A stretch of 64,000 nucleotides of DNA. It comes from Euryarchaeota archaeon UBA462 (GTDB lineage Archaea; Thermoplasmatota; Poseidoniia; Poseidoniales; Thalassarchaeaceae). Below are positions 1 through 64,000 of the stretch, one piece after another (position 1 is the first letter of the stretch; every line of letters begins with the position of its first letter). Made by a program: the position numbers and the translations under genes. Location of the stretch: NCBI GenBank assembly GCA_002506755.1, contig DAYD01000008.1, forward strand, positions 2,151-66,150. Reading direction: 5' to 3'. The notes under the pieces are model-generated. The model did no database searches. It worked only from the letters and a program-made list of their open reading frames with translations, and was not told the DNA's origin.

Positions 1-3000
1 GACGAGTCCTGTGAATTCCCCGTATGTCCCTGTCGAGTTGTCGTACTGCTCGAATGTTATAGACGGGTTGGGGATATCAGCTAGCACCCATTCGGCGCCT
101 ATTGTGAAGTTTCCACCCTCAGTCAGATACGTCTGGACTCCGTATTCCCCAGGGGCTGTCTCCAGGTCAGCGTACGAGGTCCCATTTTCGTAAAGGAGGT
201 ATCCCGAGGTTAGAGTTAGGTCGTCATTACCTACGAATGTTATGAGCCATCCTAGATCGGCTTCATCTCGGAAAATCGGCAGTGTCATCTCGAGATCAAC
301 CCCGAAGACGTCGTGGAACTCGACTACCCAAACACCTGAGAAAGTCATTGGCAAGGAGGAGTCTCCCAACCAAGCCTCATCCAAGGTCGGATCACTGTAG
401 GACCATGCGCTCGGAGCGTCTCCATTCAACTGGAATGGTGGTGCTTCATCGGGACTGCCATCATATGCATCACCGTTGATCTCTGAGAACGCGTCTGCGG
501 CCTCGCTGGTGTTCAATACGCCGTCCATATTGCCCCACATGGCGTCCATCCAGAGCATGGCGTCACCGCCTATTCCCCATTCGAAGTGTGTGGTCAGCTG
601 GTAGTCTCCCTCGTCGATTAGCTCGAGGTCGAACTGTACCTCGAAAGAATCCGAGAAGTCATCCTCCAAAACTGTCTGGCAGGGTCCTTCCTCGTAGTAT
701 TCCCTCTGCACTAGCTCGAAGAGCGTTCCTTCGTGGTCGAAGGACAGGCTGGAGTAGAGTTCCATTCCACAGTACCAGTGAGGTATGGCCAGTATCAGGT
801 CGACAGTGGCGTTCTCGTCGGTAGCGTTCCAGGATACGGTCTGAGAGTCCAATTCATGGCCGTAAACGTAAGCGGAGTAGGACATGGAGTATGTCACGCC
901 CTCCTCAAGCATTGTTGCATTGAACCTCACATCGTAGACGCCTGCGTCACCTATCATGTGGTTCCACCCATCATCGTAGTCCACCCATGTGCCTCCATCG
1001 TCGATCTGGAGCTCGTACCATCCGCCTGGCATCTCCTCGCACGGCGGATAGAGGTTGAAGCCATATCCTCTGACGTTCAGCCAGCCATCAGACGTGTTCA
1101 CCCTAAGGTTCGCGTTGACGTGTAGGTAGCAGTCGAAGTCCGTTACCGTGACTTCCCATGGTATCACCATGTCATCGTCCTGGCTGGATTGAGTCCATGT
1201 GAACGTGTCAGAGATCTGGTTGCTCCAGTCGTGGTCAATCACGTAGTACCATGAAAGCTCGAATTCGTGCTCCTCGGGAGTCTCTTCCTCGCCTTCCCAT
1301 GTATCATATCCAACGACCCACAGTAGATCGGTCGTTCCCCCGTCTATATCGTTGTACGACACGTAGTCTCCGTCTTCGTCTGTCACGTCCATCCAAACTT
1401 CGTAACACTCGTCATAGTTGGAGAAGTGGAAGTTCCTGCTGAAGATGTGGTTATTGTTGCCGTCGGTAGTGTTGTAGATCACAGCATAGGAGTTGGTGTG
1501 GCAATCCCATTGAGTGACATTGAACGAGAAGTCCACGTGCTCTGTCCCATTGAACGTGAAGTCGTAGTAGTACCAACCATAGAACCCTGAGGTCATCGAT
1601 GTGTAATACTCCAAGGTGTAGTTGCTTCCCACATCCAAGTGGTCCAAGACAAAGGTCATGTTGTTCTCTCCTACCTGCACGCCGTTGTCGCCGTATTCGT
1701 CGTAGGAATCGATATCCAAAGGCAAGTTGCACGGGCCGTCTATGTATCTAGTTCTGCTATACATCTCCGACCACTGGCCATCGGTAAGGTTGATTACCCG
1801 AGCGTAGAAATACGCTTGGCAGTCGAAAGAGTCCATCGTCATGTTGAATTCTATGCCGTCTGGTATGTCATCGGTCGTGTTCACTGTAAGCTCATCGTAG
1901 AACCACCCGTACCATCCTTGACTGTCGTCATAGTACCACTCCAGCCTGTACTCGGTGCCGTTGTCCATATGCCCGAAGTCGAAGAAGAGGTTGTTCACTC
2001 CCTCCTCAAGGGAGAAGCCGGGATCCAGCGCATCGACCGTCAGGTTCCCGTCGTCATCAGCGGCGAACAGGTTGAACGGTGGGTAGCATGGCTCCTCTGG
2101 GTGGAAGCTGAAGCTCGCCACCTGCTCGTAGTTGTTCGTGTAGTCAGACATCGGACGAAGGTAAGCGTACCAGTAGACGTTGCACTCGTACATGTCTATG
2201 GTGATGTCGAAGTCGAAGGACTCAACCCCAGTCGAGTCGGCCGTGAAGTACTCGTAAGTGTAATCGCAGCAGTAGTTACCGCTGAGGTACCAGTAGAACT
2301 CGTACTCGTAGCCCTCGAGGAGTCCAGTGAGGTTCCAGCTCATGTTCGTTGTACCTGGCATGAGGTCGTAGCCGTATCCGTAGTCGTACGTCGACCAGCT
2401 GCCGTCTTGGTCCTCGATGTCCACGGCGATCGTGCCCGCATCCTCTATGCAGTCCGTTTCAGGGTAGAGATAGGTGTAGTCATAGTAGTGCCATCCAGAG
2501 AAGTCGCTCTCCTGGCGCATGTAGCTGTAGAAGTTCGGGTTGCACTCGAACTCGCTCAGCATCACCGAGAATTCTATCGGTCCATCGTCGGCACTGACCC
2601 AGCCGCTCCACCAATGGCCTGGTCCGCTGGAGCTGAAGTAGTACGATGTATCACCCATCCAGCTGATATCGTAGTACATGTTGATCTCGCCCGCGGGTAG
2701 TAAGGTGTCATCGTCGACAATCACCCAATTACCGTCTATCTCTGCGTACAGAGGCGTTGAGAGCCTCGCGTCACCATCAGTCCCATCGCACGGCCCTTCC
2801 ATGTCATACAGATACGAATTGTTTAGTTCCGTGTTGGACCATGTGCTGGTCTTCACATACAGTTTCGCGTATACATCGACATCGCAGACGAATCCTGGAA
2901 CATCAAAGGTGAAGTCGAAGTCGTGTGAAGTGAAGTTGTCCACTATCACCATGTGGCTCTCGAAGAAGTTCAGGTACCCATCGTACCTAACCTCGATTTC

Positions 3001-6000
3001 AGCCGCGTATGGGAAGCCGTCCTGAAGGTTGTCTGCAGAAATCGTCAGGGTGTTCTCGCCCGCGGTGAACTGGGAGTCCTCGTCCAGCTCACTGCCGGTG
3101 GCGTCCGTGACCGAGAAGTCGGGATAGTCGGAGCTGTCGTAGCTGAGGCTCTCGCACGGCCCATCAATGTAGAAGCCCTCCGAGCCGAGGTACCAGCTGT
3201 TGTAGTTGCTATCCGGATACCTGAAGTCGTAGAGGGTCATGTCCCAACTGAAGTACATCGAACACGCCCAAGGCGCGATCGGGATTGAGAACTCCATGAG
3301 GTTGCCGTCATAGGTGAAGTAGTGGTACTCGGACTGGCTTGGGAATCCAGTGCTGCTATAGTACATGTACATCCTGTAGGTAGCACCCACGCTGAGGTTC
3401 TCGAAGGTGACCTGCACGGCGGTCTCGCCCGCTGGCAGGTCGTCAGGATCCTCCACCCATGTCCCATTAACGTCGAACTCGAAGTTCGCGTAGTGGTCGT
3501 CAGGGTACACCCATTCGTTGCAGCTTGGGTACCAGTAGAAACTCTCATCTTTCATGTTCATCCAGTTAGTGGAGTCGCTGTCATCTGTGTCGACGAACAG
3601 CCTGTACCTCACCTCTAAGTTACAAGTAGTCGAGTTGTCTATCGAGAAATCCCATGATATGGAGTGGTCGTCGCTGGTTGCAACCCATGTCTGATGCTCG
3701 TAGAGCACGTAGTCGTTGTTCAGCCTGACGTACCAGTCGAGGGTGTAGTGTCCGCCGACCGTCAGGTCCTCGAGCTCCCATGACATGTCGTTGGTGCCGT
3801 TGTTGAGGTTGGACCAGTCTTCCCAGACCTCGCCAATGCCATCCATGTTGAGAGAGACGTTGCCGGGGTTCTGGCAGTCGGTCTCGAAGTTGTTGTACCT
3901 GCTGATCATGTGGTATCCGCTGCCCCTGAAGGAGTCATACCTCAGGTAGACGTATATCTCGACCAGGCAATCCCACTGGGTTACTGGTACGTCGAAGTAA
4001 AATACGCTCTGGTCTGTGGTTACTTCTACGCTGTTGAAGTACTCGTTATCAGAGCTCGTGTGCCATCTGTACTCTAAGGTGTACTCGGTGTCCGAACCTG
4101 CTAGGTTGCTTACGTCAATCGCGAAGGGGATAGTCTGGTTCCCTCCGACATTGTCCCACTCTGAGACCTCGGTGTAGTTGCCGTCACCGTCCGAATCGAC
4201 GAGGATCGCCCATGGGTACAGCGACTGGTAGTTGTCGCAGCTTGGGTAGAAGTATCGGGTGTGGCTGCTGATTTGGTCCCAGTAGTTGCTCGACTCGTCT
4301 ACGAGGTAGAAAATCCTCGACTCTAGCCTCAGATCGCAGACCTCTGGCTCGACTTCAACGGAGAAGTCTACCGTGATGTTTCCACTGTCGGAGAAAGTCG
4401 TGTAATCGTACGTTTGCATGTCCCCGTTCTTGTAGACCGCCCACTCGAATGCGTAGTCATATCCCTCCGGGAGGTCGTATATCTCCCATGAGAGGTTGTG
4501 AGTGCCTTCGTCGATCTGATAGGAGTCGACGTAGTTTCCGCTCTCGTCTTCCATATCGATCCACACGTTGGCACAGTCTGGTGCGTTGAAGTGCCAGCTG
4601 TCGCTTGGGCCAGCGGAGCTTCCGTTGCCATCGTAGTACAGGTAGGCGTATGCATAGGCATAGCAGTCGAAGATACCGAGATGCAAATTCCAGTTGACGT
4701 CGTTGGAGCCGTTGTAAGTGAAGTACTCGGAGTACCAACCGTTCCAGGAGGAGTCGTTGCTGTAGTACCACTGTAAGTAGTAGTCAACCCCATCCTCTAG
4801 GTAATCGAATGCCCATGTCATTTCGTTGTCACCCAAAGATAGGTCCATCGAGTCCATATCCTCGGTGTCTGTACCATTGACCAGGAGGGATACTGGCTTC
4901 ATGCACGGGCCATCTAGGTAGATTGATCGGTCAAACATATTGCTGCGCTGCCCGTCTGACAGATTGTAGACCCTGACTTGCAGGTAGGCATCGCAGTCGA
5001 AGGAGTCCATCGTCATGTTGAAGTGAATCCCATCCGGAACGTCATCAGACAAGTCGACGTCAACTATCAAGTCGTAGTACCATCCGTTGCCACCATCGCT
5101 ATCCGAGAAGTAGTAGTCCACCTCGTACTGTGTGCCGTTGTCCATGTTTCCGAAGTCCATGAACAGATGGTTATCGCCTGGCAATAGCGCGAAGCCCGAT
5201 TCAAGGGCATTCACCGTCAAATTGCCTTCGTCATCCGTCGTCACGAGGTCGAACGGTGGGTTGCAAGGCTCCTGAGGGTGGAAGCTGAATGACTCGGTAT
5301 TGTGGTAGGATCCCGAGTACTCGGACATCGGCCTGAGATATGCGTACCAGTAGATGTTGCACTCGTACCTGTCGATTGTGATTTCGAAGTCGAAGGACCC
5401 AACCCCAGTCGAGTCGGCCGTGAAGTACTCGTAAGTGTAATCGCAGCAGTAGTTACCGCTGAGGTACCAGTAGAACTCGTACTCGTAGCCCTCGAGGAGT
5501 CCAGTGAGGTTCCAGCTCATGTTCGTTGTACCTGGATTCAGATAGTAGTCATAGCCTTCCCCATTTTCGTAGGAGCTCCAGTTACCCTCGTCGTCTTGGA
5601 TGTCCAGTGTTATGTCACCACCGTCAAGACAGTCGGTTTCTGGGTGGATGTAGTTGGACCCAGTGCTGTGGGAGCCAGTCCAGTCGCTGCCAGCCCTGAA
5701 CTCTATCCTGCTGTAGATATACAGGTCGCACTGGAACTCGCTGACTGTCCAGGTCCACTCGAATGGGTGGTCGTTGCCATCCACCATGCCGCTCCAGTGA
5801 GAATGGCCGCCCTGGTAGAAGTAGACCTCCTCCTCGGTGTCGAGGGAGCTTAGGTCCCAGTACATTTCTGTCTGCCCTGGAGGAATCACGGTATCGTCGT
5901 CAACTAGTACCCATGTCCCGTTGATCAGCGCATATAGCGGGATGCGGAGCTGAGCGTCTCCCCAACTGCCGGAGCCGTCACAGGGGCCATCTGCATTCTG

Positions 6001-9000
6001 GATGTCTTCATAGTACAGCTGGGTGTTGCCGCTCGAGGTCCTTACGTACAGGTACGCCCTCACGTCGACCTCGCAGACGAACCCTGGTACGTCGAACTCG
6101 ACTGTCAGAGCCTCGCCGACGGTGCTGTTTCCGAACCAAGCGGTCTGGTCGAAGATGTTCAAGTATCCGTTGAAGTAAACCCTCGCCTCCATGTAGTATG
6201 GGAAGTCGCTTTGCAGGTTTTCTGCGGACAGATGCAAAGTGTTGTTGGTCTCTGAGAATTCGTAGTCGGTGCTTATCTCGCTGCCTGAGCCGTCTGTGAC
6301 GTTGAAGTAGGGCGAGTCTGAGCTGTCATAGCTCATTGTCAGACAAGGTCCGTCAAGCGATCCACTGTCCGAGCCCATCCACCAGCTGTTGTAGCCGGTA
6401 CTGGATGAGGTACCATACCTGAAGTCGTACACCTGAATGTACCAGTTGTACGATATCGAGCATGCCCAGGGAGCTATCGGCATATCGATGTCCATGGGCT
6501 CACCATCGTAGGTGAAGTAGATGTGTTCCGAATTGCTATTGAACCCGGTTCCGGAGTAGGAGAAGTACAACATGTAGTTAGCCCCCTCGCTCATGTTCTC
6601 GAACCTTAGCTGCACAACATCGAATCCATATGGCATGGTATCGGGGTCTTCCACCCATGTACCGTTGACGTCGAACTCAATGCTCACGTAGTGGTCATCT
6701 GGGTAGACATACTGATCGCAGCTGAAGGACTCGTAGTAGTTGCCATTGTCCATCTCGGCCCAGTAGCCAGAGCCTGTAATGTCGACGAATGTCCGGTAGT
6801 ATACCCTCACGTTGCAAGTTGTCGAGGTGTCTACATCCAGTTCCCAGTCGAACAGGGCGCTTGAGTTGACGCCTGTGTTCCAAGTCTCACTTACGTAGCT
6901 CACGTAGTCGTTATTGTACTGGACCCTCCATTCGAACGTGTAGGTGGTATTGGCCACTAGGTCCGTCAGGTTCCATGACATGGCGTTTGATCCGTTCTCC
7001 AGTCCCATGTCGTAGCCGACATCCTCGGAGTCAATCTCTAGCTCCACGTCTCCGGTGTTGACGCATGGCGAGTCGGTGTATTCCGTCCCTGACTTGATGT
7101 AGGTCATATCACCATCCAGGAGGTACATGCCCACGTACAGGTAGGCCTCTACTTGGCAGACCCACTCGTCGACAGTCATCTCCACCTCCACGTAGTCTTC
7201 CCTGTCCGCTGGGTAGAACTGGCCCCAGTTCCAGCTCTCCTGGTCGAAGTTGGTGCGTATGTGACCCCAACTGTTGTACTCCCTGTCTTGATCCAATCCA
7301 GATAGGTCTATCCTGAAGGTGTGGTCGCCGTTCTCGATGAGGTCCGAGGTGGCCCAAGAGTCATCGGAAGTGTCCTCGGTATCGTTGTCATCCAGAACAA
7401 GGAGGGGGAACTGGTTGAAGTCCGCCTCATAGTTGCAATTGGGATTGAGGTAGTCCGAGCCGGAGTGGACCTCGATATGGGTTCCCTCGTCAGTCAGAAC
7501 GTAGAGGTAGTATCGTAGCCTGATCTGACATGTTATCTCCTCCTCCACGTCGAGGGTGAATTCGTGGGTATGCTCAGAAGAGGTCGAGTTGAACTCGAAG
7601 GAGTGGTGACTGGTGTAGTCATCGTTCCTGAAGACCAGCCACTCGAATTGGTAGGTCTGGTTCTCCACCAGGCTATGCATGCGCCACCTCATCTCGTTAG
7701 ATCCGTTGTCCACGTTCGAATTGGAGTATGAATCGGTCCATCCGTAGGATCTGTTCACCTGCGATACTGCACGGCCCCCGTCGACACAATCATCGGGGTG
7801 GAAGTAGCTGCTCCAGCTTTGTATCTGGCTGCCTCCTGCAGAGTCGTTGTAAACGTAGACCCTGACGTAAATCTCGCAGTCCCATATAGTGGCGTTTAGG
7901 TGCCAGTCGATGTGGGAACCGTCATGCGTAAAGTCATGGTCGAAATGCACGTTGCCTTGGGTGGAGGGTGCCCTCCAGTAGTAGTTCACCCTGTAGTCGC
8001 TACCAACTTCTAGGTTGTCGAGGTTCCACCTCATCTCGTTCGTTCCTGCCGAGAATAGCTCAGAGCCTGCTGAGACGTAGGTCCCATCTGCCTCTGGGTC
8101 TATCTCAAGGACAGCGGGAAGGACGCATGGCCCATCCAAATCGATTCTGTAGGTGCCTCCTACCCGATCACTATTGCCGTTGGAGATTTCGTACACTCGC
8201 ACATCGACGTAGATTTCGCAGTCTTCGTCATCGAGAGTCATGTTCCAATAGTATCCTTCGATGGTCTCGTTGACAGTGAATTGGTTGTCGTAGTACCATC
8301 CGTGTCCTCCCGATTTATCGCCATGCCAGTAGTAGTCGACCTCGTAGTCGCCGTGTCCGATGCTTGACAGGTCGAACATCATCTGGACGGTCCCCTCGGG
8401 AAGGGTGGATGTGGTCGAGTCAGCCCATCCGGTCGAAGAGGTTCCGTCCTCGAATAACAGGTCGTAAGGTGGGATGCAAGGCTCGTCTGCGTAGAAGTAG
8501 ACTGTTTCTAGATTCCTCATACTGCCATCGTTCCAGATGCTTAGAGTACCATAGCCCCAGACGTCGCACGAGCTCTCCTCTACGTCCAAGTCGAAGTGCC
8601 AAGAGTGGGTGTCCGAGGTAGCGTACCATGTGTCGCCCGCGTTGCTGTAGACGTATTCATTGTCTACATATGCGTAGAAGTATATCGAGTACCTCTCCCC
8701 GATGTTCAGGTCCGTCATGTTCCAGTAGAGGTCGGTGCTTCCAGCTGGGATATCCCATCCGTTGTTGTTTAGCTCGAGCTCTTCCTCCCAACCATCTGCC
8801 AGCATCGCGGACACCGAAAGGTCCCCGGCAGGATCGCAGTCAGAGTTCTGAAAGTATCTGGTTGGCATGGACGCATAGGTATTCCAATTGCCGCTCAGAG
8901 ATATGTAATCGATGTGGGAGTAGGCTTGCGAGGTGCAGCTCCAATCGTTGACGGTATAGTTGAGGTAGATGTCTTCGCCTTCGTATCCGTCGTAGTTTGA

Positions 9001-12000
9001 ATAGCTCGGGTTCGAGGGGTTTCCGACGTTGAAGTAGGTACTGTAGCTCTCACTGTTGCTCCCCTCGCCTTGGACGTAAGTACTGATGTAGTAGGTCATG
9101 TTGTCCGTCAGGCTGAGCGAGCCTATGTTGAACCTGAGTTGGTTGACTCCGGACTCCAAGAGCTCAGGGTCATCCTCCCAGGTACCGTCGGAGCCCAACT
9201 TGGAAAATGTGATCTGCGAGCCCTCGTAATCGCAATTCGTCGAGCTTCCTGAGTATCCGAAGTGCTCGGAGAGAGTACCGGACCGGAACCATCCGTTGTA
9301 GTCCTTAACGTACATCTCGGAGTAAAGGTAGAGATCGCAGGCGTCCTCGTCTATGTTGACTGTCCATTCGCCGCTTACGTCTGTTGTGTCGCCGAAGAAG
9401 TTCTCGCTCCTGATTTCCTGGATTTTCCCGTTATATCTCAGATGCATCGTAATGAAGTGTTCGTACCCATTCAGAGACTCCTCGACGCCCCATCTGAATG
9501 TGTTGTCTCCCTCTTGCAGTTCTGCTACCTCATCGAGGTCATCGAGTGACCCGTCCGTGTCTACGATCGACAAGGAGAACTCTGGAGCTGTTTCGTCCGT
9601 GAGGTCTACTGCGTCATTGCAAGGACCGTCGATCACGGGATCGCCGTTTTCGTGGTCCATCCGGTATTGGTTCCCTGTGTGTGTTCGGAAGTACAGGTCG
9701 TACTCGAAGTCAATGTGACAGGACCAATCTGCAATGGGTAGCTCCCACATGACGTTGAAGTCCCCTGTGCCATCGTAGTAGGAGTAAAGGTTTGAGCTGT
9801 TTAGGTAGGCTTCGATATTAGTATTCAGCTTTAGGTTCTGTCCTTCGTTTGTTCCACTGACCTCCCACTTCATCTGGTGGATGCCCACGGACAGGTTTGT
9901 CGTTTCGTTGACCTCTACCCAGTTGTTGCTTTGGTCGAGGTGCCACAGGCTGACTGGGTTGTATGGAACCACTTCGGTACCGTCGCAGACTGGATCGAGG
10001 TCGAAACCGTGGCTGGATACCGATGTCCACTTATCGTCATTCGCATCATCCTCGTCCCACCACTCCTGCGTTTCATCGAAATCGGCATATAGATAGGCAT
10101 TAACATCCACGTCACACCACTCCCCTGGAGTTTCGAGGGTCCAATTCAGGTGTGTGTAGTTCGATGTCGCAGTGAATACCGTTTTGTTGTAATAGTCACC
10201 GTAGAGCGAATCCTCTCCATCGGCTGTATAAGAGCTCGACCGGTCAGTGAACCACTCGAATACGTAATCCTCGCCGACCTCGAGGTTGGAGAGATTCCAG
10301 ATCAAGTCGTTTGAGCCGTTGTTGGTCGATGAGCCGGTGTAGGTCATGTTATGGAGGTGAAGATTGACATCTCCCCAGTCCTCGCAATCGGTCGAGAAAG
10401 ACTCGGACCAGTAGTCTAAGTGTTTCGATCCGCCGTCAGGGAGCTCGAGGTATAGGTAGGCGTAAACGTTGGGGTGACAATCGGTGACATGAACCGAAGC
10501 ATTCCAGTAGATTGGCTGACCGTCGTAAACGAAGTGGTCATCCATAACCTGATCTCCCTCGAAGTACCAGTAGAGCCTCACGCCTGTCCCATTGGCCGAT
10601 TGGTCAATGTCCCAGTAGAAGTTCTGGAGCCTGGAGTTTGAGGTGTTCAATTCATCGTTTTCGTCGTTTACCTCGATCCAGCTCTGTCCACCATTTGCAT
10701 CATCCATTATGGCGTAGAGGCTCAGTACCGAGGTGTCTTCCGTAGTGGAGCCATCGCAGGGCCCGTCGAAGTCCTTCTGATCGAATCCGACCTCCATCCA
10801 CTTGTGCGGGGTCAAAACGTATGCATAAACCGCGAATTCAACGTCACAGACGTAACCGGGTACGACTATGTTGTAGTTTGCCCAGCACTCATCGTCTCCC
10901 GCGGGGCACTCAAGATCTGTGAATGCGACATATTCCCCATCAAATTCGATGGTGTAAACGGTTCTGTATGTGCGAAGGTCCTTCCCCCCCTGGAATCCAG
11001 CAGTGCCCGCGAAGGACCCTGCGCTGAGATCGTGCCCATCTGAAAGGGGGTATGGAGAGTTGACCCTAAGATCTGTGATCTCCTCACCGCAATTGACGTT
11101 GATTGTCTCATCGTAGTACTCGATGTTGACACCCGAGGTGGAGTTTTGGATGTAGGCATCAACCCTTACATCGCAGGTCCAATCAGGATCCGAATTGAGG
11201 TCGAACTCCAAGTATGAGCCGTCTGCGGTGAATGTGAAGCTTTCTCCGCGCGACCTGAATTCGGTATACCATGAAAAGGAGATGTAGTAGGACTGGCCGT
11301 CATCTAGGTTGCTAGTGTCCCATGCTAGGGTGGAATCCCCGCTGGATATGGTGTCAGGATCCTGTGTCCATGACCCGTCTGACTCCAGAACGTAGAGCAT
11401 GAATGGCTCTCCTGCGCACAGATTAGTGGCGTTCGGTGTCATCTCGTCTGGCTCGTTGTAGTCCCAAACCCCATTACAAAGCTCCCATGAGCCATCCCTG
11501 CTGGTCGAGTAACCCTCGTTGTCCCTCCCGTAGTAGTCCAGAGTTGTCACGACTGCGGCATTCGAGGTCGATACGTTCCTAGTTGAGATTAGCAGGGAGT
11601 CCGAGTAGCTGATGTCGAAGGAGAAGTCGCCATTTCCTCTTTCGAAAAGCATGAACCCTCCTGATGTGATGTTTGTCCCATTGCTAAGGACCATTCCGGA
11701 GCTGGTGTCATCGTCCCGTATGTGCCATCCCCCTAGATCGCACTCAGCGCTTCCGGAGTTGTGGATCTCGATCCAATCACTAGAAGAGTCGTGGTAAACT
11801 TCAGTGACATTGACGTCCGTTAGCGAGCAATCTGGCAATGGTGTGGTGCCAGAAGTGCTACGAATTGAATTTTCAAGCTCTTCCGGAGCTAAATCCTTCT
11901 CCAGTAGTCCAGTTTGTAGTGTAAGTGCTGGTGTTGCTACCATTAGAAGAATCATAAAGATAGCATTGTTTTTCGTTCGGTTCCCGTATACGGCAGGCTG

Positions 12001-12003
12001 CAT
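1..12003 (-). CDS. Giant secreted/cell-surface protein with its C-terminus beyond the left window edge (>=4001 codons): N-terminal signal/anchor, LTD-like domain, ~30 tandem ~119-aa two-cysteine modules
   Basis: It is absent from the supplied ORF track because no stop codon lies inside the window. The ATG is at 12003-12001, with an in-frame stop just upstream at 12025-12027. I hand-translated the reverse-strand frame with codons on 3k+1..3k+3 over 1-3660, 8640-9000 and 10800-12003, plus spot checks (e.g. 6961-7020), and found no stop. None of the listed minus-strand ORFs in 1-12003 is in this frame, which could not happen if the frame contained stops. N-terminus: MQPAVYGNRTKNNAIFMILLMVATPALTLQTG. 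Confidence 0.9.
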   Translation of the reverse strand, partial: MQPAVYGNRTKNNAIFMILLMVATPALTLQTGLLEKDLAPEELENSIRSTSGTTPLPDCSLTDVNVTEVYHDSSSDWIEIHNSGSAECDLGGWHIRDDDTSSGMVLSNGTNITSGGFMLFERGNGDFSFDISYSDSLLISTRNVSTSNAAVVTTLDYYGRDNEGYSTSRDGSWELCNGVWDYNEPDEMTPNATNLCAGEPFMLYVLESDGSWTQDPDTISSGDSTLAWDTSNLDDGQSYYISFSWYTEFRSRGESFTFTADGSYLEFDLNSDPDWTCDVRVDAYIQNSTSGVNIEYYDETINVNCGEEITDLRVNSPYPLSDGHDLSAGSFAGTAGFQGGKDLRTYRTVYTIEFDGEYVAFTDLECPAGDDECWANYNIVVPGYVCDVEFAVYAYVLTPHKWMEVGFDQKDFDGPCDGSTTEDTSVLSLYAIMDDANGGQSWIEVNDENDELNTSNSRLQNFYWDIDQSANGTGVRLYWYFEGDQVMDDHFVYDGQPIYWNASVHVTDCHPNVYAYLYLELPDGGSKHLDYWSESFSTDCEDWGDVNLHLHNMTYTGSSTNNGSNDLIWNLSNLEVGEDYVFEWFTDRSSSYTADGEDSLYGDYYNKTVFTATSNYTHLNWTLETPGEWCDVDVNAYLYADFDETQEWWDEDDANDDKWTSVSSHGFDLDPVCDGTEVVPYNPVSLWHLDQSNNWVEVNETTNLSVGIHQMKWEVSGTNEGQNLKLNTNIEAYLNSSNLYSYYDGTGDFNVMWELPIADWSCHIDFEYDLYFRTHTGNQYRMDHENGDPVIDGPCNDAVDLTDETAPEFSLSIVDTDGSLDDLDEVAELQEGDNTFRWGVEESLNGYEHFITMHLRYNGKIQEIRSENFFGDTTDVSGEWTVNIDEDACDLYLYSEMYVKDYNGWFRSGTLSEHFGYSGSSTNCDYEGSQITFSKLGSDGTWEDDPELLESGVNQLRFNIGSLSLTDNMTYYISTYVQGEGSNSESYSTYFNVGNPSNPSYSNYDGYEGEDIYLNYTVNDWSCTSQAYSHIDYISLSGNWNTYASMPTRYFQNSDCDPAGDLSVSAMLADGWEEELELNNNGWDIPAGSTDLYWNMTDLNIGERYSIYFYAYVDNEYVYSNAGDTWYATSDTHSWHFDLDVEESSCDVWGYGTLSIWNDGSMRNLETVYFYADEPCIPPYDLLFEDGTSSTGWADSTTSTLPEGTVQMMFDLSSIGHGDYEVDYYWHGDKSGGHGWYYDNQFTVNETIEGYYWNMTLDDEDCEIYVDVRVYEISNGNSDRVGGTYRIDLDGPCVLPAVLEIDPEADGTYVSAGSELFSAGTNEMRWNLDNLEVGSDYRVNYYWRAPSTQGNVHFDHDFTHDGSHIDWHLNATIWDCEIYVRVYVYNDSAGGSQIQSWSSYFHPDDCVDGGRAVSQVNRSYGWTDSYSNSNVDNGSNEMRWRMHSLVENQTYQFEWLVFRNDDYTSHHSFEFNSTSSEHTHEFTLDVEEEITCQIRLRYYLYVLTDEGTHIEVHSGSDYLNPNCNYEADFNQFPLLVLDDNDTEDTSDDSWATSDLIENGDHTFRIDLSGLDQDREYNSWGHIRTNFDQESWNWGQFYPADREDYVEVEMTVDEWVCQVEAYLYVGMYLLDGDMTYIKSGTEYTDSPCVNTGDVELEIDSEDVGYDMGLENGSNAMSWNLTDLVANTTYTFEWRVQYNNDYVSYVSETWNTGVNSSALFDWELDVDTSTTCNVRVYYRTFVDITGSGYWAEMDNGNYYESFSCDQYVYPDDHYVSIEFDVNGTWVEDPDTMPYGFDVVQLRFENMSEGANYMLYFSYSGTGFNSNSEHIYFTYDGEPMDIDMPIAPWACSISYNWYIQVYDFRYGTSSSTGYNSWWMGSDSGSLDGPCLTMSYDSSDSPYFNVTDGSGSEISTDYEFSETNNTLHLSAENLQSDFPYYMEARVYFNGYLNIFDQTAWFGNSTVGEALTVEFDVPGFVCEVDVRAYLYVRTSSGNTQLYYEDIQNADGPCDGSGSWGDAQLRIPLYALINGTWVLVDDDTVIPPGQTEMYWDLSSLDTEEEVYFYQGGHSHWSGMVDGNDHPFEWTWTVSEFQCDLYIYSRIEFRAGSDWTGSHSTGSNYIHPETDCLDGGDITLDIQDDEGNWSSYENGEGYDYYLNPGTTNMSWNLTGLLEGYEYEFYWYLSGNYCCDYTYEYFTADSTGVGSFDFEITIDRYECNIYWYAYLRPMSEYSGSYHNTESFSFHPQEPCNPPFDLVTTDDEGNLTVNALESGFALLPGDNHLFMDFGNMDNGTQYEVDYYFSDSDGGNGWYYDLIVDVDLSDDVPDGIHFNMTMDSFDCDAYLQVRVYNLSDGQRSNMFDRSIYLDGPCMKPVSLLVNGTDTEDMDSMDLSLGDNEMTWAFDYLEDGVDYYLQWYYSNDSSWNGWYSEYFTYNGSNDVNWNLHLGIFDCYAYAYAYLYYDGNGSSAGPSDSWHFNAPDCANVWIDMEDESGNYVDSYQIDEGTHNLSWEIYDLPEGYDYAFEWAVYKNGDMQTYDYTTFSDSGNITVDFSVEVEPEVCDLRLESRIFYLVDESSNYWDQISSHTRYFYPSCDNYQSLYPWAILVDSDGDGNYTEVSEWDNVGGNQTIPFAIDVSNLAGSDTEYTLEYRWHTSSDNEYFNSVEVTTDQSVFYFDVPVTQWDCLVEIYVYLRYDSFRGSGYHMISRYNNFETDCQNPGNVSLNMDGIGEVWEDWSNLNNGTNDMSWELEDLTVGGHYTLDWYVRLNNDYVLYEHQTWVATSDDHSISWDFSIDNSTTCNLEVRYRLFVDTDDSDSTNWMNMKDESFYWYPSCNEWVYPDDHYANFEFDVNGTWVEDPDDLPAGETAVQVTFENLSVGATYRMYMYYSSTGFPSQSEYHYFTYDGNLMEFSIPIAPWACSMYFSWDMTLYDFRYPDSNYNSWYLGSEGFYIDGPCESLSYDSSDYPDFSVTDATGSELDEDSQFTAGENTLTISADNLQDGFPYAAEIEVRYDGYLNFFESHMVIVDNFTSHDFDFTFDVPGFVCDVDVYAKLYVKTSTWSNTELNNSYLYDMEGPCDGTDGDARLSTPLYAEIDGNWVIVDDDTLLPAGEINMYYDISWMGDTSYYFSSSGPGHWWSGWVSADDGPIEFSVMLSEFECNPNFYSYMRQESDFSGWHYYDYTYLYPETDCIEDAGTIAVDIEDQDGSWSTYDYGYGYDLMPGTTNMSWNLTGLLEGYEYEFYWYLSGNYCCDYTYEYFTADSTGVESFDFDITIDMYECNVYWYAYLRPMSDYTNNYEQVASFSFHPEEPCYPPFNLFAADDDGNLTVDALDPGFSLEEGVNNLFFDFGHMDNGTEYRLEWYYDDSQGWYGWFYDELTVNTTDDIPDGIEFNMTMDSFDCQAYFYARVINLTDGQWSEMYSRTRYIDGPCNLPLDIDSYDEYGDNGVQVGENNMTFVLDHLDVGSNYTLEYYTSMTSGFYGWYYYDFTFNGTEHVDFSFNVTQWDCHTNSYAVIYNTTDGNNNHIFSRNFHFSNYDECYEVWMDVTDEDGDYVSYNDIDGGTTDLLWVVGYDTWEGEEETPEEHEFELSWYYVIDHDWSNQISDTFTWTQSSQDDDMVIPWEVTVTDFDCYLHVNANLRVNTSDGWLNVRGYGFNLYPPCEEMPGGWYELQIDDGGTWVDYDDGWNHMIGDAGVYDVRFNATMLEEGVTYSMSYSAYVYGHELDSQTVSWNATDENATVDLILAIPHWYCGMELYSSLSFDHEGTLFELVQREYYEEGPCQTVLEDDFSDSFEVQFDLELIDEGDYQLTTHFEWGIGGDAMLWMDAMWGNMDGVLNTSEAADAFSEINGDAYDGSPDEAPPFQLNGDAPSAWSYSDPTLDEAWLGDSSLPMTFSGVWVVEFHDVFGVDLEMTLPIFRDEADLGWLITFVGNDDLTLTSGYLLYENGTSYADLETAPGEYGVQTYLTEGGNFTIGAEWVLADIPNPSITFEQYDNSTGTYGEFTGLV
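2224..2358 (-). repeat. Copy 1 of a 135-bp perfectly duplicated segment (intragenic)
   Basis: Base-for-base identical to 5401-5535 (aaccccagtcgagtcggccgtgaagtactcgtaag...gttcgttgtacctgg). The offset is 3177 bp, which is 1059 codons. Confidence 0.95.
5401..5535 (-). repeat. Copy 2 of the 135-bp perfectly duplicated segment
   Basis: Identical to 2224-2358. Extended to 5378 vs 2201, I see only 2 mismatches in 158 bp. Confidence 0.95.
11550..11830 (-). other. Lamin-tail-domain (LTD)-like domain of the giant protein (approximate bounds)
   Basis: The translated segment LTDVNVTEVYHDSSSDWIEIHNSGSAECDLGGWHIRDDDTSSGMVLSNGTNITSGGFMLFERG fits the LTD pattern as I recall it (acidic-x-[FW]-[IV]-E-[IL]-x-N, then [LV]-x-G-W-x-[IL]-x-D). 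Confidence 0.6.
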
Positions 12004-12154
12004 TGACCCATTGCGGAATCGGACTCAGTTATGATATGATTCTCTATAGTTTGAGATTGAACCTAGTGCTAATTTCTCACTGAATCTTTTAGTGGAAGCA
12101 TAGGTCCCGGTACCTCATTTCCAGTGTATTTGAAGATTGAAATCCTTACTCGAT

Positions 12155-12922
12155 TTAGTAGATCATCGGAACGTCATCGTCATCGTCTGATTCCGGAGGT
12201 GGGAGAGCGGCTGCCTGGGCCCTTTCGAACGCTTCCCTGACTTTCTCTTCGATATTTTTGGCATCCTCGAGTAGACCGCCTATTGGGACGTCGATTCCCG
12301 ATAGCTCGCTGAGTCCCTCGACGGCAATTAGTGCCGCCCTAGCATCCGGGTACATCGGGTTGCACTCGGCTAGAAGTGCAGTGACGTCAAGCCCCCTCCT
12401 CTCACCCTCTGCTATCAGGTATCCTGCTATTCCCGTGACTATTCCCTGTTGGATTCTTTGTATGCTGGAGCTATCGAGCTGTTCTCGGCCTAATGGAGTC
12501 GAAGACACCCCCCATAACTCACTCTCCTCCTTGATTCCTAGGTCGTTGCTTACCACTCCATCTATTACGACGAGCCTTTCGAAGCCTCCTTTCGTGAACC
12601 ATTCAAGCACTGTGTTTGCGAAGTAGACGTCATGCTCACTTGGAAATTGTATTTCCGAGGTGAATACACCTATTGCCTCTCCTTGGTAAACACGAACTGG
12701 GTGTTTGGGCACTGAGTCGTGTATTAAGGCAATTGCAGGGAATTGGGGATGCAATACAGTCCCCATCGGATTCATCTCAAGCGAGCTGATGAGATGCGAG
12801 GTAGCGATGACCCCAACTGAGCCTACTGTCGAGAAGCCACATACTGCTGTCCCCCCCAAGGCGGAAGGGTCGGCCTCGGAATGTAGGACTAGCGGATAGC
12901 CGCCTTGGGTCTCTTCGCTCAT
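12155..12922 (-). CDS. PAC2-family protein (archaeal proteasome-assembly-chaperone homologue, PbaA/PbaB-like)
   Basis: 255-aa ORF. The N-terminal region GGTAVCGFSTVGSVGVIATSHLISSL...PAIALIHDSVPKHPVRVYQGE is typical of PAC2/COG1938 as I recall it. It is a paralogue of the ORF at 20007-20825. The C-terminus is acidic: ESDDDDDVPMIY. Confidence 0.7.
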   Translation of the reverse strand: MSEETQGGYPLVLHSEADPSALGGTAVCGFSTVGSVGVIATSHLISSLEMNPMGTVLHPQFPAIALIHDSVPKHPVRVYQGEAIGVFTSEIQFPSEHDVYFANTVLEWFTKGGFERLVVIDGVVSNDLGIKEESELWGVSSTPLGREQLDSSSIQRIQQGIVTGIAGYLIAEGERRGLDVTALLAECNPMYPDARAALIAVEGLSELSGIDVPIGGLLEDAKNIEEKVREAFERAQAAALPPPESDDDDDVPMIY

Positions 12923-13029
12923 GAGGTTTCGTCATGGTGGCGCTCTTTGAATTTCACTACTGCACAGTACGAATATTATGTTAAGGAAATACGTGGAAAA
13001 ATAACCTGATTAAGTATGAGCAATCTGGA

Positions 13030-13587
13030 GTGCTCATGGCTTCTGATCGGACGAAAGAGCTGGGAGGGTTGTACCTCAGTCTTGGGTCAATGGAGATCAA
13101 TCTCGCTGACTACACCAGAGAAGCGAGTGATAGATGGTTGAAAGTTACACCACAGGACACATGGTCATCCACTCTTTCAAGAGTGAGGATAGCTAGACAA
13201 GAGGCTTTGGAGAGTACAATAGAGGCAATCAGAATTAGTGGCTTCCCAGATCGCGGCTCTTCTTTCGCTAGGCTGCTGAATTCTTGTGAAATAGAAAAAA
13301 AGTCCGACGTAATTCTCGCAGCGATCCAGTACATGAGGTCCGTAGAAAAAGAAGAGATCACAAAGCCAAGTGAGCTTAGAAGGTTGATTGAAGAGACTGG
13401 CAAGTGGACAAAGAGGTCTGTGAAAAAATGGAATATATCCCTTTACATAAAGAGGATGTTAGAAGGAGGGTCAAGTGGAGTTGGTCCGTTCTTAGAATAC
13501 CCGAGACGGAGACCTAGAAAAAACGGGTTCGTGGTACTTACCGAGGCTGGAAGGGACCACCTAGACAAACTCTCCTTGAACAGGTGA
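13030..13587 (+). CDS. Hypothetical protein with a probable C-terminal winged-helix (PadR/MarR-like) DNA-binding domain
   Basis: 185-aa ORF (GTG at 13030; ATG at 13036). The segment ITKPSELRRLIEETGKWTKRSVKKWNISLYIKRMLEGG...GFVVLTEAGRDHL resembles a wHTH recognition helix plus wing. It ends 4 bp before the next gene. Confidence 0.45.
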   Translation: MLMASDRTKELGGLYLSLGSMEINLADYTREASDRWLKVTPQDTWSSTLSRVRIARQEALESTIEAIRISGFPDRGSSFARLLNSCEIEKKSDVILAAIQYMRSVEKEEITKPSELRRLIEETGKWTKRSVKKWNISLYIKRMLEGGSSGVGPFLEYPRRRPRKNGFVVLTEAGRDHLDKLSLNR

Positions 13588-13591
13588 TGAA

Positions 13592-13978
13592 ATGGGAGAC
13601 GGAAGCAAAGACTGGTCTTTTACCTCTCATGTTGGTGAGGACCTTCGAGGTATTGACCTGTCCGGAGCAAATTTACGCAGGGTTGTCCTAGATAGGGCTG
13701 ACTTGGAGGGAGCAGACCTTTCTGGCGCAGATCTTAGGAATGCCTCGATGAGGGGTGTGAACCTGATGAAAGCGGCACTTGATGGAGCTGACCTTAGGGG
13801 CGCAAGGATGGTCAAGGCAAGGCTTGGACTTTCAAACCTCCAGGGGGCTAGACTTGATGGGGCAGACATGAGAGGTATAAGGGGGAAGTATGCTGTGTGG
13901 AGAGAAGCCAACTGGTGGGATGCCATAATGGATGAGAAGCTTACCAAGGCTCTGTCGAAGAAGTGGCCGAAAGAGTAG
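13592..13978 (+). CDS. Pentapeptide-repeat protein
   Basis: Consecutive A(D/N)LxG-type pentapeptides: DLSGANLRRVVLDRADLEGADLSGADLRNASMRGVNLMKAALDGADLRGARMVKARLGLSNLQGARLDGADMRG. Confidence 0.85.
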   Translation: MGDGSKDWSFTSHVGEDLRGIDLSGANLRRVVLDRADLEGADLSGADLRNASMRGVNLMKAALDGADLRGARMVKARLGLSNLQGARLDGADMRGIRGKYAVWREANWWDAIMDEKLTKALSKKWPKE

Positions 13979-13982
13979 TTAT

Positions 13983-14414
13983 TCACAATAGTTTTGCGAG
14001 TCCCTGCCTAATCCATTCTGGAACTGGAATCTTTTTGTCGATCTCTTCCATGTGTGTACAGACCGTTATCTGATCTGCGGTCCAACAGAGGACTCCTGAT
14101 TGGTTTCTGAATTCGTAATGCCAAGAAATTGATGTTTTTCCTATATCCGATACAGTGATGGAGCACCTAACGGTGTCCCCGTAAGAAATCGGATGCATGA
14201 ATTTGGCTTCACTGTGGACTAATGGGAATGCGATTTTCTTCTCGGAGAGAATTTCATTGTAATGCAAACCGCATGAGAACTCCCATGACTCCTCATAGAA
14301 TCTATGGGCTAAATCCCAGAATCTAGGGTAATAGACTATTTTGGCTAGGTCCACCATTGGGAAGTCGACTCTCCTTTCTGAGACAAAAGCCATATTTCTG
14401 CGCATGAACTTCAA
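13983..14414 (-). CDS. Acyl-CoA thioesterase, hotdog fold (4HBT/YbgC-like)
   Basis: 143 aa with a TTG start. The pattern VDLAKIVYYPRFWDLAHRFYEE...FPLVHSEAKFMHPISYGDTV...WHYEF matches YbgC/4HBT-type thioesterases. Confidence 0.7.
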   Translation of the reverse strand: MKFMRRNMAFVSERRVDFPMVDLAKIVYYPRFWDLAHRFYEESWEFSCGLHYNEILSEKKIAFPLVHSEAKFMHPISYGDTVRCSITVSDIGKTSISWHYEFRNQSGVLCWTADQITVCTHMEEIDKKIPVPEWIRQGLAKLL

Positions 14415-14503
14415 CTATTGAACATAACCTGTAGGTTTCAATATTGTAGTCATGGGAATAGTCAACTAACACAAGATTATATGCAAGTCATTCTGATAGG
14501 GAT

Positions 14504-14683
14504 TTGGAGGTTATTGTTTTGGAAGGACTGATTTCTAAATTGGGTCTAGCTGCTAGCGCTATATCGATTGTGGGTTCCTTGTACATCTACTTCGGAATGG
14601 AAGAAGAGATGCTAGGGGTCTTCGTAGGTTTGTGGGCTCCGACGCTAATCCTATTCTCACAAGAAATAGAGAAGCTTGTTTAG
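14504..14683 (+). CDS. Possible small two-helix membrane protein (59 aa, TTG start)
   Basis: Falls below the 60-aa cut-off of the track. Translation: (M)EVIVLEGLISKLGLAASAISIVGSLYIYFGMEEEMLGVFVGLWAPTLILFSQEIEKLV, with two clear hydrophobic helices. It sits in an otherwise empty 362-bp gap, with an in-frame stop at 14459-14461. Confidence 0.3.
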   Translation: MEVIVLEGLISKLGLAASAISIVGSLYIYFGMEEEMLGVFVGLWAPTLILFSQEIEKLV

Positions 14684-14776
14684 TTACATCTTGAGTGGCG
14701 GTTGTTGGAGCTGGCTTTCAGCTCTGTAGCCATAACGTCATTCGGGGCTGACTTGATTCTTAGGTTTAGCCAGTCG

Positions 14777-16390
14777 CTAGCGCATGGAGGGGGCGTACTG
14801 AATGCCACCCTCTGAGACGAGGGCGTTCAGGGTACCAGCGCGTGAGATCAGGCAGTCGTTCATGGCTGCAGATCCGCTGTGACCGTCGTAGTCTCCTGCG
14901 CAGAATGCCTCATCGTATGCCTCACCGTAGTTGCCTGCAGTCGCTAGGACGTCCTCCATCCAAGTTCCTGGTAGTGGGTTATTTGTGGTTCCAAGACCAA
15001 AGTTTTGGGTAAGAAGCCTGCAAAGCCATATGTTGTAATTGGAGTCACCCGAGTTGCATGAGTAGTCTATGGTGCCATAGTTTTCAGAGGTGACACCCAA
15101 CTCCTCGGCGGTGATCATCCCATACCAGACCCATGACACGATTTCGTTCCACTCTGAGTCATAGTCCCTGGTCACGGCCGCCAGCGGCTCCTTGGACATC
15201 TGCTCTGCTCCAATCCAAACCTCACTGTGGGTGTCGGAGTCTGCCCAGTCCTCGTCATTATCCATCTGCCACTTAGTCGCGACCAATGCTGACGTGTCAC
15301 CAGTCCATGCATCGCATTCACCATCCCTGAACTTCTGTTGGGCTTCCCACACGTCATTTACTGCGACAGGGTAGATGGTTATGCCATGGGTTTCGAACCA
15401 ACCAAGCAGGTTGCCTTCTGAAGTGGTCCCTATCCCAACGCAGATGTTGGCATTTTCGAGTTGGTGCAGTGAGCCGTTTCCATATGCAAAGGCATCGCTT
15501 CTGACCATCATACCCTGACCATCGTAAAAATTCACGCCTGCGTAATCTGCATCCAGACTGGCGTCCCTAGTGGCGGTCCATGTCGTGGTCCTGATCAGAA
15601 CGTCGATTGTGCCGGATGCTAGCATCTGAAACCTGTTCGATCCAGAGGCTAGGATGTACTCAACGTCGGTATCTGGGTCCAGTCCGATAGCTGCAGCTAA
15701 CGCACGGCAGTAGGAGATGTCCAGTCCCGAGCGCACGCCAGTGGCCGAGTCTAGGTATCCCATTCCGTACTGGGACTCCTTCACACCACACTTCATCCAC
15801 CCTCTGGAGATTATGGTGTCCAAAGTGCTTGTGGGGTTTCCAGATGAGTCATCGCTTTCCATCTCTGAAATGGTGTTCTGTAATTGCTCTATGGTCGCGT
15901 TTAGCTCTGACGCCAATTCTTGGAGATCCAAGAGGTTCGATGATGAAATCTGATTCGCGGCGTTGAGGGAGGAAACCTCGATCTCCAATTCGGACTTTTC
16001 GTTTTCTAGGGCTGAGACTTGACTTTCCAGAGACGCCTTCGTTGAGTTTAGGATGGATAACTGGGCTAGGATAAGGTCGATTTGGAGATCCTTCGTGGTG
16101 TTCTGCTGGTTTAGTAGGCTAACCTGAGACTTGTAGTCGGAAATCTGTGAGTCAAGGTCTGTGATTTGGGCATGAAGGGTGGTTATATCCGTGTTTAGCT
16201 GAGCTATGGTTGCCTCCATCGAAGCTATGGTTGCATTAAGATTAGCTCGTGTCTCTTCGTCAATCATTGCCTGTTGTTCTAGTTCACTAATTGTCTCCTC
16301 TAGATTGGCTTCATCACCCGTGCATCCTGCAAGGGAGGCGAGGCCCAGAGTCGTTATCATCAAAATTGCGATTGCTCTCTTCATGATCAT
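14777..16390 (-). CDS. Lipobox-anchored amino-acid ABC-transporter substrate-binding protein (AapJ/BztA-like, family 3) with a ~160-aa coiled-coil stalk
   Basis: Signal plus lipobox: MIMKRAIAILMITTLGLASLAGC. Residues ~25-185 show heptad-like Q/L/S/N/E-rich repeats. The C-terminal domain WMKCGVKESQYGMGYLDSATGVRSGLDISYCRALAAAIG...DVLIRTTTWTATRD...YDGQGMMV matches the general L-amino-acid-binding proteins. Confidence 0.8.
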   Translation of the reverse strand: MIMKRAIAILMITTLGLASLAGCTGDEANLEETISELEQQAMIDEETRANLNATIASMEATIAQLNTDITTLHAQITDLDSQISDYKSQVSLLNQQNTTKDLQIDLILAQLSILNSTKASLESQVSALENEKSELEIEVSSLNAANQISSSNLLDLQELASELNATIEQLQNTISEMESDDSSGNPTSTLDTIISRGWMKCGVKESQYGMGYLDSATGVRSGLDISYCRALAAAIGLDPDTDVEYILASGSNRFQMLASGTIDVLIRTTTWTATRDASLDADYAGVNFYDGQGMMVRSDAFAYGNGSLHQLENANICVGIGTTSEGNLLGWFETHGITIYPVAVNDVWEAQQKFRDGECDAWTGDTSALVATKWQMDNDEDWADSDTHSEVWIGAEQMSKEPLAAVTRDYDSEWNEIVSWVWYGMITAEELGVTSENYGTIDYSCNSGDSNYNIWLCRLLTQNFGLGTTNNPLPGTWMEDVLATAGNYGEAYDEAFCAGDYDGHSGSAAMNDCLISRAGTLNALVSEGGIQYAPSMR

Positions 16391-16433
16391 ACATCTGGCA
16401 TCGCACTAATGGAGCTATTCCCGGATTCTTCAT

Positions 16434-16510
16434 TGGCGGACCCACCGCGATTTGAACACGGGTTACGAGCTCCGCAAGCTCATGTGATATCCAGGCTACA
16501 CTATGGGTCC
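16434..16510 (-). tRNA. tRNA-Arg (anticodon GCG), CCA encoded
   Basis: The reverse complement folds as a cloverleaf: GGACCCA TA GTGT AGCCTGGATA TCAC A TGAGC TTGCGGA GCTCG TAAC CCGTG TTCAAAT CGCGG TGGGTCC G CCA. U33 is present and the T-loop is TTCAAAT. Confidence 0.9.
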
Positions 16511-16560
16511 AGTGACTGTTGCAGCCCAAGCTTGGGCTTAATCCCGACGGTGGCCTAATA

Positions 16561-16911
16561 TCACATCGAAAGTGGAAGTAGAGTCTTCCACCTAGGCTCT
16601 GCTAATTTCTTGGCGTTAGGACCAGTCATCGGCATTGGGGTCTTGTGGGTTAGTACTCCGTGCATACCCTCAACGCTGAATTTAACCCTCATTTCTATCA
16701 TTCTGTCACGTTCTGCGACGGAGATCTGCTCAGAGTCAAGTTCGAATGATGCTGCTGCCTCATCCCCCTCATTGGAGATTTGCAAGATGCTACCCTCGAT
16801 GTTGGCTCTTGGGGAGAAATCGTGATCCTGCGGGTCGGACATACTTGCCTCGAGATCTATCACCAAGCGCCCTCTTATCGAGGCCTTCGTTATCTGCATC
16901 GACTTTACCAT
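16561..16911 (-). CDS. Hypothetical protein (116 aa)
   Basis: ATG-started ORF sitting tightly between the PKD lipoprotein gene and tRNA-Arg on the same strand. I recognised no motif. Confidence 0.5.
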   Translation of the reverse strand: MVKSMQITKASIRGRLVIDLEASMSDPQDHDFSPRANIEGSILQISNEGDEAAASFELDSEQISVAERDRMIEMRVKFSVEGMHGVLTHKTPMPMTGPNAKKLAEPRWKTLLPLSM

Positions 16912-16962
16912 GTCAACGGCAGGGTCCTGTAGTTCAAAGGCCTTCGCTCGGGCAATCTGTTT

Positions 16963-18147
16963 TCAGACACTAACCTCACTTACTCTGAGGATCAGTACGA
17001 GGAAGTTGGCTTCCAATGTCCAATCGTTCCCTTGGTCTGGGTCCACACCGTCTATTGGAGTATCTGGGTCGCACTCCAGCGCTGTGATTTCAAAGGTCCA
17101 TGTTCCTTGTCCAAACCTCCCATCAGGATCGCTCAAGAGATTCTCAATAACGGCTTCTTTAGAGTCTGAATATATCGTGTACCCTGACTCTGGTAGGGGG
17201 TTCATTTCATTTCTCTCAATTGTAGCTGATGAGTTCTCTGTGAAGTTATCTTGGTTGGTGATTACGCTGTATGACCATCCAGATGAGGGCAGATCAACCT
17301 CAAGAGTAAAGTTATCTTCGGGCCATGTAATTGGAAGTATGTCTCGAGATAGAGACAATGTTGCTCTAAACTCTATCAATCTCGCTCCATCACCAGGTTG
17401 GAACTGTATTTCATGGGATGCACCCTGATCGAGGTAACCTGACCAGTCATAGTCCAGATAAGCCTCTTCCCAGACAACTCTGAATGAGCGGGAGATGACT
17501 CTAAGTGTCCAAGAGGTTGTGTTTGATGCACCGGTATCATCAGTCACGGTCACGGTACCGGTCACGTTTCGTGCCTCAGTCGCGGTTAGCTTCGTGATTA
17601 ACCCGATAGCGTCCGCGTCGTTTAGGGGATCGCTATCACCATCGGAGTCCGTGTTTGCATCGTAATCCCAAGTGACCTGTATCCCGCCTCCTTCCGGGTC
17701 GAAGGATTCGCTGGCATCAAGTCTTGCCTCTTGTCCGGTCTTTACGAAATCAGGTAAATTTAGTATAATCTCCGGAAGAGCATTCACGAAGATGCTGATG
17801 CTTGCAGTGTCTGAGGTGCCTTCGTCGTTGAATACCTCTACAGTGACCTCAAAGGTTCCCGAGTCTTCGAATATGTGACTAATTACTCCCTGTTTGGTTG
17901 TTTTTATTTTTCCATCTCCAAAGTTCCATTTGAACTCATCTATGATTGTGGGGTCCGGACTAGTTGATGCCCGTGCATCAAAATTAACCGACTCCCCTGC
18001 ATTCACAGTAGTTTGATCCGAAGTGAGGTTAGCATTTGGACTACCAGGACCTATTCCTCCGCAGCCCGAGAGTGAACTTGACAGTATCAATAGTGAAATG
18101 AGTATACTTGTGGTAGTGGCGCTAGACTGCATACTTCTAGCAGCCAT
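16963..18147 (-). CDS. PKD-domain surface lipoprotein
   Basis: The start is moved to MAARSMQSSATTTSILISLLILSSSLSGCGG (signal plus lipobox). The track ORF (to 18297) would overlap the divergent exonuclease gene. PKD signature: FDARASTSPDPTIIDEFKWNFGDGKIKTTKQGVISHIFEDSGTFEVTVEVFNDEGTSD. Confidence 0.8.
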   Translation of the reverse strand: MAARSMQSSATTTSILISLLILSSSLSGCGGIGPGSPNANLTSDQTTVNAGESVNFDARASTSPDPTIIDEFKWNFGDGKIKTTKQGVISHIFEDSGTFEVTVEVFNDEGTSDTASISIFVNALPEIILNLPDFVKTGQEARLDASESFDPEGGGIQVTWDYDANTDSDGDSDPLNDADAIGLITKLTATEARNVTGTVTVTDDTGASNTTSWTLRVISRSFRVVWEEAYLDYDWSGYLDQGASHEIQFQPGDGARLIEFRATLSLSRDILPITWPEDNFTLEVDLPSSGWSYSVITNQDNFTENSSATIERNEMNPLPESGYTIYSDSKEAVIENLLSDPDGRFGQGTWTFEITALECDPDTPIDGVDPDQGNDWTLEANFLVLILRVSEVSV

Positions 18148-18205
18148 ACGTCCCTCATAGGAGTGTTGGGTCTTTCTAGGGTTGGGGTGCCAATTGCGAT
18201 AGTTC

Positions 18206-18811
18206 ATGGACGGTCCCGATAGGAGCACATACGTGGCTTCTAGAATGCTTGAGGGATTCAGAGTGTTGGGTCTCGACCTAGAGACTACAGGATTCAACCC
18301 AAGATTTGACAGGATCGTTCAATACGCATTAGTGGGGAGTGATGCTGACGGAACTCATCTGAGTCTTCAGTCCCTAGTTAATCCTGGAGTTGGTATACCC
18401 GCGGAGTCTACCCGTGTTCATGGGATTTCCAGTAGCGATGTTGCAGGCGAATCGGATTTTGGCGATCATATCAATAGCTTCAGAGAAATGGCCGATGGAG
18501 CTATTATCGTCGGTCATAATGTGATTGCCTTCGATTGGAGATTCATCGAGGTTGAGTGCGCGAGGTTTGGGGTAGAGCCTCCCGCCCCATATGCTATCAT
18601 TGACACACTTACATTGGCTAGGAAATTCAATTTGACTCGCCCCCACAAACTAGGTTCATTATGCAAAAGGTACGGAATCAGACTGGAAAGATCGCACAGT
18701 GCTGATGCGGATGCCGGGGCAAGTCTGCTTCTTCTCTGGAGGATCATGGCTACTAATCCCGAAATGTTTCAAAGCAGCCTTGATGATTTTCTCCAATCAA
18801 TAGATCAGTGA
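18206..18811 (+). CDS. DEDDh 3'-5' exonuclease (DnaQ/epsilon-like, RNase T superfamily)
   Basis: Exo I: LGLDLETTG. Exo II: GHNVIAFDWRF. Exo III: HSADADA. The start may instead be the internal Met of MLEGFRVLGLD. Confidence 0.8.
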   Translation: MDGPDRSTYVASRMLEGFRVLGLDLETTGFNPRFDRIVQYALVGSDADGTHLSLQSLVNPGVGIPAESTRVHGISSSDVAGESDFGDHINSFREMADGAIIVGHNVIAFDWRFIEVECARFGVEPPAPYAIIDTLTLARKFNLTRPHKLGSLCKRYGIRLERSHSADADAGASLLLLWRIMATNPEMFQSSLDDFLQSIDQ

Positions 18812-19990
18812 GTTTAGTAGTGGTTCCCATAGGAGGATTTCCGACCAGTCCCCCAGATGCATTATCTTTCCATCTAACCTTGCGCTGCCGAGATATAGGA
18901 CTGTGTCACTATCTAGAGGCTCTAATTTTCTCATTCTATCTAATGCATTATCCTTCAGGATTGCTCCAAACCTATGTTCCGAACCTGCGACATCCCCCCT
19001 TACACCGACTGGTGGTGTTCTCTCAAATAACGCCGCTCCAGAATCTTGGTCAAATCTAACTAATTTTACAACCTCATCTCTGAACATACCACCCGGTGAA
19101 AGATCACCATCCTTCATTGCTACCCACCAAGAGGGGCACCAAGCCTTCCACTCACAGAATGAACATGCAATTTCACTTGGAGTAGCTGGAAGGGGTTCCC
19201 TAGAAGGCCTCATCCTCTCCCATGCATCATAGGCCTCCTGAAGGATAGAGGGGCCCTTTGCCCTATGGACAGTCTGATTGGCAGAGTACCAACCCTCCGC
19301 ATGAATCGGGGGATGGTCTGTATTTTTCTGGATTACAAGATCCCTGTATAGCCTGAGTTGCCTGTTTACTTTTTCATTAAGTTCTCCCTCTGGAGGCTTC
19401 CCGGTTTTCAGATCCGCAACAATCCATGCTTCTGCTTCTCCGGCTTTCTGGTCCTTAATCAGCAGATCCAGCCTACCGATCAATTTTCCACAATCCGAAA
19501 CCAAGCTGGCCTCGTTTCCCAATACAATTCCCTGTACCTTTCTCCATGTCCCAACTTCAACTTCTGAGAGAGGCGATAGGGGCATTCTTGCCTTTGTGAG
19601 TAGTATGTTAAGCGCCCCAATTAGTCCATCTTGTGCCTTCTTGATCTGTTCTGGCTTCCATCTAGGGTGTCTAGGAGTGCTTTCGAATTTCTCTCTCTCT
19701 GCCCTCCAATGCCCATCAAGTACATCCTTGGCCATACCAGGAAGCCAGTCGGACTCCCCCGCCCTCATTGACTGAAGGTCGAGATTGCACAAATCCTCGA
19801 CAGAATTGTGGACTACGGTACCCACTGAAGCGGCCATGTTAGCCTTCCTGGGCAACCTTTGTCTGGAAAGCCAATACTTTCTTGGACACTCCTCATATCT
19901 GTTCCAAGAAGAAGGAGATAGCTGGTGGGATCGAGCAACGTGTTCTATCTTCAAATCCCTCCTGCCTCTGTAGATGCGGATGAGTGACAA
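18797..19990 (-). CDS. PD-(D/E)XK nuclease with a Cas4/AddB-type 4-Cys Fe-S cluster motif, plus a ~110-aa C-terminal extension
   Basis: Motifs: GTVVHNSVE, GRLDLL, VADLKTGK (DxK), QLRLY (QxxxY). Cysteines: one in EECPRKYW and three in C-SF-C-EWKAW-C (C-x2-C-x5-C). Its 3' end overlaps the exonuclease gene by 15 bp, convergently. Confidence 0.75.
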   Translation of the reverse strand: MSLIRIYRGRRDLKIEHVARSHQLSPSSWNRYEECPRKYWLSRQRLPRKANMAASVGTVVHNSVEDLCNLDLQSMRAGESDWLPGMAKDVLDGHWRAEREKFESTPRHPRWKPEQIKKAQDGLIGALNILLTKARMPLSPLSEVEVGTWRKVQGIVLGNEASLVSDCGKLIGRLDLLIKDQKAGEAEAWIVADLKTGKPPEGELNEKVNRQLRLYRDLVIQKNTDHPPIHAEGWYSANQTVHRAKGPSILQEAYDAWERMRPSREPLPATPSEIACSFCEWKAWCPSWWVAMKDGDLSPGGMFRDEVVKLVRFDQDSGAALFERTPPVGVRGDVAGSEHRFGAILKDNALDRMRKLEPLDSDTVLYLGSARLDGKIMHLGDWSEILLWEPLLNSLIY

Positions 19991-20006
19991 CGATTAACAC
20001 CATTGA

Positions 20007-20825
20007 GTGGATACTAGCACTATGGCGGAGGGGCCTACGATTGACATTGGAGCTGAGGTCAACTCCTCAGGAGCGCTTTTGGTAAGCTGCTTTCCCTCTG
20101 TGGGATTCGTAAGTAGCATTGTTGCACATTTCCTAGTTGAAAGGCTAGAGTTGGAGCTTGTGGGGGGGGTCCGTCATCCGAATCTACCCCCCGTATGCCT
20201 AGTTCAGGACGGAAAACCTCTGCCTCCAGTTAGGTTCTATGCAGGTGAGCCAATATGCAACATGGACAGGTGCGACAAGGTTGTGCTTATCGCTTCTGAG
20301 ATCCAAGTTCCTTCAGAATTGAGCTTGCCTCTTTCTTCTAGCCTTATCGATTGGATTGTAAGGTCTGGAGTAAGTTCGACAATTATGATCGATTCATTTG
20401 CCCACGGAATTGACAGCAGTCACAGTATTTTCGACGATGATGAGGGAATGGATTCCATGTTGGGAATTGGGTCAACAGACTCGAGCCATGATCTAATCAA
20501 GAGCATCGGAGTGCCTCTTCTGAAACATGGAGTGGTCGGGGGCATGACAGGGGTCATGATGGGAGAATGTAGGAGAAGAGAGATTGATGCCTTAGCGATT
20601 CTGGCAGAATCGGATGGAGAGATCGGCCAAGGAGTGATTCCCGATGCTAGGGCCGCTGCAAGGATAATTGGATGTATGGATGGGCTGCTTCCCGCGGTAA
20701 ATCTGGATCCGGAACCTCTTCTAAAGGAAGCTCAGAGGATTGAGGGTCAGATCAGGGATATGATGTCCTTGCACCTTAATCCACCACAGGAGAGTGCGAG
20801 CACAAATACTGGGATGTACGGTTAA
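20007..20825 (+). CDS. PAC2-family protein (PbaA/PbaB-like) ending in an HbYX motif
   Basis: 272 aa (GTG at 20007; ATG at 20022). GALLVSCFPSVGFVSSIVAHFLVERL...PPVCLVQDGKPLPPVRFYAGE parallels the ORF at 12155-12922. The C-terminus ...NTGMYG is hydrophobic-Tyr-X. Confidence 0.7.
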   Translation: MDTSTMAEGPTIDIGAEVNSSGALLVSCFPSVGFVSSIVAHFLVERLELELVGGVRHPNLPPVCLVQDGKPLPPVRFYAGEPICNMDRCDKVVLIASEIQVPSELSLPLSSSLIDWIVRSGVSSTIMIDSFAHGIDSSHSIFDDDEGMDSMLGIGSTDSSHDLIKSIGVPLLKHGVVGGMTGVMMGECRRREIDALAILAESDGEIGQGVIPDARAAARIIGCMDGLLPAVNLDPEPLLKEAQRIEGQIRDMMSLHLNPPQESASTNTGMYG

Positions 20826-22937
20826 TCAGAAGTCTCCTAATGTTGGTTGCCTATCGGGCGGAATTTCTTCCAGTATGGCCCCTCCCAGTATCTCATCAAG
20901 GTCAGACTCCGAGATTATCCTCACACCTAGGCGCCTTGCCTTCTCCAACTTAGAGCCGGCGGAATCACCTGCTACTAGAAAGTCTAGATTTCCTGAGACT
21001 GATGAGACCACTTTGCCTCCTTCTGATTTTATAGAGAGTGAGATTTCTTTTCTTGGCCTGCTTAGAGTCCCAGTTATGCAAAAGCTCGATCCTGAGAGTT
21101 TTCCTTCCTGGACCTTCGGGTCCTCATGGATAATGTCGACCTTTTGGTAAAGATCCAAAATAGACTCCTTCCTTTCAGAGATTCCATCGAGTAAAAGTCT
21201 AGCAACTGTTTCCCCAATTCTGTCTATTGATACTAGCCTATCAATAGATGTCCCTGTGTCCTCGGTCATGGCTAGTATTTCCTCGAGAGTCCTTACTTCC
21301 GAACAAACTAGAGTAGCTATCTCGGGACCTATCCGTGGGAGCCCTAAAGCGGAGATGAAAGTACTGAGAGTCATCGAACGGGTAGACCTAAGCTCCTCTA
21401 GGATATTACTTGCAGACTTCTCGGCCATTCTATCCAGCGAGATTAGCTCATCTCGCCTGTTTTCAAGTCTATATAGGTCTCCAAGGCTCCTTACGAGTCC
21501 GGATGAGCAAAGCTGCTCGGCCAATTTTTCTCCTATTCCGTCCATCCCTAGATTCCTGCACCAATACAGAATTGACCTTTCTAGTCTCGACGGGCAATCT
21601 AAATTCGTGCATCTGATGAATGCACCATCTTCTATTAGATGATTTGAGCATCTTGGGCAATGCTCTGGTGCCGATATTGTAGATCTATTAGGGAGATGTT
21701 CTGAGAATGGGGTTCCATCTGCATGGGTTCTCCCCTCCAAATCAGATTCTTTTGCTGGCCCTAAAACCTCTGTGATCTTGGGGATGACATCCCCCCTCCT
21801 GACTATCCTGACTTTATCTCCAATCCTGATTCCTAATCTTTCGACCTCCCCTCTATTGTGGAGAGTGGTGTTCTCCACAGTTACTCCTGAAACTACGACT
21901 GGGGCTACCCTAGATACTGGGGTGACGTTTCCCGTTCTGCCGGTCTGCCAATGTACTTCCATCAGAACACTTACTGCCTCTTCTGGAGGGAACTTCCAAG
22001 CCAATGCCCATCTGGGGTGGTGGGCGGTCTCACCAAGAAGATCCCGTTTGTCTAGACGATCAAGCTTTATCACGACTCCATCAAGCTCCCAATCTGCTGA
22101 GTCTCTGGATTGGAACCAACTTCTGGTTGTGCGCAGTATTGATTCCGTAACTGATTCGTCGTCCTGTCCAGATACAACTGTATCTCCCGCCACCTCTATT
22201 CCCATCTCGGAGATCCAGCTTATAATCTCAGAATCTAGTTTGAAATCGGGGGGTTTTGGACTATCTGGGTGGCGATCCCGGCCTGTTGGGAATTCTACCC
22301 CATATGCTAGGAACACTAGGTCCTCCGGGCTCCCCTTCCCTACGTCTAGGTATTTCTGACGCAGGGCTCCGGCAGCGAGATTCCTTGGGTTAGGGGCTAC
22401 GTCTGAGTACTTCTTGTCAAATATTTCGAGGGGCATAACTACCTCTCCCCTTACATGACAGTCTCCCTCCCAAGGAATCCTATTAGGGACATTGATCATT
22501 CTACGTGCGTTGGAAGTCACATCCTCGCCCCTTCTACCATTCCCTCTTGTTGCTGCTGTAACCAAGCGTCCTCTACGATATTCGAGGGAGAGGGCGGACC
22601 CATCCAACTTAGGTTGACATACAAATCTCCGGCCATTGGCAGTGGTCTGGGAGACAAAGTGGGCTACTTCTTGTTCGGTTGTAGCCTTGTCAAGGCTCAT
22701 CATCCTGAACAAGTGGTCTACTTTTTTTGACCCAGGAGGGGGGTCGGAACCCACAATACTTAGCTGGGGGTGGTTGGGCGAGAGTTGTTTGAGCTCATCT
22801 CTTATTGAGTCGAATTCGGAGTCAGAGATGATTGGTTTGGCTTGATTGTAATATAGCTCTGAGTGCCTCTCCAACTCCTTCGCGAGCCACTGTATTCTCC
22901 GGGAGGAGCCGGGCACCGACGGAGCATCCTGAGCCAT
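20826..22937 (-). CDS. ligA: NAD+-dependent DNA ligase (bacterial type)
   Basis: Adenylation motif CQPKLDGSA; C4 zinc finger CPRCSNHLIEDGAFIRCTNLDCP; HhH region; C-terminal BRCT (FCITGTLSRPRKEI...FLVAGDSAGSKLEKARRLGV). The start is moved to MAQDAPSVPG (ATG at 22937) because the longer track ORF runs through tRNA-Pro. Confidence 0.9.
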   Translation of the reverse strand: MAQDAPSVPGSSRRIQWLAKELERHSELYYNQAKPIISDSEFDSIRDELKQLSPNHPQLSIVGSDPPPGSKKVDHLFRMMSLDKATTEQEVAHFVSQTTANGRRFVCQPKLDGSALSLEYRRGRLVTAATRGNGRRGEDVTSNARRMINVPNRIPWEGDCHVRGEVVMPLEIFDKKYSDVAPNPRNLAAGALRQKYLDVGKGSPEDLVFLAYGVEFPTGRDRHPDSPKPPDFKLDSEIISWISEMGIEVAGDTVVSGQDDESVTESILRTTRSWFQSRDSADWELDGVVIKLDRLDKRDLLGETAHHPRWALAWKFPPEEAVSVLMEVHWQTGRTGNVTPVSRVAPVVVSGVTVENTTLHNRGEVERLGIRIGDKVRIVRRGDVIPKITEVLGPAKESDLEGRTHADGTPFSEHLPNRSTISAPEHCPRCSNHLIEDGAFIRCTNLDCPSRLERSILYWCRNLGMDGIGEKLAEQLCSSGLVRSLGDLYRLENRRDELISLDRMAEKSASNILEELRSTRSMTLSTFISALGLPRIGPEIATLVCSEVRTLEEILAMTEDTGTSIDRLVSIDRIGETVARLLLDGISERKESILDLYQKVDIIHEDPKVQEGKLSGSSFCITGTLSRPRKEISLSIKSEGGKVVSSVSGNLDFLVAGDSAGSKLEKARRLGVRIISESDLDEILGGAILEEIPPDRQPTLGDF

Positions 22938-22974
22938 GTCAGTCCAAAGGGGCCGATGTCCTTGAAACTGCCCG

Positions 22975-23052
22975 TGGTGGGCCTGCCAGGATTTGAACCT
23001 GGGTCGCGCGACCCCCAGCCGCGAAGTATAGGCCAAACTAACCTACAGGCCC
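22975..23052 (-). tRNA. tRNA-Pro (anticodon GGG), CCA encoded
   Basis: Reverse complement: GGGCCTG TA GGTT AGTTTGGCCTA TACT T CGCGG CTGGGGG TCGCG CGAC CCAGG TTCAAAT CCTGG CAGGCCC A CCA. The acceptor and T arms pair perfectly; the D stem has one mismatch and one G-U pair. Confidence 0.8.
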
Positions 23053-23099
23053 CATTGGGCCCCTTGCGAAGAAGCAACTAGTCAAAGCCCTGACGGAGA

Positions 23100-23306
23100 T
23101 TATTGCTGCCTGTCGATGCTGAAGGGTGCTACTTCGTCAATCAGATCTATGTGACCAACGAACATCCTTCTGCAGCAATAGAGAGGGAAACCAAGCCTGT
23201 CTAGGACCTGCCCCGGATCTTCTCCTTCTTCAACTGCATCTTTGAATTCATCGTACTTGTGCGCGATAACCTTGTGGCAACTCCAACACCTTACTGGGAT
23301 AAGCAT
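23100..23306 (-). CDS. rpoN: DNA-directed RNA polymerase subunit N (Rpo10/Rpb10)
   Basis: MLIPVRCWSCHKVIAHKYDEF...YCCRRM is the classic RpoN zinc-bundle signature. Confidence 0.95.
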   Translation of the reverse strand: MLIPVRCWSCHKVIAHKYDEFKDAVEEGEDPGQVLDRLGFPLYCCRRMFVGHIDLIDEVAPFSIDRQQ

Positions 23307-23313
23307 AATTTCA

Positions 23314-23766
23314 CTACCTGTACGACTTCTGCCACTTCTTCCGAGCCCCCCGGCCCATTTGATGCTTCGGTTCCTTCCTCCTTGGATCGTTTACCAACAT
23401 CTTCCTCTCGAATCTGATGAATTCATCTCTTAGCTCCTCATCATCGCCCTCGGCTCCGTCGTTGTACTTGACTAGCCCTCGAGCAATAGCTGTCCTAATC
23501 GCATCTACCTGTCCCATCTGGCCTCCGCCCCTTACGTCAATTGCAATATCCACGCGATCGGTCCTGTTCATAGCCTCTGCAATCAACAATGGTTCCAGTG
23601 CCTTCCTCCTAGCAAGCTCGGGTTCCATGATATGAATCGGTGAGCCGTTTACTCTTACTCTTCCTTTTCCTGGCTTGAGGGTCGCACGGGCTATTGCAGT
23701 CTTTCTCTTCCCGCTCGTGTTTACGACCTTGGTACCTGTCTTTTTTCTTGCCAATTTATTCACCAC
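23314..23766 (-). CDS. rps9: 30S ribosomal protein uS9
   Basis: GKRKTAIARATL...VRGGGQMGQVDAIRTAIARGLV...KKWQKSYR. Confidence 0.95.
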   Translation of the reverse strand: MVNKLARKKTGTKVVNTSGKRKTAIARATLKPGKGRVRVNGSPIHIMEPELARRKALEPLLIAEAMNRTDRVDIAIDVRGGGQMGQVDAIRTAIARGLVKYNDGAEGDDEELRDEFIRFERKMLVNDPRRKEPKHQMGRGARKKWQKSYR

Positions 23767-24238
23767 CCCATCTTGAGGAATCCACGCCTAAATGGGAGCT
23801 TATGTCCCCTAGTCTAACGTACTTGTTTGGAGGGGATCGGTCTATATTGCCAGTGTCCCCCCACTGGTGGTCTTCTGGAAGCTCTTCCCCGGAGAGGTTT
23901 GCAGGGGTCCCAATCATTACTCTCAAGTCCTTTAGTGCCGCTCTTCCACTGCTGTTTTTTTGGTAAGGTAGCATTCCTCTGACTGTTCTTTTGATGATCT
24001 TATCAGGCATTCTCGGAAAAAATGGTCCCTTCCTGGCGTGATTTAGATTATATTTCGCTCTGTAATCCTTGAACACCTTGGATTTAGGCCCCGAGACGAT
24101 AGCTCCTTCAGCGTTTATGATTATAACTCTCTGCTGACTACCGGACTTTCTTGCAGAGATCATCTCTTTCGCAACTTGGCTTGCCAGCCTTCCGAGAATC
24201 TTTCCGGAAGCGTCGTAAACTTTAGTTGGCTCAGACAA
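23756..24238 (-). CDS. rpl13: 50S ribosomal protein uL13
   Basis: GRLASQVAKEM...VIIINAEGAIVSG...HARKGPFFPRMPDKIIKRTVRGMLP. Position upstream of S9 is the conserved order. Confidence 0.9.
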   Translation of the reverse strand: MSEPTKVYDASGKILGRLASQVAKEMISARKSGSQQRVIIINAEGAIVSGPKSKVFKDYRAKYNLNHARKGPFFPRMPDKIIKRTVRGMLPYQKNSSGRAALKDLRVMIGTPANLSGEELPEDHQWGDTGNIDRSPPNKYVRLGDISSHLGVDSSRWGGE

Positions 24239-24632
24239 GTATCCTCACCCCCTTTCCTTTCGGGTTTTCTTCCATGAGTTCTCTGATACTGAGGGTTCTG
24301 CCACCAGAAGCCGCAATTTTGTTCTTGGCCCCATCGCTGAAGCTGAATGCGGCGACGGTCTGCTTCCCGTTAATTTCCCCACTTCCAAGGACCTTCCCCG
24401 GGACCAGGACTGTCTCCTTTTCCTGTGAGTGTCTTGAGATGTGACTCAGGTTTGGTTCAGCCCAATTCTTCCTACTTGACTCCAGCCTGGATGCGATGTC
24501 CCTCCAGATGGAAGATCCCGTAGACCTACTGTGGTCCTTAAGCTCCCCGATGAGGGCTACTAGCGACGAATTGGTCTTTCTTTCTTGATTGCCCATAGCA
24601 TTCGCCCCCATATGTGGTAGCGCGGCCACCAA
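24231..24632 (-). CDS. rpl18e: 50S ribosomal protein L18e (eL18)
   Basis: RKTNSSLVALIGELK...IWRDIASRLESSRKNWAEPNLSHI...VLVPGKVLGSGEI...AAFSFSDGAKNKI. The start could instead be one of the internal Mets (MGANAMGNQE). Confidence 0.85.
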   Translation of the reverse strand: MVAALPHMGANAMGNQERKTNSSLVALIGELKDHSRSTGSSIWRDIASRLESSRKNWAEPNLSHISRHSQEKETVLVPGKVLGSGEINGKQTVAAFSFSDGAKNKIAASGGRTLSIRELMEENPKGKGVRILV

Positions 24633-24648
24633 AGTCGGTGTTATGAAA

Positions 24649-24667
24649 CCTGCGGGCGCCCCGCAGG
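24649..24667 (-). terminator. GC-rich hairpin between the 2640-aa gene stop and the ribosomal-protein cluster (candidate terminator/processing signal)
   Basis: CCTGCGGG cgc CCCGCAGG: an 8-bp perfect inverted repeat, flanked by T runs (TTTT on the plus strand at 24672-24675; GGTTT on the reverse strand). Confidence 0.3.
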
Positions 24668-24694
24668 GGCGTTTTAGGTGCGGTAATGATATGG

Positions 24695-27600
24695 CTAAAT
24701 CTTGAATCCGTCGTTGTCTACTGAGTCGTCGACCCCAGCAAACCTGACCTGGCCCTCCGCATCAACAAACTGTCCTGCTTTGACCGATGGCCCATAGAGG
24801 GAGGATTCTGTTGAGGATGTTCTGGATAGCATACTCTCTCCCAGAGCCCTGTTCATTCTCCCAATCATAGATTGGAAAATCTGTATGGCCCTATCTCTCT
24901 CCTCGGAGCCGATGTCATGGTCTGAATATCTAGCCTCTTCAAAGATCGTGAAGAAGCCATCGATCTCCTCGGGAGGAACAATTCCTCCAAGCATCTTGTT
25001 GATAACATCCTCAAACTCTCTGGTTGTCTCAAAGACCTTTTTCATAGCCCCCCTCATTCTAAAGTACTTTATGAGGTCCTTATAGCACGAGAAAATAGCC
25101 TCGATGTAATTATTTGAGGCCTTTAGTGACATTAGAGCGTCTGTTAGAATTCCTCTCAGGACCTCCACCTTCCTTCGTTCTCGATAGTTGTTGTACATGA
25201 TTGTCCCCACCAAGACCATGGCCGAGAGTGCGATTCCTGAAATTACCATAACTTGTGTGGTTAGGAAACTTGCTTTGGCATCAACTTCGGGATTTCCTTG
25301 AGATATCGAAGGCGTACTGTTAAGCCATTGTTCCACGAAATAGGGCTGATTCTCATCAGCAGACTCGAAGTGGACTAGGACCCTCCACCTCCCATCAGGC
25401 GCGCTCCACTCTGGATGTCCGGGTATTTCTTCTCCTGTGTATTGGAAAGAGAAGTTTGCCGAGCCTCTCTCATTTGTAATCAGGATCTCGACTCTTTCCG
25501 TCTGCCACCCTGAACCGTTCCAGAACTGTCTATGGAACTCCACTCTCTGACCCTCCACTGTAAGGTCTAGCCTGTCCCTTAGAATAGCAACCTCCCCCTC
25601 GATGATTTCTCCTTCAAGATATCCCGTTGGGCTCGCCCAGTGCTCTTTCAGTAAGATGTCGACTTTACTTCTTACCAGAACTTCAACATCCATGAAAGAG
25701 CTATTCAATACTGGATTGGGCTCTAGTGCCTCATAGTCGCATCCTCCAGGTATGTACTTCTCCGGTTCGTATGCTACCCTTACTGTTCTAAAGCCCTCTA
25801 GTTTGTTTCCGCTAGGTTCGACACCACGTCTGCTAGGGTTGTCATCGGGATCGGCTGAGTACCAAATGAATTGTCCTGTTCCGTCTGCTGTAAATGCCGT
25901 AGCGATAGGTCGAGTGTTCACATCTGGGTCTAGATATATGTTGACGCACTTCCCCCCCACCGGCTTACCATTGGACTGGGAGAGCTTGGCATTGATGTGG
26001 AAGGCCTCCTTGAGATAGAGGACCTGAAAGTCTGAACCATTAGGGAAAGTGTACGTTAGGTAGTCAGATCTGAATGGGCCGACCTCTGATACCTCTAGGG
26101 TTGAGTTAGAAAAGACAGGGAAGAACATTACTTGTGTCTTATTCTTATATCTGTACCTGTCATTGTTGAGAGTGTCCCAAGCATTGTATTCAACATTGAC
26201 CTTGGCAGTTCCAGCGTCTACACCCGAAATGGGGCAGTTTATTTCGAATAGTCCGTTTTCATCTGTTGCCCCGGGGATGCATGCTCCAATACCATCGTCT
26301 CCTGCCCGGAACTTCATTCTGTTTTCTATCGGATCAAAAATCATCGATCCCATCTCATAGGTAACCCGGATTTGTCTACTGGAAAGGTTTCCACCAAGTT
26401 CGTCTGTGAGTTGACCGGTGACAATCATCGGCTTCTCGAGGATAAGTCCAGTATCAGGGTCAATCTCAGATGTGTAGACTATCTGCTGATCGACATCCAG
26501 TTTGGTGTTGCCGATGAGGCTGAACCCATCCACTTGGAATTGCAGGACCTTCCTAAAGTGGTCGCTGTTCAGTATTGTGACACATGGGTCCCACGCGCCG
26601 GATGTAGTAAGCATCTCTGAAGTAACTGGCCCGCATCCTTCGTGGGGGAGGTTTTCCTCGAATCTAATGATGACATTGACCGGGCCAAATCCGTCGGGCA
26701 AGTATGAGAAGGGGTCGTCTTTCAGGAGCTGGGGATCTAGGGTAGTTTTGAAGTCAATCTTCCCATCCTTTGGGCATGTCCTGTTCACTATCTGCCTGTG
26801 AGTCCTATCCTCGAAATCTACACCCTCGAAGATTATTGTCACGTTTCCTCCTAGGTCATATCCATCTTGGTTCTGGATTGGAGCACAACCCATGTTTTCG
26901 CCCAAAGTAGTGAGTACGGCGCCCCCAACATCTTTCTCAAATGGAGTCTTGTTGTCATCCAGAACAACCGCAGATAGTCGCCAATCATCCCCATTATAGG
27001 CAACGTTGGGCCCAGCACTACTTAGGCTGATATATGTCCTTGATACAACCCATAGACTGACTTCGGCCGAGTTCCCTTGTCTAAGGCTGTCTCCCATGTA
27101 GGTAAATCCTAGTGAGAAGTTTCCGAGTGTGTCTATGTCGGTCAGATTGACCTTGAAAACACCATTGTTGTCAGTTATTGCCACTCCGCTAGTCAGATCC
27201 CCGGACCATGTCCAGTTTACGGGGACTTCGCGCACAGGTTGGAATGCATTGTCGATCAGACGGGCTTCAACGGTAGTGTTCTGGCCCCTGTAAAGGCGTG
27301 GAAGGGAGTTCAATTGGAAGTCAGTGGTCCCAATGACGGTAACGTTTCCATATGCTCCTGTGGCAGCGAGTACCTGTTCTTGCTCTCCTGTGAAGTAGTA
27401 GTCTGACAAGGTGAAGTCGGCCTTTACTCCAAATGTTCCTGCTGGGTACTGGGAGAACCATGTCCAGTTGTAGTCGAATGTTGCTAGTCCCTCGACCATG
27501 TTTGGTCTTCTGGAGTATGCCGTCTCGAGGCTGCCAGAAAAGACACCATTGTTATCGATATCCATTTGGAGGGCGATTGCGTCCTGGGTCCAAGGTACGA

Positions 27601-30600
27601 AGGTTCGATTCCACACGTTTCCGACTACTCTTATGGTCTCTCCAGTGAACATCTCTGGGACTATTTCACACCTTACCTCACTGTTCGGAACTAACGGATC
27701 GACGGGACCACATGGAGGCGAGTCGAAGTCAGCACCATTCTGCATGGTGATTGTCCAATGTGTACCGTTAGAGGAAAGGAATCCAGTAAGAGCGCCGCCC
27801 GCTATACCGTTCAACCCTGAGGGAGTCCCATCCCATAGGATCGGATACGACTTGCCTAGGCTTGCATCTGAGAAAGTTGTTCCTGCATTTGCCAGAGAAG
27901 GTGCATGGAACAGTGCCCTCCATGCTCCGAAGGAAGAGCCGGTGAACTGTGTAGCATCCCAGAAGTAGACGGGTCTGAAGGATGAAACGTACATTTCCGC
28001 TTCTACGTACATCCTATGCATTGCTCTGATGTAGAATGTGTCAGTCTTAGAGCCCTCTAGATGGGCCCATGGCCATTCATATTCGTCGTCTAAGCATCCA
28101 CCTAGATCAGGTCTGGAGAATCCGATGAAGCTGTAATCACCAACTGGTAGTGTTGTATTTCTGTATTCATAAGTGCCGAGGACAGAATGTGATCCAGTTG
28201 GATTATTCGTAGAGCAAGGGTTCCAGTTTATTTCCTCATACCCCCCGGTTGGAATTCCCTCACCGTTGTTTAGTAGTGAGTTCCACTGAACTTGCTCCCA
28301 CCGATCCAATGATTGGTTATAGGCCAATGAAACCCAACCGCCAGAGTCAGCTCTGTAACCGTTTCCATAACCGTCGTAAACAGTAGGGTGGGTGATGTTT
28401 CCAAATTGGGTTCCAGAATCGCTAATTGTGAAAGAAACTGGCGCAAAGGGTATCCTGTTGTCGAATATTCCTCTGTTATAATCGGCTGTGTAGTGTACCT
28501 TGAAGTCGAGCTTCAAGGGTTGTTCGTCAGCTCTGAATCTTTGACCTGAAACGAATCCTATTGTTGTGTTGGCCCTTACTTCAACCGGAAAGCCGGTGTC
28601 ACCCAGGCCATCCCCATCCGTGTCTTCAAGAGTAGAGCTGTAGTCGTGTACAAACATCTCAGTGACCTCAGAGTAAACCTCGTAAGTTGTATTGGGCCCA
28701 ACCTGGATATCCTCCGGGAATAGGAATTGACCGACGACGTAATCCCCATTGGAATCAGTTAGTACGTCTATCGTCTCAATGACTGAGGTGCCATTTTCAA
28801 TGTAGCGAATGTGTACCTGGACTGGAATGTCGGGAGCGGGGACGAAGCCCGTATCATCTAACCAGAAAACAGTTCCATTAAAAATTGAAGGTCTGTTTTC
28901 GTCCAGCCATAATATTGGTTGGGTGGATAGTGTAATCCTAGTCGGAATTTTGTCATCGTCGTCTAGCACTCCGTTATTATCAGAGTCCCAATCAGAACTA
29001 GAACCGGAAGATTCCTCGGTCTTGTTAGAAGGAATTGCCCAGCTTCCCACTGATGGATTGTTCCAGTCGAGATCCTCCCTACCATCATTATCATCGTCGA
29101 CGTCGAAGTAGTCTGGTCCAGTCGAGTTGTTTGTTGGATTTGCTATACCGACCCCTCCTCCAAAGTCGTCGTGATCCCATGGATTGGTCGATTCCATTCC
29201 AAACCTCGAAGGCCAAAGCATCACCTCGTCCTCATCCTTCATGCCATCGTAATCGTCGTCTTCATCTATGTCGTCTCTGATTCCATCATTGTCATGATCC
29301 CATGGAGCTATGGGGAAGTTGAGGCAACACACATCGTCGAATGCGTCAGCAGTTCCCTGGTGATCGATCAGGTTCTGAAGCTCGAGAGAGTTGGGTATTC
29401 CGTCTCCATCCCAATCATCGTCCGCCCAGTTCACTATCCCGTCATTGTCGTGGTCCCAAGTGCTCTGTTCCTCACCTGTGAAGCATCCAGGGAAAAGTTC
29501 CTGGGCTGCATCCGAGACTCCGTTGTTGTCATCGTCTGGATCTTCCCCATCCGGGACCCCGTCATTGTCATTGTCGACATCGTAATACTCCGGGAAAAGA
29601 AGGGCCTGCCCCAAGACTCCTTTGTCCCATACCGATTGATAAATTCCGTCTCCATCAGGATCCGTGTCCAGACCATCATCATCTGCATCCTCGCAATTGT
29701 CGCCTACAAAGTAGAAAGGCTCGTTTACTGGAGGATTAAAGGAATCAGGGTCATCATCGTCTAAGTCACTATTAGAGTCCACTTCAAGGAAGTCCCAGAC
29801 CCCATTATTGTTGTCGTCGACATCGAAGTGATCGTACACAATATCCCAATCATCATCCAAGTCATTGGTATTGTTGAACATGCAGTTGGGAGTCCATGAG
29901 AAATCGGGAATGGGTTGTCCGCAGTCAATATCTGGATCCACATCATCATTTAGCAGGTCGCCAATTTCGTCTGGGAAGAAGTTGTTGTTTACATCTGAGG
30001 TCCACTGGAAAAGGTTTCCACCATTCTGTCCGATCCCAATGTAAGTTATCCAGAGATCTCTGTTGTTCCTCATTTCTTGATAGCTGACTGCCGATGACGG
30101 GGTTGGATTGCTAGTTGGATCGAAAGTAAACCAGTAGCAGTTAGATATGCAGCTAAATTCGCCATTTGGATGGTTGGATCCGTCATATGCGCCATCATCC
30201 CATTCTGGATCAGGACGAGTGCTATAGGGGACCGAAAATACGTTACCTCCCGTCTGAGTGGGCGTTAGGAGTGGTACTTTGAATAGGAATGCATACTGTA
30301 ATCCACACCACCTCTCTTGAATAGGACTGAAGATTATTGTTCCACAAGAGTTTCGGTCTAGAGACCCGCCCATCTTTACATCATCTACATCTAGGATACC
30401 GTCGTTGCCCTCGTCTTGGTCCCACCAGTCTGGAAGGCCATCCCCATCCTGATCTATGTCGATTCCGTTTACTAGTGAGTCTCCATCTGTGTCGATATCG
30501 AAGAAGTTGTCTCCGTTGTATGGGCTCCACTTCATCATTAGGAACCAGTACATCTCTGGTATGGTTCCCTCTATTGGTGGAAATGAGCTGTCATCGTACC

Positions 30601-32617
30601 CATTGTAGTCTAGCATGAAGCTATTATCAAAGTTGAATGGATTGAAACCCCATGTTATATTCCAGTAATAGTTGTCAACAGCCGCATAAGCCGCACTATC
30701 CTCGGAGCCGTCTATAGCATCGCCGTCTGATTGTGGCCAGCTATTTCCAAAGAAATTGTCAGTATTGTCAGAATCCACAATTCCGCAGTTACCATCATCT
30801 GGATCGAAGAAGTCGTTTATTCCGTCGTTGTCGTCGTCCCAGTCTTCATCGTTCTGGAGCCCGTCTCCATCCACGTCCGTGTCGATATCGTTAGGCCCAT
30901 CATCCCTGAACATAGAACCATTAAGTTCGTGAAGATAAGCATCGTTATCCAAATCGCAGTCAGGATCGATATCCAACCAGTCGAGAATGCCATCGTTATC
31001 ATCATCCACGTCGACCCAATTGTTCACCCCGTCGCCATCCCAGTCGTTGAAACCAGTGTAGGAAGTTCTCCAGAGAATGCAATTATCGCTTGGGTTCTGC
31101 GGGTTTGGGTTCTCCAATGTGGCACAGTCCCAGGAGGCTACCTCAGCCGAGTCATTGAGCGGGTATGGGTCGTCCTCATTCTTCAGGCCATCATTATCTA
31201 GGTCCCACGGGGTAGCTTCCCAGACTGGATTGTCCGGCCTCTCGGTTCCACCCATATCAGTATCTAGCCAATCCCAGACCATATCGTAGTCAGCATCGAT
31301 GGCTCTGAAACGATCATCGTCCAGGTCCCCGTCGTAGTCTATCTCACAATCTTCTCCCGGAGTCTCTATAGCCACTGAAAACCCATTAAATGCTTCGAGG
31401 GGATAGTCCCCCTGACCATCAGAATTAGTATCCAGCTGTCGGCATTCGTCAGGAATTCCGTCATTGTCATCATCCACATCATACATGTCTGCTAGGCCAT
31501 CATTATCGTCATCAGTATCCGAAGAGTCTGGTGATCCGTCGTTGTCATTGTCCGGATCAAGGAAATTTGGTATTCCATCACCGTCAAGGTCCCCATCGAA
31601 AATTTCAGTGAAGCTCTGCTCTCTTGGGTGCTCAAGAGCATGGAGCTCAACGTAATCAAGTCCATCGACATATTGCGAATAGTTAGTGGCATTCCACCTT
31701 ACGGCAGTATCCCATAGTATGCCTTGTGCCGTTGAAATCTGTGATGTCTGAGTGGAGTCCCAAGGATGGATGTCATTGATATCGAGTACTCCGTCACCAT
31801 CATCGTCGTCGTCGAAATAGTCCTGTATACCATCTGAATCGAAGTCACATGGCCATATGAATTGGTCAATTCTTCCGTCATTATCATCGTCCTCGTCATA
31901 TGATCCCCTCCCTGAACCGTCTATGTCCTCATCGGTTATTCCATCGTTATCGTGATCCATTGGATTTTGGTCCACTAGATAGCCAAAACCTACCGGTCCT
32001 CCGGTCCATGGATGGACCGCATTTGGATCGACATGCCTGTCAGATGTGACGTTCCATGGATCGTTTCCCTGATCATAGTCTATTGGTCCCTCTAGGATTC
32101 CGTCGTTGTCATCGTCCCAGTCGAATTCATCCTGAATGCCGTCGTTGTCGTGATCATATGGGTCAGTCCCATAGCATCCATCAAACCTTTCGATTAGGTC
32201 GTTTATACCGTCGTTGTCATCGTCTAGGTCGTCAAGGTCGTTTATACCGTCGTTGTCGTGATCATCGGTGTTTGTCTCCTCTAGAAAGAAGCCGTAGCTA
32301 GGGTCTAAACCCAGGGCAGAAAGGTCCGAGACCTTTCCATAAACGGAAGCTGCATCATTGTAAAACGGGCTGAATGCCGGGTTCTGAAATGGGTTTGTAG
32401 TAGCCGGTTGATACTGCCCGTCTCCTTGGACAGGTGCGGAGACCTGCCCCATTTGAGGGTATGCAGTTCTCTTAGAAGGCTCAATGCTTTCCTCTTCTTC
32501 GACAGGATCGCTGGTCTTTTCGAAAATCATGAGTTGTGTGCTCAATATCATCAAAGTGACTAATGTGATCGCCGGTAAAACCCCCTTAGTTTCCTTTCTC
32601 CCTTCATTTTCACTCAT
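24695..32617 (-). CDS. Giant (2640 aa) membrane-anchored surface protein: >=30 thrombospondin-type-3-like Ca-binding repeats, several beta-sandwich modules, C-terminal TM helix and a cytosolic DUF4129-like domain
   Basis: N-terminal hydrophobic segment LPAITLVTLMILSTQLMIF. D-x-D-x-D-G-x-x-D-x-x-D repeats (DHDNDGINDLDD, DDDNDGILDWLD, WDHDNDGIRDDID ...). Later modules carry T(D/N)xxGxF (TDSNGDYVV, TDNNGVFKV, TDENGLFEI, ADGTGQFIW). TM helix VISGIALSAMVLVGTIMY. The tail contains FTIFEEARYSDHDIGSEERD. Confidence 0.9.
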   Translation of the reverse strand: MSENEGRKETKGVLPAITLVTLMILSTQLMIFEKTSDPVEEEESIEPSKRTAYPQMGQVSAPVQGDGQYQPATTNPFQNPAFSPFYNDAASVYGKVSDLSALGLDPSYGFFLEETNTDDHDNDGINDLDDLDDDNDGINDLIERFDGCYGTDPYDHDNDGIQDEFDWDDDNDGILEGPIDYDQGNDPWNVTSDRHVDPNAVHPWTGGPVGFGYLVDQNPMDHDNDGITDEDIDGSGRGSYDEDDDNDGRIDQFIWPCDFDSDGIQDYFDDDDDGDGVLDINDIHPWDSTQTSQISTAQGILWDTAVRWNATNYSQYVDGLDYVELHALEHPREQSFTEIFDGDLDGDGIPNFLDPDNDNDGSPDSSDTDDDNDGLADMYDVDDDNDGIPDECRQLDTNSDGQGDYPLEAFNGFSVAIETPGEDCEIDYDGDLDDDRFRAIDADYDMVWDWLDTDMGGTERPDNPVWEATPWDLDNDGLKNEDDPYPLNDSAEVASWDCATLENPNPQNPSDNCILWRTSYTGFNDWDGDGVNNWVDVDDDNDGILDWLDIDPDCDLDNDAYLHELNGSMFRDDGPNDIDTDVDGDGLQNDEDWDDDNDGINDFFDPDDGNCGIVDSDNTDNFFGNSWPQSDGDAIDGSEDSAAYAAVDNYYWNITWGFNPFNFDNSFMLDYNGYDDSSFPPIEGTIPEMYWFLMMKWSPYNGDNFFDIDTDGDSLVNGIDIDQDGDGLPDWWDQDEGNDGILDVDDVKMGGSLDRNSCGTIIFSPIQERWCGLQYAFLFKVPLLTPTQTGGNVFSVPYSTRPDPEWDDGAYDGSNHPNGEFSCISNCYWFTFDPTSNPTPSSAVSYQEMRNNRDLWITYIGIGQNGGNLFQWTSDVNNNFFPDEIGDLLNDDVDPDIDCGQPIPDFSWTPNCMFNNTNDLDDDWDIVYDHFDVDDNNNGVWDFLEVDSNSDLDDDDPDSFNPPVNEPFYFVGDNCEDADDDGLDTDPDGDGIYQSVWDKGVLGQALLFPEYYDVDNDNDGVPDGEDPDDDNNGVSDAAQELFPGCFTGEEQSTWDHDNDGIVNWADDDWDGDGIPNSLELQNLIDHQGTADAFDDVCCLNFPIAPWDHDNDGIRDDIDEDDDYDGMKDEDEVMLWPSRFGMESTNPWDHDDFGGGVGIANPTNNSTGPDYFDVDDDNDGREDLDWNNPSVGSWAIPSNKTEESSGSSSDWDSDNNGVLDDDDKIPTRITLSTQPILWLDENRPSIFNGTVFWLDDTGFVPAPDIPVQVHIRYIENGTSVIETIDVLTDSNGDYVVGQFLFPEDIQVGPNTTYEVYSEVTEMFVHDYSSTLEDTDGDGLGDTGFPVEVRANTTIGFVSGQRFRADEQPLKLDFKVHYTADYNRGIFDNRIPFAPVSFTISDSGTQFGNITHPTVYDGYGNGYRADSGGWVSLAYNQSLDRWEQVQWNSLLNNGEGIPTGGYEEINWNPCSTNNPTGSHSVLGTYEYRNTTLPVGDYSFIGFSRPDLGGCLDDEYEWPWAHLEGSKTDTFYIRAMHRMYVEAEMYVSSFRPVYFWDATQFTGSSFGAWRALFHAPSLANAGTTFSDASLGKSYPILWDGTPSGLNGIAGGALTGFLSSNGTHWTITMQNGADFDSPPCGPVDPLVPNSEVRCEIVPEMFTGETIRVVGNVWNRTFVPWTQDAIALQMDIDNNGVFSGSLETAYSRRPNMVEGLATFDYNWTWFSQYPAGTFGVKADFTLSDYYFTGEQEQVLAATGAYGNVTVIGTTDFQLNSLPRLYRGQNTTVEARLIDNAFQPVREVPVNWTWSGDLTSGVAITDNNGVFKVNLTDIDTLGNFSLGFTYMGDSLRQGNSAEVSLWVVSRTYISLSSAGPNVAYNGDDWRLSAVVLDDNKTPFEKDVGGAVLTTLGENMGCAPIQNQDGYDLGGNVTIIFEGVDFEDRTHRQIVNRTCPKDGKIDFKTTLDPQLLKDDPFSYLPDGFGPVNVIIRFEENLPHEGCGPVTSEMLTTSGAWDPCVTILNSDHFRKVLQFQVDGFSLIGNTKLDVDQQIVYTSEIDPDTGLILEKPMIVTGQLTDELGGNLSSRQIRVTYEMGSMIFDPIENRMKFRAGDDGIGACIPGATDENGLFEINCPISGVDAGTAKVNVEYNAWDTLNNDRYRYKNKTQVMFFPVFSNSTLEVSEVGPFRSDYLTYTFPNGSDFQVLYLKEAFHINAKLSQSNGKPVGGKCVNIYLDPDVNTRPIATAFTADGTGQFIWYSADPDDNPSRRGVEPSGNKLEGFRTVRVAYEPEKYIPGGCDYEALEPNPVLNSSFMDVEVLVRSKVDILLKEHWASPTGYLEGEIIEGEVAILRDRLDLTVEGQRVEFHRQFWNGSGWQTERVEILITNERGSANFSFQYTGEEIPGHPEWSAPDGRWRVLVHFESADENQPYFVEQWLNSTPSISQGNPEVDAKASFLTTQVMVISGIALSAMVLVGTIMYNNYRERRKVEVLRGILTDALMSLKASNNYIEAIFSCYKDLIKYFRMRGAMKKVFETTREFEDVINKMLGGIVPPEEIDGFFTIFEEARYSDHDIGSEERDRAIQIFQSMIGRMNRALGESMLSRTSSTESSLYGPSVKAGQFVDAEGQVRFAGVDDSVDNDGFKI
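28950..32270 (-). repeat. Thrombospondin-type-3-like acidic repeat region (coding repeat; approximate bounds)
   Basis: I counted about 30-33 DxDxDGxxD units by eye between residues ~117 and ~1220 of the 2640-aa protein. The DNA shows recurring gtcgttgtcatcgtc-type strings. Confidence 0.8.
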
Positions 32618-32732
32618 GGAATCCTCATCCCAGCACTGGCTAGGGTTGTTGGCATGTTCAAATACTTATGAATCGATTCCTAACAAAATCATGATTCGTA
32701 TCACAGAGCGACTCTAGTATCATACCAGATCC

Positions 32733-33167
32733 TCATCCCCTATGATAAGGAGACCCTCTGATTATTTCTGAAGCTCTGTAAAGTTGTTCCATCAGCAATG
32801 CTGCTGAAAATTCATGTGTTAAGGTTAGAGACGACAGTGCGATAAGAGAATCTGCTGATTCCTTGGCTTGCTCTGAAAATCCATTATGTGGCCCTATCGC
32901 CATGTGAGTAGTCTCTCTTCCGAGCTGTGTAGATTCTAGCCACCTTGCCAATTGCATACTAGTCATTGTCTTACCTTCTTCATCCAACAACACTAATTTA
33001 CCGGAAAGTTTTGATATTTCTTTTTCGTAATCTCTCGGATCTTTTGTGGAATCGTGAGCCTTTACGCTAATACCGACGGGACTGAGTCGTTCTTCATAAT
33101 CCCTCAGAATTGTTGCGAAGGCCCGATCTTTTGGCATTGAATCTAGATGGACGAGCACTCTTCCCAT
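32733..33167 (-). CDS. rlmH: 23S rRNA (pseudouridine-N3)-methyltransferase RlmH-like (SPOUT)
   Basis: 144 aa. The C-terminal part HMAIGPHNGFSEQAKESADSLIALSSLTLTHEFSAALLMEQLYRASEIIRGSPYHRG matches the RlmH knot region (..GG..G.......lSls.mT.pH...R..L.EQ.YRa......pYH). Confidence 0.75.
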   Translation of the reverse strand: MGRVLVHLDSMPKDRAFATILRDYEERLSPVGISVKAHDSTKDPRDYEKEISKLSGKLVLLDEEGKTMTSMQLARWLESTQLGRETTHMAIGPHNGFSEQAKESADSLIALSSLTLTHEFSAALLMEQLYRASEIIRGSPYHRG

Positions 33168-33244
33168 ACTAGCTCGTGGAGTCTATCGCACTTAGGGATT
33201 AACAAAGCATCAATACGGGTCTGCTACGACGCGCTTACAATACT

Positions 33245-33565
33245 ATGAGATGGTGGCCGTTCAGAAAGAAGAGGGAATTCGTAAGCGATAAGCTCCACAT
33301 TAAGGGGTCAAAGTTGTGGATTCAAGAGCTGCGAGAGATTTGCGAGAGGAGTTACAATCGTAGGCCTGAGGGACAAAGAGGCGTCGAGACAATGAGGTCT
33401 CAATGGAGGTTATCTCACTCAAATGGAGATATGGGGGATGCGCAATTACAGGGGCTCGAGAGAAGAGGCAAAATACTGCTGGAAGCAGATGACGAAGGTT
33501 GGAGCAACATCCTTGATGACGATAGCTTTTGGCTTGCTGGATGGGGTAGTAAAGTGGAGGATTAA
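33245..33565 (+). CDS. Hypothetical protein (106 aa)
   Basis: ATG ORF whose stop lies 1 nt before the start of the next gene (gat taa g atg). No motif recognised. Confidence 0.5.
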   Translation: MRWWPFRKKREFVSDKLHIKGSKLWIQELREICERSYNRRPEGQRGVETMRSQWRLSHSNGDMGDAQLQGLERRGKILLEADDEGWSNILDDDSFWLAGWGSKVED

Positions 33566-33566
33566 G

Positions 33567-34268
33567 ATGTTGTTTTGGATTGTTTTATTCTTTTTGTTGG
33601 GTTTGTACTCCCTGTATCTTAGTCGACTACAGCCATTTCCCGAGCAATCTAGTAGGTTTGCATGGGTTCTGCTAGCCACGGCGTTATTTCTATGGATCAC
33701 GAGCACTAGCCCTAGAGAGGCGAGTGTGGATTTACCATCTGTGGTTTCTGTTGTACTAGGCGGGGTTTTCGTTATCTTAGGAATAAGAAACATGAGTATA
33801 ACGAAGATGGATGTGATAGTGGCACCGCTAGCAGGTATTTTGTTCTGCGTCGGAGGGATCTCGTTGCTAGCGTCGAGATGGGAGTTTGCCAGCCAACCAG
33901 AGCAAATTGGATCGTTTATGCTCGCATGCCTAATGGTGCTTGTGGAGTTGTACCTGGCATTCAGAGGCTTGGTGTTGGGGATACCTGGAATTGCCTGGTC
34001 TAAATCAGGATTGAGGCAAATTCATAGAGGTTTAATTTTGGGTCCGAACGGAGCAATTTCCCACTTCGAGCGGTCTTGGGATATGGAGGAGCAATGGATA
34101 AATTCGATGAGCTACTCTGCACTGGTACTTATTCATCGTCACTTAGGAAATTCCAAAGAAGAGAAGCAGAATCTCGATGAGCTGGAAAAGTTAGGGGGTT
34201 GGGAATCAGTGGATTCGTCTTGGATTGAAGCAATAGAGAGTGGGTTGGATTCTGCAAAGAGCGCTTGA
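33567..34268 (+). CDS. Hypothetical polytopic membrane protein (~233 aa)
   Basis: The start is moved to MLFWIVLFFLLGLYSLYL, immediately after the upstream stop. At least 5 hydrophobic helices are followed by a soluble acidic tail. Confidence 0.6.
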   Translation: MLFWIVLFFLLGLYSLYLSRLQPFPEQSSRFAWVLLATALFLWITSTSPREASVDLPSVVSVVLGGVFVILGIRNMSITKMDVIVAPLAGILFCVGGISLLASRWEFASQPEQIGSFMLACLMVLVELYLAFRGLVLGIPGIAWSKSGLRQIHRGLILGPNGAISHFERSWDMEEQWINSMSYSALVLIHRHLGNSKEEKQNLDELEKLGGWESVDSSWIEAIESGLDSAKSA

Positions 34269-34302
34269 GTACGATTGAAAGCGAGAACCCCCTCGGAAGT
34301 TT

Positions 34303-34914
34303 ATGGTCAGAATAAATAGGGTCCACACAGGCACTGGTGATGGTGGTAAGACCTCATTACTTGACGGATCCGTGGTAGGAAAAGAGAGCAAGAGAGTGGG
34401 ATTGTTCGGCACCGTTGACGAGTTGAATTCACAAATTGGAGTTGTTAGAATGGAACTTGGTAGGATGCCAGGCGTCACAAGATTCCACAGACCAAATGAC
34501 GCCGAAGAAGCCCTGTCAAGAGTTCAGCAGGAGCTCTTTGACCTAGGAGGAGAGTGTGCCTGTACACCCGGTAAGCTACCCGAACAAATGATATTAATCG
34601 GTATAGAAGAATGTGATCGGCTGGTCTCGGAGATGGACAGTTGGTTGGATGAGCTAGATCCGTTGGAATCTTTCATTTTACCCACAGGAATTGCCCCAGT
34701 GGCTTTCCTTCATGTAGCTAGAACTGTGGCAAGGAGGGCGGAGAGAGAGGCCTGTTTTGTTAGAGAGGAGGAAGGCGATAATTCTGTGAGAGATGAGGTG
34801 ATATTCTACCTTAATAGAATATCAGATTGGCTATTTGTGCTTGCGAGATGGATTACGAAAAATACAGGGGAAGAAGAGGTCTTATGGACACCATTAGGGA
34901 AGCGGAATGGGTGA
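34303..34914 (+). CDS. ATP:cob(I)alamin adenosyltransferase, PduO type
   Basis: The N-terminus VHTGTGDGGKTSLLDGSVVGKESKRVGLFGTVDELNSQIG matches the PduO/MMAB signature (T.tGD.G.TsL..g.rv.K...r...yG.vDELns.iG). Confidence 0.85.
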   Translation: MVRINRVHTGTGDGGKTSLLDGSVVGKESKRVGLFGTVDELNSQIGVVRMELGRMPGVTRFHRPNDAEEALSRVQQELFDLGGECACTPGKLPEQMILIGIEECDRLVSEMDSWLDELDPLESFILPTGIAPVAFLHVARTVARRAEREACFVREEEGDNSVRDEVIFYLNRISDWLFVLARWITKNTGEEEVLWTPLGKRNG

Positions 34915-34949
34915 TTAGCGTTTCATTTGAAAGGAATTAGGGTTTCGAA

Positions 34950-35384
34950 CTAAACCATTTTCCCAATCTTTTGCATGAATCTTTTTGCTGAAAGTAGAAG
35001 TTCTTTTTCTTGCTCGAAAGTAATCTGTTTCTCTGCCTCATCGAGTTGAAGCCAAAGATAGTTAGTATGCTCGTGAGACAATGATACATCCATTTCCTTG
35101 GTCTCGGCTAGATACCAGAAAACCTGCTTAGGAGTTTCCTTCCCTTTTCTGAAAAATGTATATTCTGTCATCTGACTCCAACCATCCAAAATGGATACCT
35201 GTGATATGCCTGTTTCTTCAGTTAGTTCTCTCAGGGCGGTAGAGTGGTGGTCCGAGTCCCCTTCCTCGACATGCCCCTTCGGAAAGCTCCAGTGGCCCTG
35301 CGGATATTGGAGGAGTAATATGCTATCAAAGTTGACAAGAATGAATCCGCATGAGGTCTCCGTTGTACCGGGTTTGCGTTGCAT
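34950..35384 (-). CDS. Nudix hydrolase
   Basis: Nudix box GHVEEGDSDHHSTALRELTEETGI. The start is moved to MQRKPGTTETSCGFILV (ATG at 35384) because the longer track ORF overlaps the divergent DHH gene. Confidence 0.8.
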   Translation of the reverse strand: MQRKPGTTETSCGFILVNFDSILLLQYPQGHWSFPKGHVEEGDSDHHSTALRELTEETGISQVSILDGWSQMTEYTFFRKGKETPKQVFWYLAETKEMDVSLSHEHTNYLWLQLDEAEKQITFEQEKELLLSAKRFMQKIGKMV

Positions 35385-35448
35385 ATCTATACTATGGGGC
35401 GCCCAAGGATGAAAACCTTCCGTGCAATGATGCGAAACCACAAATGAT

Positions 35449-36456
35449 GTGGGTCCAGTCGAAGATTCGATGGAGAAGCATCCGCTGGACTTGGAAATAC
35501 GGAGGATTGTCACGGATAGCGACCTAGACGGGGTGGTAACAGCTGCAATTCTGCTTAGATGGTGGAAGAAGGCCAAAGTGGAGTTCGGCCATCCGGGCGA
35601 GTTGCGGGCCGGTTTGCTGGACGATAAGATTGACCAATGGACTGCGGTATGTGATCTTCCCACTCACCCGGATTGTGCCTTGTGTATAGATCACCATCAA
35701 TCGAACAAACCTCAGGAGGCTACCGCGGAGGGCCCTGTGGTAATTTGGGAAGAGTCTCCTTCCGCAGCAAGAATTGCATTCGACCTAGTTTCAGAAAAAG
35801 TGGACCTGACAGATCTTGAAAATCTGTTAATCTGGGTAGACAAGCTCGATAGTGGGCAAATAAACAGAGAAGAGTATCTTTCGGAGTCTCCTGTGCTTTG
35901 GCTAAGTTGGGTCATCGATAGCGGTAAGCAAACAGCAATGCAAGTTATGAGGTCGCTCAGTGATGGGCTTGGAGTCGACAAGATTCTAGCTGGTTCGGTT
36001 ATCTCCGACGTAGTGAAGCAGAAAAGAGCAGAGCGTGAAGCTCTAAGAAATGCGATCGAAGAACGGATTATAGTTCACAATAGGTTGGCAGTAGTAAGGC
36101 TTGACGGCCTGGGGATGCGGTCCAACGGATACCAAGTTACTGCTATGGCGGGTGATTCATGCGATGCCTGCATTGTAGTACATGGGGATCTCGGGGGGTC
36201 CTTCGAAGACGAAAATAGATATCCGGTATCTGCGTCATTTTACACTAATTCATTTCTTCATATTAATGGTGGAATATTTGATCTAACTGCTTTCGCAACG
36301 CTTTTCGATCCTGATGGAGGAGGTCACGCAAATGCTTGTGGCTGTAGAATCAAACCTATCGGAGGAGGAGTTGTTGAAGAGAGGGAGGTACTTGAGAGTG
36401 ATATCGAGAGAAACATCTCAGCATGGTTGGAAATGTGGTGCTCTAGCCTGTCATAG
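35449..36456 (+). CDS. DHH-family phosphoesterase
   Basis: Motifs VTDSDLDGVVTAAIL and CIDHHQSN, followed by GGGHANACG near the C-terminus (DHHA1-like GGGH). Confidence 0.7.
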   Translation: MGPVEDSMEKHPLDLEIRRIVTDSDLDGVVTAAILLRWWKKAKVEFGHPGELRAGLLDDKIDQWTAVCDLPTHPDCALCIDHHQSNKPQEATAEGPVVIWEESPSAARIAFDLVSEKVDLTDLENLLIWVDKLDSGQINREEYLSESPVLWLSWVIDSGKQTAMQVMRSLSDGLGVDKILAGSVISDVVKQKRAEREALRNAIEERIIVHNRLAVVRLDGLGMRSNGYQVTAMAGDSCDACIVVHGDLGGSFEDENRYPVSASFYTNSFLHINGGIFDLTAFATLFDPDGGGHANACGCRIKPIGGGVVEEREVLESDIERNISAWLEMWCSSLS

Positions 36457-36915
36457 AATATTTAGAAGGTAAAGAAAACCAAGGAAGGCATGTATTGCCA
36501 CCAGTATTCCCAGTAGGTCGCTAACCTTACCATGCGCTTCCCTTGTCGATGTAAAATCCTGTTTAGTTCCCTTTAGGTGCTTTGTTTTTCTTCCTAGCTT
36601 CCATAGATAGTACATAAGCAACAACCCAATTAGACCGGTAATTCCATGGAAACTAGGGGTTAGATAGCTTGTTGGCTCACCATTATCTATAACTCCCCGT
36701 GCTATATTTGACACGAATGCTATTACGACTACGGATAGACTAGCGATGAGAATTCTGTCTCCCATTTTCTCGTGGTTATCTAGGGCCTGCCTTCTTTCAT
36801 CGCCTTTCAGATCTGATGAGAGTTCCCTCCACTTCCTTTGACTGAAAAATATCCAAATTAATACCAACGCGGCAGTTGGGTGGAGTGTGATAATTACAAC
36901 TCTGACAATATCCAC
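36451..36915 (-). CDS. Four-helix membrane protein with conserved-looking histidines (DUF4079-like guess)
   Basis: 154 aa with four hydrophobic helices. Histidines at helix ends: TLHPTAA, SFHGITG, EAHGKVS, AIHAFLG. Confidence 0.5.
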   Translation of the reverse strand: MDIVRVVIITLHPTAALVLIWIFFSQRKWRELSSDLKGDERRQALDNHEKMGDRILIASLSVVVIAFVSNIARGVIDNGEPTSYLTPSFHGITGLIGLLLMYYLWKLGRKTKHLKGTKQDFTSTREAHGKVSDLLGILVAIHAFLGFLYLLNIL

Positions 36916-36949
36916 GTTTTTCGGAGCAGAGACCTTGACTTAGATTTGG

Positions 36950-37615
36950 CTAATCAGTCGCTTGCTGCTTTTTCCTCTTCCAGACGGCTCTGTACCTTGT
37001 TGATTCTTTGCCTTCTATCTGGGAAATTAATAATTCGACCTTATCTAACCCCTTCCCTATCCGCTTAATAAAGTCGAGAGAAAGTGGCCATGGGGGGCCT
37101 GAGTCTTCATCGCGTGCTTCCTTCAATTTACCTATGCAAACTAGGTGTCCCCCCTCGGAGACTAGTGGGGCAAGTCTTTCTGAGGCTATTTTTCCTATTT
37201 TTCTCGGAATAGCCTGGATAATATGCACCTCCAAGACCAAATCATAGGAGGCAGTCCAAGAACTTGGTAATTCTAGTAGGTCTTCCACTAGCCACTCTAC
37301 AGAAACGTCTCCATGCAGGTTTTTTGCCCAATCAATAGCAGAGTTAGAAATATCGAAAGCAGTTACTTCCCAGCCCATCTTGCTCAGGAATGCTGCATCC
37401 TCACCAAGACCGCACCCCACCACAAGGGCCTTGCCACGGTATTCGGTAGATTTCACCCATTCAACCAAATATGGATGGGGCTCTCTCCAATCCCACGGAA
37501 TTAGGTCCCTTTCCTCATCTGAGTGTTTGTAGAGGTCCTCAAACCAAGATAGTGGGTCATCCGATTCAAGGGAACGATTGAAAATTTCCAGCATCTTCTC
37601 CCGGGCATCGTCCAT
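36950..37615 (-). CDS. Class I SAM-dependent methyltransferase
   Basis: Motif I ALVVGCGLGEDAAFLSKMGWEVTAFDIS; post-I/II LVEDLLELP...YDLVLEVHI. Confidence 0.75.
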   Translation of the reverse strand: MDDAREKMLEIFNRSLESDDPLSWFEDLYKHSDEERDLIPWDWREPHPYLVEWVKSTEYRGKALVVGCGLGEDAAFLSKMGWEVTAFDISNSAIDWAKNLHGDVSVEWLVEDLLELPSSWTASYDLVLEVHIIQAIPRKIGKIASERLAPLVSEGGHLVCIGKLKEARDEDSGPPWPLSLDFIKRIGKGLDKVELLISQIEGKESTRYRAVWKRKKQQATD

Positions 37616-37624
37616 GTTTTCAAC

Positions 37625-38854
37625 CTACATATTGGCGACTATTGCTTTACCGAATTCTGAACAAGATAGCAGTTTAGCATCCTTCATTAGACGCTCAAAG
37701 TCATATGTCACTGTACCGGCAGAGATTGCACCTTCCATGCCCTTGATGATCAAGTCCGCCGCTTCACCCCAACCTATGTGTCGCAGCATCATCTCAGCAG
37801 AGAGGATTAGGCTCCCGGGGTTTACTTTGTCCTGACCCGCGTATTTCGGAGCTGTGCCATGGGTAGCTTCGAAAATTGCTATGCCGGTATCGTAGTTGAC
37901 ATTAGCCCCGGGTGCAATTCCAATTCCTCCTACTTGAGCGGCAAGAGCATCTGATATGTAGTCGCCATTAAGGTTCATTGTTGTCAGAACGTCATACTCA
38001 TTTGGTCTTGTCAACAGTTGTTGGAGCATTGCGTCAGCAATTACGTCCTTTACAGTAATTTTTGTTCCAGTATTTGGATTGGTAAGACAACACCATGGAC
38101 CCCCATCTATCTCCGTAGCTCCGAATTCTTCTTTGGCCAACTGGTAACCCCAGTCCCTAAAACCCCCCTCGGTGAATTTCATTATGTTTCCCTTGTGGAC
38201 TAAAGTAACGCTTTTCCTATCATTATCTATCGCGTATTTGATTGCAGCTCGGACAATTCTCGCAGTTCCTTCCTTGCTGATTGGCTTTATTCCGATACCA
38301 GATGTCGATGGGAATCTAATTTTGTCGACTCCCATTTCGTCCTGAAGGAAATCAATTAGCTTGCTGGCTCCGTCACTTCCGCTCTCCCATTCTATTCCTG
38401 CGTAGACATCCTCACTATTTTCCCTGAAAATAACCATATCGACAGCACCAGGATCTCTCACCGGGCTGGGAGTACCCTCAAACCATCTAACGGGCCTTAC
38501 ACATGCAAACAGATCCAATTGCTGCCTCAGAGCTACATTTAGGCTCCTAATCCCCCCTCCAACGGGAGTTGTAAGTGGACCCTTGATTGATATGAGTCCT
38601 TGACGCATGGAGTTCTTTGTTTCTTCAGGAAGCCATTCACCGACTGCATCGAATGCTTTTTGACCGGCAAGGACCTCTTGCCAGTTTATTTTCCTATTAC
38701 CATCGTAGGCCTTGTTTACGGCGGAATTTACCACAGAAATCATCACTGGAGTGATATCGGTCCCAATTCCATCCCCCTCTATGTAGTGTATCTTAGGGTT
38801 GCTTGGAACCTCCAATCGGCCATCAGAAATTGAAATCGTTTCTGTCTTAGTCAT
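37625..38854 (-). CDS. icd: Isocitrate dehydrogenase (NADP-type)
   Basis: [65 protein letters not shown]. The start is moved to MTKTETISI (ATG at 38854) to avoid overlap with the divergent OsmC gene. Confidence 0.9.
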
Positions 38855-38884
38855 TTTATCGTGCCTGCGAGTGATGAGATATAG

Positions 38885-39319
38885 ATGAAGCCAACCCTTC
38901 AAGGGGGTGGGTTTGTTCGAAGCTATGTGAACGGAGAGGTTCTTTGGACTAATGATGGAGGATATGTGGGGACAACTGGCGCGGGAAAAAGATTCGACAT
39001 ATACGGAGAATCAAGTCCTAGCCCGATGGAGATGGTTCTACATGGGCACGCAGCTTGCTCTCTGATTGATGTTATTGATGGACTGAAGCACCGAATAGAA
39101 AAACTACAATCTGCAAGAGTTGAGATCAATGCTTCAAGAGCAGAAGAGAGCCCCAAGGTTTTCACATCTATCCAGATGAATTACATAATTTCTGGAGATA
39201 TTCCTGAAGCTCTGGTTCGTAGGCTAATTGAAAGCAGTCATGAAAAGTATTGCAGCGTTGGCATAATGATTACTCGGTCAGGAGCTAGTCTTGACTGGAC
39301 CCTTCGAATGGAGGGATAA
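38885..39319 (+). CDS. OsmC-family protein (peroxiredoxin-like)
   Basis: [27 protein letters not shown] ... [12 protein letters not shown]: the two conserved Cys contexts of OsmC/Ohr. Confidence 0.75.
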
Positions 39320-39330
39320 TGAAGGTTAGA

Positions 39331-39356
39331 TTTCCATTGGAAATTTTCAGATTTTT
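39331..39356 (+). terminator. Candidate terminator after the OsmC gene (short inverted repeat plus oligo-T runs)
   Basis: TTTCCAtTGGAAA, followed by TTTT (39344-39347) and TTTTT (39352-39356), 12 nt after the stop codon. Archaeal termination typically uses oligo-T. Confidence 0.3.
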
Positions 39357-39478
39357 GTCAAAATGCTGGCAAAGGTAGCCGATTCAATACTAATCATTAA
39401 AGGGCGCCCATTCGGAAACGCAACTCCCTTGCACAGGCGGGACCAATCCTGACTGTAAATAATGGGAGTGAGATAAAA

Positions 39479-42400
39479 ATGCAGACAAAAATTTCGTCAT
39501 CTGATAAGAAGCTAGACTCTGAAAGCGGCCTAGTGGTGGAGAGGCGATTTACCTCGGCAGGCCAAGACCCCTTCGACTCTTTCGAATGGATTACAATGGA
39601 CGTCGAGATTCGGAACCCTGATGGCTCAATGGCCGATTCAATTGAAGGAGTTTCTCTCCCTTCTGGTTTCTCTGGAGTACCCGGAAAGGTCTGCGCCCAG
39701 AAATATCTACGCAAGGCGGGTGTTCCGAAGTATCTTCGGAACGTTCCCGAAGAGGGGGTGCCTGTCTGGCTACAGCGAAGTGAGCCAGATCACGAGCGGC
39801 TTCAGAAAGTTGATGTCGCCGATAGAATGGGTGGTGAGATTGACGGGAGGCAATTATTCCGTCGACTTGCAGGGACCTGGACCTACTGGGGCTGGAAGTA
39901 CGGCTACTTCGCAAGCGAGGCAGATGCCCGCGCCTACTTCGATGAGATGTGTTACCTGATCGCTAGTCAGCGTTCCGCACCAAACAGCCCCCAGTGGTTC
40001 AACACAGGCTTACATTGGGCGTACGGAATCGAGGGGCCTGCCCAGGGCCATAGTTTCGTTGACCCTGATACAGGTGTGTTGGGGAAGTCAACCAATGCAT
40101 ACGAGCACCCCCAGCCACATGCCTGCTTTATTCAATCTGTATCGGACTCCCTGGTGGGAGGGACAGATTCGATTATGGGTCTCTGGAACAGGGAGGCGCT
40201 GTTATTCAAATACGGTTCTGGGACAGGCTCAAATTTCTCGAACATCAGAGGTAGAGGGGAGCCTCTCTCTGGCGGAGGTACCTCGAGCGGACTGCTGTCG
40301 TTCTTGAAAATAGGAGATAGAGCCGCTGGGGCAATAAAGTCTGGAGGAACAACTCGAAGGGCTGCGAAGATGGTGACACTCGACATGGATCATCCTGATA
40401 TTGAAGAGTACATTGATTGGAAGCCTTCGGAAGAGGAAAAGGTCTCCGCACTAGTTATCGGGAGTACAATCCTGCAGAAACACGCTGACTCCATTATGGA
40501 GTCGATTTGGTCATTTGGAGATGATGAGGGGAGGTTCAGTCAGAAAACGAATCCAGGCCTAAAAAATGCCATGGTCAAGGCGATAAATGACAGTGTGCCG
40601 CAAGCTCATATCAAAAGAATAGTTGACCTTGCAGAACAAGGCTGGAAGGGCTTGGAATTCGAAGTGTTGGACACCGATTGGCAGGGAGAGGCTTACATGA
40701 CTGTCTCGGGCCAAAATAGCAACAATTCTGTCAGAGTCCCGAATTCCTTTATGGATGCAGTAGAATCAGGAGAAGGGTGGGGCCTATACTTCAGAACAGA
40801 AAGAGAACTGGCGGCTAACGAAGGAAGGGACCCAGTCCCGTGCAAAACCGTCGATTCTAGGGCACTTTGGGACAAGGTCGCATATACTGCATGGGCTTGT
40901 GCAGATCCTGGAGTGCAATTTGATACCACGATAAACGAGTGGCATACATGCCCTCAAGCTGGTAGGATCAATGGGTCTAATCCATGCTCTGAGTATATGT
41001 TCCTAGATGACACAGCCTGCAACCTAGCCAGCATCAACCTACTTCACTACTATGATCTGGACACTCACACCTTCCAAATCGATGATTTCAGACACAGCGT
41101 GCGAATCTGGACAACGACCTTGGAAATTAGTGTTCTGATGGCTCAATTCCCGTCTGAATCTATTGCTAAGGGCTCCTACGATTACAGAACTTTGGGATTG
41201 GGCTACTGCAATATTGGATCACTGCTGACACACATGGGAATCCCATATGATGATGAAAGGGCATTTTCAGTTTGTGGAGCGATTACCTCCATAATGTGTG
41301 GGGAATCCTATGCTACAAGTGCTGAGATGGCCTCACATCTGGGCCCATTTCCCGATTACGAGCGAAACTCGGAGGATATGCTTAGAGTGATGCGAAATCA
41401 CCGAAGAGCTGCCTATGACGCTCCTGAAGAGGAATACGAAGGCATCACGGTCCCCCCTATGGGAATAGATTCGAAGAAGTGTCCAAAGGATTTGCTTGAG
41501 GCGGCTAGGAGCTGCTGGGATAGAGCAGTAATCGAGGGCGAGGAGCATGGATATCGAAACGCACAGACGACAGTTATCGCTCCCACAGGAACGATAGGAT
41601 TGGTAATGGGTGCTGACACCACGGGCATCGAGCCACAGTTCTCAATGGTTCAATACAAACAACTAGCTGGAGGGGGGTCTCTGAGAATTATCAACCAAGG
41701 CCTTCCCAGCGCACTATCAAGGCTAGGATACTCCAAATCTGAGGCGAAGGAAATTGAAGAGTATGTAGTAGGCACAGGCAGATTGAGTCCTTCAATTTCT
41801 CGTGACGTGCTGAAGAAGGCGGGATTGAGTCCCGAACAATTGAGTATGATTGAGTCTGAACTACCAAAAGTATTCCACGTAAGGAACGCCTTCTCACCTG
41901 ATATCTTAGGAAAGGATTTCTGTATCGAAAATCTTGGTATGTCGGAAGATGATTTCTTTGTTGATGATGAGGGAGAAACCAAGTGTAGCAATCCTTGGTT
42001 CGATACTCTGGGTGAAATCGGAATGAGTAATGATGAGATTGAGGCGGCCAACACGGAGATCATAGGCCGAGGAACGATTGAGGGCGCTCCTGGTCTGAAG
42101 GAAGAGCATCTTCCGATCTTCGACTGTGCACAACCATCTGGCTCCGGTGTGAGGTCGATTGCTCCAGCAGGGCACGTGAAGATGATGGCAGCGGCGCAAC
42201 CGTTCATATCTGGAGCTATTTCGAAAACTATCAACATGCCATCGGACTGCTCAATTGAGGATGTTAGAGAGGCTTACAATCTCAGTCATGCTACAATGAA
42301 CAAAGCATGTGCGGTTTACAGGGATGGAAGCAAGCTTTCTCAGCCTCTGATGAGTCAATTAGTCGACTCGATGGAGCTTGAAGAGGAGGAGCAGGAAGTT

Positions 42401-43132
42401 GCTGAGATGATGGTTGAAGAGGCCGTTAGCGCAATCCCTGTCCCAGAAGAGGATGCCAGGCCCGTGGCGCAAGCCCTTGTTCAGAACTATATCGCGGCTA
42501 GAAGGCCCCTTCCTGACATGAAATCTGGAACTAACTTCAAGGCGAGGGTTGGCGGACACAGCGTCAGGCTAATCACTGGGGAGTATGAAGATGGAAGGCT
42601 TGGTGAAATATTCTTGCTGACATCAAAGGAAGGAGCTGCTTGGAGAGCCCTGTTGTCCCAATTTGCTATCGCGGTTTCCATAGGTTTGCAACATGGAGTA
42701 CCGATAGATGCTTTCGTCAAATCTTTCACTTTCTCTAAGTTTGAGCCAAGTGGCATGATAGAAGGTGGAAGCGGTCGGGTTAAGATGTCATCCAGTATCA
42801 TTGACTGGGTATTCAGGGAGCTTGGAATAAAATACGACGGCAGAGATGACTTGGCTCATGTCGAAGCCGTTGACTTGGACCCGTTCTCTATTAGTAAACC
42901 AGAGATGACTAACCAGGGCCTATCGAGGTCCCAAGGTGAGAAAAGAGAGATCCAAATGACTCTCGAGGCCGCGGTGGCTCCCATTGTTGACTCTGAGAGC
43001 GCTATCAGAAGGGCCGCGAAAGAGAGAGGTTTCACCGGGGACATATGTGACGACTGTGGTGGTAGTCAGATGGTTAGGAACGGAACCTGTCTGAAGTGCA
43101 ATGAGTGCGGCTCAACCACTGGTTGCTCTTGA
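39479..43132 (+). CDS. nrdJ: Adenosylcobalamin-dependent (class II) ribonucleotide reductase
   Basis: N-terminus RRFTSAGQDPFDSFEWITMDVEIRNPDG...VCAQKYLRKAG; thiyl-radical region GSNPCSEYMFLDDTACNLASINL; C-terminal Cys-rich tail CDDCGGSQMVRNGTCLKCNECGSTTGCS. GGGAGTGAG lies 6 nt upstream of the ATG. Confidence 0.9.
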   Translation: MQTKISSSDKKLDSESGLVVERRFTSAGQDPFDSFEWITMDVEIRNPDGSMADSIEGVSLPSGFSGVPGKVCAQKYLRKAGVPKYLRNVPEEGVPVWLQRSEPDHERLQKVDVADRMGGEIDGRQLFRRLAGTWTYWGWKYGYFASEADARAYFDEMCYLIASQRSAPNSPQWFNTGLHWAYGIEGPAQGHSFVDPDTGVLGKSTNAYEHPQPHACFIQSVSDSLVGGTDSIMGLWNREALLFKYGSGTGSNFSNIRGRGEPLSGGGTSSGLLSFLKIGDRAAGAIKSGGTTRRAAKMVTLDMDHPDIEEYIDWKPSEEEKVSALVIGSTILQKHADSIMESIWSFGDDEGRFSQKTNPGLKNAMVKAINDSVPQAHIKRIVDLAEQGWKGLEFEVLDTDWQGEAYMTVSGQNSNNSVRVPNSFMDAVESGEGWGLYFRTERELAANEGRDPVPCKTVDSRALWDKVAYTAWACADPGVQFDTTINEWHTCPQAGRINGSNPCSEYMFLDDTACNLASINLLHYYDLDTHTFQIDDFRHSVRIWTTTLEISVLMAQFPSESIAKGSYDYRTLGLGYCNIGSLLTHMGIPYDDERAFSVCGAITSIMCGESYATSAEMASHLGPFPDYERNSEDMLRVMRNHRRAAYDAPEEEYEGITVPPMGIDSKKCPKDLLEAARSCWDRAVIEGEEHGYRNAQTTVIAPTGTIGLVMGADTTGIEPQFSMVQYKQLAGGGSLRIINQGLPSALSRLGYSKSEAKEIEEYVVGTGRLSPSISRDVLKKAGLSPEQLSMIESELPKVFHVRNAFSPDILGKDFCIENLGMSEDDFFVDDEGETKCSNPWFDTLGEIGMSNDEIEAANTEIIGRGTIEGAPGLKEEHLPIFDCAQPSGSGVRSIAPAGHVKMMAAAQPFISGAISKTINMPSDCSIEDVREAYNLSHATMNKACAVYRDGSKLSQPLMSQLVDSMELEEEEQEVAEMMVEEAVSAIPVPEEDARPVAQALVQNYIAARRPLPDMKSGTNFKARVGGHSVRLITGEYEDGRLGEIFLLTSKEGAAWRALLSQFAIAVSIGLQHGVPIDAFVKSFTFSKFEPSGMIEGGSGRVKMSSSIIDWVFRELGIKYDGRDDLAHVEAVDLDPFSISKPEMTNQGLSRSQGEKREIQMTLEAAVAPIVDSESAIRRAAKERGFTGDICDDCGGSQMVRNGTCLKCNECGSTTGCS

Positions 43133-43163
43133 AACGAAACTCTTGAGAGAAGTTCTCGACCTC

Positions 43164-44087
43164 TCATATCTCGAGCTCAATACTCAGGTTTTGAATGAGC
43201 TCCTTGTATCGGTTTCTAATTGTGACCTCAGTCACCCCGGCAACCTCAGCTACCTCTCTCTGAGTCCTACGCTTCCCGCAGAGGACACTCGCAATGTAGA
43301 TGATTGAGGCTGCGATCCCTGTAGGTCCTCTTCCGCTAGTAAGCTCCTTCTCCTGTGCTGCTGCTATTAGCTCATACGCTTTAGCCTGCACTTCAGCATC
43401 AAGGTCTAGGCCCGAGCAAAATCTGGGAATGTAGTCTTCTGGCTTGGTCGGGGGGATTTTCATCCTTAATTCTCGCACCATGAATCTGTATGTCCTTCCA
43501 ATCTCCTTCCTACCTGTTCTGCTTGCTTCTCCAATCTCATCCAGAGTTCTGGGGTTCTCGCAAATCCTGCAGGCAGCGTAGAGGCTGGCTGCTGCCACTC
43601 CTTCGATCGATCGACCTCTAATTAACCTAGCATCTACGGCCTTGCCATAGGTCACAGCCGCCGTTTCTCTGATAGTTTTGGGCAATTCTAACCTACTAGC
43701 CATTCTGTCTAATTCGGCCAATGCCATGGCCTTATTTCGCTCTGTGGCATTGCTTACTCTAGATCGCTTTTGCCATTTTCTCATTCTGTAAAACTGGCTT
43801 CGATATCTACTGGAGATCGACTTCCCTGAGTAATCCTTGTTCTGCCAGTCTATGTCTGTTGAAAGGCCCTTATCATGCAGCATAACGGTCATCGGGGCAC
43901 CGGTCCTTGCCCTCTGATCACCCTGTTCTGGGCTGAACACTCTCCATTCTGCGCCCTGATCAATCACCTTGTCCTCCAAAACGAGTCCGCAGTCATCGCA
44001 TACTACTTCCCCTCTGGATTCGTCCTTACTCAAATTTCGGCTTCCACATTCATCGCACTTTACTGTATCCTCAACAAGGTATGACAT
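43164..44087 (-). CDS. tfb: Transcription initiation factor IIB (TFB)
   Basis: Zn ribbon [25 protein letters not shown]-finger/linker, and two cyclin folds ([17 protein letters not shown]; [16 protein letters not shown]). Confidence 0.95.
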
Positions 44088-44093
44088 TCATCC

Positions 44094-44102
44094 TCACCTC
44101 CT
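44094..44102 (-). promoter_or_regulatory. Shine-Dalgarno sequence of tfb
   Basis: The reverse strand reads gaAAGGAGGTGAggatgaATG. AGGAGGTGA is a 9-nt match to the canonical anti-SD complement, 6 nt before the start codon. Confidence 0.55.
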
Positions 44103-44209
44103 TTCTACGAAAGGTATTAAATCCGCGATTGGCATGTTATTTAAGTCTATTATTTCAGAGCTAAGTCGATCTCAATCGAGAAGTTAGTTAATATGAAAAA
44201 TCGAGAATC

Positions 44210-46246
44210 GTGAAATATGATTTGTGCTTGGCATCCATGGGGATCGTGATGACTGAAGAAGAATGGCCGCCCGATTTAGTATCCTTGACGCCAGGAAAGA
44301 GGGTTTTGTTCCTCACAAAAGATCTCGAGCTGATAAGGAGGCAGTTGTATGAAGGATTGGATCTGATGATGGCGGACCTAGATATTGGTGACCTTCTAGA
44401 TGATATCAACACCGATGTGATGACTCCTGCATGGGTATGCTTCGACCACGAGCCAAGAGTAATTGCTGAAAATGCGTATGCAGGATTAATGCACGAAGGT
44501 AAGAGGGTGTTCGAACCTAAATCGCTTATGGATGGTGGATTCGAAGTGATAGTGTCTGGTCATAGGAAGGGTACCGGATCCAGCAGGGAAACTGCACCTC
44601 AATGCGAGCGATGGTCAGGAATACGGATTGTGATTGCCGCTTCCTTCGCACCGATTCATGAAAGAAACAACCTGAACTTGGGCCAGTTAATGGGGGACCA
44701 CTCAATGCTGGAACGGCTTCAATCTGGTGAGGCTTTGCCTCTATCTGAATTCACCGATAAGTACGATCCTGTGAGTAGGTTGATTCTAGAGAATGGAGGG
44801 ATTCTACCTTTTGCCAAGAGAATGGGAGAGGGCGGAGTAGATTTACCAGAAGTAGATTCCAACAAACGTCCCATGACAATGATTGAAAAACTCATTTCAA
44901 ACAAATTATTGGGAACCAATGGTAAGAGGGGTTTTGTAAAACCTGGAGACGCGGTCCTTGCTCAAGTAGACGGTGGATACTCTCATGAATTCACGACTGC
45001 TCAAGTCCACACATTTCTCTCCGAAGAGTATGGGGATGAGTATACTATTCCTAGCCCCGGGAAATTCGCAGTCTTTGAGGATCACCTTCTCTACGCAACA
45101 GGGGTGCCTAGATTTAGCAGATTTAAGGAAAAAATACAGACTCTGAGAGACTTGCAGAACGGATTTCAAGATCACACCGGGGTTAGGGACTATTCTGCAA
45201 AGGATGGGGTAAGTCCAGGAATCTGCCACCAAGTGGCAAGAGAGGAGTTCATTGATGTTGGAGACTTCATTCAGGCTACAGATTCCCACACTTGTATGGG
45301 CGGGGCTTCTAATGCGCTTGCATATGGGGTTGGATCTACGGAATACGCGAATCTAATTCACAACCAATTCGCATTCGTCAATGTCCCTGAGAGTATTCGC
45401 TTCGAGTTAATTGGCGAACTCGATCCGGGTTGTACGGCAAAAGACGTTATTCTGCATATTCTTTGGCATTATGCGGCTAAATCTGAGACTTTGGACAGAA
45501 GCATGGAATTTGGAGGTACAGGCCTTAGTAGCCTTTCTATGGATGAGAGAGCAACACTTTGCAACATGGCAACAGAATGTAGTGCGAAGACTGGAATATG
45601 TGAACCTGATAACGTGACAGTTGAGTGGCTTTTGCTAAAGCGTGAAGGCTTGGATGAGAATGAGGTCAGAAGGCAATTCGTTTTGCCAGACGAGGGCGCG
45701 GTATATGACGGCGGAGTCCACGAAATAAATCTGGATCTGATCCGTCCTATGGTTGCGCATCCGGGAAACCCAGACAAGGGAATTCCATCCGACCCTACCA
45801 ACGGTGCTTATATCGATGAAATTGGCGATGTTCCCATCGATATTGCATATGCGGGATCATGCACTGCGGGGAAGGACGATGACTTCTCATACTACGCTAT
45901 GGTTTGTGAAGCGGCCTTGGAAGCAGGCCTTACAATTCCCGAGGATGTAGATTGCTATATTCAATTTGGATCCAAGTCAGTGAAAGACCTCTCAAAGCAA
46001 ATGGGGTGGACTGATTCTTTCAAAATGGCCGGTGTAAAGCTAATTGATCCGGGCTGTGGGGCATGTATAGGAGCAGGACCCGGAGTCAGCGATAATTCAG
46101 AGCAGGTGACGGTGTCGGCAATCAATAGGAACTTCCAAGGTAGGTCGGGACCCGGACTTTTGTATCTAGCAAGTCCTCTGACAGTTATGACTAGTGCATT
46201 TACTGGGAAGATTACAGCATGGGATCCGGAAGTCTTCTCACGGTGA
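44210..46246 (+). CDS. Aconitase-superfamily Fe-S hydro-lyase with permuted domain order (swivel/LeuD-like domain N-terminal, catalytic LeuC-like domains C-terminal)
   Basis: The N-terminal part has the swivel-domain motif GHRKGTGSSRETAPQCE. The C-terminal part has the three cluster-ligand contexts ATDSHTCMGG, AYAGSCTAGKDDD and DPGCGACIGAGPG. GTG at 44210; ATGs at 44237/44249 are alternative starts. Confidence 0.75.
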   Translation: MKYDLCLASMGIVMTEEEWPPDLVSLTPGKRVLFLTKDLELIRRQLYEGLDLMMADLDIGDLLDDINTDVMTPAWVCFDHEPRVIAENAYAGLMHEGKRVFEPKSLMDGGFEVIVSGHRKGTGSSRETAPQCERWSGIRIVIAASFAPIHERNNLNLGQLMGDHSMLERLQSGEALPLSEFTDKYDPVSRLILENGGILPFAKRMGEGGVDLPEVDSNKRPMTMIEKLISNKLLGTNGKRGFVKPGDAVLAQVDGGYSHEFTTAQVHTFLSEEYGDEYTIPSPGKFAVFEDHLLYATGVPRFSRFKEKIQTLRDLQNGFQDHTGVRDYSAKDGVSPGICHQVAREEFIDVGDFIQATDSHTCMGGASNALAYGVGSTEYANLIHNQFAFVNVPESIRFELIGELDPGCTAKDVILHILWHYAAKSETLDRSMEFGGTGLSSLSMDERATLCNMATECSAKTGICEPDNVTVEWLLLKREGLDENEVRRQFVLPDEGAVYDGGVHEINLDLIRPMVAHPGNPDKGIPSDPTNGAYIDEIGDVPIDIAYAGSCTAGKDDDFSYYAMVCEAALEAGLTIPEDVDCYIQFGSKSVKDLSKQMGWTDSFKMAGVKLIDPGCGACIGAGPGVSDNSEQVTVSAINRNFQGRSGPGLLYLASPLTVMTSAFTGKITAWDPEVFSR

Positions 46247-46361
46247 GAAATTAGCAATTCTGTTTGTTGCATATCAGCAGAATTCAATAGGCGCCAATCC
46301 CCGCTTTTGGCCTACCATTAGCAGGCCCCGTTCCATAAGGGAAATGGGAGGACCTGATTAG

Positions 46362-48458
46362 GTGATTTGTATGAGTGAAGCAGAAGAGATTTCGAGAAAA
46401 CAAAAACAGGTATCAATAAGCGAGTTCTTTGAAAAAAATAAGCACTTCCTTGGGTTTGATACGCTTCAGCGATCTATAATTACAGCCGTCAAAGAGTCTG
46501 TTGACAACTCTCTTGATGCTTGTGAAGAGGCTAGAATTTTGCCCGATATCAGAGTTGAAATTCAGAGAACACAAAACGATGAGCTGAAGTTGATTACCCA
46601 AGATAATGGCCCCGGGATACCTAGAGATGCGATAGAAAACGTCTTTGGAAAGTTTCTCCTTGGTTCAAGATTCCACGCTATAAGGCAGACAAGGGGGCAA
46701 CAGGGTATTGGAATAACCGGAGTTGTGATGTATAGCCAGCTTACTACCGGCTCAAAGACAAATGTAGTTTCAAAAATAAAGAAGGACTCCTCTGCAGTCA
46801 TCGTCGAGTTAGGCATTGACACAAAAAAGAACAAGGCGATAAAAACAGGAGAAAGGAGGGAGGCTTGGATTGATGGCTTAACCTCGGAAGAAGTTGTACA
46901 GGGATTAAGAATTGAGACCGTAATGAAGGCCAAGTACCAGAGAGGGAAGAAGTCCGTCTATCAATACCTAAGGATGACCTCGATAGTCAATCCACACGCA
47001 ACAATTTCCCTTGTAGTATCCGATAAGAATGGAGATGTGATCGAGCAGGGAAAATGGATTAGGACGACAAACAAACTTCCCAGAGTGGTCAGAGAAATCA
47101 GGCCTCACCCCAAGGGGGTTCACCTAGGGACACTACAAAGATTGCTTAGAGATGCAGAAGAAAGGAGGATGACTTCATTTCTTCAAAAAAACTTCTCATC
47201 AGTACCCCCCTCTGCATCAAAGAGGATACTTGGTGCTGCACAAATTGAAGAAAGTAGAACCCCAAAGAGGATTAGAGCCGAAGAGTCCCAGCAGCTCGTC
47301 AAGGCATTCCAAACAGTACCTCTCAGGGACCCACCCACAGATTGCCTTTCCCCAATCGAGGACCTGTTAATAAAAAAGGGGCTTTCAAAGGCTATTGATT
47401 CTAGGTTCGCCTCAACGGTAACAAGAAAGCCAAGGGCGACACAAGGGAATCCTTTCCAAATTGAGGTCGGCCTGGTATTTGGTGGAGATTTACAAACCGA
47501 TGGTCCGATAGAAATTCTAAGATTCGCCAATAGAGTCCCACTGATGTATCAGCAAGGTGGTTGTCTACTTACGAAAGCCTTGGAATCAGTCAATTGGAAG
47601 AGCTACGGACTGGATCAACCAGGTGGAAATGGGATTCCAAAAGGTCCAGCAGCTATCCTGATCCATCTTGCTTCGACAAACGTACAATTTACCAGCGAGG
47701 CAAAGGAGGCGGTTTCTTACGATGAAGAGGTATTTGATGAAATACGCAAAGCTATGCTCGAGGTGGGTAGAGGTTTGAAGAACCACCTTAAGAAAAGCTC
47801 TCAAAGGAAGAAGGCCAAGGAAAAGTTTGAGCTAGTGAACATAATCCTACCAGAGATTTCGAAAAAATCTTCCGAGCTTCTTGATAGGGAGGAGCCGGAT
47901 TTATCTCCTGTAATAACTCAGATTATGAATGCAGTTTTCCTTGAAGAGGAGCTTTATTGGGACAAAAAGGAGAGGTTAGCAATGTGTTGCATCACTGTTC
48001 ACAATTACACTGCTAGGGCCAGAGCATACACTATTCTAGCAAAATGGCCAGAGGGCCCGGACACATCAATGTCATTCAACCCTACAGGAGGGAGAAAGGA
48101 AGCTGGGGGGCTTTGGGCTTGGAGATTAGATACTCTGAACCCTGGATCATCAACGGTCTTAGAATTTGGAATCTCAGGTCTTAGCAAGGGAGATTGGAAC
48201 GAAACTGATGTTTTCTTCAGGGGGAACGGAGAGATTATCGGTGCGACAAAGATGGATGAAAAGCTATTGGATGAACAGAGGAAAACAGAAGCTTTGGAGG
48301 CCGCAATGGAAGAAGTTCGCATCAGAGAGGAGGCGAGCGGTGTTGGGAATCTGATCTCTGACTCAGAGGAGGGTTCCAAAACCTCATTGGATCGATCTGA
48401 AGAGAGTCTTCCCACAACCGGTTCTGAGTGGTTTGGATTGGCTGGTGATAATCAATGA
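46362..48458 (+). CDS. top6B: DNA topoisomerase VI subunit B
   Basis: Bergerat-fold boxes ESVDNSLDACEEA, QDNGPGIP and RGQQGIGITG. SISEFFEKNKHFLGFD at the N-terminus. GTG at 46362 or ATG at 46371. It overlaps top6A by 4 nt. Confidence 0.95.
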   Translation: MICMSEAEEISRKQKQVSISEFFEKNKHFLGFDTLQRSIITAVKESVDNSLDACEEARILPDIRVEIQRTQNDELKLITQDNGPGIPRDAIENVFGKFLLGSRFHAIRQTRGQQGIGITGVVMYSQLTTGSKTNVVSKIKKDSSAVIVELGIDTKKNKAIKTGERREAWIDGLTSEEVVQGLRIETVMKAKYQRGKKSVYQYLRMTSIVNPHATISLVVSDKNGDVIEQGKWIRTTNKLPRVVREIRPHPKGVHLGTLQRLLRDAEERRMTSFLQKNFSSVPPSASKRILGAAQIEESRTPKRIRAEESQQLVKAFQTVPLRDPPTDCLSPIEDLLIKKGLSKAIDSRFASTVTRKPRATQGNPFQIEVGLVFGGDLQTDGPIEILRFANRVPLMYQQGGCLLTKALESVNWKSYGLDQPGGNGIPKGPAAILIHLASTNVQFTSEAKEAVSYDEEVFDEIRKAMLEVGRGLKNHLKKSSQRKKAKEKFELVNIILPEISKKSSELLDREEPDLSPVITQIMNAVFLEEELYWDKKERLAMCCITVHNYTARARAYTILAKWPEGPDTSMSFNPTGGRKEAGGLWAWRLDTLNPGSSTVLEFGISGLSKGDWNETDVFFRGNGEIIGATKMDEKLLDEQRKTEALEAAMEEVRIREEASGVGNLISDSEEGSKTSLDRSEESLPTTGSEWFGLAGDNQ

Positions 48459-49564
48459 GTGACGAGGCCCCTAGGAGAAGCAAAGACCAAGTCATAGATG
48501 AGTTGCATAATGTTGCTGCAGAAATGCACGATAGAATGCAAAAAGGGAGTCCGCCAAGGATGACTCTCCCAGTCAGGTCCAAGAGCAACATCTCGTTCGA
48601 TAATAGACTTGGAGTTTTCAAGTATGGAAAGAGTAAGACAATCAGAGATGCAACAAGTCTTGGATCAGCGAGACAGCTTCTTAGAACTCTTCACATTACT
48701 GAATTCATAGAGGAGATGATTGATTCGGGTAAATCTTCTACTCTCAGGGAGATGTACTACATTTCGGAAGGGTGGGGTCATGGTAAATTCGGGTCTCAAA
48801 ACGAGAGCAACAATCTCGCCGAGGACCTTGAGATAGTCACAAAGTGTCTTAGAGAGGATTTCAAATTGAGGCCAGAAGAGGATGGAGCCAGAATAATTGG
48901 CAATATAACCCTCGAAGAGAGAAATCGTAGAGGGGAGTGGATGAGAATCAATTGTAGGGATGACGTAGGTGACTCCGGGTACGGTGTTCCGTATAATGTT
49001 GAAAGCGAGAAGCTGAAACTAGTGGATGAGGATATCGACTTCGTAATGGCGATTGAGACCGGGGGAATGTTCGATAGATTGGTAGAGAATGGATTCGACG
49101 AAGAGTCCAGATGTGCTCTTATCCATCTTAAGGGCCAACCGGCCAGATCTACAAGAAGAATCATGAAGAGAATGAGTGATGAGTGGAAGAAGCCAATAGT
49201 TGTGTTCGCAGATTGCGATCCTTGGTCGTTTAGAATTTTTGCCAGCATTGCCTATGGGGCGATCAAGACAGCGCATATCTCGGAATACCTAGCTACGAAG
49301 GAGGCCTCATATCTTGGCATAACTGCGGATGATATTCTTGCATACGATCTTCCAAGTGATGATCTCACCAAACAAGACGTGAATGCTCTGACTGCGGAAT
49401 TAAGCGATCCACGATTTTCTACTGGTTGGTGGCAGGAGCAAATTGGGCTGATGCAGGAGATAGGAAAGAAGGCTGAGCAGCAGTCGCTGGCAAAGTACGG
49501 ACTTGACTTCGTGACAGATACTTATCTCCCTGAAAAGCTCGCATCTATGGGGATAACCTACTGA
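48455..49564 (+). CDS. top6A: DNA topoisomerase VI subunit A (Spo11 family)
   Basis: Catalytic Tyr context [13 protein letters not shown]. Toprim [12 protein letters not shown] and [12 protein letters not shown]. Confidence 0.95.
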
Positions 49565-49599
49565 CAAAAACTGATACATGACTCCATAGACGAAATATC

Positions 49600-50343
49600 G
49601 TGACAGACAGCAGAAGGCGATGGGCTAGAATTCTATCGGGAGCCTCGATAGTCCTTCTTTTGGTAGCGGCTTTTTCCCTCTGGCAGGTGATGGATGACTA
49701 TATCGATACATACGACCCAGAAAGCAGCTATTTGGTAAAACTGGGACCTGGGGGGTCTGAGACATTCGAAATCAAGAGTTCGCAGATTTCCTGCCTGAGA
49801 GTCTCAGACGGAGAGTCCGTCGAATCTGATCTAATCTTGGTTGATGAAAGCGGGAGTGAAATCATTGGGAGGTCACCTACGATTTTCGATCCGGACCGCT
49901 TCAGTCCAGATCAATCAATAACATACTCCACTGTAAGAGTCTTTACAGATGTAAGTGGGACCTATACTCTTGAAAATAGAGGAGGATCTGACCTTTGGCT
50001 TGTTGACGATGAAGCGGCGGCAAACAAAATGGATACCCCGCTAATTTTGGTGTTCTACATGGGATGTTGTGTAGGATTGCCAATGAGTGTAATTGCACTA
50101 GTTCTAGCAATCATGAATTGGATTGATAAGAGGAAAAGTCCGGACCAGTTTTTCGTAACCGAAGAGGGCAGCGTGATTGTAACAAGATCTGGCGAGGTAG
50201 TTCAGCTGGAGTCAGAATTGTCAGAGTCAACCGAACCAGATTTAACTATCGAAAGTGAACAAAAATTTCAGACAGAGAGCGATGGAAAAAATGAGTCTCC
50301 TCAAGCTGAACCTGAAGATTGGGAGTGGTGGGATGAAGGTTGA
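49600..50343 (+). CDS. Hypothetical membrane protein (two TM helices flanking a ~125-aa extracytoplasmic domain, acidic tail)
   Basis: GTG start. Helices ILSGASIVLLLVAAFSLW and LILVFYMGCCVGLPMSVIALVLAIM. The tail ends ...PEDWEWWDEG. Confidence 0.6.
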   Translation: MTDSRRRWARILSGASIVLLLVAAFSLWQVMDDYIDTYDPESSYLVKLGPGGSETFEIKSSQISCLRVSDGESVESDLILVDESGSEIIGRSPTIFDPDRFSPDQSITYSTVRVFTDVSGTYTLENRGGSDLWLVDDEAAANKMDTPLILVFYMGCCVGLPMSVIALVLAIMNWIDKRKSPDQFFVTEEGSVIVTRSGEVVQLESELSESTEPDLTIESEQKFQTESDGKNESPQAEPEDWEWWDEG

Positions 50344-50411
50344 TTCAATTGATCTAAGAGTCAATTTCTCAGATTGGGTTTTTAGAGGAGGGATGACTAC
50401 CCAACTTTGGG

Positions 50412-51158
50412 TTGGTAAGTGTGGTAGGCTTTGATGAGTCATTAAGCATACTTGAAAATGCGACTAGGAGAGAGATTCTAAGGTACTTGGTGAAGGAGCC
50501 ACATTACCCTCTTCAGTTATCTGAGCTACTAGATGTGAGTCAACAGGCCGTTGTTAAGCATCTGAAGGTCCTTGAGGATGCTGGGTTCGTAGATTCAGTG
50601 TCAAAGAAATCAGACAAGGGAGGTCCTCCAAGGAAGGTCTATTCGGTTAATCAGTCGTTTTCGATCCGTCTTGACCTTGGTCCTGATCTGTTTAGAGCAG
50701 AGCATAGGAAGATGCCCAAAGGAGGGTTTTCTAAGCTTTCGAGTACCCTTCCCAGAAATCTTTCAGGAGTAGTGGACAAGCTAGACAACAAGAGAAGAAT
50801 TCCTATGGTTGACGCCATGGAGATTCTTTCCGAGCTCGATAGTGCTCTGGAAAGGGTGGACAGTCAGAGAGATGCAATAATTGCTCTTCATCAACAAGTA
50901 ATGCACAGGGTCTCTCCAAGTGTGGATGAGGGTTTCGAAACCTACGAAGAGAGACAATTGGCTCATGAAATGATGAGTCATCCGCGGAGACCATTAGATC
51001 TGGATGCCTTCTCTAGCGGATTGAGGATACAATCCATCCATGCCGAGAAGATGATGGATACACTTAGAGAGCGTTTGATGAAGGATTTTGCAACCAGAAG
51101 TGGGGTTTTCGTATCAGGGAGTGAAGATTCTCCAATTCCTTGGTGGATGGCAAAGTGA
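50412..51158 (+). CDS. ArsR-type winged-helix transcription regulator with a long helical C-terminal extension
   Basis: LENATRREILRYLVKEPHYPLQLSELLDVSQQAVVKHLKVLEDAGFV is a typical ArsR/SmtB HTH. TTG start. Confidence 0.7.
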   Translation: MVSVVGFDESLSILENATRREILRYLVKEPHYPLQLSELLDVSQQAVVKHLKVLEDAGFVDSVSKKSDKGGPPRKVYSVNQSFSIRLDLGPDLFRAEHRKMPKGGFSKLSSTLPRNLSGVVDKLDNKRRIPMVDAMEILSELDSALERVDSQRDAIIALHQQVMHRVSPSVDEGFETYEERQLAHEMMSHPRRPLDLDAFSSGLRIQSIHAEKMMDTLRERLMKDFATRSGVFVSGSEDSPIPWWMAK

Positions 51159-51164
51159 GACTCG

Positions 51165-54100
51165 TCAGAATACCATGTCATCGTCGTCTGATCCAGGAAG
51201 CAGGCTGCTAAGCTCAGAAAATCTAGCTATAGCTTCAATCCTCCTTCCCCATATCACATAGCCTGCCACTCCAATTAAAGAAAAAGTCGCACCCATGATA
51301 ATCACGGGAACTGAATACTTGACGACGACTTCCCTGCCCACATCCAGAGCCCCTAGTGGAGAGCTCATCGTGCCAGCGCTCTCTATGTTGTTGTTCTCAT
51401 TAGTCTCAACAATGTTATTATCTGGATCTACAACTACTACAATTTCATGATTCCCAGCTTGCACCATATACAACAAGGTGATTGGATCTTGTTGTTCTGT
51501 CTCACTTTGACCAATTGGCATAATAGCTGCAACAATCTGCCTGTAAACGATGTTGTTCTCCTTGCATCCGTTCCTCTTGATGTCTGATTCAGACTGGTCT
51601 TTGCAGAGGATAATATTCACATCAGACGCATGAGCATTTCCTCTGTTAGTCACCTCGACAATTACTGAAATCATCTCCCCTATCGATGCTTCTCGCTGAT
51701 TAACGGTTACCTTCTCCAGAACTAGGTCCGGTGCCCTGAGCCGCATTTCCAAAACCTGCTCGTTTGTATCGCAATCAGGGGGGAGATTGTCGGGAATACC
51801 GTCGGAGTTGTCGTCGAGGGTGCAAGAGTCTGTCCAAATCTTAGTCTCATCATGATCACCCCCCTCTTCCGAGGACCCATGCATGGATAGGACCTTTATT
51901 CCGATATTTCTATCTGTCAGCGAAGCATCGGGTGCCACTGTGACAATCACTACTAGCTGAAGCGTTGTATAAGGTTCCATCAAAGGAAGAGTGACTGTGT
52001 TCCCTGCGGTTAAGAAGCAATAGTCTGGTTCATTACCCTGAGCTTGTTGCTGAGTAATCTGCACCTCTTCCTCGACAGTCAATTCAACACAAGGATTCTC
52101 AATCGGGAATTCTGTTCTGAACCCCTCAAGAAGGGCATAATCTACTTCCCAAGTGCTTAGAGCGCCCATTCCAGGACTAGCGAGCCAAACCTCGTTTACA
52201 TCATCATAAGTATGGTTGTGAATTGTAGGTTGGTCCGCAACGTTTCCGTAATTTGTGACATTTAGTGTGTATCTTACAATCCTACTCGGTGCTGTGGTTT
52301 TTATCTTGCTTTCAACTGATGGATCCAAGGATATTCTCATGTCATGAAATTCAATGATAGTAGCACGCAGTACAATCTGATCTTGAAGCCGAGTGTCTTC
52401 GAAAGGCTCCTCACTTAGTACATTGAATGTGATAGTGTATTCCCCAGCTAAGGTTTTCTCGGGAACGTTGACGTAGATCGGAACGACCTGGGATTCGTCT
52501 CTATCTAATTCCTCAAATAAGATTCTGGGGATGTTCATATCCCAGACGTGGAAACCCCCTGCATCGTCAACAATGGAAGCGATTGTTATGTCGAATCTAT
52601 CCGGACCGTTTCCTTTGTTTGAGATCATGGTATCCATTTGATAGGATTGTCCCGGATATAATTCCAATATGGTCTCTGGAACTTCGGATTCCAATTCATA
52701 CCTCTGAACCACATTTGTCAAAATGAGTACTGAGTCACGTACCTTTGGAGCACCATCTAAGTGCGCCCTTACAGTCATCGATTCTCCAATTCCTGCAGTC
52801 GCGTTGAAAGGCGCACACATCTCTGCCGTGACTGTGTAACTGTTTTCTATTTGGGCCCAATAAATGTCCTGATCTGCTGATGAAGATCCACCAGGCCATT
52901 CAGAGAAATCCAGGTCAACTGTCCAATGATCAAATCTCCATGAATTAATGTCCGCACCTGATGGTCTCTCCTCGGGGGCCCCAGGGGTCGAGAAAACTAG
53001 ATATCCGGGAGTAAAATATTTGTCCACTTGGATAGGGAATCTGGCACACTCACCTGGCAAAACGTAGAGCTTTGTATCACCTACTCCAAAGACAATGTTC
53101 CCAGTTGTCCTGATAGACACATTGATCCATAACTCAAGAACATCAAATGTTCCTCTATCTATCGAAAGAACGGGTTCTCCTGTCGACCAACCCTTCAGGT
53201 AAATAGCGAAAGTTCCGGGATCTTGAGATTCTGGAACGCTTACCTTTAGATTCCGCGTCACCGATTGTCCGGGATCCAAAGATATCGAAAATGGGAACTC
53301 TACCCCCCAACCAAAGGGAAGTGCCCACTCATTCTGGCCCTCCAAGGTAGTGGGATCGTAGAATGCGAATGTGTCGTAGACGTTGCCTGTGTTCTTTATC
53401 GAAATTGAGAAGACTGCAGATTTCCCCTGCTCTACGTCGACTTGGAAATGACTAGTGTCTAATTCGATCCCATGGACTACATCCATCAAAGTCAGAAGGG
53501 TAAGCTTACTCCTGATAGCCGGATCCTTAGATGAGGTTGCGATAATGCTGATTTGGGCTAGTTCGTCTTGTTTAGCTTGATAGATGGTTGGAGCTCTCAC
53601 CCTAAGGTATAGTGGATCTATGCTACCCCCCTCTAAGAATATCTTGGTGGAGTCGAAGATTGGAGTATTGTTGGTCATGTAGAATAGTGTAGCTGTCCAG
53701 TTGTTTGGAACTCCCTCCATTGTGACAGTAAATGTGTCCTTCACTAGTTCGGCTGGACCGGGAGTTGGGTTCGCAATTGAGATGTTGAAAGTAGTAAGCT
53801 CTCCTGGTTGAATAGTATGGTAGAAGGTTTCAGCTTCTGCAGGACATTCGTAAGGATACCCTTCAATATTGGTATTAGCGCTTATTTTGTTGTCACACGC
53901 CAAGGAAAGATCTACCAGACCAGTAAGAACGTGGACATAACAGAGAGTCCATTTGCTTGCGCTGGGGGAATCCGGATCACATCGCTTGTCTGACCAAGCC
54001 AAATGGGCTCCACTACCAAGATCATTCGCAAAGGCCGGAGGCATTCCCCTATCTAGGTTGAAATCCGGGTATAGATGCTCCCCATCAGCGGTATTGCATT

Positions 54101-56417
54101 CTGGCTGACAAGTCGCAGGCCCCAGTTTATCTGACGACCAGTTTGTAACTGCTCTGATCTCCCACTCATCCAGTACTGTAGAAGCAGCGGAGTTCAGGGG
54201 AAAGCCTTGTGGATACTTATCGTTGGTATTGTTCAGCCTTGTGTACATCAAAGTCTCTTGCCACTCGGTGTTGCTGTAGTCAAGCCATGCAATGTGTACA
54301 TTGTCGAATTGATCTGTTAAAATTGATGGGAACATGGAGCTTGGAGCATACGGATAATCATCTGAAGCCCCCTCGCATTGTTCTGCTGTGGAAACAGAGC
54401 TAGAAGCTATTTGCTTTATTCCATATGCAGGAAGTCCATCAGGGACCCCATCCCACTCAGCTGCACCCCTCAGCCGTAGTCTAGTGTAGTATATCTCATA
54501 CGCACCCTCGATATCTATGCCTCCTGTGGCACCACTGCAACCAGGGTATAGTCTACCATCCTGCCATGCCAGGTGAGTATTTCCTGATGTATCAATAGCA
54601 ATAGATGGGTGTAGACTGTATGCGGGATTATTGGTAATTTGGGTATCGTTGACTACCACGAGATGCCCATATCCTTGATCGTCTTCTGAAGGGCCCAAGT
54701 CTTCTGTATAGTAGCCGCCCTGGGTATTGGTCTCGGTTCCAGAGTCCCCCCTAGTCCAACCCGGCCAAGGGTTTTCTAGTAGAGAGTGAGGGTCCAGAAC
54801 GGTCATATAAATCTCTCTTGAGTTGTTGGTGGCTAGATAAATCATAGCCTCAACCATGATCTCTAGCTCGCTTCCTGAACCAGCAGTCGTGGGAAATTGG
54901 TACATCTGTCCCTGCGCATTTGTTGTTCGAGTAGTTACTCCATTGCATGTCCTAGTGTTCAAACCTGATCCGACTGGACATTGTGCCAAGTCTAACATGT
55001 AGCTACCTACTGCGGTATCAGATCCTGCCCAAAGAGGGTATGGTTTTGTCTGAGCTAGTACACAGGCATCGTGAGCTTGATTGATGCTTTGAGTATCATC
55101 ATTATCCATTGGAGTCCCTCCATAGGGACCTTCGTCAGAGATTGGAATGACTACCCGTGTTGCATTGTCGTTCCATCGATGGTCATCGGCCGTAGGAGGA
55201 TTAGCTGCCAATCCCTGCCTGCCTTGAGCATCCCTGTAAGAAAGACATGCCCAGGTTGATGCTGGTCCCCAGAACTCACTGTAGTATCCGCCATCGGCAG
55301 GAAGATTCGTAGCCTGATTGTTGTAAACTACTTCAGTAAGCTCCCTTATCCCTCCGGAAGAGTCACCCCCTCCAAGAGGGGTGCTTCTAGGCCCTTGGCT
55401 GCCTGATCCTCCTGTCTGGTATGCAGCAGCACAGTTCCCACTGGTGGCCGCAGCTGGCCAATTCCCGCTAAGAGCGTAGAGTGTCTCATAAACCGTCATA
55501 TTTGCCTGTACGAGCAGTGGCTTTAGTCCTTCGAAATATCCGCCACTAGCAAAATTGCCTCCGTAAAATACGGCGCACATGTCGGCCCATTCAGCATTCA
55601 TAGAGCCAGAAGTATCAATCGGAACGACCATCTCTACCTGACCTCCTCTTGTATCGTCCCATACTATTTGGACGAAGTCATTCACGTCTACTGCTATGTC
55701 AGGGTGCCCTTTTTGCCCAAGAATTGGAGTAAGCAGTGTGTTATCAATCTCAACGATTACCATTCTTGCGGTATGATCTATTGAGAGCATTTTGTAAAAA
55801 ATCTGAGATTGTTGATAATATAGTTCGAGAGGTTCGAAAGAGTCCTCCCAAACTATGTGTGGGTTGTTGTCTGAGTCTACATCGATTGCAGGCCAATCCC
55901 TATTCTGCGGATTGTTCGCTACTTCATAATCATCTGGCACAATAGATAGAACGGAATCTAGAGAAGAGTCTCCGCTCTGGTCGTCTAGAGATGGGTCAAG
56001 GAGGGTATAGTATATTTTGTACTGACCTGATTTATCCGTCCAAACCACGTGGACCATGTCATCACTGTCTACTCTAATATCGGGGTGCCACGCCCTATGC
56101 GCTCCTGGGTCTGAAATCTGTGTCTCAGCGATTAGAGTCTCGCCCCTTGGATCTAACATTTTGTAATAGAGATGATTTGTGTTTCTACTCCAGACTATGT
56201 GAACGTTACCTGAGGAGTCAGCATCCATTGCAATCATTCTGTCATTGAATGTAGCACTCTGAACAACCTCTATTGGATCTGTAAGCACAACATCGCTTGC
56301 ACTAGCTGGAGAAGTAAAAGAACCAAGAATACTCACTATCATCAAAAGAACGATCGTCAAACCACTTCTCTTGTGGCCTATCCCATCTTGGGGGGCGTAG
56401 CCAGTGGGCTGCATCAT
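51165..56417 (-). CDS. Giant (1750 aa) surface protein: signal peptide, repeated [IV]-x-[IV/A]-W-x-D blades interrupted by a vWA domain, CARDB/NEW3-like beta-sandwich modules, C-terminal TM anchor
   Basis: Signal ...LGSFTSPASASD. Blades: NVHIVWSRN..YYKMLDP, MVHVVWTDK..IYYTLLDP, NPHIVWEDS, FVQIVWDD, NTHLAWQD..IYYTRL, NVHIAWLD..LMYTRL, GAHLAWSD. vWA MIDAS: VVPIDTSGSMN (aa ~265-274). CARDB-like: APDLVLEKVTVNQREASIGEMISVIVEVTNRGNAHASDVNIILC. TM helix VPVIIMGATFSLIGVAGYVIWG. Tail ends ...PGSDDDDMVF. Confidence 0.9.
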   Translation of the reverse strand: MMQPTGYAPQDGIGHKRSGLTIVLLMIVSILGSFTSPASASDVVLTDPIEVVQSATFNDRMIAMDADSSGNVHIVWSRNTNHLYYKMLDPRGETLIAETQISDPGAHRAWHPDIRVDSDDMVHVVWTDKSGQYKIYYTLLDPSLDDQSGDSSLDSVLSIVPDDYEVANNPQNRDWPAIDVDSDNNPHIVWEDSFEPLELYYQQSQIFYKMLSIDHTARMVIVEIDNTLLTPILGQKGHPDIAVDVNDFVQIVWDDTRGGQVEMVVPIDTSGSMNAEWADMCAVFYGGNFASGGYFEGLKPLLVQANMTVYETLYALSGNWPAAATSGNCAAAYQTGGSGSQGPRSTPLGGGDSSGGIRELTEVVYNNQATNLPADGGYYSEFWGPASTWACLSYRDAQGRQGLAANPPTADDHRWNDNATRVVIPISDEGPYGGTPMDNDDTQSINQAHDACVLAQTKPYPLWAGSDTAVGSYMLDLAQCPVGSGLNTRTCNGVTTRTTNAQGQMYQFPTTAGSGSELEIMVEAMIYLATNNSREIYMTVLDPHSLLENPWPGWTRGDSGTETNTQGGYYTEDLGPSEDDQGYGHLVVVNDTQITNNPAYSLHPSIAIDTSGNTHLAWQDGRLYPGCSGATGGIDIEGAYEIYYTRLRLRGAAEWDGVPDGLPAYGIKQIASSSVSTAEQCEGASDDYPYAPSSMFPSILTDQFDNVHIAWLDYSNTEWQETLMYTRLNNTNDKYPQGFPLNSAASTVLDEWEIRAVTNWSSDKLGPATCQPECNTADGEHLYPDFNLDRGMPPAFANDLGSGAHLAWSDKRCDPDSPSASKWTLCYVHVLTGLVDLSLACDNKISANTNIEGYPYECPAEAETFYHTIQPGELTTFNISIANPTPGPAELVKDTFTVTMEGVPNNWTATLFYMTNNTPIFDSTKIFLEGGSIDPLYLRVRAPTIYQAKQDELAQISIIATSSKDPAIRSKLTLLTLMDVVHGIELDTSHFQVDVEQGKSAVFSISIKNTGNVYDTFAFYDPTTLEGQNEWALPFGWGVEFPFSISLDPGQSVTRNLKVSVPESQDPGTFAIYLKGWSTGEPVLSIDRGTFDVLELWINVSIRTTGNIVFGVGDTKLYVLPGECARFPIQVDKYFTPGYLVFSTPGAPEERPSGADINSWRFDHWTVDLDFSEWPGGSSSADQDIYWAQIENSYTVTAEMCAPFNATAGIGESMTVRAHLDGAPKVRDSVLILTNVVQRYELESEVPETILELYPGQSYQMDTMISNKGNGPDRFDITIASIVDDAGGFHVWDMNIPRILFEELDRDESQVVPIYVNVPEKTLAGEYTITFNVLSEEPFEDTRLQDQIVLRATIIEFHDMRISLDPSVESKIKTTAPSRIVRYTLNVTNYGNVADQPTIHNHTYDDVNEVWLASPGMGALSTWEVDYALLEGFRTEFPIENPCVELTVEEEVQITQQQAQGNEPDYCFLTAGNTVTLPLMEPYTTLQLVVIVTVAPDASLTDRNIGIKVLSMHGSSEEGGDHDETKIWTDSCTLDDNSDGIPDNLPPDCDTNEQVLEMRLRAPDLVLEKVTVNQREASIGEMISVIVEVTNRGNAHASDVNIILCKDQSESDIKRNGCKENNIVYRQIVAAIMPIGQSETEQQDPITLLYMVQAGNHEIVVVVDPDNNIVETNENNNIESAGTMSSPLGALDVGREVVVKYSVPVIIMGATFSLIGVAGYVIWGRRIEAIARFSELSSLLPGSDDDDMVF

Positions 56418-56495
56418 GCGATGTCGACGATATCGAATACTTAACGTGAACGCCTTGAAGTCCTAATTCAGTTTAGTTGGCGGTTTCTTCCTGCT

Positions 56496-57119
56496 TTACA
56501 CCCATTCCAATGGATCAAAATCCTTTCCAAACCCACCCGTCTCATCAGTATCTATGTCAGAAATCCTAGTTTGAGATTGACGAGGTTGACGATTCCTTTT
56601 TCCCTCCCAGTCGTCAACGGGTCCTGGTTTCCCCTTGCCAGTTCCGAATCCGTATTTTATCTGATGGATGAGGGATAGTTTAGTCAACCAAACCTTTCTC
56701 ATACTCTGCATAAATTCATTCTGAGTGAGTCCGTCTAGCCATACAGGTCTTGAAAGATTGAATGCCTGCAAAGGTCCAGCCACATCGTTGTTGGTGCGAC
56801 CTACGTGGAGAACCCAGTCCAAATCAGAGGAGGTCATTCTTATCCTAGTTTCATGAAGCCATTTTTCCCATTCATGAGAGTCTTCTAGTCCCATCTCCTT
56901 CATCGAGTCCTGTTGACCCTCGTCTACTCTTGTTATCGAGTATACAAGTACTAGATTCCTCTTTTTTGGAATCACCACATTAAACAGGTGACCCTGTTTT
57001 GTAGGGGGGTACCTGACATGCAGGTGGATATGAGCTTGAGGATCTTGAACTTCCCTAGCCTCCAATCTTTCACTGTTAAGCCAGGACCGGATTGACTCTG
57101 TCGCCTCCCTGTGGTTCAT
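56496..57119 (-). CDS. Hypothetical protein (207 aa)
   Basis: ATG ORF in a co-directional gene string. No motif confidently recognised. The C-terminal third is low-complexity, G/K/D-rich, ending DFDPLEWV. Confidence 0.55.
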   Translation of the reverse strand: MNHREATESIRSWLNSERLEAREVQDPQAHIHLHVRYPPTKQGHLFNVVIPKKRNLVLVYSITRVDEGQQDSMKEMGLEDSHEWEKWLHETRIRMTSSDLDWVLHVGRTNNDVAGPLQAFNLSRPVWLDGLTQNEFMQSMRKVWLTKLSLIHQIKYGFGTGKGKPGPVDDWEGKRNRQPRQSQTRISDIDTDETGGFGKDFDPLEWV

Positions 57120-57143
57120 GGGTGTTGCAGTCAGTCGTCCTAT

Positions 57144-58619
57144 TTAGAGCAAGTTGAGATTAGAACGTGTTTGCTCAATGAGTTTCTCAAGTATTTTACC
57201 TTGCTTGGATTTAGCCAAATTGGTTCTCTTCACTGAGTCATAATAGTCCGAAACAAGGTCGTATCCAAATAAAAATATAATATTTGAAAAATGGAATACA
57301 AACATTATGATCAGACAAATGGCAGGTGTGAGTAATGAGAGCGGGGCGATCGCGAGAGAAGCGATTAGAGCTATTGGAGGCCAAAAAATAACCGGTGAGA
57401 ACATTGCCGCTAACATGTGGTAAGTAGTTCTGGCGTCAATTCCTTCATCCGTTCTATCTCCGAAATACCATGCGAAGAATGCTTGTAGACCGGTGGATGG
57501 GATCGAGATCGGTGAAACTAAGGTCATGAGAAACGCTCCAATAAGCCCCTTACCAAATTCTTTACCGATGCGAACCTTGCCATCATTAATCGAACGCCCG
57601 TCTAAATTGTATGATTGTAGAATTTCAGCGGCCTCCGCTGCTGATTGAGTTATTGCTTCGTAATCCTGCCTACCTGCTATCGCCTCCCGAACTTCTCTTG
57701 CAGCTAGGACCTCATCTTTGAAGGACTGCAGGTGTCTTCCTGACTCTTGCGCTCTCAAGTGGGCTATCAGGTGCCATGCCCTGTAAATTTCCCAACTTGG
57801 AGCATTTGGAGTCACATTGGAGACCTCCTCAAAGAGCTTGTCTCGCAGGAGATTAACCTGTTCTGCTGGTGGTTCTACCCATGAACCAGCTGAGATTATG
57901 TTTCCTATTTCTTTTTCATTTGGTGGTCTGACGGGAATAGGATCTGATAATTCAACAAAAATGTCGGTCCTAAACAAGTAGTGACACCTGTAATGTAGGC
58001 CAACTGGCTGGAGTGCTGGGAGGGGATTTCCTCTATTTCTTGCCAATGCTGCCGCATTAACTGCGAATCGCATTGGACCTGTCTTGAAGCGATGGGGCCT
58101 TGAGTCTTGATGGGACTTGCCCTCGGGCATAACAAGTGCGTTATATCCTGAGGCCAAGCAATTTGTCATAGTTAGAAGTGTTCTATCATTGATTTCTTTG
58201 GCATAGTCCTCATTTGCGACACCACTAGCTATCTCCGGCCTTCTAATCACGGGTTGTGAACCCATTCTTCTAGCGAACCAGCCCACGAGAGGCATGGTCA
58301 TGATGTCATGTCTGCCCATAGAGATAATCCTGCTATCTTGGGCTAGGGTGAGTAACATAGGGTCTACCAATCCATTTACATGCATTGAAGAGAGTATTCT
58401 ACCACCTTCATATTCGGAGTTTTTTTCTATCTGTTTTCTCCTGAAAATATACCTCATAGCTACTCCCAACATTAGGAGGATTGCTTTCCAAAAAATAGCA
58501 TTCCCAGGGTGTTTTCCTGAATGATCCCATGGAAGGTTATCCAACCTTTTTTTCCTCAATTTCGTGGCACCTGTGGATAGTCTTGGGTCAATGTCAGGAG
58601 CTCGTTGCATATCCGGCAC
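57144..58619 (-). CDS. Glycerolipid acyltransferase-family protein (PlsC/LPLAT-like) with a C-terminal multi-helix membrane domain
   Basis: His/Asp block SSMHVNGLVDPMLL, block II GRHDIMTMPLVGWFARRMGSQPV, block III ALVMPEGKSHQDS, and hydrophobic helices at aa ~360-460. Confidence 0.6.
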   Translation of the reverse strand: MPDMQRAPDIDPRLSTGATKLRKKRLDNLPWDHSGKHPGNAIFWKAILLMLGVAMRYIFRRKQIEKNSEYEGGRILSSMHVNGLVDPMLLTLAQDSRIISMGRHDIMTMPLVGWFARRMGSQPVIRRPEIASGVANEDYAKEINDRTLLTMTNCLASGYNALVMPEGKSHQDSRPHRFKTGPMRFAVNAAALARNRGNPLPALQPVGLHYRCHYLFRTDIFVELSDPIPVRPPNEKEIGNIISAGSWVEPPAEQVNLLRDKLFEEVSNVTPNAPSWEIYRAWHLIAHLRAQESGRHLQSFKDEVLAAREVREAIAGRQDYEAITQSAAEAAEILQSYNLDGRSINDGKVRIGKEFGKGLIGAFLMTLVSPISIPSTGLQAFFAWYFGDRTDEGIDARTTYHMLAAMFSPVIFWPPIALIASLAIAPLSLLTPAICLIIMFVFHFSNIIFLFGYDLVSDYYDSVKRTNLAKSKQGKILEKLIEQTRSNLNLL

Positions 58620-58661
58620 AGTCGGGCGAGCGGGTCTGAGGTCTTGATTATTGATAATCCA

Positions 58662-59084
58662 TCATTGCATAAGGCGAGTAATTGATTTAGCTAAGGAAAC
58701 AGCATCTTCGTTATTCAATGGTTTTGTTTTGAACGGCCAGGAAAGTCCACTACCATCTTCGAACTTTGGAATTATGTGAAAGTGAACATGGAAGACACTT
58801 TGGTAAGCATTCGGTCCGTTATTCTGTAGAACGTTAAATTCCTCTGCTCCAGTTGCTTCAAGTATGGCCTTGGAAATCTTTGGAAGAACCCTTCCCAGTG
58901 CCTCTGCCGACTCCTCTGATAATTTATCAAGAGTCCGGGCAGGCTCCTTTGGGACCACTAAAGTGTGGCCGTAACTGAAGGGGTTTATGTCAAGGAAAGC
59001 AATCACCTCTCCATCCTCGTATATTTTGTGGCTTGGTATGCTACCCTCGATGATCATGGTGAAGATGCTCGGATCATCATCCAT
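58662..59084 (-). CDS. HIT-family (histidine triad) nucleotide hydrolase/transferase
   Basis: Histidine triad SVFHVHFHIIPK. N-terminal part IIEGSIPSHKIYEDGEVIAFLDINPFSYGHTLVVPK. ATG at 59084; the ORF could start at TTG 59102, which would overlap the upstream gene by 14 nt. Confidence 0.85.
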   Translation of the reverse strand: MDDDPSIFTMIIEGSIPSHKIYEDGEVIAFLDINPFSYGHTLVVPKEPARTLDKLSEESAEALGRVLPKISKAILEATGAEEFNVLQNNGPNAYQSVFHVHFHIIPKFEDGSGLSWPFKTKPLNNEDAVSLAKSITRLMQ

Positions 59085-59088
59085 TCGT

Positions 59089-60588
59089 TTAGCCTCCGCC
59101 AAGAATCGATTCTGCCAGTGCTGCCATACCCTGTAGGCGAATGGCTTCGACCACCTCAGTGTTCATCACTTGGGATTCGTCACTTAGGCTAAGCCCTGAT
59201 TTCCTTATGTCTCTTATCTTATCTAGGGATGTATTCTGTGCTTCGCTACAGATTGCCGAAGTCAGCTCTGAGGAAAATTGTACTATCGGGATACCTGTAG
59301 GGTCGTGTAGTGACGAGATTTTGCTTGATGATTCGTCTACCGCTGCTTCAAACATTTCTTCTCCACCAAATTTCGCTTCAGAAGCCCACTCGGATGCATG
59401 CGAGCCTGCTAACTTACCAGTTACCAATTCCTCAAGGAGAAGGTTGCCCGGGAGAGGTGCCTCTCCGTGCATCCCTGAATTTGCGCTCCTTCCTACGGCG
59501 TATAGTCCGGTAAACCATAGTCTAGCAGGAAGTCCCTCATCAGTGAAACCATCGAAAATAACTCTGCCTGATTCGTCGGATGGAACTCCTCCGATTGTGA
59601 AAGCCACGTTAGGAGAAATTGGAATTACATCTCTTGAAATGTCTATTCCGAGTCTATCCTTTACCCTAGATGATGTTTGAGAGAACCAGACCATTGAATC
59701 GGTGTCAATCCCCCTGAGATCTAAAATGCATTTCTCCCCCTCAAGCACCTCCTCTGGCCCTACATCTTCGCCATTTTCTCTTCTAATTCTACCTCCGACC
59801 CCAAGAACATCCATCGGTATATCTATTCCAAAATCCTTCACAGAAAGTGGGTGTTTTGGAGTTAGTTCCATGCCCCTTAGTTTGACTCCCGCCATCATTG
59901 CTAACACCGAGCCAGTTCCTGCTCCATTGCTCGGTGAAGACCATATTCCTTGGTGACCATCCGTGGCTAGAATCACCGCCTTTGCTTGGATGGGTGAGAC
60001 CTCGCCGCTGACAATATCCAAGATTATAACGCCTCTGACTTGATTGTTATCTGTGACGAGGGTAAGAGGAAGAGAGTCAGTTTTCCTCCTTATGCCCCTC
60101 TTGATTACCTGCTCTTCAAGGACCCTAGTTGTCTCTCTTATCGTTGAGTCCCCGCATCCCGTAAGCCTAGCTGATTTGTGACCAGGGACAATGGCGGCAA
60201 AGGGAAGCCCTCCTTCTCTCCTCCTTAGGACTAGGCCCCACCTCTCTAACTCAGCCAGGGTATTTACCCCCTCTTTGCAAACACTAGATACCACTGACTG
60301 ATCTGATGCGTCACCCCCGGAAATTATAGTGTCCTCTGCATGAGATTTTGAGTCCATCTCGTCGATGGAAACGGCCAATCCAGCAACTGGATTAGCACCG
60401 GAGGCGGAGCCCACTCCGAGCTCATCAATCATAAGCGGATTCACGCCTCCTTCTGCGCAAGCTATTGCTGCACGAAGTGCTGAGGGGCCCGATCCAATCA
60501 CAACGACATCCCAGGACTCCATGCTAACGAGTTGTCCAACGGTCACAATCTCATGAACGTGACGCCTAGTATGGTTCTGAGCATTCAT
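59089..60588 (-). CDS. Divergent FAD-binding flavoprotein of the SdhA/FrdA/NadB family
   Basis: Dinucleotide-binding WDVVVIGSGPSALRAAIACAEGG; HAEDTIISGGDASD; C-terminal FAD-binding-like GLYAVGRSANSGMHGEAPLPGNLLLEELVTG. The ATG overlaps the upstream stop (TGATG). Confidence 0.6.
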   Translation of the reverse strand: MNAQNHTRRHVHEIVTVGQLVSMESWDVVVIGSGPSALRAAIACAEGGVNPLMIDELGVGSASGANPVAGLAVSIDEMDSKSHAEDTIISGGDASDQSVVSSVCKEGVNTLAELERWGLVLRRREGGLPFAAIVPGHKSARLTGCGDSTIRETTRVLEEQVIKRGIRRKTDSLPLTLVTDNNQVRGVIILDIVSGEVSPIQAKAVILATDGHQGIWSSPSNGAGTGSVLAMMAGVKLRGMELTPKHPLSVKDFGIDIPMDVLGVGGRIRRENGEDVGPEEVLEGEKCILDLRGIDTDSMVWFSQTSSRVKDRLGIDISRDVIPISPNVAFTIGGVPSDESGRVIFDGFTDEGLPARLWFTGLYAVGRSANSGMHGEAPLPGNLLLEELVTGKLAGSHASEWASEAKFGGEEMFEAAVDESSSKISSLHDPTGIPIVQFSSELTSAICSEAQNTSLDKIRDIRKSGLSLSDESQVMNTEVVEAIRLQGMAALAESILGGG

Positions 60589-62054
60589 CAATCTGCTACC
60601 GAAATTGCCAGCCTTCTGACCGAGACAGCGGCATCAATCATCTTCTCTGCTGCTCCTTCAGGGTTGAATCCGGATGACAGTGTGGTCGTCACGACGATTG
60701 AAGAGAGCGTCTCACCGTCCGATTCTCTTAAAGTGACTTGTACTGGTCTGGAACCAGTAGTTCCCTTTGGCCAAGCTAGTCCAATCCATAGAACAGAGCA
60801 GTTATCAATCAGCTTACCAAGAACGTCGACCAAATCATTTCCTTCCTCCCCTATTCTAGCTGATCTTTTGGGTTGTTTTGACTTGAGAGAGTTGAGCCTG
60901 ATTGTTTGTTGGTGAGGCTCACCGTCTGCAGCAATGATATCTATCTCTACCTGAACGTCATTGCCGGAGTGATTGTGAATCATAACGAACAAGTCTCCCT
61001 GTCCCTGAGTACATCTTGGAGGGATGTCGAGGTCCATTCTCCAAGGTTGATTCACTAGAGACGAGTGCCCTCTGAGCGCGGCGTCCTCTAGCCTATCGAT
61101 AATCCTGAAAATTCCAGGCTGCCAGACTCTAGTGTGCGCCATTATCCTCTTCAAGGTCCTGAAAGAGAACTTCGATTCATCATTATTCAGATAGTCTATC
61201 GCTGCTACTCTAAACACTCTTTTAGACTCGGAAACCAATTTCTGGTCATCCAAGAGCCCTAAATGATTCAGGTGAAGTACTCTGAGCAAATGCTCCACCG
61301 CAGATTCTGGGGACTGATTAGATCTGACTTTCTTTTCTAATCCTCTTACCCAGTCGTCCCATGCTCCTGCTGTCTCAGGATCCAGATGAGCTATTACTAA
61401 GTCAGACAATACCCTATCCAATGTGCTTTGGTGCAGAGAAGGAGCATGCATAGAAAGAAGTGGGAAGTCCTTGTCCGTCATTGGGATTCTTCTCTCCAAT
61501 TGAAGTGTGTTTATCAGGGAAATAGAGCCTGAAAAGATAGCCAGGCCGAAAAGGATTGATTCCAATGTTGTACCTGTATTGTACGTTCCTATAGAGTTTA
61601 CAGAAACAAGAGCGATCGCTGCGCAAAGAAGCCTTGTCCTTTCCCTGAGAAGTCTCTCGTGTAGCGTGTTCAATATCCTCTCTACTCCGGGATAAGCTTC
61701 CATAGAGCTCTTTCCCCCGACCTTGAGCTGAAGTCGATCCCTGGCAGACATATGAGCAAATGAGGATGCGGCCAAAGTTGGGAGGAAAAGTAGCGTCTGA
61801 ACCCCAAAAAATATCTCACCTACTCCCGTATCAAAAAAACTCCATCCAGTCGCGAGAAGTGAGACGTAAAATAGGGCAATGAATGAAATTAGAATCCTCG
61901 CTTCCTTGCTCCCCCTTACTGTTATTACTCTAGTCCATAAATCTCTTTGAGAGTCTCTTATTCTGACTCTTCTATTTAATGCAGATTCGGAGGCTTGCCC
62001 AAATGTGCTATCTTCCCCATATGGATTTGGGAGGTCAGATGAGCCGGTCGCCAC
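60588..62054 (-). CDS. Hypothetical membrane protein (488 aa; ~4 TM helices plus a ~290-aa soluble C-terminal domain)
   Basis: Helices ILISFIALFYVSLLATGW, FGVQTLLFLPTLAASSFA, LLCAAIALVSVNSIG and ILFGLAIFSGSISLI. No recognised catalytic motif. Its stop overlaps the flavoprotein start. Confidence 0.6.
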   Translation of the reverse strand: MATGSSDLPNPYGEDSTFGQASESALNRRVRIRDSQRDLWTRVITVRGSKEARILISFIALFYVSLLATGWSFFDTGVGEIFFGVQTLLFLPTLAASSFAHMSARDRLQLKVGGKSSMEAYPGVERILNTLHERLLRERTRLLCAAIALVSVNSIGTYNTGTTLESILFGLAIFSGSISLINTLQLERRIPMTDKDFPLLSMHAPSLHQSTLDRVLSDLVIAHLDPETAGAWDDWVRGLEKKVRSNQSPESAVEHLLRVLHLNHLGLLDDQKLVSESKRVFRVAAIDYLNNDESKFSFRTLKRIMAHTRVWQPGIFRIIDRLEDAALRGHSSLVNQPWRMDLDIPPRCTQGQGDLFVMIHNHSGNDVQVEIDIIAADGEPHQQTIRLNSLKSKQPKRSARIGEEGNDLVDVLGKLIDNCSVLWIGLAWPKGTTGSRPVQVTLRESDGETLSSIVVTTTLSSGFNPEGAAEKMIDAAVSVRRLAISVAD

Positions 62055-62156
62055 AGGCCTACGAATTGTCTCCTGCGCTTCATGGCATCGGAAGACAGGT
62101 GATCAGAGCCCTATTTTTCGGGGTAGATTTCTTCAGGGGCTCGTGCTCGCGAGGAT

Positions 62157-62234
62157 GGGCGTGTAGCATAGCCTGGATAATGCACCGGCCTCCTAAGCCG
62201 GGGACCGCGGGTTCGAATCCTGCCGCGCCCGCCA
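62157..62234 (+). tRNA. tRNA-Arg (anticodon CCT), CCA encoded
   Basis: GGGCGTG TA GCAT AGCCTGGATA ATGC A CCGGC CTCCTAA GCCGG GGACC GCGGG TTCGAAT CCTGC CGCGCCC G CCA. All four stems pair, with two G-U pairs. Confidence 0.9.
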
Positions 62235-62256
62235 AATTGTCTTTGGAAACTCTAAG

Positions 62257-63393
62257 CTACCCGATGGATAGGCCATGATGCTTTCCAGCAACCGCAAGTT
62301 GGTGCAGGAACCTCTCAAAGTGGATTCTTGGGTAAGTTGACCTTTGTAATCCCACATCGCATTCAGACAATGACTCAAGCATTTTCTGCCTGAGTGCAGA
62401 TGGCACACTGAGCCGACGTCCTACGATCACGTTGTGTATCTGAGATACGAGATCGGTTGGATCGAGTCCGTGGTCGTTCAACAGATTATCCACTTCTGCC
62501 ATAGCTCCGGCCAAGACTTTTCTATTCCTACCCCCCTTGTTTTCCCACTTCCACTCGACTACTTTCCCCCTAAGTGCAAGTTCGACAAGGTGCCTTCCAG
62601 CCTGTAGAGTGGAAGCCTGTACCATCTTGTGAACAGATGACCTGTCAGAGGCAAGACCCCTAATATGGAGAAGCTCGAGGGTGAATATTGCCTTCTTGAG
62701 ATTGCCGTTCGAAACGTATGCGATATCCTCTAAAACTCCGTCTGCTGGAAGACATCCATTCTTCTCTGATAAGGAAGAGAGGGTTGAAACCACCAAATCT
62801 CTACTTGTCGAAGGGATTCTGATCATCTGAGTTCTAGATCTAAGGGCGTCAATTATTCTGGAAGAAGCTCTAGCTACTAGAACGAACCGCGAGGCCCCCC
62901 CTATAGTCTCCATCATTCTCCTAAGGTATGCTTGTCGGATATGACCAAGGTAGTCCGCATCTTCGATTACAATCAGACGACTAATCGGAACTTGTCCTAC
63001 TCTAATCGCGATCTCTGACCCGGCTGGGGCCACACTATCGTTCATCCCCAGTGATATGCCTCTGTCAAAAGCGTCTAGGCTCATCCTCCCAACTAGCGTA
63101 TCGGAATTCGCTCCACTTGGCCTCAGGAACTCCTCGAAGGATGTCATCGCACCCCTCGTTCTGGCTAAATCTCTAGCCTGCAAAACATGGGTAGTAGACT
63201 TCCAACCGGGACCCAGTATCTGCCTTGCAAATAATCTCCAAATGGTAGTCTTGCCCACTCCGGGCGGTCCAGTCACCAAAAGATGTGGGGGCTCAGAGGC
63301 GGTACTAGTTGATTTCAAGGTCTGCTTAACATTGTCTGGAACGGCCAAATCCTCGAACTTATCGGGAGACTGAGTATTCAGCCAGCTCGCCAC
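62257..63393 (-). CDS. rfc: Replication factor C (clamp loader) subunit, divergent small-subunit-like AAA+
   Basis: Walker A LLVTGPPGVGKTT; Walker B region LIVIEDADYL; sensor/SRC region IDALRSRTQMIRIP; N-terminus SWLNTQSPDKFEDL in place of the usual WVEKYRP. Confidence 0.7.
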   Translation of the reverse strand: MASWLNTQSPDKFEDLAVPDNVKQTLKSTSTASEPPHLLVTGPPGVGKTTIWRLFARQILGPGWKSTTHVLQARDLARTRGAMTSFEEFLRPSGANSDTLVGRMSLDAFDRGISLGMNDSVAPAGSEIAIRVGQVPISRLIVIEDADYLGHIRQAYLRRMMETIGGASRFVLVARASSRIIDALRSRTQMIRIPSTSRDLVVSTLSSLSEKNGCLPADGVLEDIAYVSNGNLKKAIFTLELLHIRGLASDRSSVHKMVQASTLQAGRHLVELALRGKVVEWKWENKGGRNRKVLAGAMAEVDNLLNDHGLDPTDLVSQIHNVIVGRRLSVPSALRQKMLESLSECDVGLQRSTYPRIHFERFLHQLAVAGKHHGLSIG

Positions 63394-63431
63394 GACCTTA
63401 TGGAAAGGGGGCGGGTCTTGAACTCAGCTAT

Positions 63432-63695
63432 TCACTCTGCCTTCAGGACCTTCGCCATACCGTCTTTTCGAGGCTTGACAAAAATCCTGTAGCCGCACTT
63501 GTGGCATGACTTTCCGGTCGAACCGGCCTCAGCCCAAGCCATAAGTCCGCAGTTGACGCATTTATACCGAATCTGCAATGGATCCATTGGTGAATTGCAG
63601 TGAGCACATTGCTCCTCTCCAGTGGGATTGTAACTCCTCTTATCTGTCCTATTGCAGTTTCGGCACTTGTGTAGGATCATCTGCTCTTCCTTCAT
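63432..63695 (-). CDS. rpoP: RNA polymerase subunit P (Rpo12)-like protein, possibly with an extra N-terminal zinc ribbon
   Basis: The C-terminal 51 aa, MDPLQIRYKCVNCGLMAWAEAGSTGKSCHKCGYRIFVKPRKDGMAKVLKAE, fits the RpoP pattern (YxCxxCG...CxxCGYRIxxKxR). The upstream 36 aa hold a second CxxC-x17-CxxC (CRNC...CAHC). An alternative start is ATG at 63587. Confidence 0.55.
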   Translation of the reverse strand: MKEEQMILHKCRNCNRTDKRSYNPTGEEQCAHCNSPMDPLQIRYKCVNCGLMAWAEAGSTGKSCHKCGYRIFVKPRKDGMAKVLKAE

Positions 63696-63750
63696 CTCTA
63701 CCGAGCAGGGCGACCTGCCAGTGCTTCTTCAACCTGTCCTATACAAATCA

Positions 63751-64000
63751 TCAGGCTTTGCATATCTCAACGAAGTTTTCAAAGATGTTCGAGCCGTAAG
63801 TCGTGTCGTTAACTTCTGGATGAAACTGGAGTCCAAAACGGTCCAATTCCTCATTCTGCATTGCCTGTACTTGGCAGGACTCGCTAAATGCAGTTATCTT
63901 GAATCCAGGAGGAATCTCCGTGACTTCGTCATTGTGACTTTCCCAAACAGTCTGATGAGTAGGAGTTCCTGTGAAAAGAGGGCCTCCTCCATCCACTAGA
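63751..64000 (-). CDS. guaA: GMP synthase glutamine-amidotransferase subunit, C-terminal part (5' end beyond the right window edge)
   Basis: VWESHNDEVTEIPPGFKITAFSESCQVQAM...FGLQFHPEVNDTTYGSNIFENFVEIC is the class-I GATase His/Glu region of GuaA. The frame stays open to the window end. Confidence 0.8.
   Translation of the reverse strand, partial: LVDGGGPLFTGTPTHQTVWESHNDEVTEIPPGFKITAFSESCQVQAMQNEELDRFGLQFHPEVNDTTYGSNIFENFVEICKA

Follow-up and report, generated by a model that had tools for sequence, protein, structure and literature searches.

A giant reading frame at the window edge

The first 12 kb of the 64-kb window (the whole stretch of DNA that was analysed) raise the question of whether a reverse-strand reading frame missing from the ORF list is a real gene and, if so, what its product does at the cell surface. 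Translation of the reverse complement from the ATG at position 12003 down to position 1 gave 4001 codons with no in-frame stop (1..12003, reverse strand), just as the original prediction had proposed, and a stop in the same frame lies seven codons 5′ of this ATG. Calculated from base composition, the log10 probability of such a frame remaining open is −76.6. The ORF list contains only short overlapping ORFs here; the gene itself went unreported because its frame runs off the window edge without an in-window stop. GC content at codon positions one, two and three of the giant frame is 0.49, 0.39 and 0.71. Comparison with near-identical contigs placed 37 of 54, 32 of 46, 18 of 24 and 41 of 58 substitutions at third codon positions, with synonymous codon changes exceeding non-synonymous ones (e.g., 32 vs 19). 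The giant gene is genuine, and purifying selection acts on it. Since the codon-position GC and the third-position bias both place the coding sequence on the reverse frame, the plus-strand ORFs are antisense shadows, as had been suspected; callers that insist on a stop inside the window overlook the dominant gene and list its shadows instead. The intergenic stretch that separates the ATG from the PAC2 gene (12004..12154, reverse strand), which was delimited by reading the sequence and includes the upstream stop, presumably contains the promoter.

Alternatively, the giant frame could be an artefact, arising from repeats collapsed in a faulty assembly, from a chimera or from a pseudogene in decay. 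The short-read contigs do end inside thrombospondin repeats or at a 9-module duplication (both described below), and gene calling on the long-read contig yielded fragments. However, six independent short-read contigs carry the same sequence at 98.3–100% identity over 10–16 kb, no alignment having more than one gap (L002 and L006, 100%; L001, L004 and L005, 99.5–99.65%; L003, 98.3%). A polished long-read contig (L013) is also colinear with the window across the giant gene and past the window edge, its 61 indels being consistent with sequencing error. This agreement answers the concern over repeat collapse that was raised with the original prediction. Furthermore, the modules are only ∼22% identical to one another, so that there is nothing to collapse in assembly, and at the DNA level all but the one 9-module duplication are too diverged for mis-assembly. 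The third-position substitution bias, the excess of synonymous changes and the existence of complete or near-complete orthologues (3383 aa and at least 4387 aa) with the same architecture also speak against an artefact, and we rejected this explanation as scarcely credible. A hypervariable island was rejected as well, with divergence from near-identical strains of 0.37–0.55% in the gene vs 0.32–0.47% in its flanks. As a separate observation, the short-read contigs examined all truncate the giant gene.

Taken as a whole, the sequence features described below lead us to favour, with modest confidence, an exported, C-terminally lipid-anchored and glycosylated attachment fibre.

Host and composition

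The giant gene belongs to an archaeon of Marine Group II (Poseidoniales). Among genome records the closest, at 96% identity, is from a Poseidoniales single cell, and archaeal housekeeping genes (TFIIB, Topo VI, PAC2, ribosomal proteins and RFC) surround the giant gene; the upstream neighbours in the window showed no synteny with the distant loci. The visible product is poor in lysine and rich in aspartate, tyrosine and tryptophan, as had been noticed at the outset (K 0.5%, D 11.2%, Y 8.5%, W 3.7%). The giant protein has 929 acidic (D + E) vs 114 basic (K + R) residues. The impression of dense N-glycosylation sequons also held, with 83 counted vs 43.6 ± 6.1 in shuffled sequence. Strongly hydrophobic segments of the giant protein occur only at its two ends, with a module strand at aa 4049 as a borderline case. 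The low lysine content prompted consideration of a salt-in halophile (Haloquadratum or nanohaloarchaea), which was rejected because cytoplasmic proteins of the same window contain 4–8% lysine and the closest genomes are from Poseidoniales. Together with the C-terminal sorting signal of an orthologue, these features make it very probable that the giant protein is a real, exported cell-surface protein.

The N-terminus and a conserved head

The protein begins with a signal-peptide-like or signal-anchor segment (aa 1–34; 11902..12003, reverse strand), in which a basic n-region is followed by hydrophobic AIFMILLMVATPALTL. Its hydropathy peak at aa 14–34 agrees with the signal or anchor first described, and the segment is kept in five orthologues (P0001, P0002, P0004, P0005 and P0007). 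What had been called an LTD-like domain was recognised by Pfam as a Lamin Tail Domain (LTD, PF00932) at aa 62–151 (11551..11820, reverse strand), scoring 40.1 bits against a gathering cut-off of 34.3 (E = 5.3e-10); it was also detected in orthologue L012 (35.9 bits). Next comes a conserved Cys-containing loop at aa 156–199 (DGSWELCNGVWDYNEPDEMTPNATNLCAG; 11407..11538, reverse strand), with many invariant columns, including two Cys, across seven orthologues and a pLDDT below 40 in the structure model of the head. The model was of moderate confidence overall (pLDDT 68), with the LTD part reaching 75–87. Searching its fold against the PDB returned only generic Ig/FN3-like matches (query-normalised TM ≤0.6), and Pfam and NCBIfam found no known binding or catalytic domain at the tip besides the LTD. 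We know of no defined ligand for the LTD.

The extreme negative charge, the enriched sequons and the absence of recognisable binding domains apart from the LTD would also suit an envelope coat or spacer. The protein and its paralogues would then form a dense acidic glycocalyx without a specific tip ligand, replacing or supplementing an S-layer and protecting the cell against viruses, grazers and fouling. In keeping with this, the paralogue family has the same C-terminal cassette (a calcium-binding base plus PGF-CTERM), and haloarchaeal ArtA substrates include the S-layer glycoprotein (PMC7157517). Yet the head (LTD plus Cys loop) is 45–69% identical across orthologues with ∼70 invariant columns, a degree of conservation that suggests a specific tip function. 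Moreover, 4705 aa would be costly for a bulk component, and S-layer proteins are usually much shorter and lattice-forming. A coat is thus an unlikely role, and we retain the attachment fibre as the preferred reading of the features that follow.

Two-cysteine beta-sandwich modules

Behind the head, 30 tandem beta-sandwich modules (aa 200–3775; 679..11406, reverse strand) were delimited by alignment and a local HMM. They measure ∼105–135 aa each with a mean period of 119.7 aa, very close to the approximately 30 modules of ∼119 aa estimated by eye, and the two cysteines reported per module proved to be an invariant pair in all aligned modules, ∼30 residues apart (C83 and C115 of the alignment). 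Mean column identity of the alignment is 22%. The local HMM recovered 30 domains, including module 1, which was outside the training set (i-E 6.6e-16). The recurring motif N-[ML]-[ST]-W-[NE]-L fared less well, as its strict form occurs only twice, but a looser version is found about ten times. The suggested structure prediction for one module, made with AlphaFold2, produced a confident seven-strand beta-sandwich (pLDDT 91.3), with C83 at the start of strand 6 and C115 after strand 7, in the same hairpin. Conserved aromatics alternate along the strands, resembling core residues.

The module could not be placed in a named family by Pfam, NCBIfam or PDB sequence searches, as the original prediction had anticipated. 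The LTD was the sole match when the whole visible product was scanned against Pfam and NCBIfam; among 29 modules scanned singly at E ≤ 1, no Pfam family was matched by more than one module; a PDB profile search with the modules returned nothing below E = 0.07; and catalogued Ig-like repeat families (Big_1, PKD, CARDB, FN3, cadherin, DUF11 and others) gave no HMM match. Fold searches against PDB and viral structures likewise yielded only generic Ig/FN3-like matches (query-normalised TM ≤0.6), including carbohydrate-binding domains such as Wzt (TM 0.59). Other large ORFs in the 64-kb window do not contain the module. Homologues of the giant protein were sought with its N-terminal 900 aa as query, and an exhaustive search with the module profile retrieved 280 cluster representatives among 1.84 billion, from which the family appears rare. 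Word-index searches with the module profile and with the Cys-free domain (see below) returned only short fragments or near-identical pieces, and are little informative on distribution. The two-cysteine beta-sandwich repeat is put forward as a candidate new family, absent from Pfam.

The aromatic-rich composition and the match to Wzt raise the idea of a tethered capture device, in which a tip far from the cell would bind substrates for a heterotroph, dissolved or colloidal (such as polysaccharide, DNA or protein), instead of attaching the cell. In three paralogues (P0025, P0026 and P0043), this same base cassette does come with a periplasmic solute-binding domain, Peripla_BP_6 scoring 102 bits in P0025. 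The giant protein itself, however, has no solute-binding domain, its conserved aromatics have the alternating, core-like arrangement noted above, and the fold matches are weak and generic. Capture therefore strikes us as quite unlikely for this protein compared with attachment by a fibre, to whose stalk we now return.

Within the stalk, direct repeats and module comparison identified modules 19–27 (1729..4902, reverse strand) as a segmental duplicate of modules 10–18 (4903..8124, reverse strand), and the duplicate is missing from the distant orthologue P0022. The direct repeats are spaced 3177 nt apart with a local identity of 70–91%; modules 22–27 are 39–77% identical to modules 13–18 and have no separate counterparts in P0022. 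The modules are otherwise 1:1 orthologous with those of P0022, at mostly 43–64% identity, while outside the duplication they are 24–41% identical to other modules of the same protein. This pattern indicates that the modules are individually maintained. Because they have their own orthologues in P0022, mostly closer than modules of the same protein, they illustrate cleanly how low the identity of neighbouring domains can be within a very long protein.

The Cys-free domain and the C-terminal end

The final ∼230 visible residues had been singled out as different and lacking Cys, and the last 226 residues indeed contain none. They include a Cys-free domain of 205 aa (aa 3776–3980; 64..678, reverse strand) without a Pfam or NCBIfam match. 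Its motif xDGxLNxSEA recurs in paralogues P0025, P0026, P0031, P0034 and P0036, and the domain forms the first part of a C-terminal cassette common to the paralogues. Only the start of a degenerate module 31 (1..63, reverse strand) is visible before the window edge cuts it; its HMM match covers aa 3991–4063 of a composite of the window and L008 (i-E 0.043), and the Cys pair follows in L008.

Further domains were expected outside the window, and a 96%-identical orthologue (L008) does run on for another 704 aa to a stop codon. From this and from the colinear long-read contig we infer a full gene of about 4705 codons, encoding a protein of ∼4705 aa, ∼534 kDa and pI ∼4.05, and probably the largest gene of its population. 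The L008 continuation comprises two degenerate modules, two LDLa-like motifs, ∼20 thrombospondin type 3 loops (20 D-x-D-x-D-G motifs) and a PGF-CTERM-like signal. TSP_3 (PF02412) scored 23.6 bits in the L008 tail against a cut-off of 25 (E = 4.2e-5), and 31.5 bits in orthologue P0030. For LDLa (PF00057, cut-off 24.1), paralogues P0025 and P0031 pass, with 30.9 and 27.9 bits, respectively, and orthologue P0030 reaches 20.7 bits; the L008 tail has no match at E ≤ 0.01, and the motif VNDGxxDCxDGxDE is visible there. NCBIfam MtsC (NF047638) also matched (E = 4.5e-19), at 68.6 bits against a cut-off of 350 and over the thrombospondin repeats only.

L008 ends in LPGF-SAVAGLASMLGAAVLIAG-RRKD followed by a stop, that is, a PGF motif, a hydrophobic helix and basic residues. 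Such a tripartite signal defines ArtA substrates (PMC7157517), and the predicted L008 terminus, which lies outside the window itself, has all three parts of it. The PGF_CTERM-like C-terminus is conserved in L009, L010 and L012 and in eight paralogues or orthologues. TIGR04126 (PGF_CTERM) was the best NCBIfam family for L008 (E = 4.1e-4), yet its 19.9 bits fall below the cut-off of 24.5. No archaeosortase A was seen among the Pfam-scanned ORFs of the window, and the papers searched contained no link of PGF-CTERM to Marine Group II. We consider archaeosortase-type anchoring of the C-terminus likely on the basis of these sequence features.

The score below the cut-off would also fit a shed or secreted matrix, in which the signal is cleaved without lipid attachment, or the protein released, and the matrix aggregates cells. 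Thrombospondin repeats are found in matrix proteins, and aggregation has been speculated upon in the literature (PMC8821943). Nevertheless, orthologues and paralogues strictly retain the tripartite signal with its terminal RRKD, which fits a processed membrane anchor (PMC7157517) and makes a shed matrix improbable.

A proposed attachment fibre

For the attachment fibre that we prefer, the steps from export to tip presentation are inferred from sequence features, and the attachment step is speculative. The N-terminal hydrophobic signal would direct Sec export of the chain; if it instead remained as an uncleaved anchor, both ends would be tethered. Archaeosortase would cut the PGF-CTERM-like signal and the new C-terminus would be joined to a membrane lipid, which would make it the cell-proximal end. 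The thrombospondin type 3 loops and the two LDLa-like motifs would then adjoin the membrane, bind seawater calcium and stiffen the base. Above this, the 30 confident and two degenerate modules could form a rod of the order of 130–150 nm, at an assumed ∼4 nm per module. A putative disulfide between the two invariant Cys, across the open end of the last beta-hairpin, probably staples each module, and the fibre is probably glycosylated, given its sequon-rich modules. The LTD and Cys loop would be displayed at the far tip of the rod, where they might, speculatively, attach the cell to particles, phytoplankton surfaces or other cells. We propose this adhesive function tentatively. Large thrombospondin-repeat genes of adhesion type have already been noted in Poseidoniales (PMC6461757), and the tie between thrombospondin genes and adhesion in this group has been made by inference only (PMC6461757; PMC8821943).

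The giant protein and its paralogues may together represent an unseen Marine Group II cell envelope, a forest of 100–150 nm fibres, although we regard this broader picture as doubtful. Such calcium-stiffened, lipid-anchored glycoprotein fibres may have a common base (Cys-free domain, LDLa-like motifs, thrombospondin repeats and PGF-CTERM) and differing tips (the LTD here, solute-binding domains in P0025, P0026 and P0043). If true, such an envelope would be modular, would serve capture and attachment outside the cell, and would be built on the seemingly rare repeat domain family described above.

Few archaea of the surface ocean rival Marine Group II in abundance, and the group remains uncultured. 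For its contact with particles and phytoplankton, archaella and generic "thrombospondin" genes have been the only basis of inference (PMC6461757; PMC8821943). The reconstruction of the full architecture of the giant gene singles out the conserved LTD head as a candidate binding part, and suggests archaeosortase-type anchoring for the Poseidoniales lineage.

Comparison with known systems

The giant protein can be likened to Halomucin of Haloquadratum walsbyi, an archaeal giant protein of 9159 aa, by description only, both being very large, acidic, extracellular archaeal proteins with a presumed surface role. Halomucin was absent from the homology match lists of the giant protein and, to our knowledge, has neither its module nor its anchor.

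The giant protein is approximately five times longer than the S-layer glycoprotein and, unlike it, consists of 30 or more tandem modules and is not a lattice former. The two nonetheless share an N-terminal secretion signal, an acidic, sequon-rich chain and a C-terminal PGF motif, helix and basic residues, the S-layer glycoprotein being a haloarchaeal ArtA substrate (PMC7157517). In contrast to the haloarchaeal substrates, the orthologue of the giant protein scores below the PGF_CTERM cut-off, and ArtA use in its lineage (Thermoplasmatota/Poseidoniales) is undocumented in the papers searched. As in the type 3 repeats of thrombospondin and COMP and in Myxococcus MtsC, runs of D-x-D-x-D-G stand just ahead of a C-terminal sorting signal. 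That signal is PGF-CTERM rather than the MYXO-CTERM of MtsC, however, the remainder of the protein is unrelated, and the score is far below the MtsC family cut-off.

Intramolecular ester-bond adhesin repeats (PDB 8f9l and 4ni6), which were the best Foldseek matches of the module (TM 0.47–0.50, 8–11% identity), resemble it in being beta-sandwich repeats of similar size that build long stalks with an internal covalent staple. Assignment of the module as an ester-bond domain was rejected, since its invariant residues are two Cys rather than Thr and Gln, and there is no sequence homology; its staple would be a Cys-Cys disulfide instead of a Thr-Gln ester.

Giant bacterial repeat adhesins, such as Marinomonas MpIBP, Salmonella SiiE and Pseudomonas LapA, are secreted by a type 1 pathway with RTX signals and retained in an outer membrane by the N-terminus, and their repeats are often near-identical. 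The giant protein differs from them in its Sec-type signal and C-terminal PGF-CTERM, and in repeats that are only ∼22% identical, individually orthologous to those of P0022 and equipped with a conserved Cys pair. What it would have in common with these adhesins is the overall plan: a long rod of tandem Ig-like beta-sandwiches with calcium-binding elements, anchored to the envelope at one end and bearing a distinct domain at the other.

Coding evidence and assembly of the giant gene

The claim that the reverse strand of the window holds one uninterrupted frame from the ATG at position 12003 down to position 1 was borne out by translation, which gave 4001 residues without a single stop, and an in-frame stop lies seven codons 5′ of this ATG. 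Based on the regional base composition, the log10 probability that the frame is open by chance is −76.6. For this region the mechanical ORF list has nothing but short overlapping ORFs, from either strand, and it misses the gene, as had been noted, because the frame runs off the window edge. GC content at codon positions 1, 2 and 3 is 0.49, 0.39 and 0.71, and substitutions relative to near-identical contigs fall mostly in third positions (37/54, 32/46, 18/24 and 41/58). The overlapping ORFs are therefore shadows of the giant gene, as the original prediction held. Synonymous codon changes likewise outnumber non-synonymous ones in these comparisons (e.g., 32 vs 19). A hypervariable island was ruled out, as near-identical strains diverge no more within the gene than in its flanks.

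An exact-sequence lookup of the neighbouring PAC2 protein placed the same locus on 22 contigs or more, drawn from several projects. Contigs L002 and L006 are identical to the window (100%) across 14.3 kb and 10.2 kb, respectively, while identity is 99.5–99.65% for L001, L004 and L005 and 98.3% for L003. A pilon-polished long-read contig of 55.6 kb (L013) is colinear with the giant gene across 10,460 nt and, past the left edge of the window, with the 96%-identical orthologue L008, reaching the downstream genes. The 61 indels of L013 account for the fragmentary calls of the gene on that contig. At the DNA level the modules of the gene have diverged too far to register as tandem repeats, the sole exception being a duplication with 3177-nt spacing. 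The reading of the gene as an assembly artefact is effectively excluded.

Short-read contigs stop repeatedly at the same sites, either the C-terminal thrombospondin repeats or the nine-module duplication. L005 and L006 end at window positions 5433 and 5506, the gene meets the contig end on L001, L002 and L004, and gene calls that end inside the thrombospondin repeats reach 4655 or 4619 aa. None of the short-read contigs examined here carries the complete gene.

Source organism and genomic context

Archaeal housekeeping genes in the window encode TFIIB, both subunits (A and B) of topoisomerase VI, two PAC2 proteins, ribosomal proteins S9 and L13, RFC, a class II ribonucleotide reductase, aconitase, isocitrate dehydrogenase and an NAD-dependent ligase. 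Among genome records, the Candidatus Poseidoniales single-cell genome AG-422-I22 comes closest (96% identity over the last 346 residues), and one homologue carries the name ‘Euryarchaeota archaeon TMED164’. Two orthologues occur in records labelled as bacteria, ‘Micrococcales bacterium’ (L009, NZLD01000051.1; 60% identity, same PGF-CTERM end) and ‘Acidiferrobacter sp.’ (P0006); both are probably archaeal contigs wrongly binned into bacterial genomes.

The giant protein contains 0.5% lysine and has a pI of ∼4.05. Given the ordinary lysine content of the window’s cytoplasmic proteins (4–8%), a salt-in halophile was ruled out and the unusual composition therefore belongs to the giant protein itself. 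Two other large acidic ORFs of the window resemble it in this respect to a lesser extent.

Further large reverse-strand ORFs include an acidic one of 2640 aa (24695–32617; D 13.9%, K 1.9%). It has a hydrophobic segment at the N-terminus and only a weak Big_1 match, and lacks both a PGF-CTERM-like end and two-Cys modules. Another, of 1750 aa (51165–56417), has a CARDB domain, a match to NCBIfam ‘choice-of-anchor T’ (71.4 bits against a cut-off of 70) and, at its C-terminal end, a transmembrane helix with an acidic tail behind it; this too is probably a surface protein, anchored in a different way. A gene for a 444-aa PKD-domain protein (16963–18297, reverse strand) precedes the giant gene by ∼5 kb. 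The two PAC2-family paralogues (proteasome assembly chaperone-like) are found within 8 kb of each other: the one at 12155–12922 (reverse) is the immediate upstream neighbour of the giant gene, in the same orientation, and the other is at 20007–20825 (forward). On the forward strand, the 1217-aa ribonucleotide reductase (39479–43132) has a TSCPD domain and a barrel domain whose match is broken into two stretches, perhaps by an insertion such as an intein. The aconitase-family protein (44210–46246, forward) has a permuted domain order, with Aconitase_C (aa 113–160) preceding the main Aconitase domain (aa 253–666).

Domain architecture of the giant protein

The protein begins with a signal-like N-terminus (aa 1–34), basic then hydrophobic and conserved in orthologues, followed by a Lamin Tail Domain (LTD; aa 62–151) above the Pfam cut-off and a loop (aa 156–199) that is strongly conserved and includes two invariant Cys. 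The head model reached only moderate confidence (pLDDT 68), and no usable AlphaFold2 model was obtained for the Cys loop. The array of about 30 modules of ∼119 aa that had been proposed proved to comprise 30 tandem modules (aa 200–3775) with a mean period of 119.7 aa; module 1 was recovered independently by a profile of modules 2–30 (i-E 6.6e−16). Mean column identity is 22%, with only the two Cys, ∼30 residues apart, invariant and one Gly nearly so. There are 83 N-x-S/T sequons, compared with 43.6 ± 6.1 for shuffled sequences. After the array comes a Cys-free domain (aa 3776–3980; window 64–678, reverse strand) for which no family match was found. Its conserved acidic motif, xDGxLNxSEA, is common to paralogues and may be a calcium-binding loop. 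The last 21 residues in the window start a further degenerate module.

That more domains should lie outside the window was confirmed in L008, where the frame continues for 704 residues past the edge to a stop, giving a full length of ∼4705 aa (534 kDa) with the C-terminus inferred from this orthologue. The tail opens with a degenerate module; two LDLa-like motifs (VNDGxxDCxDGxDE) separate this from a second one, which is followed by a stretch of ∼390 residues carrying 20 D-x-D-x-D-G loops and then by the C-terminal ending GGILPGFSAVAGLASMLGAAVLIAGRRKD. Pfam TSP_3 matches the L008 tail at E=4.2e−5, just under the score cut-off, and exceeds the cut-off in orthologue P0030. Archaeosortase A substrates are defined by a tripartite signal of a PGF motif, a hydrophobic domain and positive charges (PMC7157517), and the L008 ending has this form; its best NCBIfam match is PGF_CTERM (19.9 bits against a cut-off of 24.5). 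This same ending is kept in L009, L010, L012 and eight further proteins. On the 287-kb contig L012 the orthologue is complete (3383 aa), and its LTD, modules, thrombospondin repeats and PGF-CTERM follow one another in the same order.

The profile search also recovered seven large paralogues with different Cys-rich repeats (P0025, P0026, P0031, P0033, P0034, P0036 and P0043), all carrying the same C-terminal cassette of Cys-free domain (xDGxLNxSEA), LDLa, thrombospondin repeats and PGF-CTERM; LDLa exceeds the Pfam cut-off in P0025 and P0031. In P0025, P0026 and P0043, a periplasmic solute-binding domain (Peripla_BP_6/ANF_receptor) is embedded between the repeats. The shared cassette and embedded domains point to a modular scheme, in which one common base would bear variable stalks and tips.

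Fold and evolution of the modules

Using an alignment of 29 modules, AlphaFold2 modelled module 13 as a confident seven-strand beta-sandwich (pLDDT 91.3, pTM 0.82). Of the invariant Cys, one begins strand 6 and the other comes right after strand 7. A disulfide is plausible, since it would staple the open end of the single hairpin that these strands form. The original prediction placed the module in no named family, and our searches agree: the modules matched no Pfam or NCBIfam family, no family matched more than one of 29 modules scanned singly, and a profile search of PDB sequences gave nothing below E=0.07. Foldseek against PDB and viral structures returned generic Ig-like folds only (query-normalised TM ≤ 0.6), including ester-bond adhesin repeats, RhoGDI, the Wzt carbohydrate-binding domain and GH2 Ig-like domains. 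The family is rare: when 1.84 billion cluster representatives were searched exhaustively with the profile, 280 proteins matched at E≤0.001, of which 81 reached E≤1e−10.

Modules 1–18 pair one-to-one with modules 1–18 of the distant orthologue P0022, mostly at 43–64% identity, except for module 2, whose best P0022 match is a short 36-aa alignment to module 15 of that protein. Modules 28–30 pair with P0022 modules 19–21, while modules 19–27 have no counterparts of their own and are a nine-module duplicate of modules 10–18 (39–77% identity between modules 22–27 and 13–18). Outside the duplication, identity to the P0022 orthologue mostly exceeds the best identity within the protein (24–41%), so the array is old and has escaped homogenisation, with a separate maintenance of each position.

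Proposed function

The original interpretation of a real gene for a giant surface protein is supported, and its product is predicted to be an adhesin-type giant tandem-repeat surface protein. The best-supported reading is of a rod that would be glycosylated, exported via Sec, lipid-anchored at its C-terminus and stiffened by calcium. Its length, assuming ∼4 nm per module, would be roughly 130–150 nm, and the conserved LTD head would sit at the distal tip. Considering this architecture together with the ecological literature, in which thrombospondin genes of Poseidoniales have been linked to adhesion by inference only (PMC6461757; PMC8821943), the likeliest role is adhesion, whether to particles, to phytoplankton or to other cells; rival readings are a protective coat, a tethered substrate-capture device or a shed matrix protein. 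As a putative adhesin gene, the giant gene is a good and concrete candidate in a little-understood area of the biology of this uncultured and very abundant archaeon. Its repeat family is uncatalogued, and the protein appears to use a sorting signal undocumented for this lineage in the papers searched; large adhesion-type thrombospondin genes are already known in Poseidoniales.

What the first reader, a model, noticed from the sequence alone, without database searches (positions are those of the whole stretch)
24695..32617. 2640-aa protein with at least 30 thrombospondin-type-3-like calcium-binding repeats
Residues ~117-1220 are an almost continuous run of D-x-D-x-D-G-x-x-D-x-x-D units ([37 protein letters not shown] and so on). 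I counted about 30-33 by eye. This is the Ca2+-binding repeat type known from thrombospondin/COMP and from bacterial adhesins. Several beta-sandwich modules with T(D/N)xxGxF motifs follow, then a single TM helix. Such a long polyanionic Ca2+-binding array on an archaeal cell surface suggests Ca-dependent adhesion or matrix binding.
Basis: partly seen in the sequence, partly recalled or inferred. Interest (0 to 1): 0.6.

Follow-up and report, generated by a model that had tools for sequence, protein, structure and literature searches.

The report
Conserved giant calcium-repeat archaeal surface protein
This 8-kb gene encodes a real 2,640-residue membrane-anchored surface protein, found in single copy in almost every Marine Group II (Poseidoniales) archaeon, with an acidic head of about 28 calcium-loop motifs on a long stalk; its function is untested and it looks more like a fixed envelope part than a variable adhesin.

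Summary
ORF 24695-32617 (-) is intact and encodes 2,640 aa. It has 28 strict DxDxDGxxD-type motifs in residues 117-1225, against 1.2 expected from composition. It also has a single C-terminal TM helix.

- The repeats are thrombospondin-type-3-like. A profile of the protein's own 30-aa double unit finds bacterial OmpA TSP3 repeats, BamM, COMP and thrombospondin-2 as the best PDB matches.
- No Pfam TSP3 model reaches threshold. The units form a cysteine-free, 13-residue-period subtype.
- The rest of the ectodomain is a chain of about 10 macroglobulin/Ig-like beta-sandwiches (AF2 pLDDT 80). The cytoplasmic tail is a DUF4129 domain.

The gene is an order-wide core gene. It is present in 145 of 151 Poseidoniales genomes and 22 of 22 genera. 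It is single-copy, 2,560-2,800 aa long, always directly upstream of L18e-L13-S9, under purifying selection, and absent outside the order.

It is related to DUF4129-tailed giants that sit in MoxR-DUF58-DUF4350 operons in the sister lineage.

Published transcript data for an orthologue, mis-annotated "plastocyanin", show moderate expression. That argues against a main S-layer role.

Best reading: a constitutive, Ca2+-stiffened envelope strut or binding platform coupled to the cytoplasm. This is a new variant of a known kind. Function is untested.

The parts
24695..32617 (-). Complete gene, 2,640 codons plus TAG stop
   Evidence: No indels in 4 independent metagenome runs. Orthologues are open at 2,560-2,800 aa.
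32622..32626 (-). GAGGA Shine-Dalgarno-like element 5 nt upstream of the ATG
   Evidence: Read directly from the sequence. Function is inferred.
32522..32584 (-). N-terminal hydrophobic segment (residues 12-32), preceded by K/R: a signal peptide or N-terminal anchor
   Evidence: Kyte-Doolittle window >1.6. The LMxxSTQ core is conserved. Cleavage was not tested.
28943..32269 (-). Acidic calcium-loop head (residues 117-1225). It holds 28 DxDxDGxxD-type motifs, many as 13-residue-spaced pairs, and has net charge -276.
   Evidence: 21 of 28 motifs are kept in >=90% of 30 orthologues. The PDB profile search hits TSP3 proteins. AF2 is uninformative here, pLDDT 35.
29903..30376 (-). Non-repeat insert with four invariant cysteines (residues 748-905: C758, C771, C823, C827), of unknown fold
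   Evidence: Invariant columns. No Pfam family. Not related to the paralogue's transglutaminase core (hhalign probability 0.1%).
25343..28942 (-). Stalk (residues 1226-2425): about 10-11 all-beta sandwich domains, macroglobulin/Ig-like. It has 26 N-x-S/T sequons against 10.6 expected.
   Evidence: AF2 mean pLDDT 80.4, all strands. Foldseek top hits are A2ML1, ECAM, alpha2-macroglobulin, CD109, C3 and C5, E 1e-19 to 1e-14. Sequon count.
27134..27280 (-). Big_1-like Ig domain (residues 1780-1828), the only stalk domain seen by Pfam
   Evidence: PF02369, 28.9 bits, below the 34.9-bit cut-off. Precomputed PF02369 on many orthologues. It is the only part that matches outside the order.
25190..25270 (-). 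Single transmembrane helix (residues 2450-2476), followed by YRERRK (positive-inside)
24698..25189 (-). Cytoplasmic tail (residues 2477-2640), helical, with mean column identity 64% across the order
   Evidence: Homologous to the tails of the paralogue (E=6e-20) and of the sister-lineage MoxR-cassette giant (E=9e-13).
24878..25048 (-). DUF4129 (PF13559) match, residues 2524-2580
   Evidence: 21.8-24.3 bits, just under the 24.8-bit cut-off for this copy. 30 of 30 orthologue tails match, best E=2.4e-10.
24649..24667 (-). Perfect 8-bp GC-rich hairpin (CCTGCGGG..CCCGCAGG) followed by TTT, in the 62-bp spacer before the L18e gene. A possible terminator or insulator.
   Evidence: Read from the sequence. 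Function is inferred.

Best explanation
Shown by analysis:
- The gene encodes a type-I membrane glycoprotein that is a constitutive part of the Poseidoniales cell envelope.
- From outside to inside it has four parts: a roughly 1,100-residue polyanionic head built from about 28 DxDxDG calcium loops of a thrombospondin-type-3-like, cysteine-poor subtype; a stalk of about 10 macroglobulin/Ig-like beta-sandwiches; one TM helix; and a conserved cytoplasmic DUF4129 domain.
- It is a derived member of the DUF4129-tailed giant surface proteins. In the sister lineage these are encoded in MoxR-DUF58-DUF4350 operons.

Inferred:
- In seawater (about 10 mM Ca2+, from general knowledge) the loops should be permanently loaded. 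Ca2+ would then act as a structural cofactor that stiffens the head.
- The stalk would hold the head an estimated 35-45 nm from the membrane.
- In Poseidoniales the giant has become unlinked from the MoxR-DUF58-DUF4350 genes, which are still present in matching number elsewhere in the genome.
- It most likely works as a fixed-length strut or binding platform of the surface coat. Its Ca2+-bridged acidic head would contact the cell's own glycans or external polyanions.
- Its tail would dock the MoxR/DUF58/DUF4350 module in the cytoplasm.
For: Architecture.

TSP3-like units: one search gives OmpA TSP3 5wtl (E=6e-5), BamM 9n2d (0.0028), COMP (0.0065) and TSP-2 (0.0077) as the best of 177,635 PDB sequences.

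Core-gene status:
- 145 of 151 genomes, 56 of 58 high-quality genomes and 22 of 22 genera carry it.
- Single copy in its own genome.
- Outside the order only weak Ig-domain matches are found.
- Conserved position directly upstream of L18e-L13-S9 in both families.

Constraint:
- 21 of 28 motifs are kept in >=90% of orthologues, and the head is the best-conserved part at 0.74-0.78.
- Its identity to MGIIa orthologues (about 47-50%) is similar to LigA at 53-57%.
- 36 of the 40 best-supported population variants are synonymous.

Extracellular glycoprotein: sequons are enriched 2.5-fold in the stalk.

Transcription: fragments 100% identical to the gene occur in 4 metatranscriptome runs.

Family link:
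- The paralogue P0122 has TSP3_bac + Transglut_core + beta-sandwich chain + TM + DUF4129, and its tail matches at E=6e-20.
- The sister-lineage operon runs TSP3 protein, DUF4129 giant, DUF4350, MoxR, DUF58, and the giant's stalk and tail are homologous at E=9e-13.
- The window's own genome has 2 MoxR, 2 DUF58, 2 DUF4350 and 2 DUF4129 giants.
Against: - No Ca2+-binding, localisation or interaction data exist.
- The AF2 model of the head is unusable, pLDDT 35.
- Pfam TSP3 models do not reach threshold.
- The link to MoxR/DUF58/DUF4350 rests on homology to cassette genes in another lineage and on matching gene counts. It does not rest on linkage here.
- Published coverage for the probable MGIIb-O1 orthologue is only moderate: 0.18-0.34 CPM, against 1.3-2.1 for L18e and 13-74 for proteorhodopsin (Damashek 2021, PMC9723583 suppl. 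4). It is therefore not an abundant coat protein.
- A strongly conserved adhesin for a conserved ligand would give the same conservation pattern.
Confidence: 0.45

Rival explanations
1. Dedicated Ca2+-dependent adhesin. The acidic TSP3-like head binds particles, algal polysaccharides or other cells, and attachment is the protein's main role.
For: TSP3-like motif arrays occur in bacterial surface giants. Rinke et al. 2019 (PMC6461757) list 'thrombospondin genes' as an adhesion trait of Poseidoniales. The long stalk and the distal head fit a reach-out adhesin.
Against: - It is single-copy and length-conserved, with motif-by-motif invariance across two families.
- Population variants are mostly synonymous.
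- It has a conserved cytoplasmic domain.
- It is present in nearly all genera searched; no free-living versus particle-associated split was tested.
- The Rinke assignment is annotation-level only.
Confidence: 0.25
2. Main S-layer or coat protein of Poseidoniales. It would form a Ca2+-dependent lattice that covers the cell.
For: Signal segment, C-terminal TM anchor, acidity, sequon enrichment and Ig-like domains are all typical of archaeal S-layer glycoproteins. It is a core gene next to a ribosomal-protein cluster.
Against: - Transcript coverage of the probable orthologue is about 10-fold below the adjacent L18e and 70-200-fold below proteorhodopsin.
- RNA contig depth here is similar to neighbouring genes, not exceptional.
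- A 160-residue conserved cytoplasmic domain is unusual for S-layer proteins.
Confidence: 0.1
3. Polyanionic cation reservoir or sieve. The -276-charge head would concentrate or buffer divalent cations at the cell surface rather than bind ligands.
For: Extreme charge density and conserved Asp positions.
Against: The ordered DxDxDG spacing, with conserved Gly and aromatic residues, points to discrete structural sites and not to a diffuse polyelectrolyte. No transporter is linked to the gene. Seawater is not Ca/Mg-limited (general knowledge).
Confidence: 0.07
4. Alpha2-macroglobulin-like protease trap, suggested by the Foldseek hits.
For: Top structural matches are A2ML1, ECAM, A2M, CD109, C3 and C5. 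There is a weak MG4 Pfam hit.
Against: TM-scores are about 0.1, which reflects a shared chain of MG-type sandwiches only. There is no helical thioester domain in the model and no CxEQ motif.
Confidence: 0.02

Closest known systems
DUF4129-tailed giant surface proteins of Thermoplasmatota. These include the TgpA-like paralogue in the same genome (P0122, 3,019 aa) and the giants in MoxR-DUF58-DUF4350 operons of the sister lineage (L070, 1,849 aa). The bacterial reference is TgpA (PA2873) of Pseudomonas aeruginosa (from my own knowledge).
   Same: They share the beta-sandwich stalk, single TM helix and cytoplasmic DUF4129 module. This is shown by sequence: E=6e-20 and E=9e-13. A calcium-loop region precedes the stalk in P0122 (PF18884).
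   Different: There is no transglutaminase core. The head is far larger and of a different repeat subtype. The gene is not next to MoxR, DUF58 or DUF4350 but upstream of a ribosomal-protein cluster.
Thrombospondin type-3 repeats: thrombospondin-1/-2 and COMP (PDB 1ux6, 1yo8, 3fby), and bacterial TSP3 repeats in OmpA-family proteins (5wtl) and BamM (9n2d)
   Same: It shares the DxDxDGxxDxxD consensus, back-to-back units with a 13-residue period, and an almost complete lack of predicted secondary structure. In the solved proteins these motifs wrap Ca2+ ions (my knowledge of those structures).
   Different: There are no inter-motif disulfides: 18 Cys in 1,109 residues. No Pfam PF02412 or PF18884 hit reaches threshold. 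There is no C-terminal lectin-like domain and no OmpA or Bam context. The array is 2-3 times longer than in thrombospondins.
Alpha2-macroglobulin/complement/TEP family (A2ML1 7q1y, E. coli ECAM 5a42)
   Same: It has a long series of MG-type beta-sandwich domains.
   Different: There is no thioester domain, CxEQ motif or bait region. This is fold-level resemblance only.
'Thrombospondin genes' reported as widespread in Ca. Poseidoniales (Rinke et al. 2019, PMC6461757), and the 'plastocyanin (petE)' gene 515 of SIMO Bin 19-2 (Damashek et al. 2021, PMC9723583)
   Same: These probably include this gene family. Gene 515 is 7,924 nt, lies next to L18e and has a Big_1 hit. That matches the synteny and the cupredoxin-bearing O-clade orthologues.
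   Different: Those papers give annotation labels only. Neither describes the architecture, the core-gene status or the DUF4129/MoxR kinship. The 'plastocyanin' label reflects a roughly 100-aa cupredoxin insert that is absent from the copy in this window.

Membership tests
Thrombospondin type-3 repeat (Pfam PF02412 TSP_3 / PF18884 TSP3_bac) | Tandem DxDxDGxxDxxD calcium-loop motifs with regular short spacing | tested here: met
   28 motifs against 1.2 expected. Ten pairs are spaced exactly 13 residues apart.
Thrombospondin type-3 repeat (Pfam PF02412 TSP_3 / PF18884 TSP3_bac) | Match to the curated Pfam models at or above the gathering score (25 bits) | tested here: not met
   PF02412 gives no hit. 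PF18884 gives 8.5 bits, E=2.4. The protein was scanned whole and in 10 pieces. The models are also weak on D-rich bacterial giants, but strong on the DTDGDGMPDGWE type (116.7 bits).
Thrombospondin type-3 repeat (Pfam PF02412 TSP_3 / PF18884 TSP3_bac) | Sequence-profile similarity to solved TSP3-repeat structures | tested here: met
   A profile of 11 of the protein's own double units gives 5wtl at 6e-5, 9n2d at 0.0028, 3fby at 0.0065, 1yo8/2rhp at 0.0077 and 1ux6 at 0.28.
Thrombospondin type-3 repeat (Pfam PF02412 TSP_3 / PF18884 TSP3_bac) | Disulfide-forming cysteines in or between repeats, as in metazoan TSP/COMP and OmpA 5wtl | tested here: not met
   Most units contain no Cys. There are 18 Cys in residues 117-1225, and about 14 of them are conserved, mostly outside the motifs.
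Thrombospondin type-3 repeat (Pfam PF02412 TSP_3 / PF18884 TSP3_bac) | Ca2+ binding and a Ca-wrapped, secondary-structure-poor fold | tested here: inconclusive
   The AF2 model has pLDDT 35 and almost no regular structure. This is compatible but not informative. Binding cannot be tested with these tools.
DUF4129 (PF13559) / TgpA-like membrane proteins | DUF4129 HMM match at the C-terminus | tested here: met
   This copy scores 21.8-24.3 bits against a 24.8-bit cut-off, so it is borderline. 30 of 30 orthologue tails match, best E=2.4e-10.
DUF4129 (PF13559) / TgpA-like membrane proteins | Domain placed in the cytoplasm directly after a TM helix | tested here: met
   TM helix at 2450-2476, followed by YRERRK.
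DUF4129 (PF13559) / TgpA-like membrane proteins | Transglutaminase core (PF01841) with a Cys-His-Asp triad | tested here: not met
   No PF01841 hit. The four-Cys insert is unrelated to the paralogue's core and has no invariant His.
DUF4129 (PF13559) / TgpA-like membrane proteins | Gene neighbourhood with MoxR and DUF58 (and DUF4350) | tested here: not met
   The neighbours are RlmH and L18e-L13-S9. The MoxR, DUF58 and DUF4350 genes lie on another contig. Linkage is present in the sister lineage.
Alpha2-macroglobulin / thioester-containing proteins | Chain of MG domains | tested here: met
   Foldseek E=1e-19 to A2ML1, ECAM and A2M.
Alpha2-macroglobulin / thioester-containing proteins | Helical thioester domain with a CxEQ motif | tested here: not met
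   The model is all-beta. There is no C.EQ anywhere in the protein.
Archaeal S-layer glycoprotein | Secreted, C-terminally anchored, acidic, with many N-glycosylation sequons | tested here: met
Archaeal S-layer glycoprotein | Very high expression or abundance, and lattice formation | tested here: inconclusive
   Published coverage of the probable orthologue is moderate, and RNA contig depth is unexceptional. Both argue against. Lattice formation cannot be tested here.

The most novel reading that the evidence does not exclude
This protein and its transglutaminase-like paralogue are the two outward arms of a dispersed MoxR-DUF58-DUF4350 envelope machine. In this reading the AAA+ ATPase acts through the cytoplasmic DUF4129 tails. 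It would assemble, tension or switch the Ca2+-loaded heads, giving an integrin-like inside-out control of the surface of the ocean's most abundant planktonic archaea.
Probability: 0.12. Interest if true: 0.8.

Novelty: new variant of a known kind. Interest (0 to 1): 0.45.

Why it matters
Poseidoniales are among the most abundant archaea in surface oceans and have never been cultured, so their cell envelope is unknown. This gene is one of the largest in a genome of roughly 1.3-2 Mb, taking about 0.5% of it. It is nearly universal and restricted to the order, so it is a strong candidate for a defining envelope structure and a useful lineage marker.

It also corrects the literature. An orthologue counted as a 'plastocyanin' redox gene in a transcriptome study is most likely this surface protein carrying a small cupredoxin insert.

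Its kinship with MoxR-DUF58-DUF4350 cassette giants gives a concrete, testable handle on a widespread but uncharacterised archaeal gene module.

Tried and rejected
1. Pfam and NCBIfam on the whole protein and on 10 pieces. This gave no TSP3 hit at threshold, only sub-threshold Big_1 and DUF4129.
2. A profile of the whole head against PDB. The only weak hit was BamM. Thrombospondin was not found, probably because of composition-bias correction. The short double-unit profile worked.
3. AF2 of residues 90-1240 with 30 orthologues. pLDDT was 35, so the model was unusable and was not sent to Foldseek.
4. A cryptic transglutaminase in the four-Cys insert (residues 748-905). This was rejected. hhalign probability against the paralogue's core is 0.1%, there is no Pfam family and no invariant His.
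5. Alpha2-macroglobulin membership. This was rejected because there is no thioester domain or motif.
6. Recent tandem duplication. This was rejected because there is no DNA-level repeat array.
7. Head derived from the separate TSP3 protein of the sister-lineage operon. This is not supported: BLASTP gives only E=0.03, a motif-level match.
8. The DUF4129 tail against PDB. No relative has a solved structure.
9. Literature searches for DUF4129 in archaea, an MGII S-layer or MGII metaproteome data. Nothing relevant was found.
Full report
**1. Observation**

The minus-strand ORF 24695..32617 is the longest complete frame in this part of the window. It translates without stops to 2,640 aa (P0001). 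A GAGGA element sits 5 nt before the ATG.

There are 35 DxDxDG matches, some overlapping. There are 29 non-overlapping [DN]x[DN]x[DN]Gxx[DNE] matches, 28 of them in residues 117-1225. Shuffling that region while keeping its composition (22-29% Asp) gives 1.24 +/- 1.11 motifs, with a maximum of 7 in 2,000 shuffles. The array therefore owes much more to order than to composition.

Ten adjacent pairs are exactly 13 residues apart. The array is not continuous. Non-repeat stretches lie at about 285-340, 400-470, 610-705 and 745-930.

Only two hydrophobic segments exist, residues 12-32 and 2450-2476. The second is followed by YRERRK, so the last 164 residues are cytoplasmic. There is no DNA-level tandem repeat.

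**2. Is the gene real and intact?**

Contigs from four metagenome runs of four different studies cover the gene with substitutions only and no indels. Of the 40 best-supported variants, 35 fall on third codon positions. 36 are synonymous and the other four are conservative. Pieces 100% identical to the gene occur in at least four metatranscriptome runs, and about 20 RNA runs hold some of its sampled 31-letter words. RNA contig depth is similar to neighbouring genes such as the class II RNR.

**3. Distribution**

A search with the C-terminal 1,400 residues found more than 190 full-length relatives of 2,437-2,714 aa. Identity ranged from 46 to 89%. The named ones come from Ca. Thalassarchaeaceae, Ca. 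Poseidoniaceae and Poseidoniales MAGs. In species-representative genomes, full-length matches occur only in Poseidoniales contigs, plus a few evidently mis-binned ones. Bacteria match only the D-rich region, at 27-36% identity.

With a stalk profile (A3), the results were:
- 145 of 151 Poseidoniales genomes have the gene.
- 56 of 58 high-quality genomes have it.
- 22 of 22 genera have it.
- Open frames are 2,560-2,800 aa with no internal stops.
- Extra 'matches' in a genome are contig-end fragments.

The gene is single-copy in the window's own genome, a 1.25-Mb MAG that is 76% complete. The other genomes sampled across the phylum, including the sister lineage in the same class, give only weak hits to one Ig-like domain.

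In every locus with flanks, the gene lies directly upstream of L18e-L13-S9 on the same strand, in both families. In MGIIb, RlmH lies upstream.

**4. Conservation**

In 17- and 30-sequence alignments, nearly every Asp and Gly of the motifs is column-invariant. 21 of 28 motifs are kept in >=90% of orthologues. The first 200 residues of the head are the most conserved part of the protein, at 0.74-0.78 identity to the query. Overall divergence from MGIIa is about 47-50% identity. That is like LigA at 53-57% and only a little below L18e and L13 at 57-60%. This is the pattern of a constrained structural gene, not of a diversifying adhesin.

**5. What the parts are**

*Head.* Pfam gives no TSP_3 hit, and TSP3_bac scores only E=2.4, for the whole protein or in pieces. 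A profile of the whole head finds no thrombospondin in PDB.

A profile built from 11 of the protein's own 30-residue double units (A4) behaves differently. Among all 177,635 PDB sequences its best matches are:
- an OmpA-family protein with TSP3 repeats (5wtl, E=6e-5)
- BamM (9n2d, 0.0028)
- COMP (3fby, 0.0065)
- thrombospondin-2 (1yo8/2rhp, 0.0077)
- thrombospondin-1 (1ux6, 0.28)

Generic DxDxDG sites follow. The alignments pair DxDxDGxxDxxDxDDDxDG with COMP's [22 protein letters not shown] and [22 protein letters not shown].

Pfam is a poor judge here. Bacterial giants with 29-71 such motifs also stay below threshold. PF18884 scores 116.7 bits on a DTDGDGMPDGWE-type protein. I conclude that the repeats are TSP3-like calcium loops of a distinct subtype. 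The subtype is cysteine-poor, has a 13-residue period, and is captured by neither Pfam model.

AF2 on the head failed, with pLDDT 35. A 158-residue insert with four invariant cysteines (residues 748-905) has no detectable relatives and is not a hidden transglutaminase.

*Stalk.* AF2 of residues 1226-2425 with 30 orthologues gives pLDDT 80.4 and an all-beta chain of about 10-11 sandwiches. Foldseek's best matches are A2ML1, E. coli ECAM, alpha2-macroglobulin, CD109, C3 and C5, with E from 1e-19 to 1e-14 but TM-scores near 0.1. This reflects a shared series of MG-type domains. There is no helical thioester domain and no CxEQ motif. Sequons are 2.5-fold enriched, 26 against 10.6 expected.

*Tail.* DUF4129 is borderline in this copy at 21.8-24.3 bits, against a cut-off of 24.8. 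It is found in 30 of 30 orthologue tails, best E=2.4e-10. No relative has a solved structure.

**6. Family context**

The same genome holds a second DUF4129 giant on another contig (P0122, 3,019 aa). Its parts are TSP3_bac repeats (25.4 bits), a transglutaminase core (PF01841, E=8e-12), a CarboxypepD_reg/Big_1 chain, a TM helix and DUF4129. Its last sandwich, TM helix and tail align to P0001 at E=6e-20.

The genome also holds the following genes, all unlinked to either giant:
- DUF4350-MoxR-DUF58 as one operon
- a second DUF4350-DUF58 pair
- a second MoxR elsewhere

That makes two of each component.

In a genome of the sister lineage (same class), one strand carries these genes in order:
- a 976-aa TSP3_bac protein
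- a 1,849-aa beta-sandwich + DUF4129 giant
- DUF4350
- MoxR
- DUF58

The stalk and tail of that giant are homologous to P0001, at E=9e-13 and 2e-10. The separate TSP3 protein shows only motif-level similarity to our head, so a simple gene fusion is not shown.

Earlier notes from this scan describe the same family and its paralogue in other MGII genomes, with similar conclusions. I reproduced the main points independently.

**7. Literature**

Rinke et al. 2019 report 'widespread thrombospondin genes' in Poseidoniales as an adhesion trait, at annotation level only.

In Damashek et al. 2021, gene 515 of MAG SIMO Bin 19-2 (MGIIb-O1) has these properties:
- It is 7,924 nt long.
- It lies next to the L18e gene.
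- It carries a Big_1 hit.
- Prokka labels it 'Plastocyanin petE'.

The main text counts it among 'two copper-containing redox proteins' enriched when O1 is active. Size, synteny and the cupredoxin-bearing O-clade orthologues (PF00127/PF13473, 'plastocyanin' at JGI) make it almost certainly the orthologue of this gene. I did not compare the sequences.

Its coverage is 0.18-0.34 CPM in the two best samples. That is typical to upper-middle for that MAG, about 10-fold below L18e and 70-200-fold below proteorhodopsin. This argues against a major S-layer role.

**8. Mechanism**

Shown:
- Topology, module order, TSP3-like motif array, MG/Ig-like stalk and DUF4129 tail.
- Core-gene status, purifying selection and homology to MoxR-cassette giants.

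Inferred:
- Ca2+ saturation in seawater stiffens the head.
- The stalk projects the head tens of nanometres from the membrane.
- The tail docks cytoplasmic partners of the MoxR/DUF58/DUF4350 module.
- The head makes Ca2+-bridged contacts with the cell's own coat or with external polyanions.

I rate this envelope strut or platform reading at 0.45. The rivals are a dedicated adhesin at 0.25, the main S-layer at 0.10, a cation reservoir at 0.07 and an alpha2-macroglobulin-like trap at 0.02.

**9. Verdict**

The protein is built from known module types in an arrangement that is a new variant of the DUF4129-tailed giant surface proteins. The family has been noted before only through annotation labels. 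It is interesting as a lineage-defining envelope gene of a very abundant uncultured archaeal order, but its function remains untested.

Noticed in passing
G000 contig C5, locus L066:4135-13194 (+): A second DUF4129-tailed giant in the same genome (P0122, 3,019 aa). It has TSP3_bac repeats, a transglutaminase core, a CarboxypepD_reg/Big_1 chain, a TM helix and DUF4129. A 983-aa Ig-like partner gene overlaps its start.
   Followed up: partly
G000 contig C18: L067:2167-7137, L069:1644-5760, L068:3860-4873: Two dispersed sets of DUF4350, MoxR and DUF58. One is an operon (DUF4350-MoxR-DUF58-310 aa). In the other, MoxR lies about 33 kb away, next to aIF2 and a ParA-like ATPase. The counts match the two DUF4129 giants.
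   Followed up: partly
L070:3115-16192 (-), sister lineage in the same class; the same gene order is seen in L071: A complete operon: a 976-aa TSP3_bac protein, a 1,849-aa DUF4129 giant, DUF4350, MoxR, DUF58 and a 281-aa unknown. This is probably the ancestral linked form of the module.
   Followed up: partly
Orthologues P0024, P0025, P0031, P0033, P0035 (about residue 300 of the alignment): MGIIb O-clade orthologues carry a roughly 100-aa cupredoxin insert between calcium-loop blocks. In P0031 and P0025 it has apparent type-1 copper ligands (H...C-x2-H-x2-M); in P0037 they are lost. The copy in this window has no insert. The insert explains the 'plastocyanin' annotations, including gene 515 in Damashek et al. 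2021.
   Followed up: partly
Orthologues P0101 and P0120 (MGIIa), inserted near residue 400 of P0001: Some Poseidoniaceae orthologues carry a different Gly/Thr-rich insert of about 70-100 aa (…GTGLTVDIVA…GYGY…). Its fold is unknown.
   Followed up: no
window 24649-24667: A perfect 8-bp GC hairpin followed by TTT lies between the giant gene's stop and the L18e gene. It may be a terminator that insulates the ribosomal-protein cluster.
   Followed up: no
window 51165-56417 (-): A 1,750-aa ORF with an N-terminal signal-like segment, a VWA-type MIDAS-like motif (DTSGSM), one DDNSDGIPD calcium loop, a C-terminal TM helix and an acidic tail. It is another large surface protein.
   Followed up: no
Genomes G015, G090, G118, G119: A few fairly complete Poseidoniales genomes (G015 is 96% complete) show only weak Ig-domain matches. 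They may truly lack the gene, or it may have fallen in an assembly gap.
   Followed up: no
window 20826-23036 (-): A bacterial-type NAD+-dependent DNA ligase (LigA) lies downstream of the ribosomal cluster and tRNA-Pro. It is syntenic across Poseidoniales.
   Followed up: no
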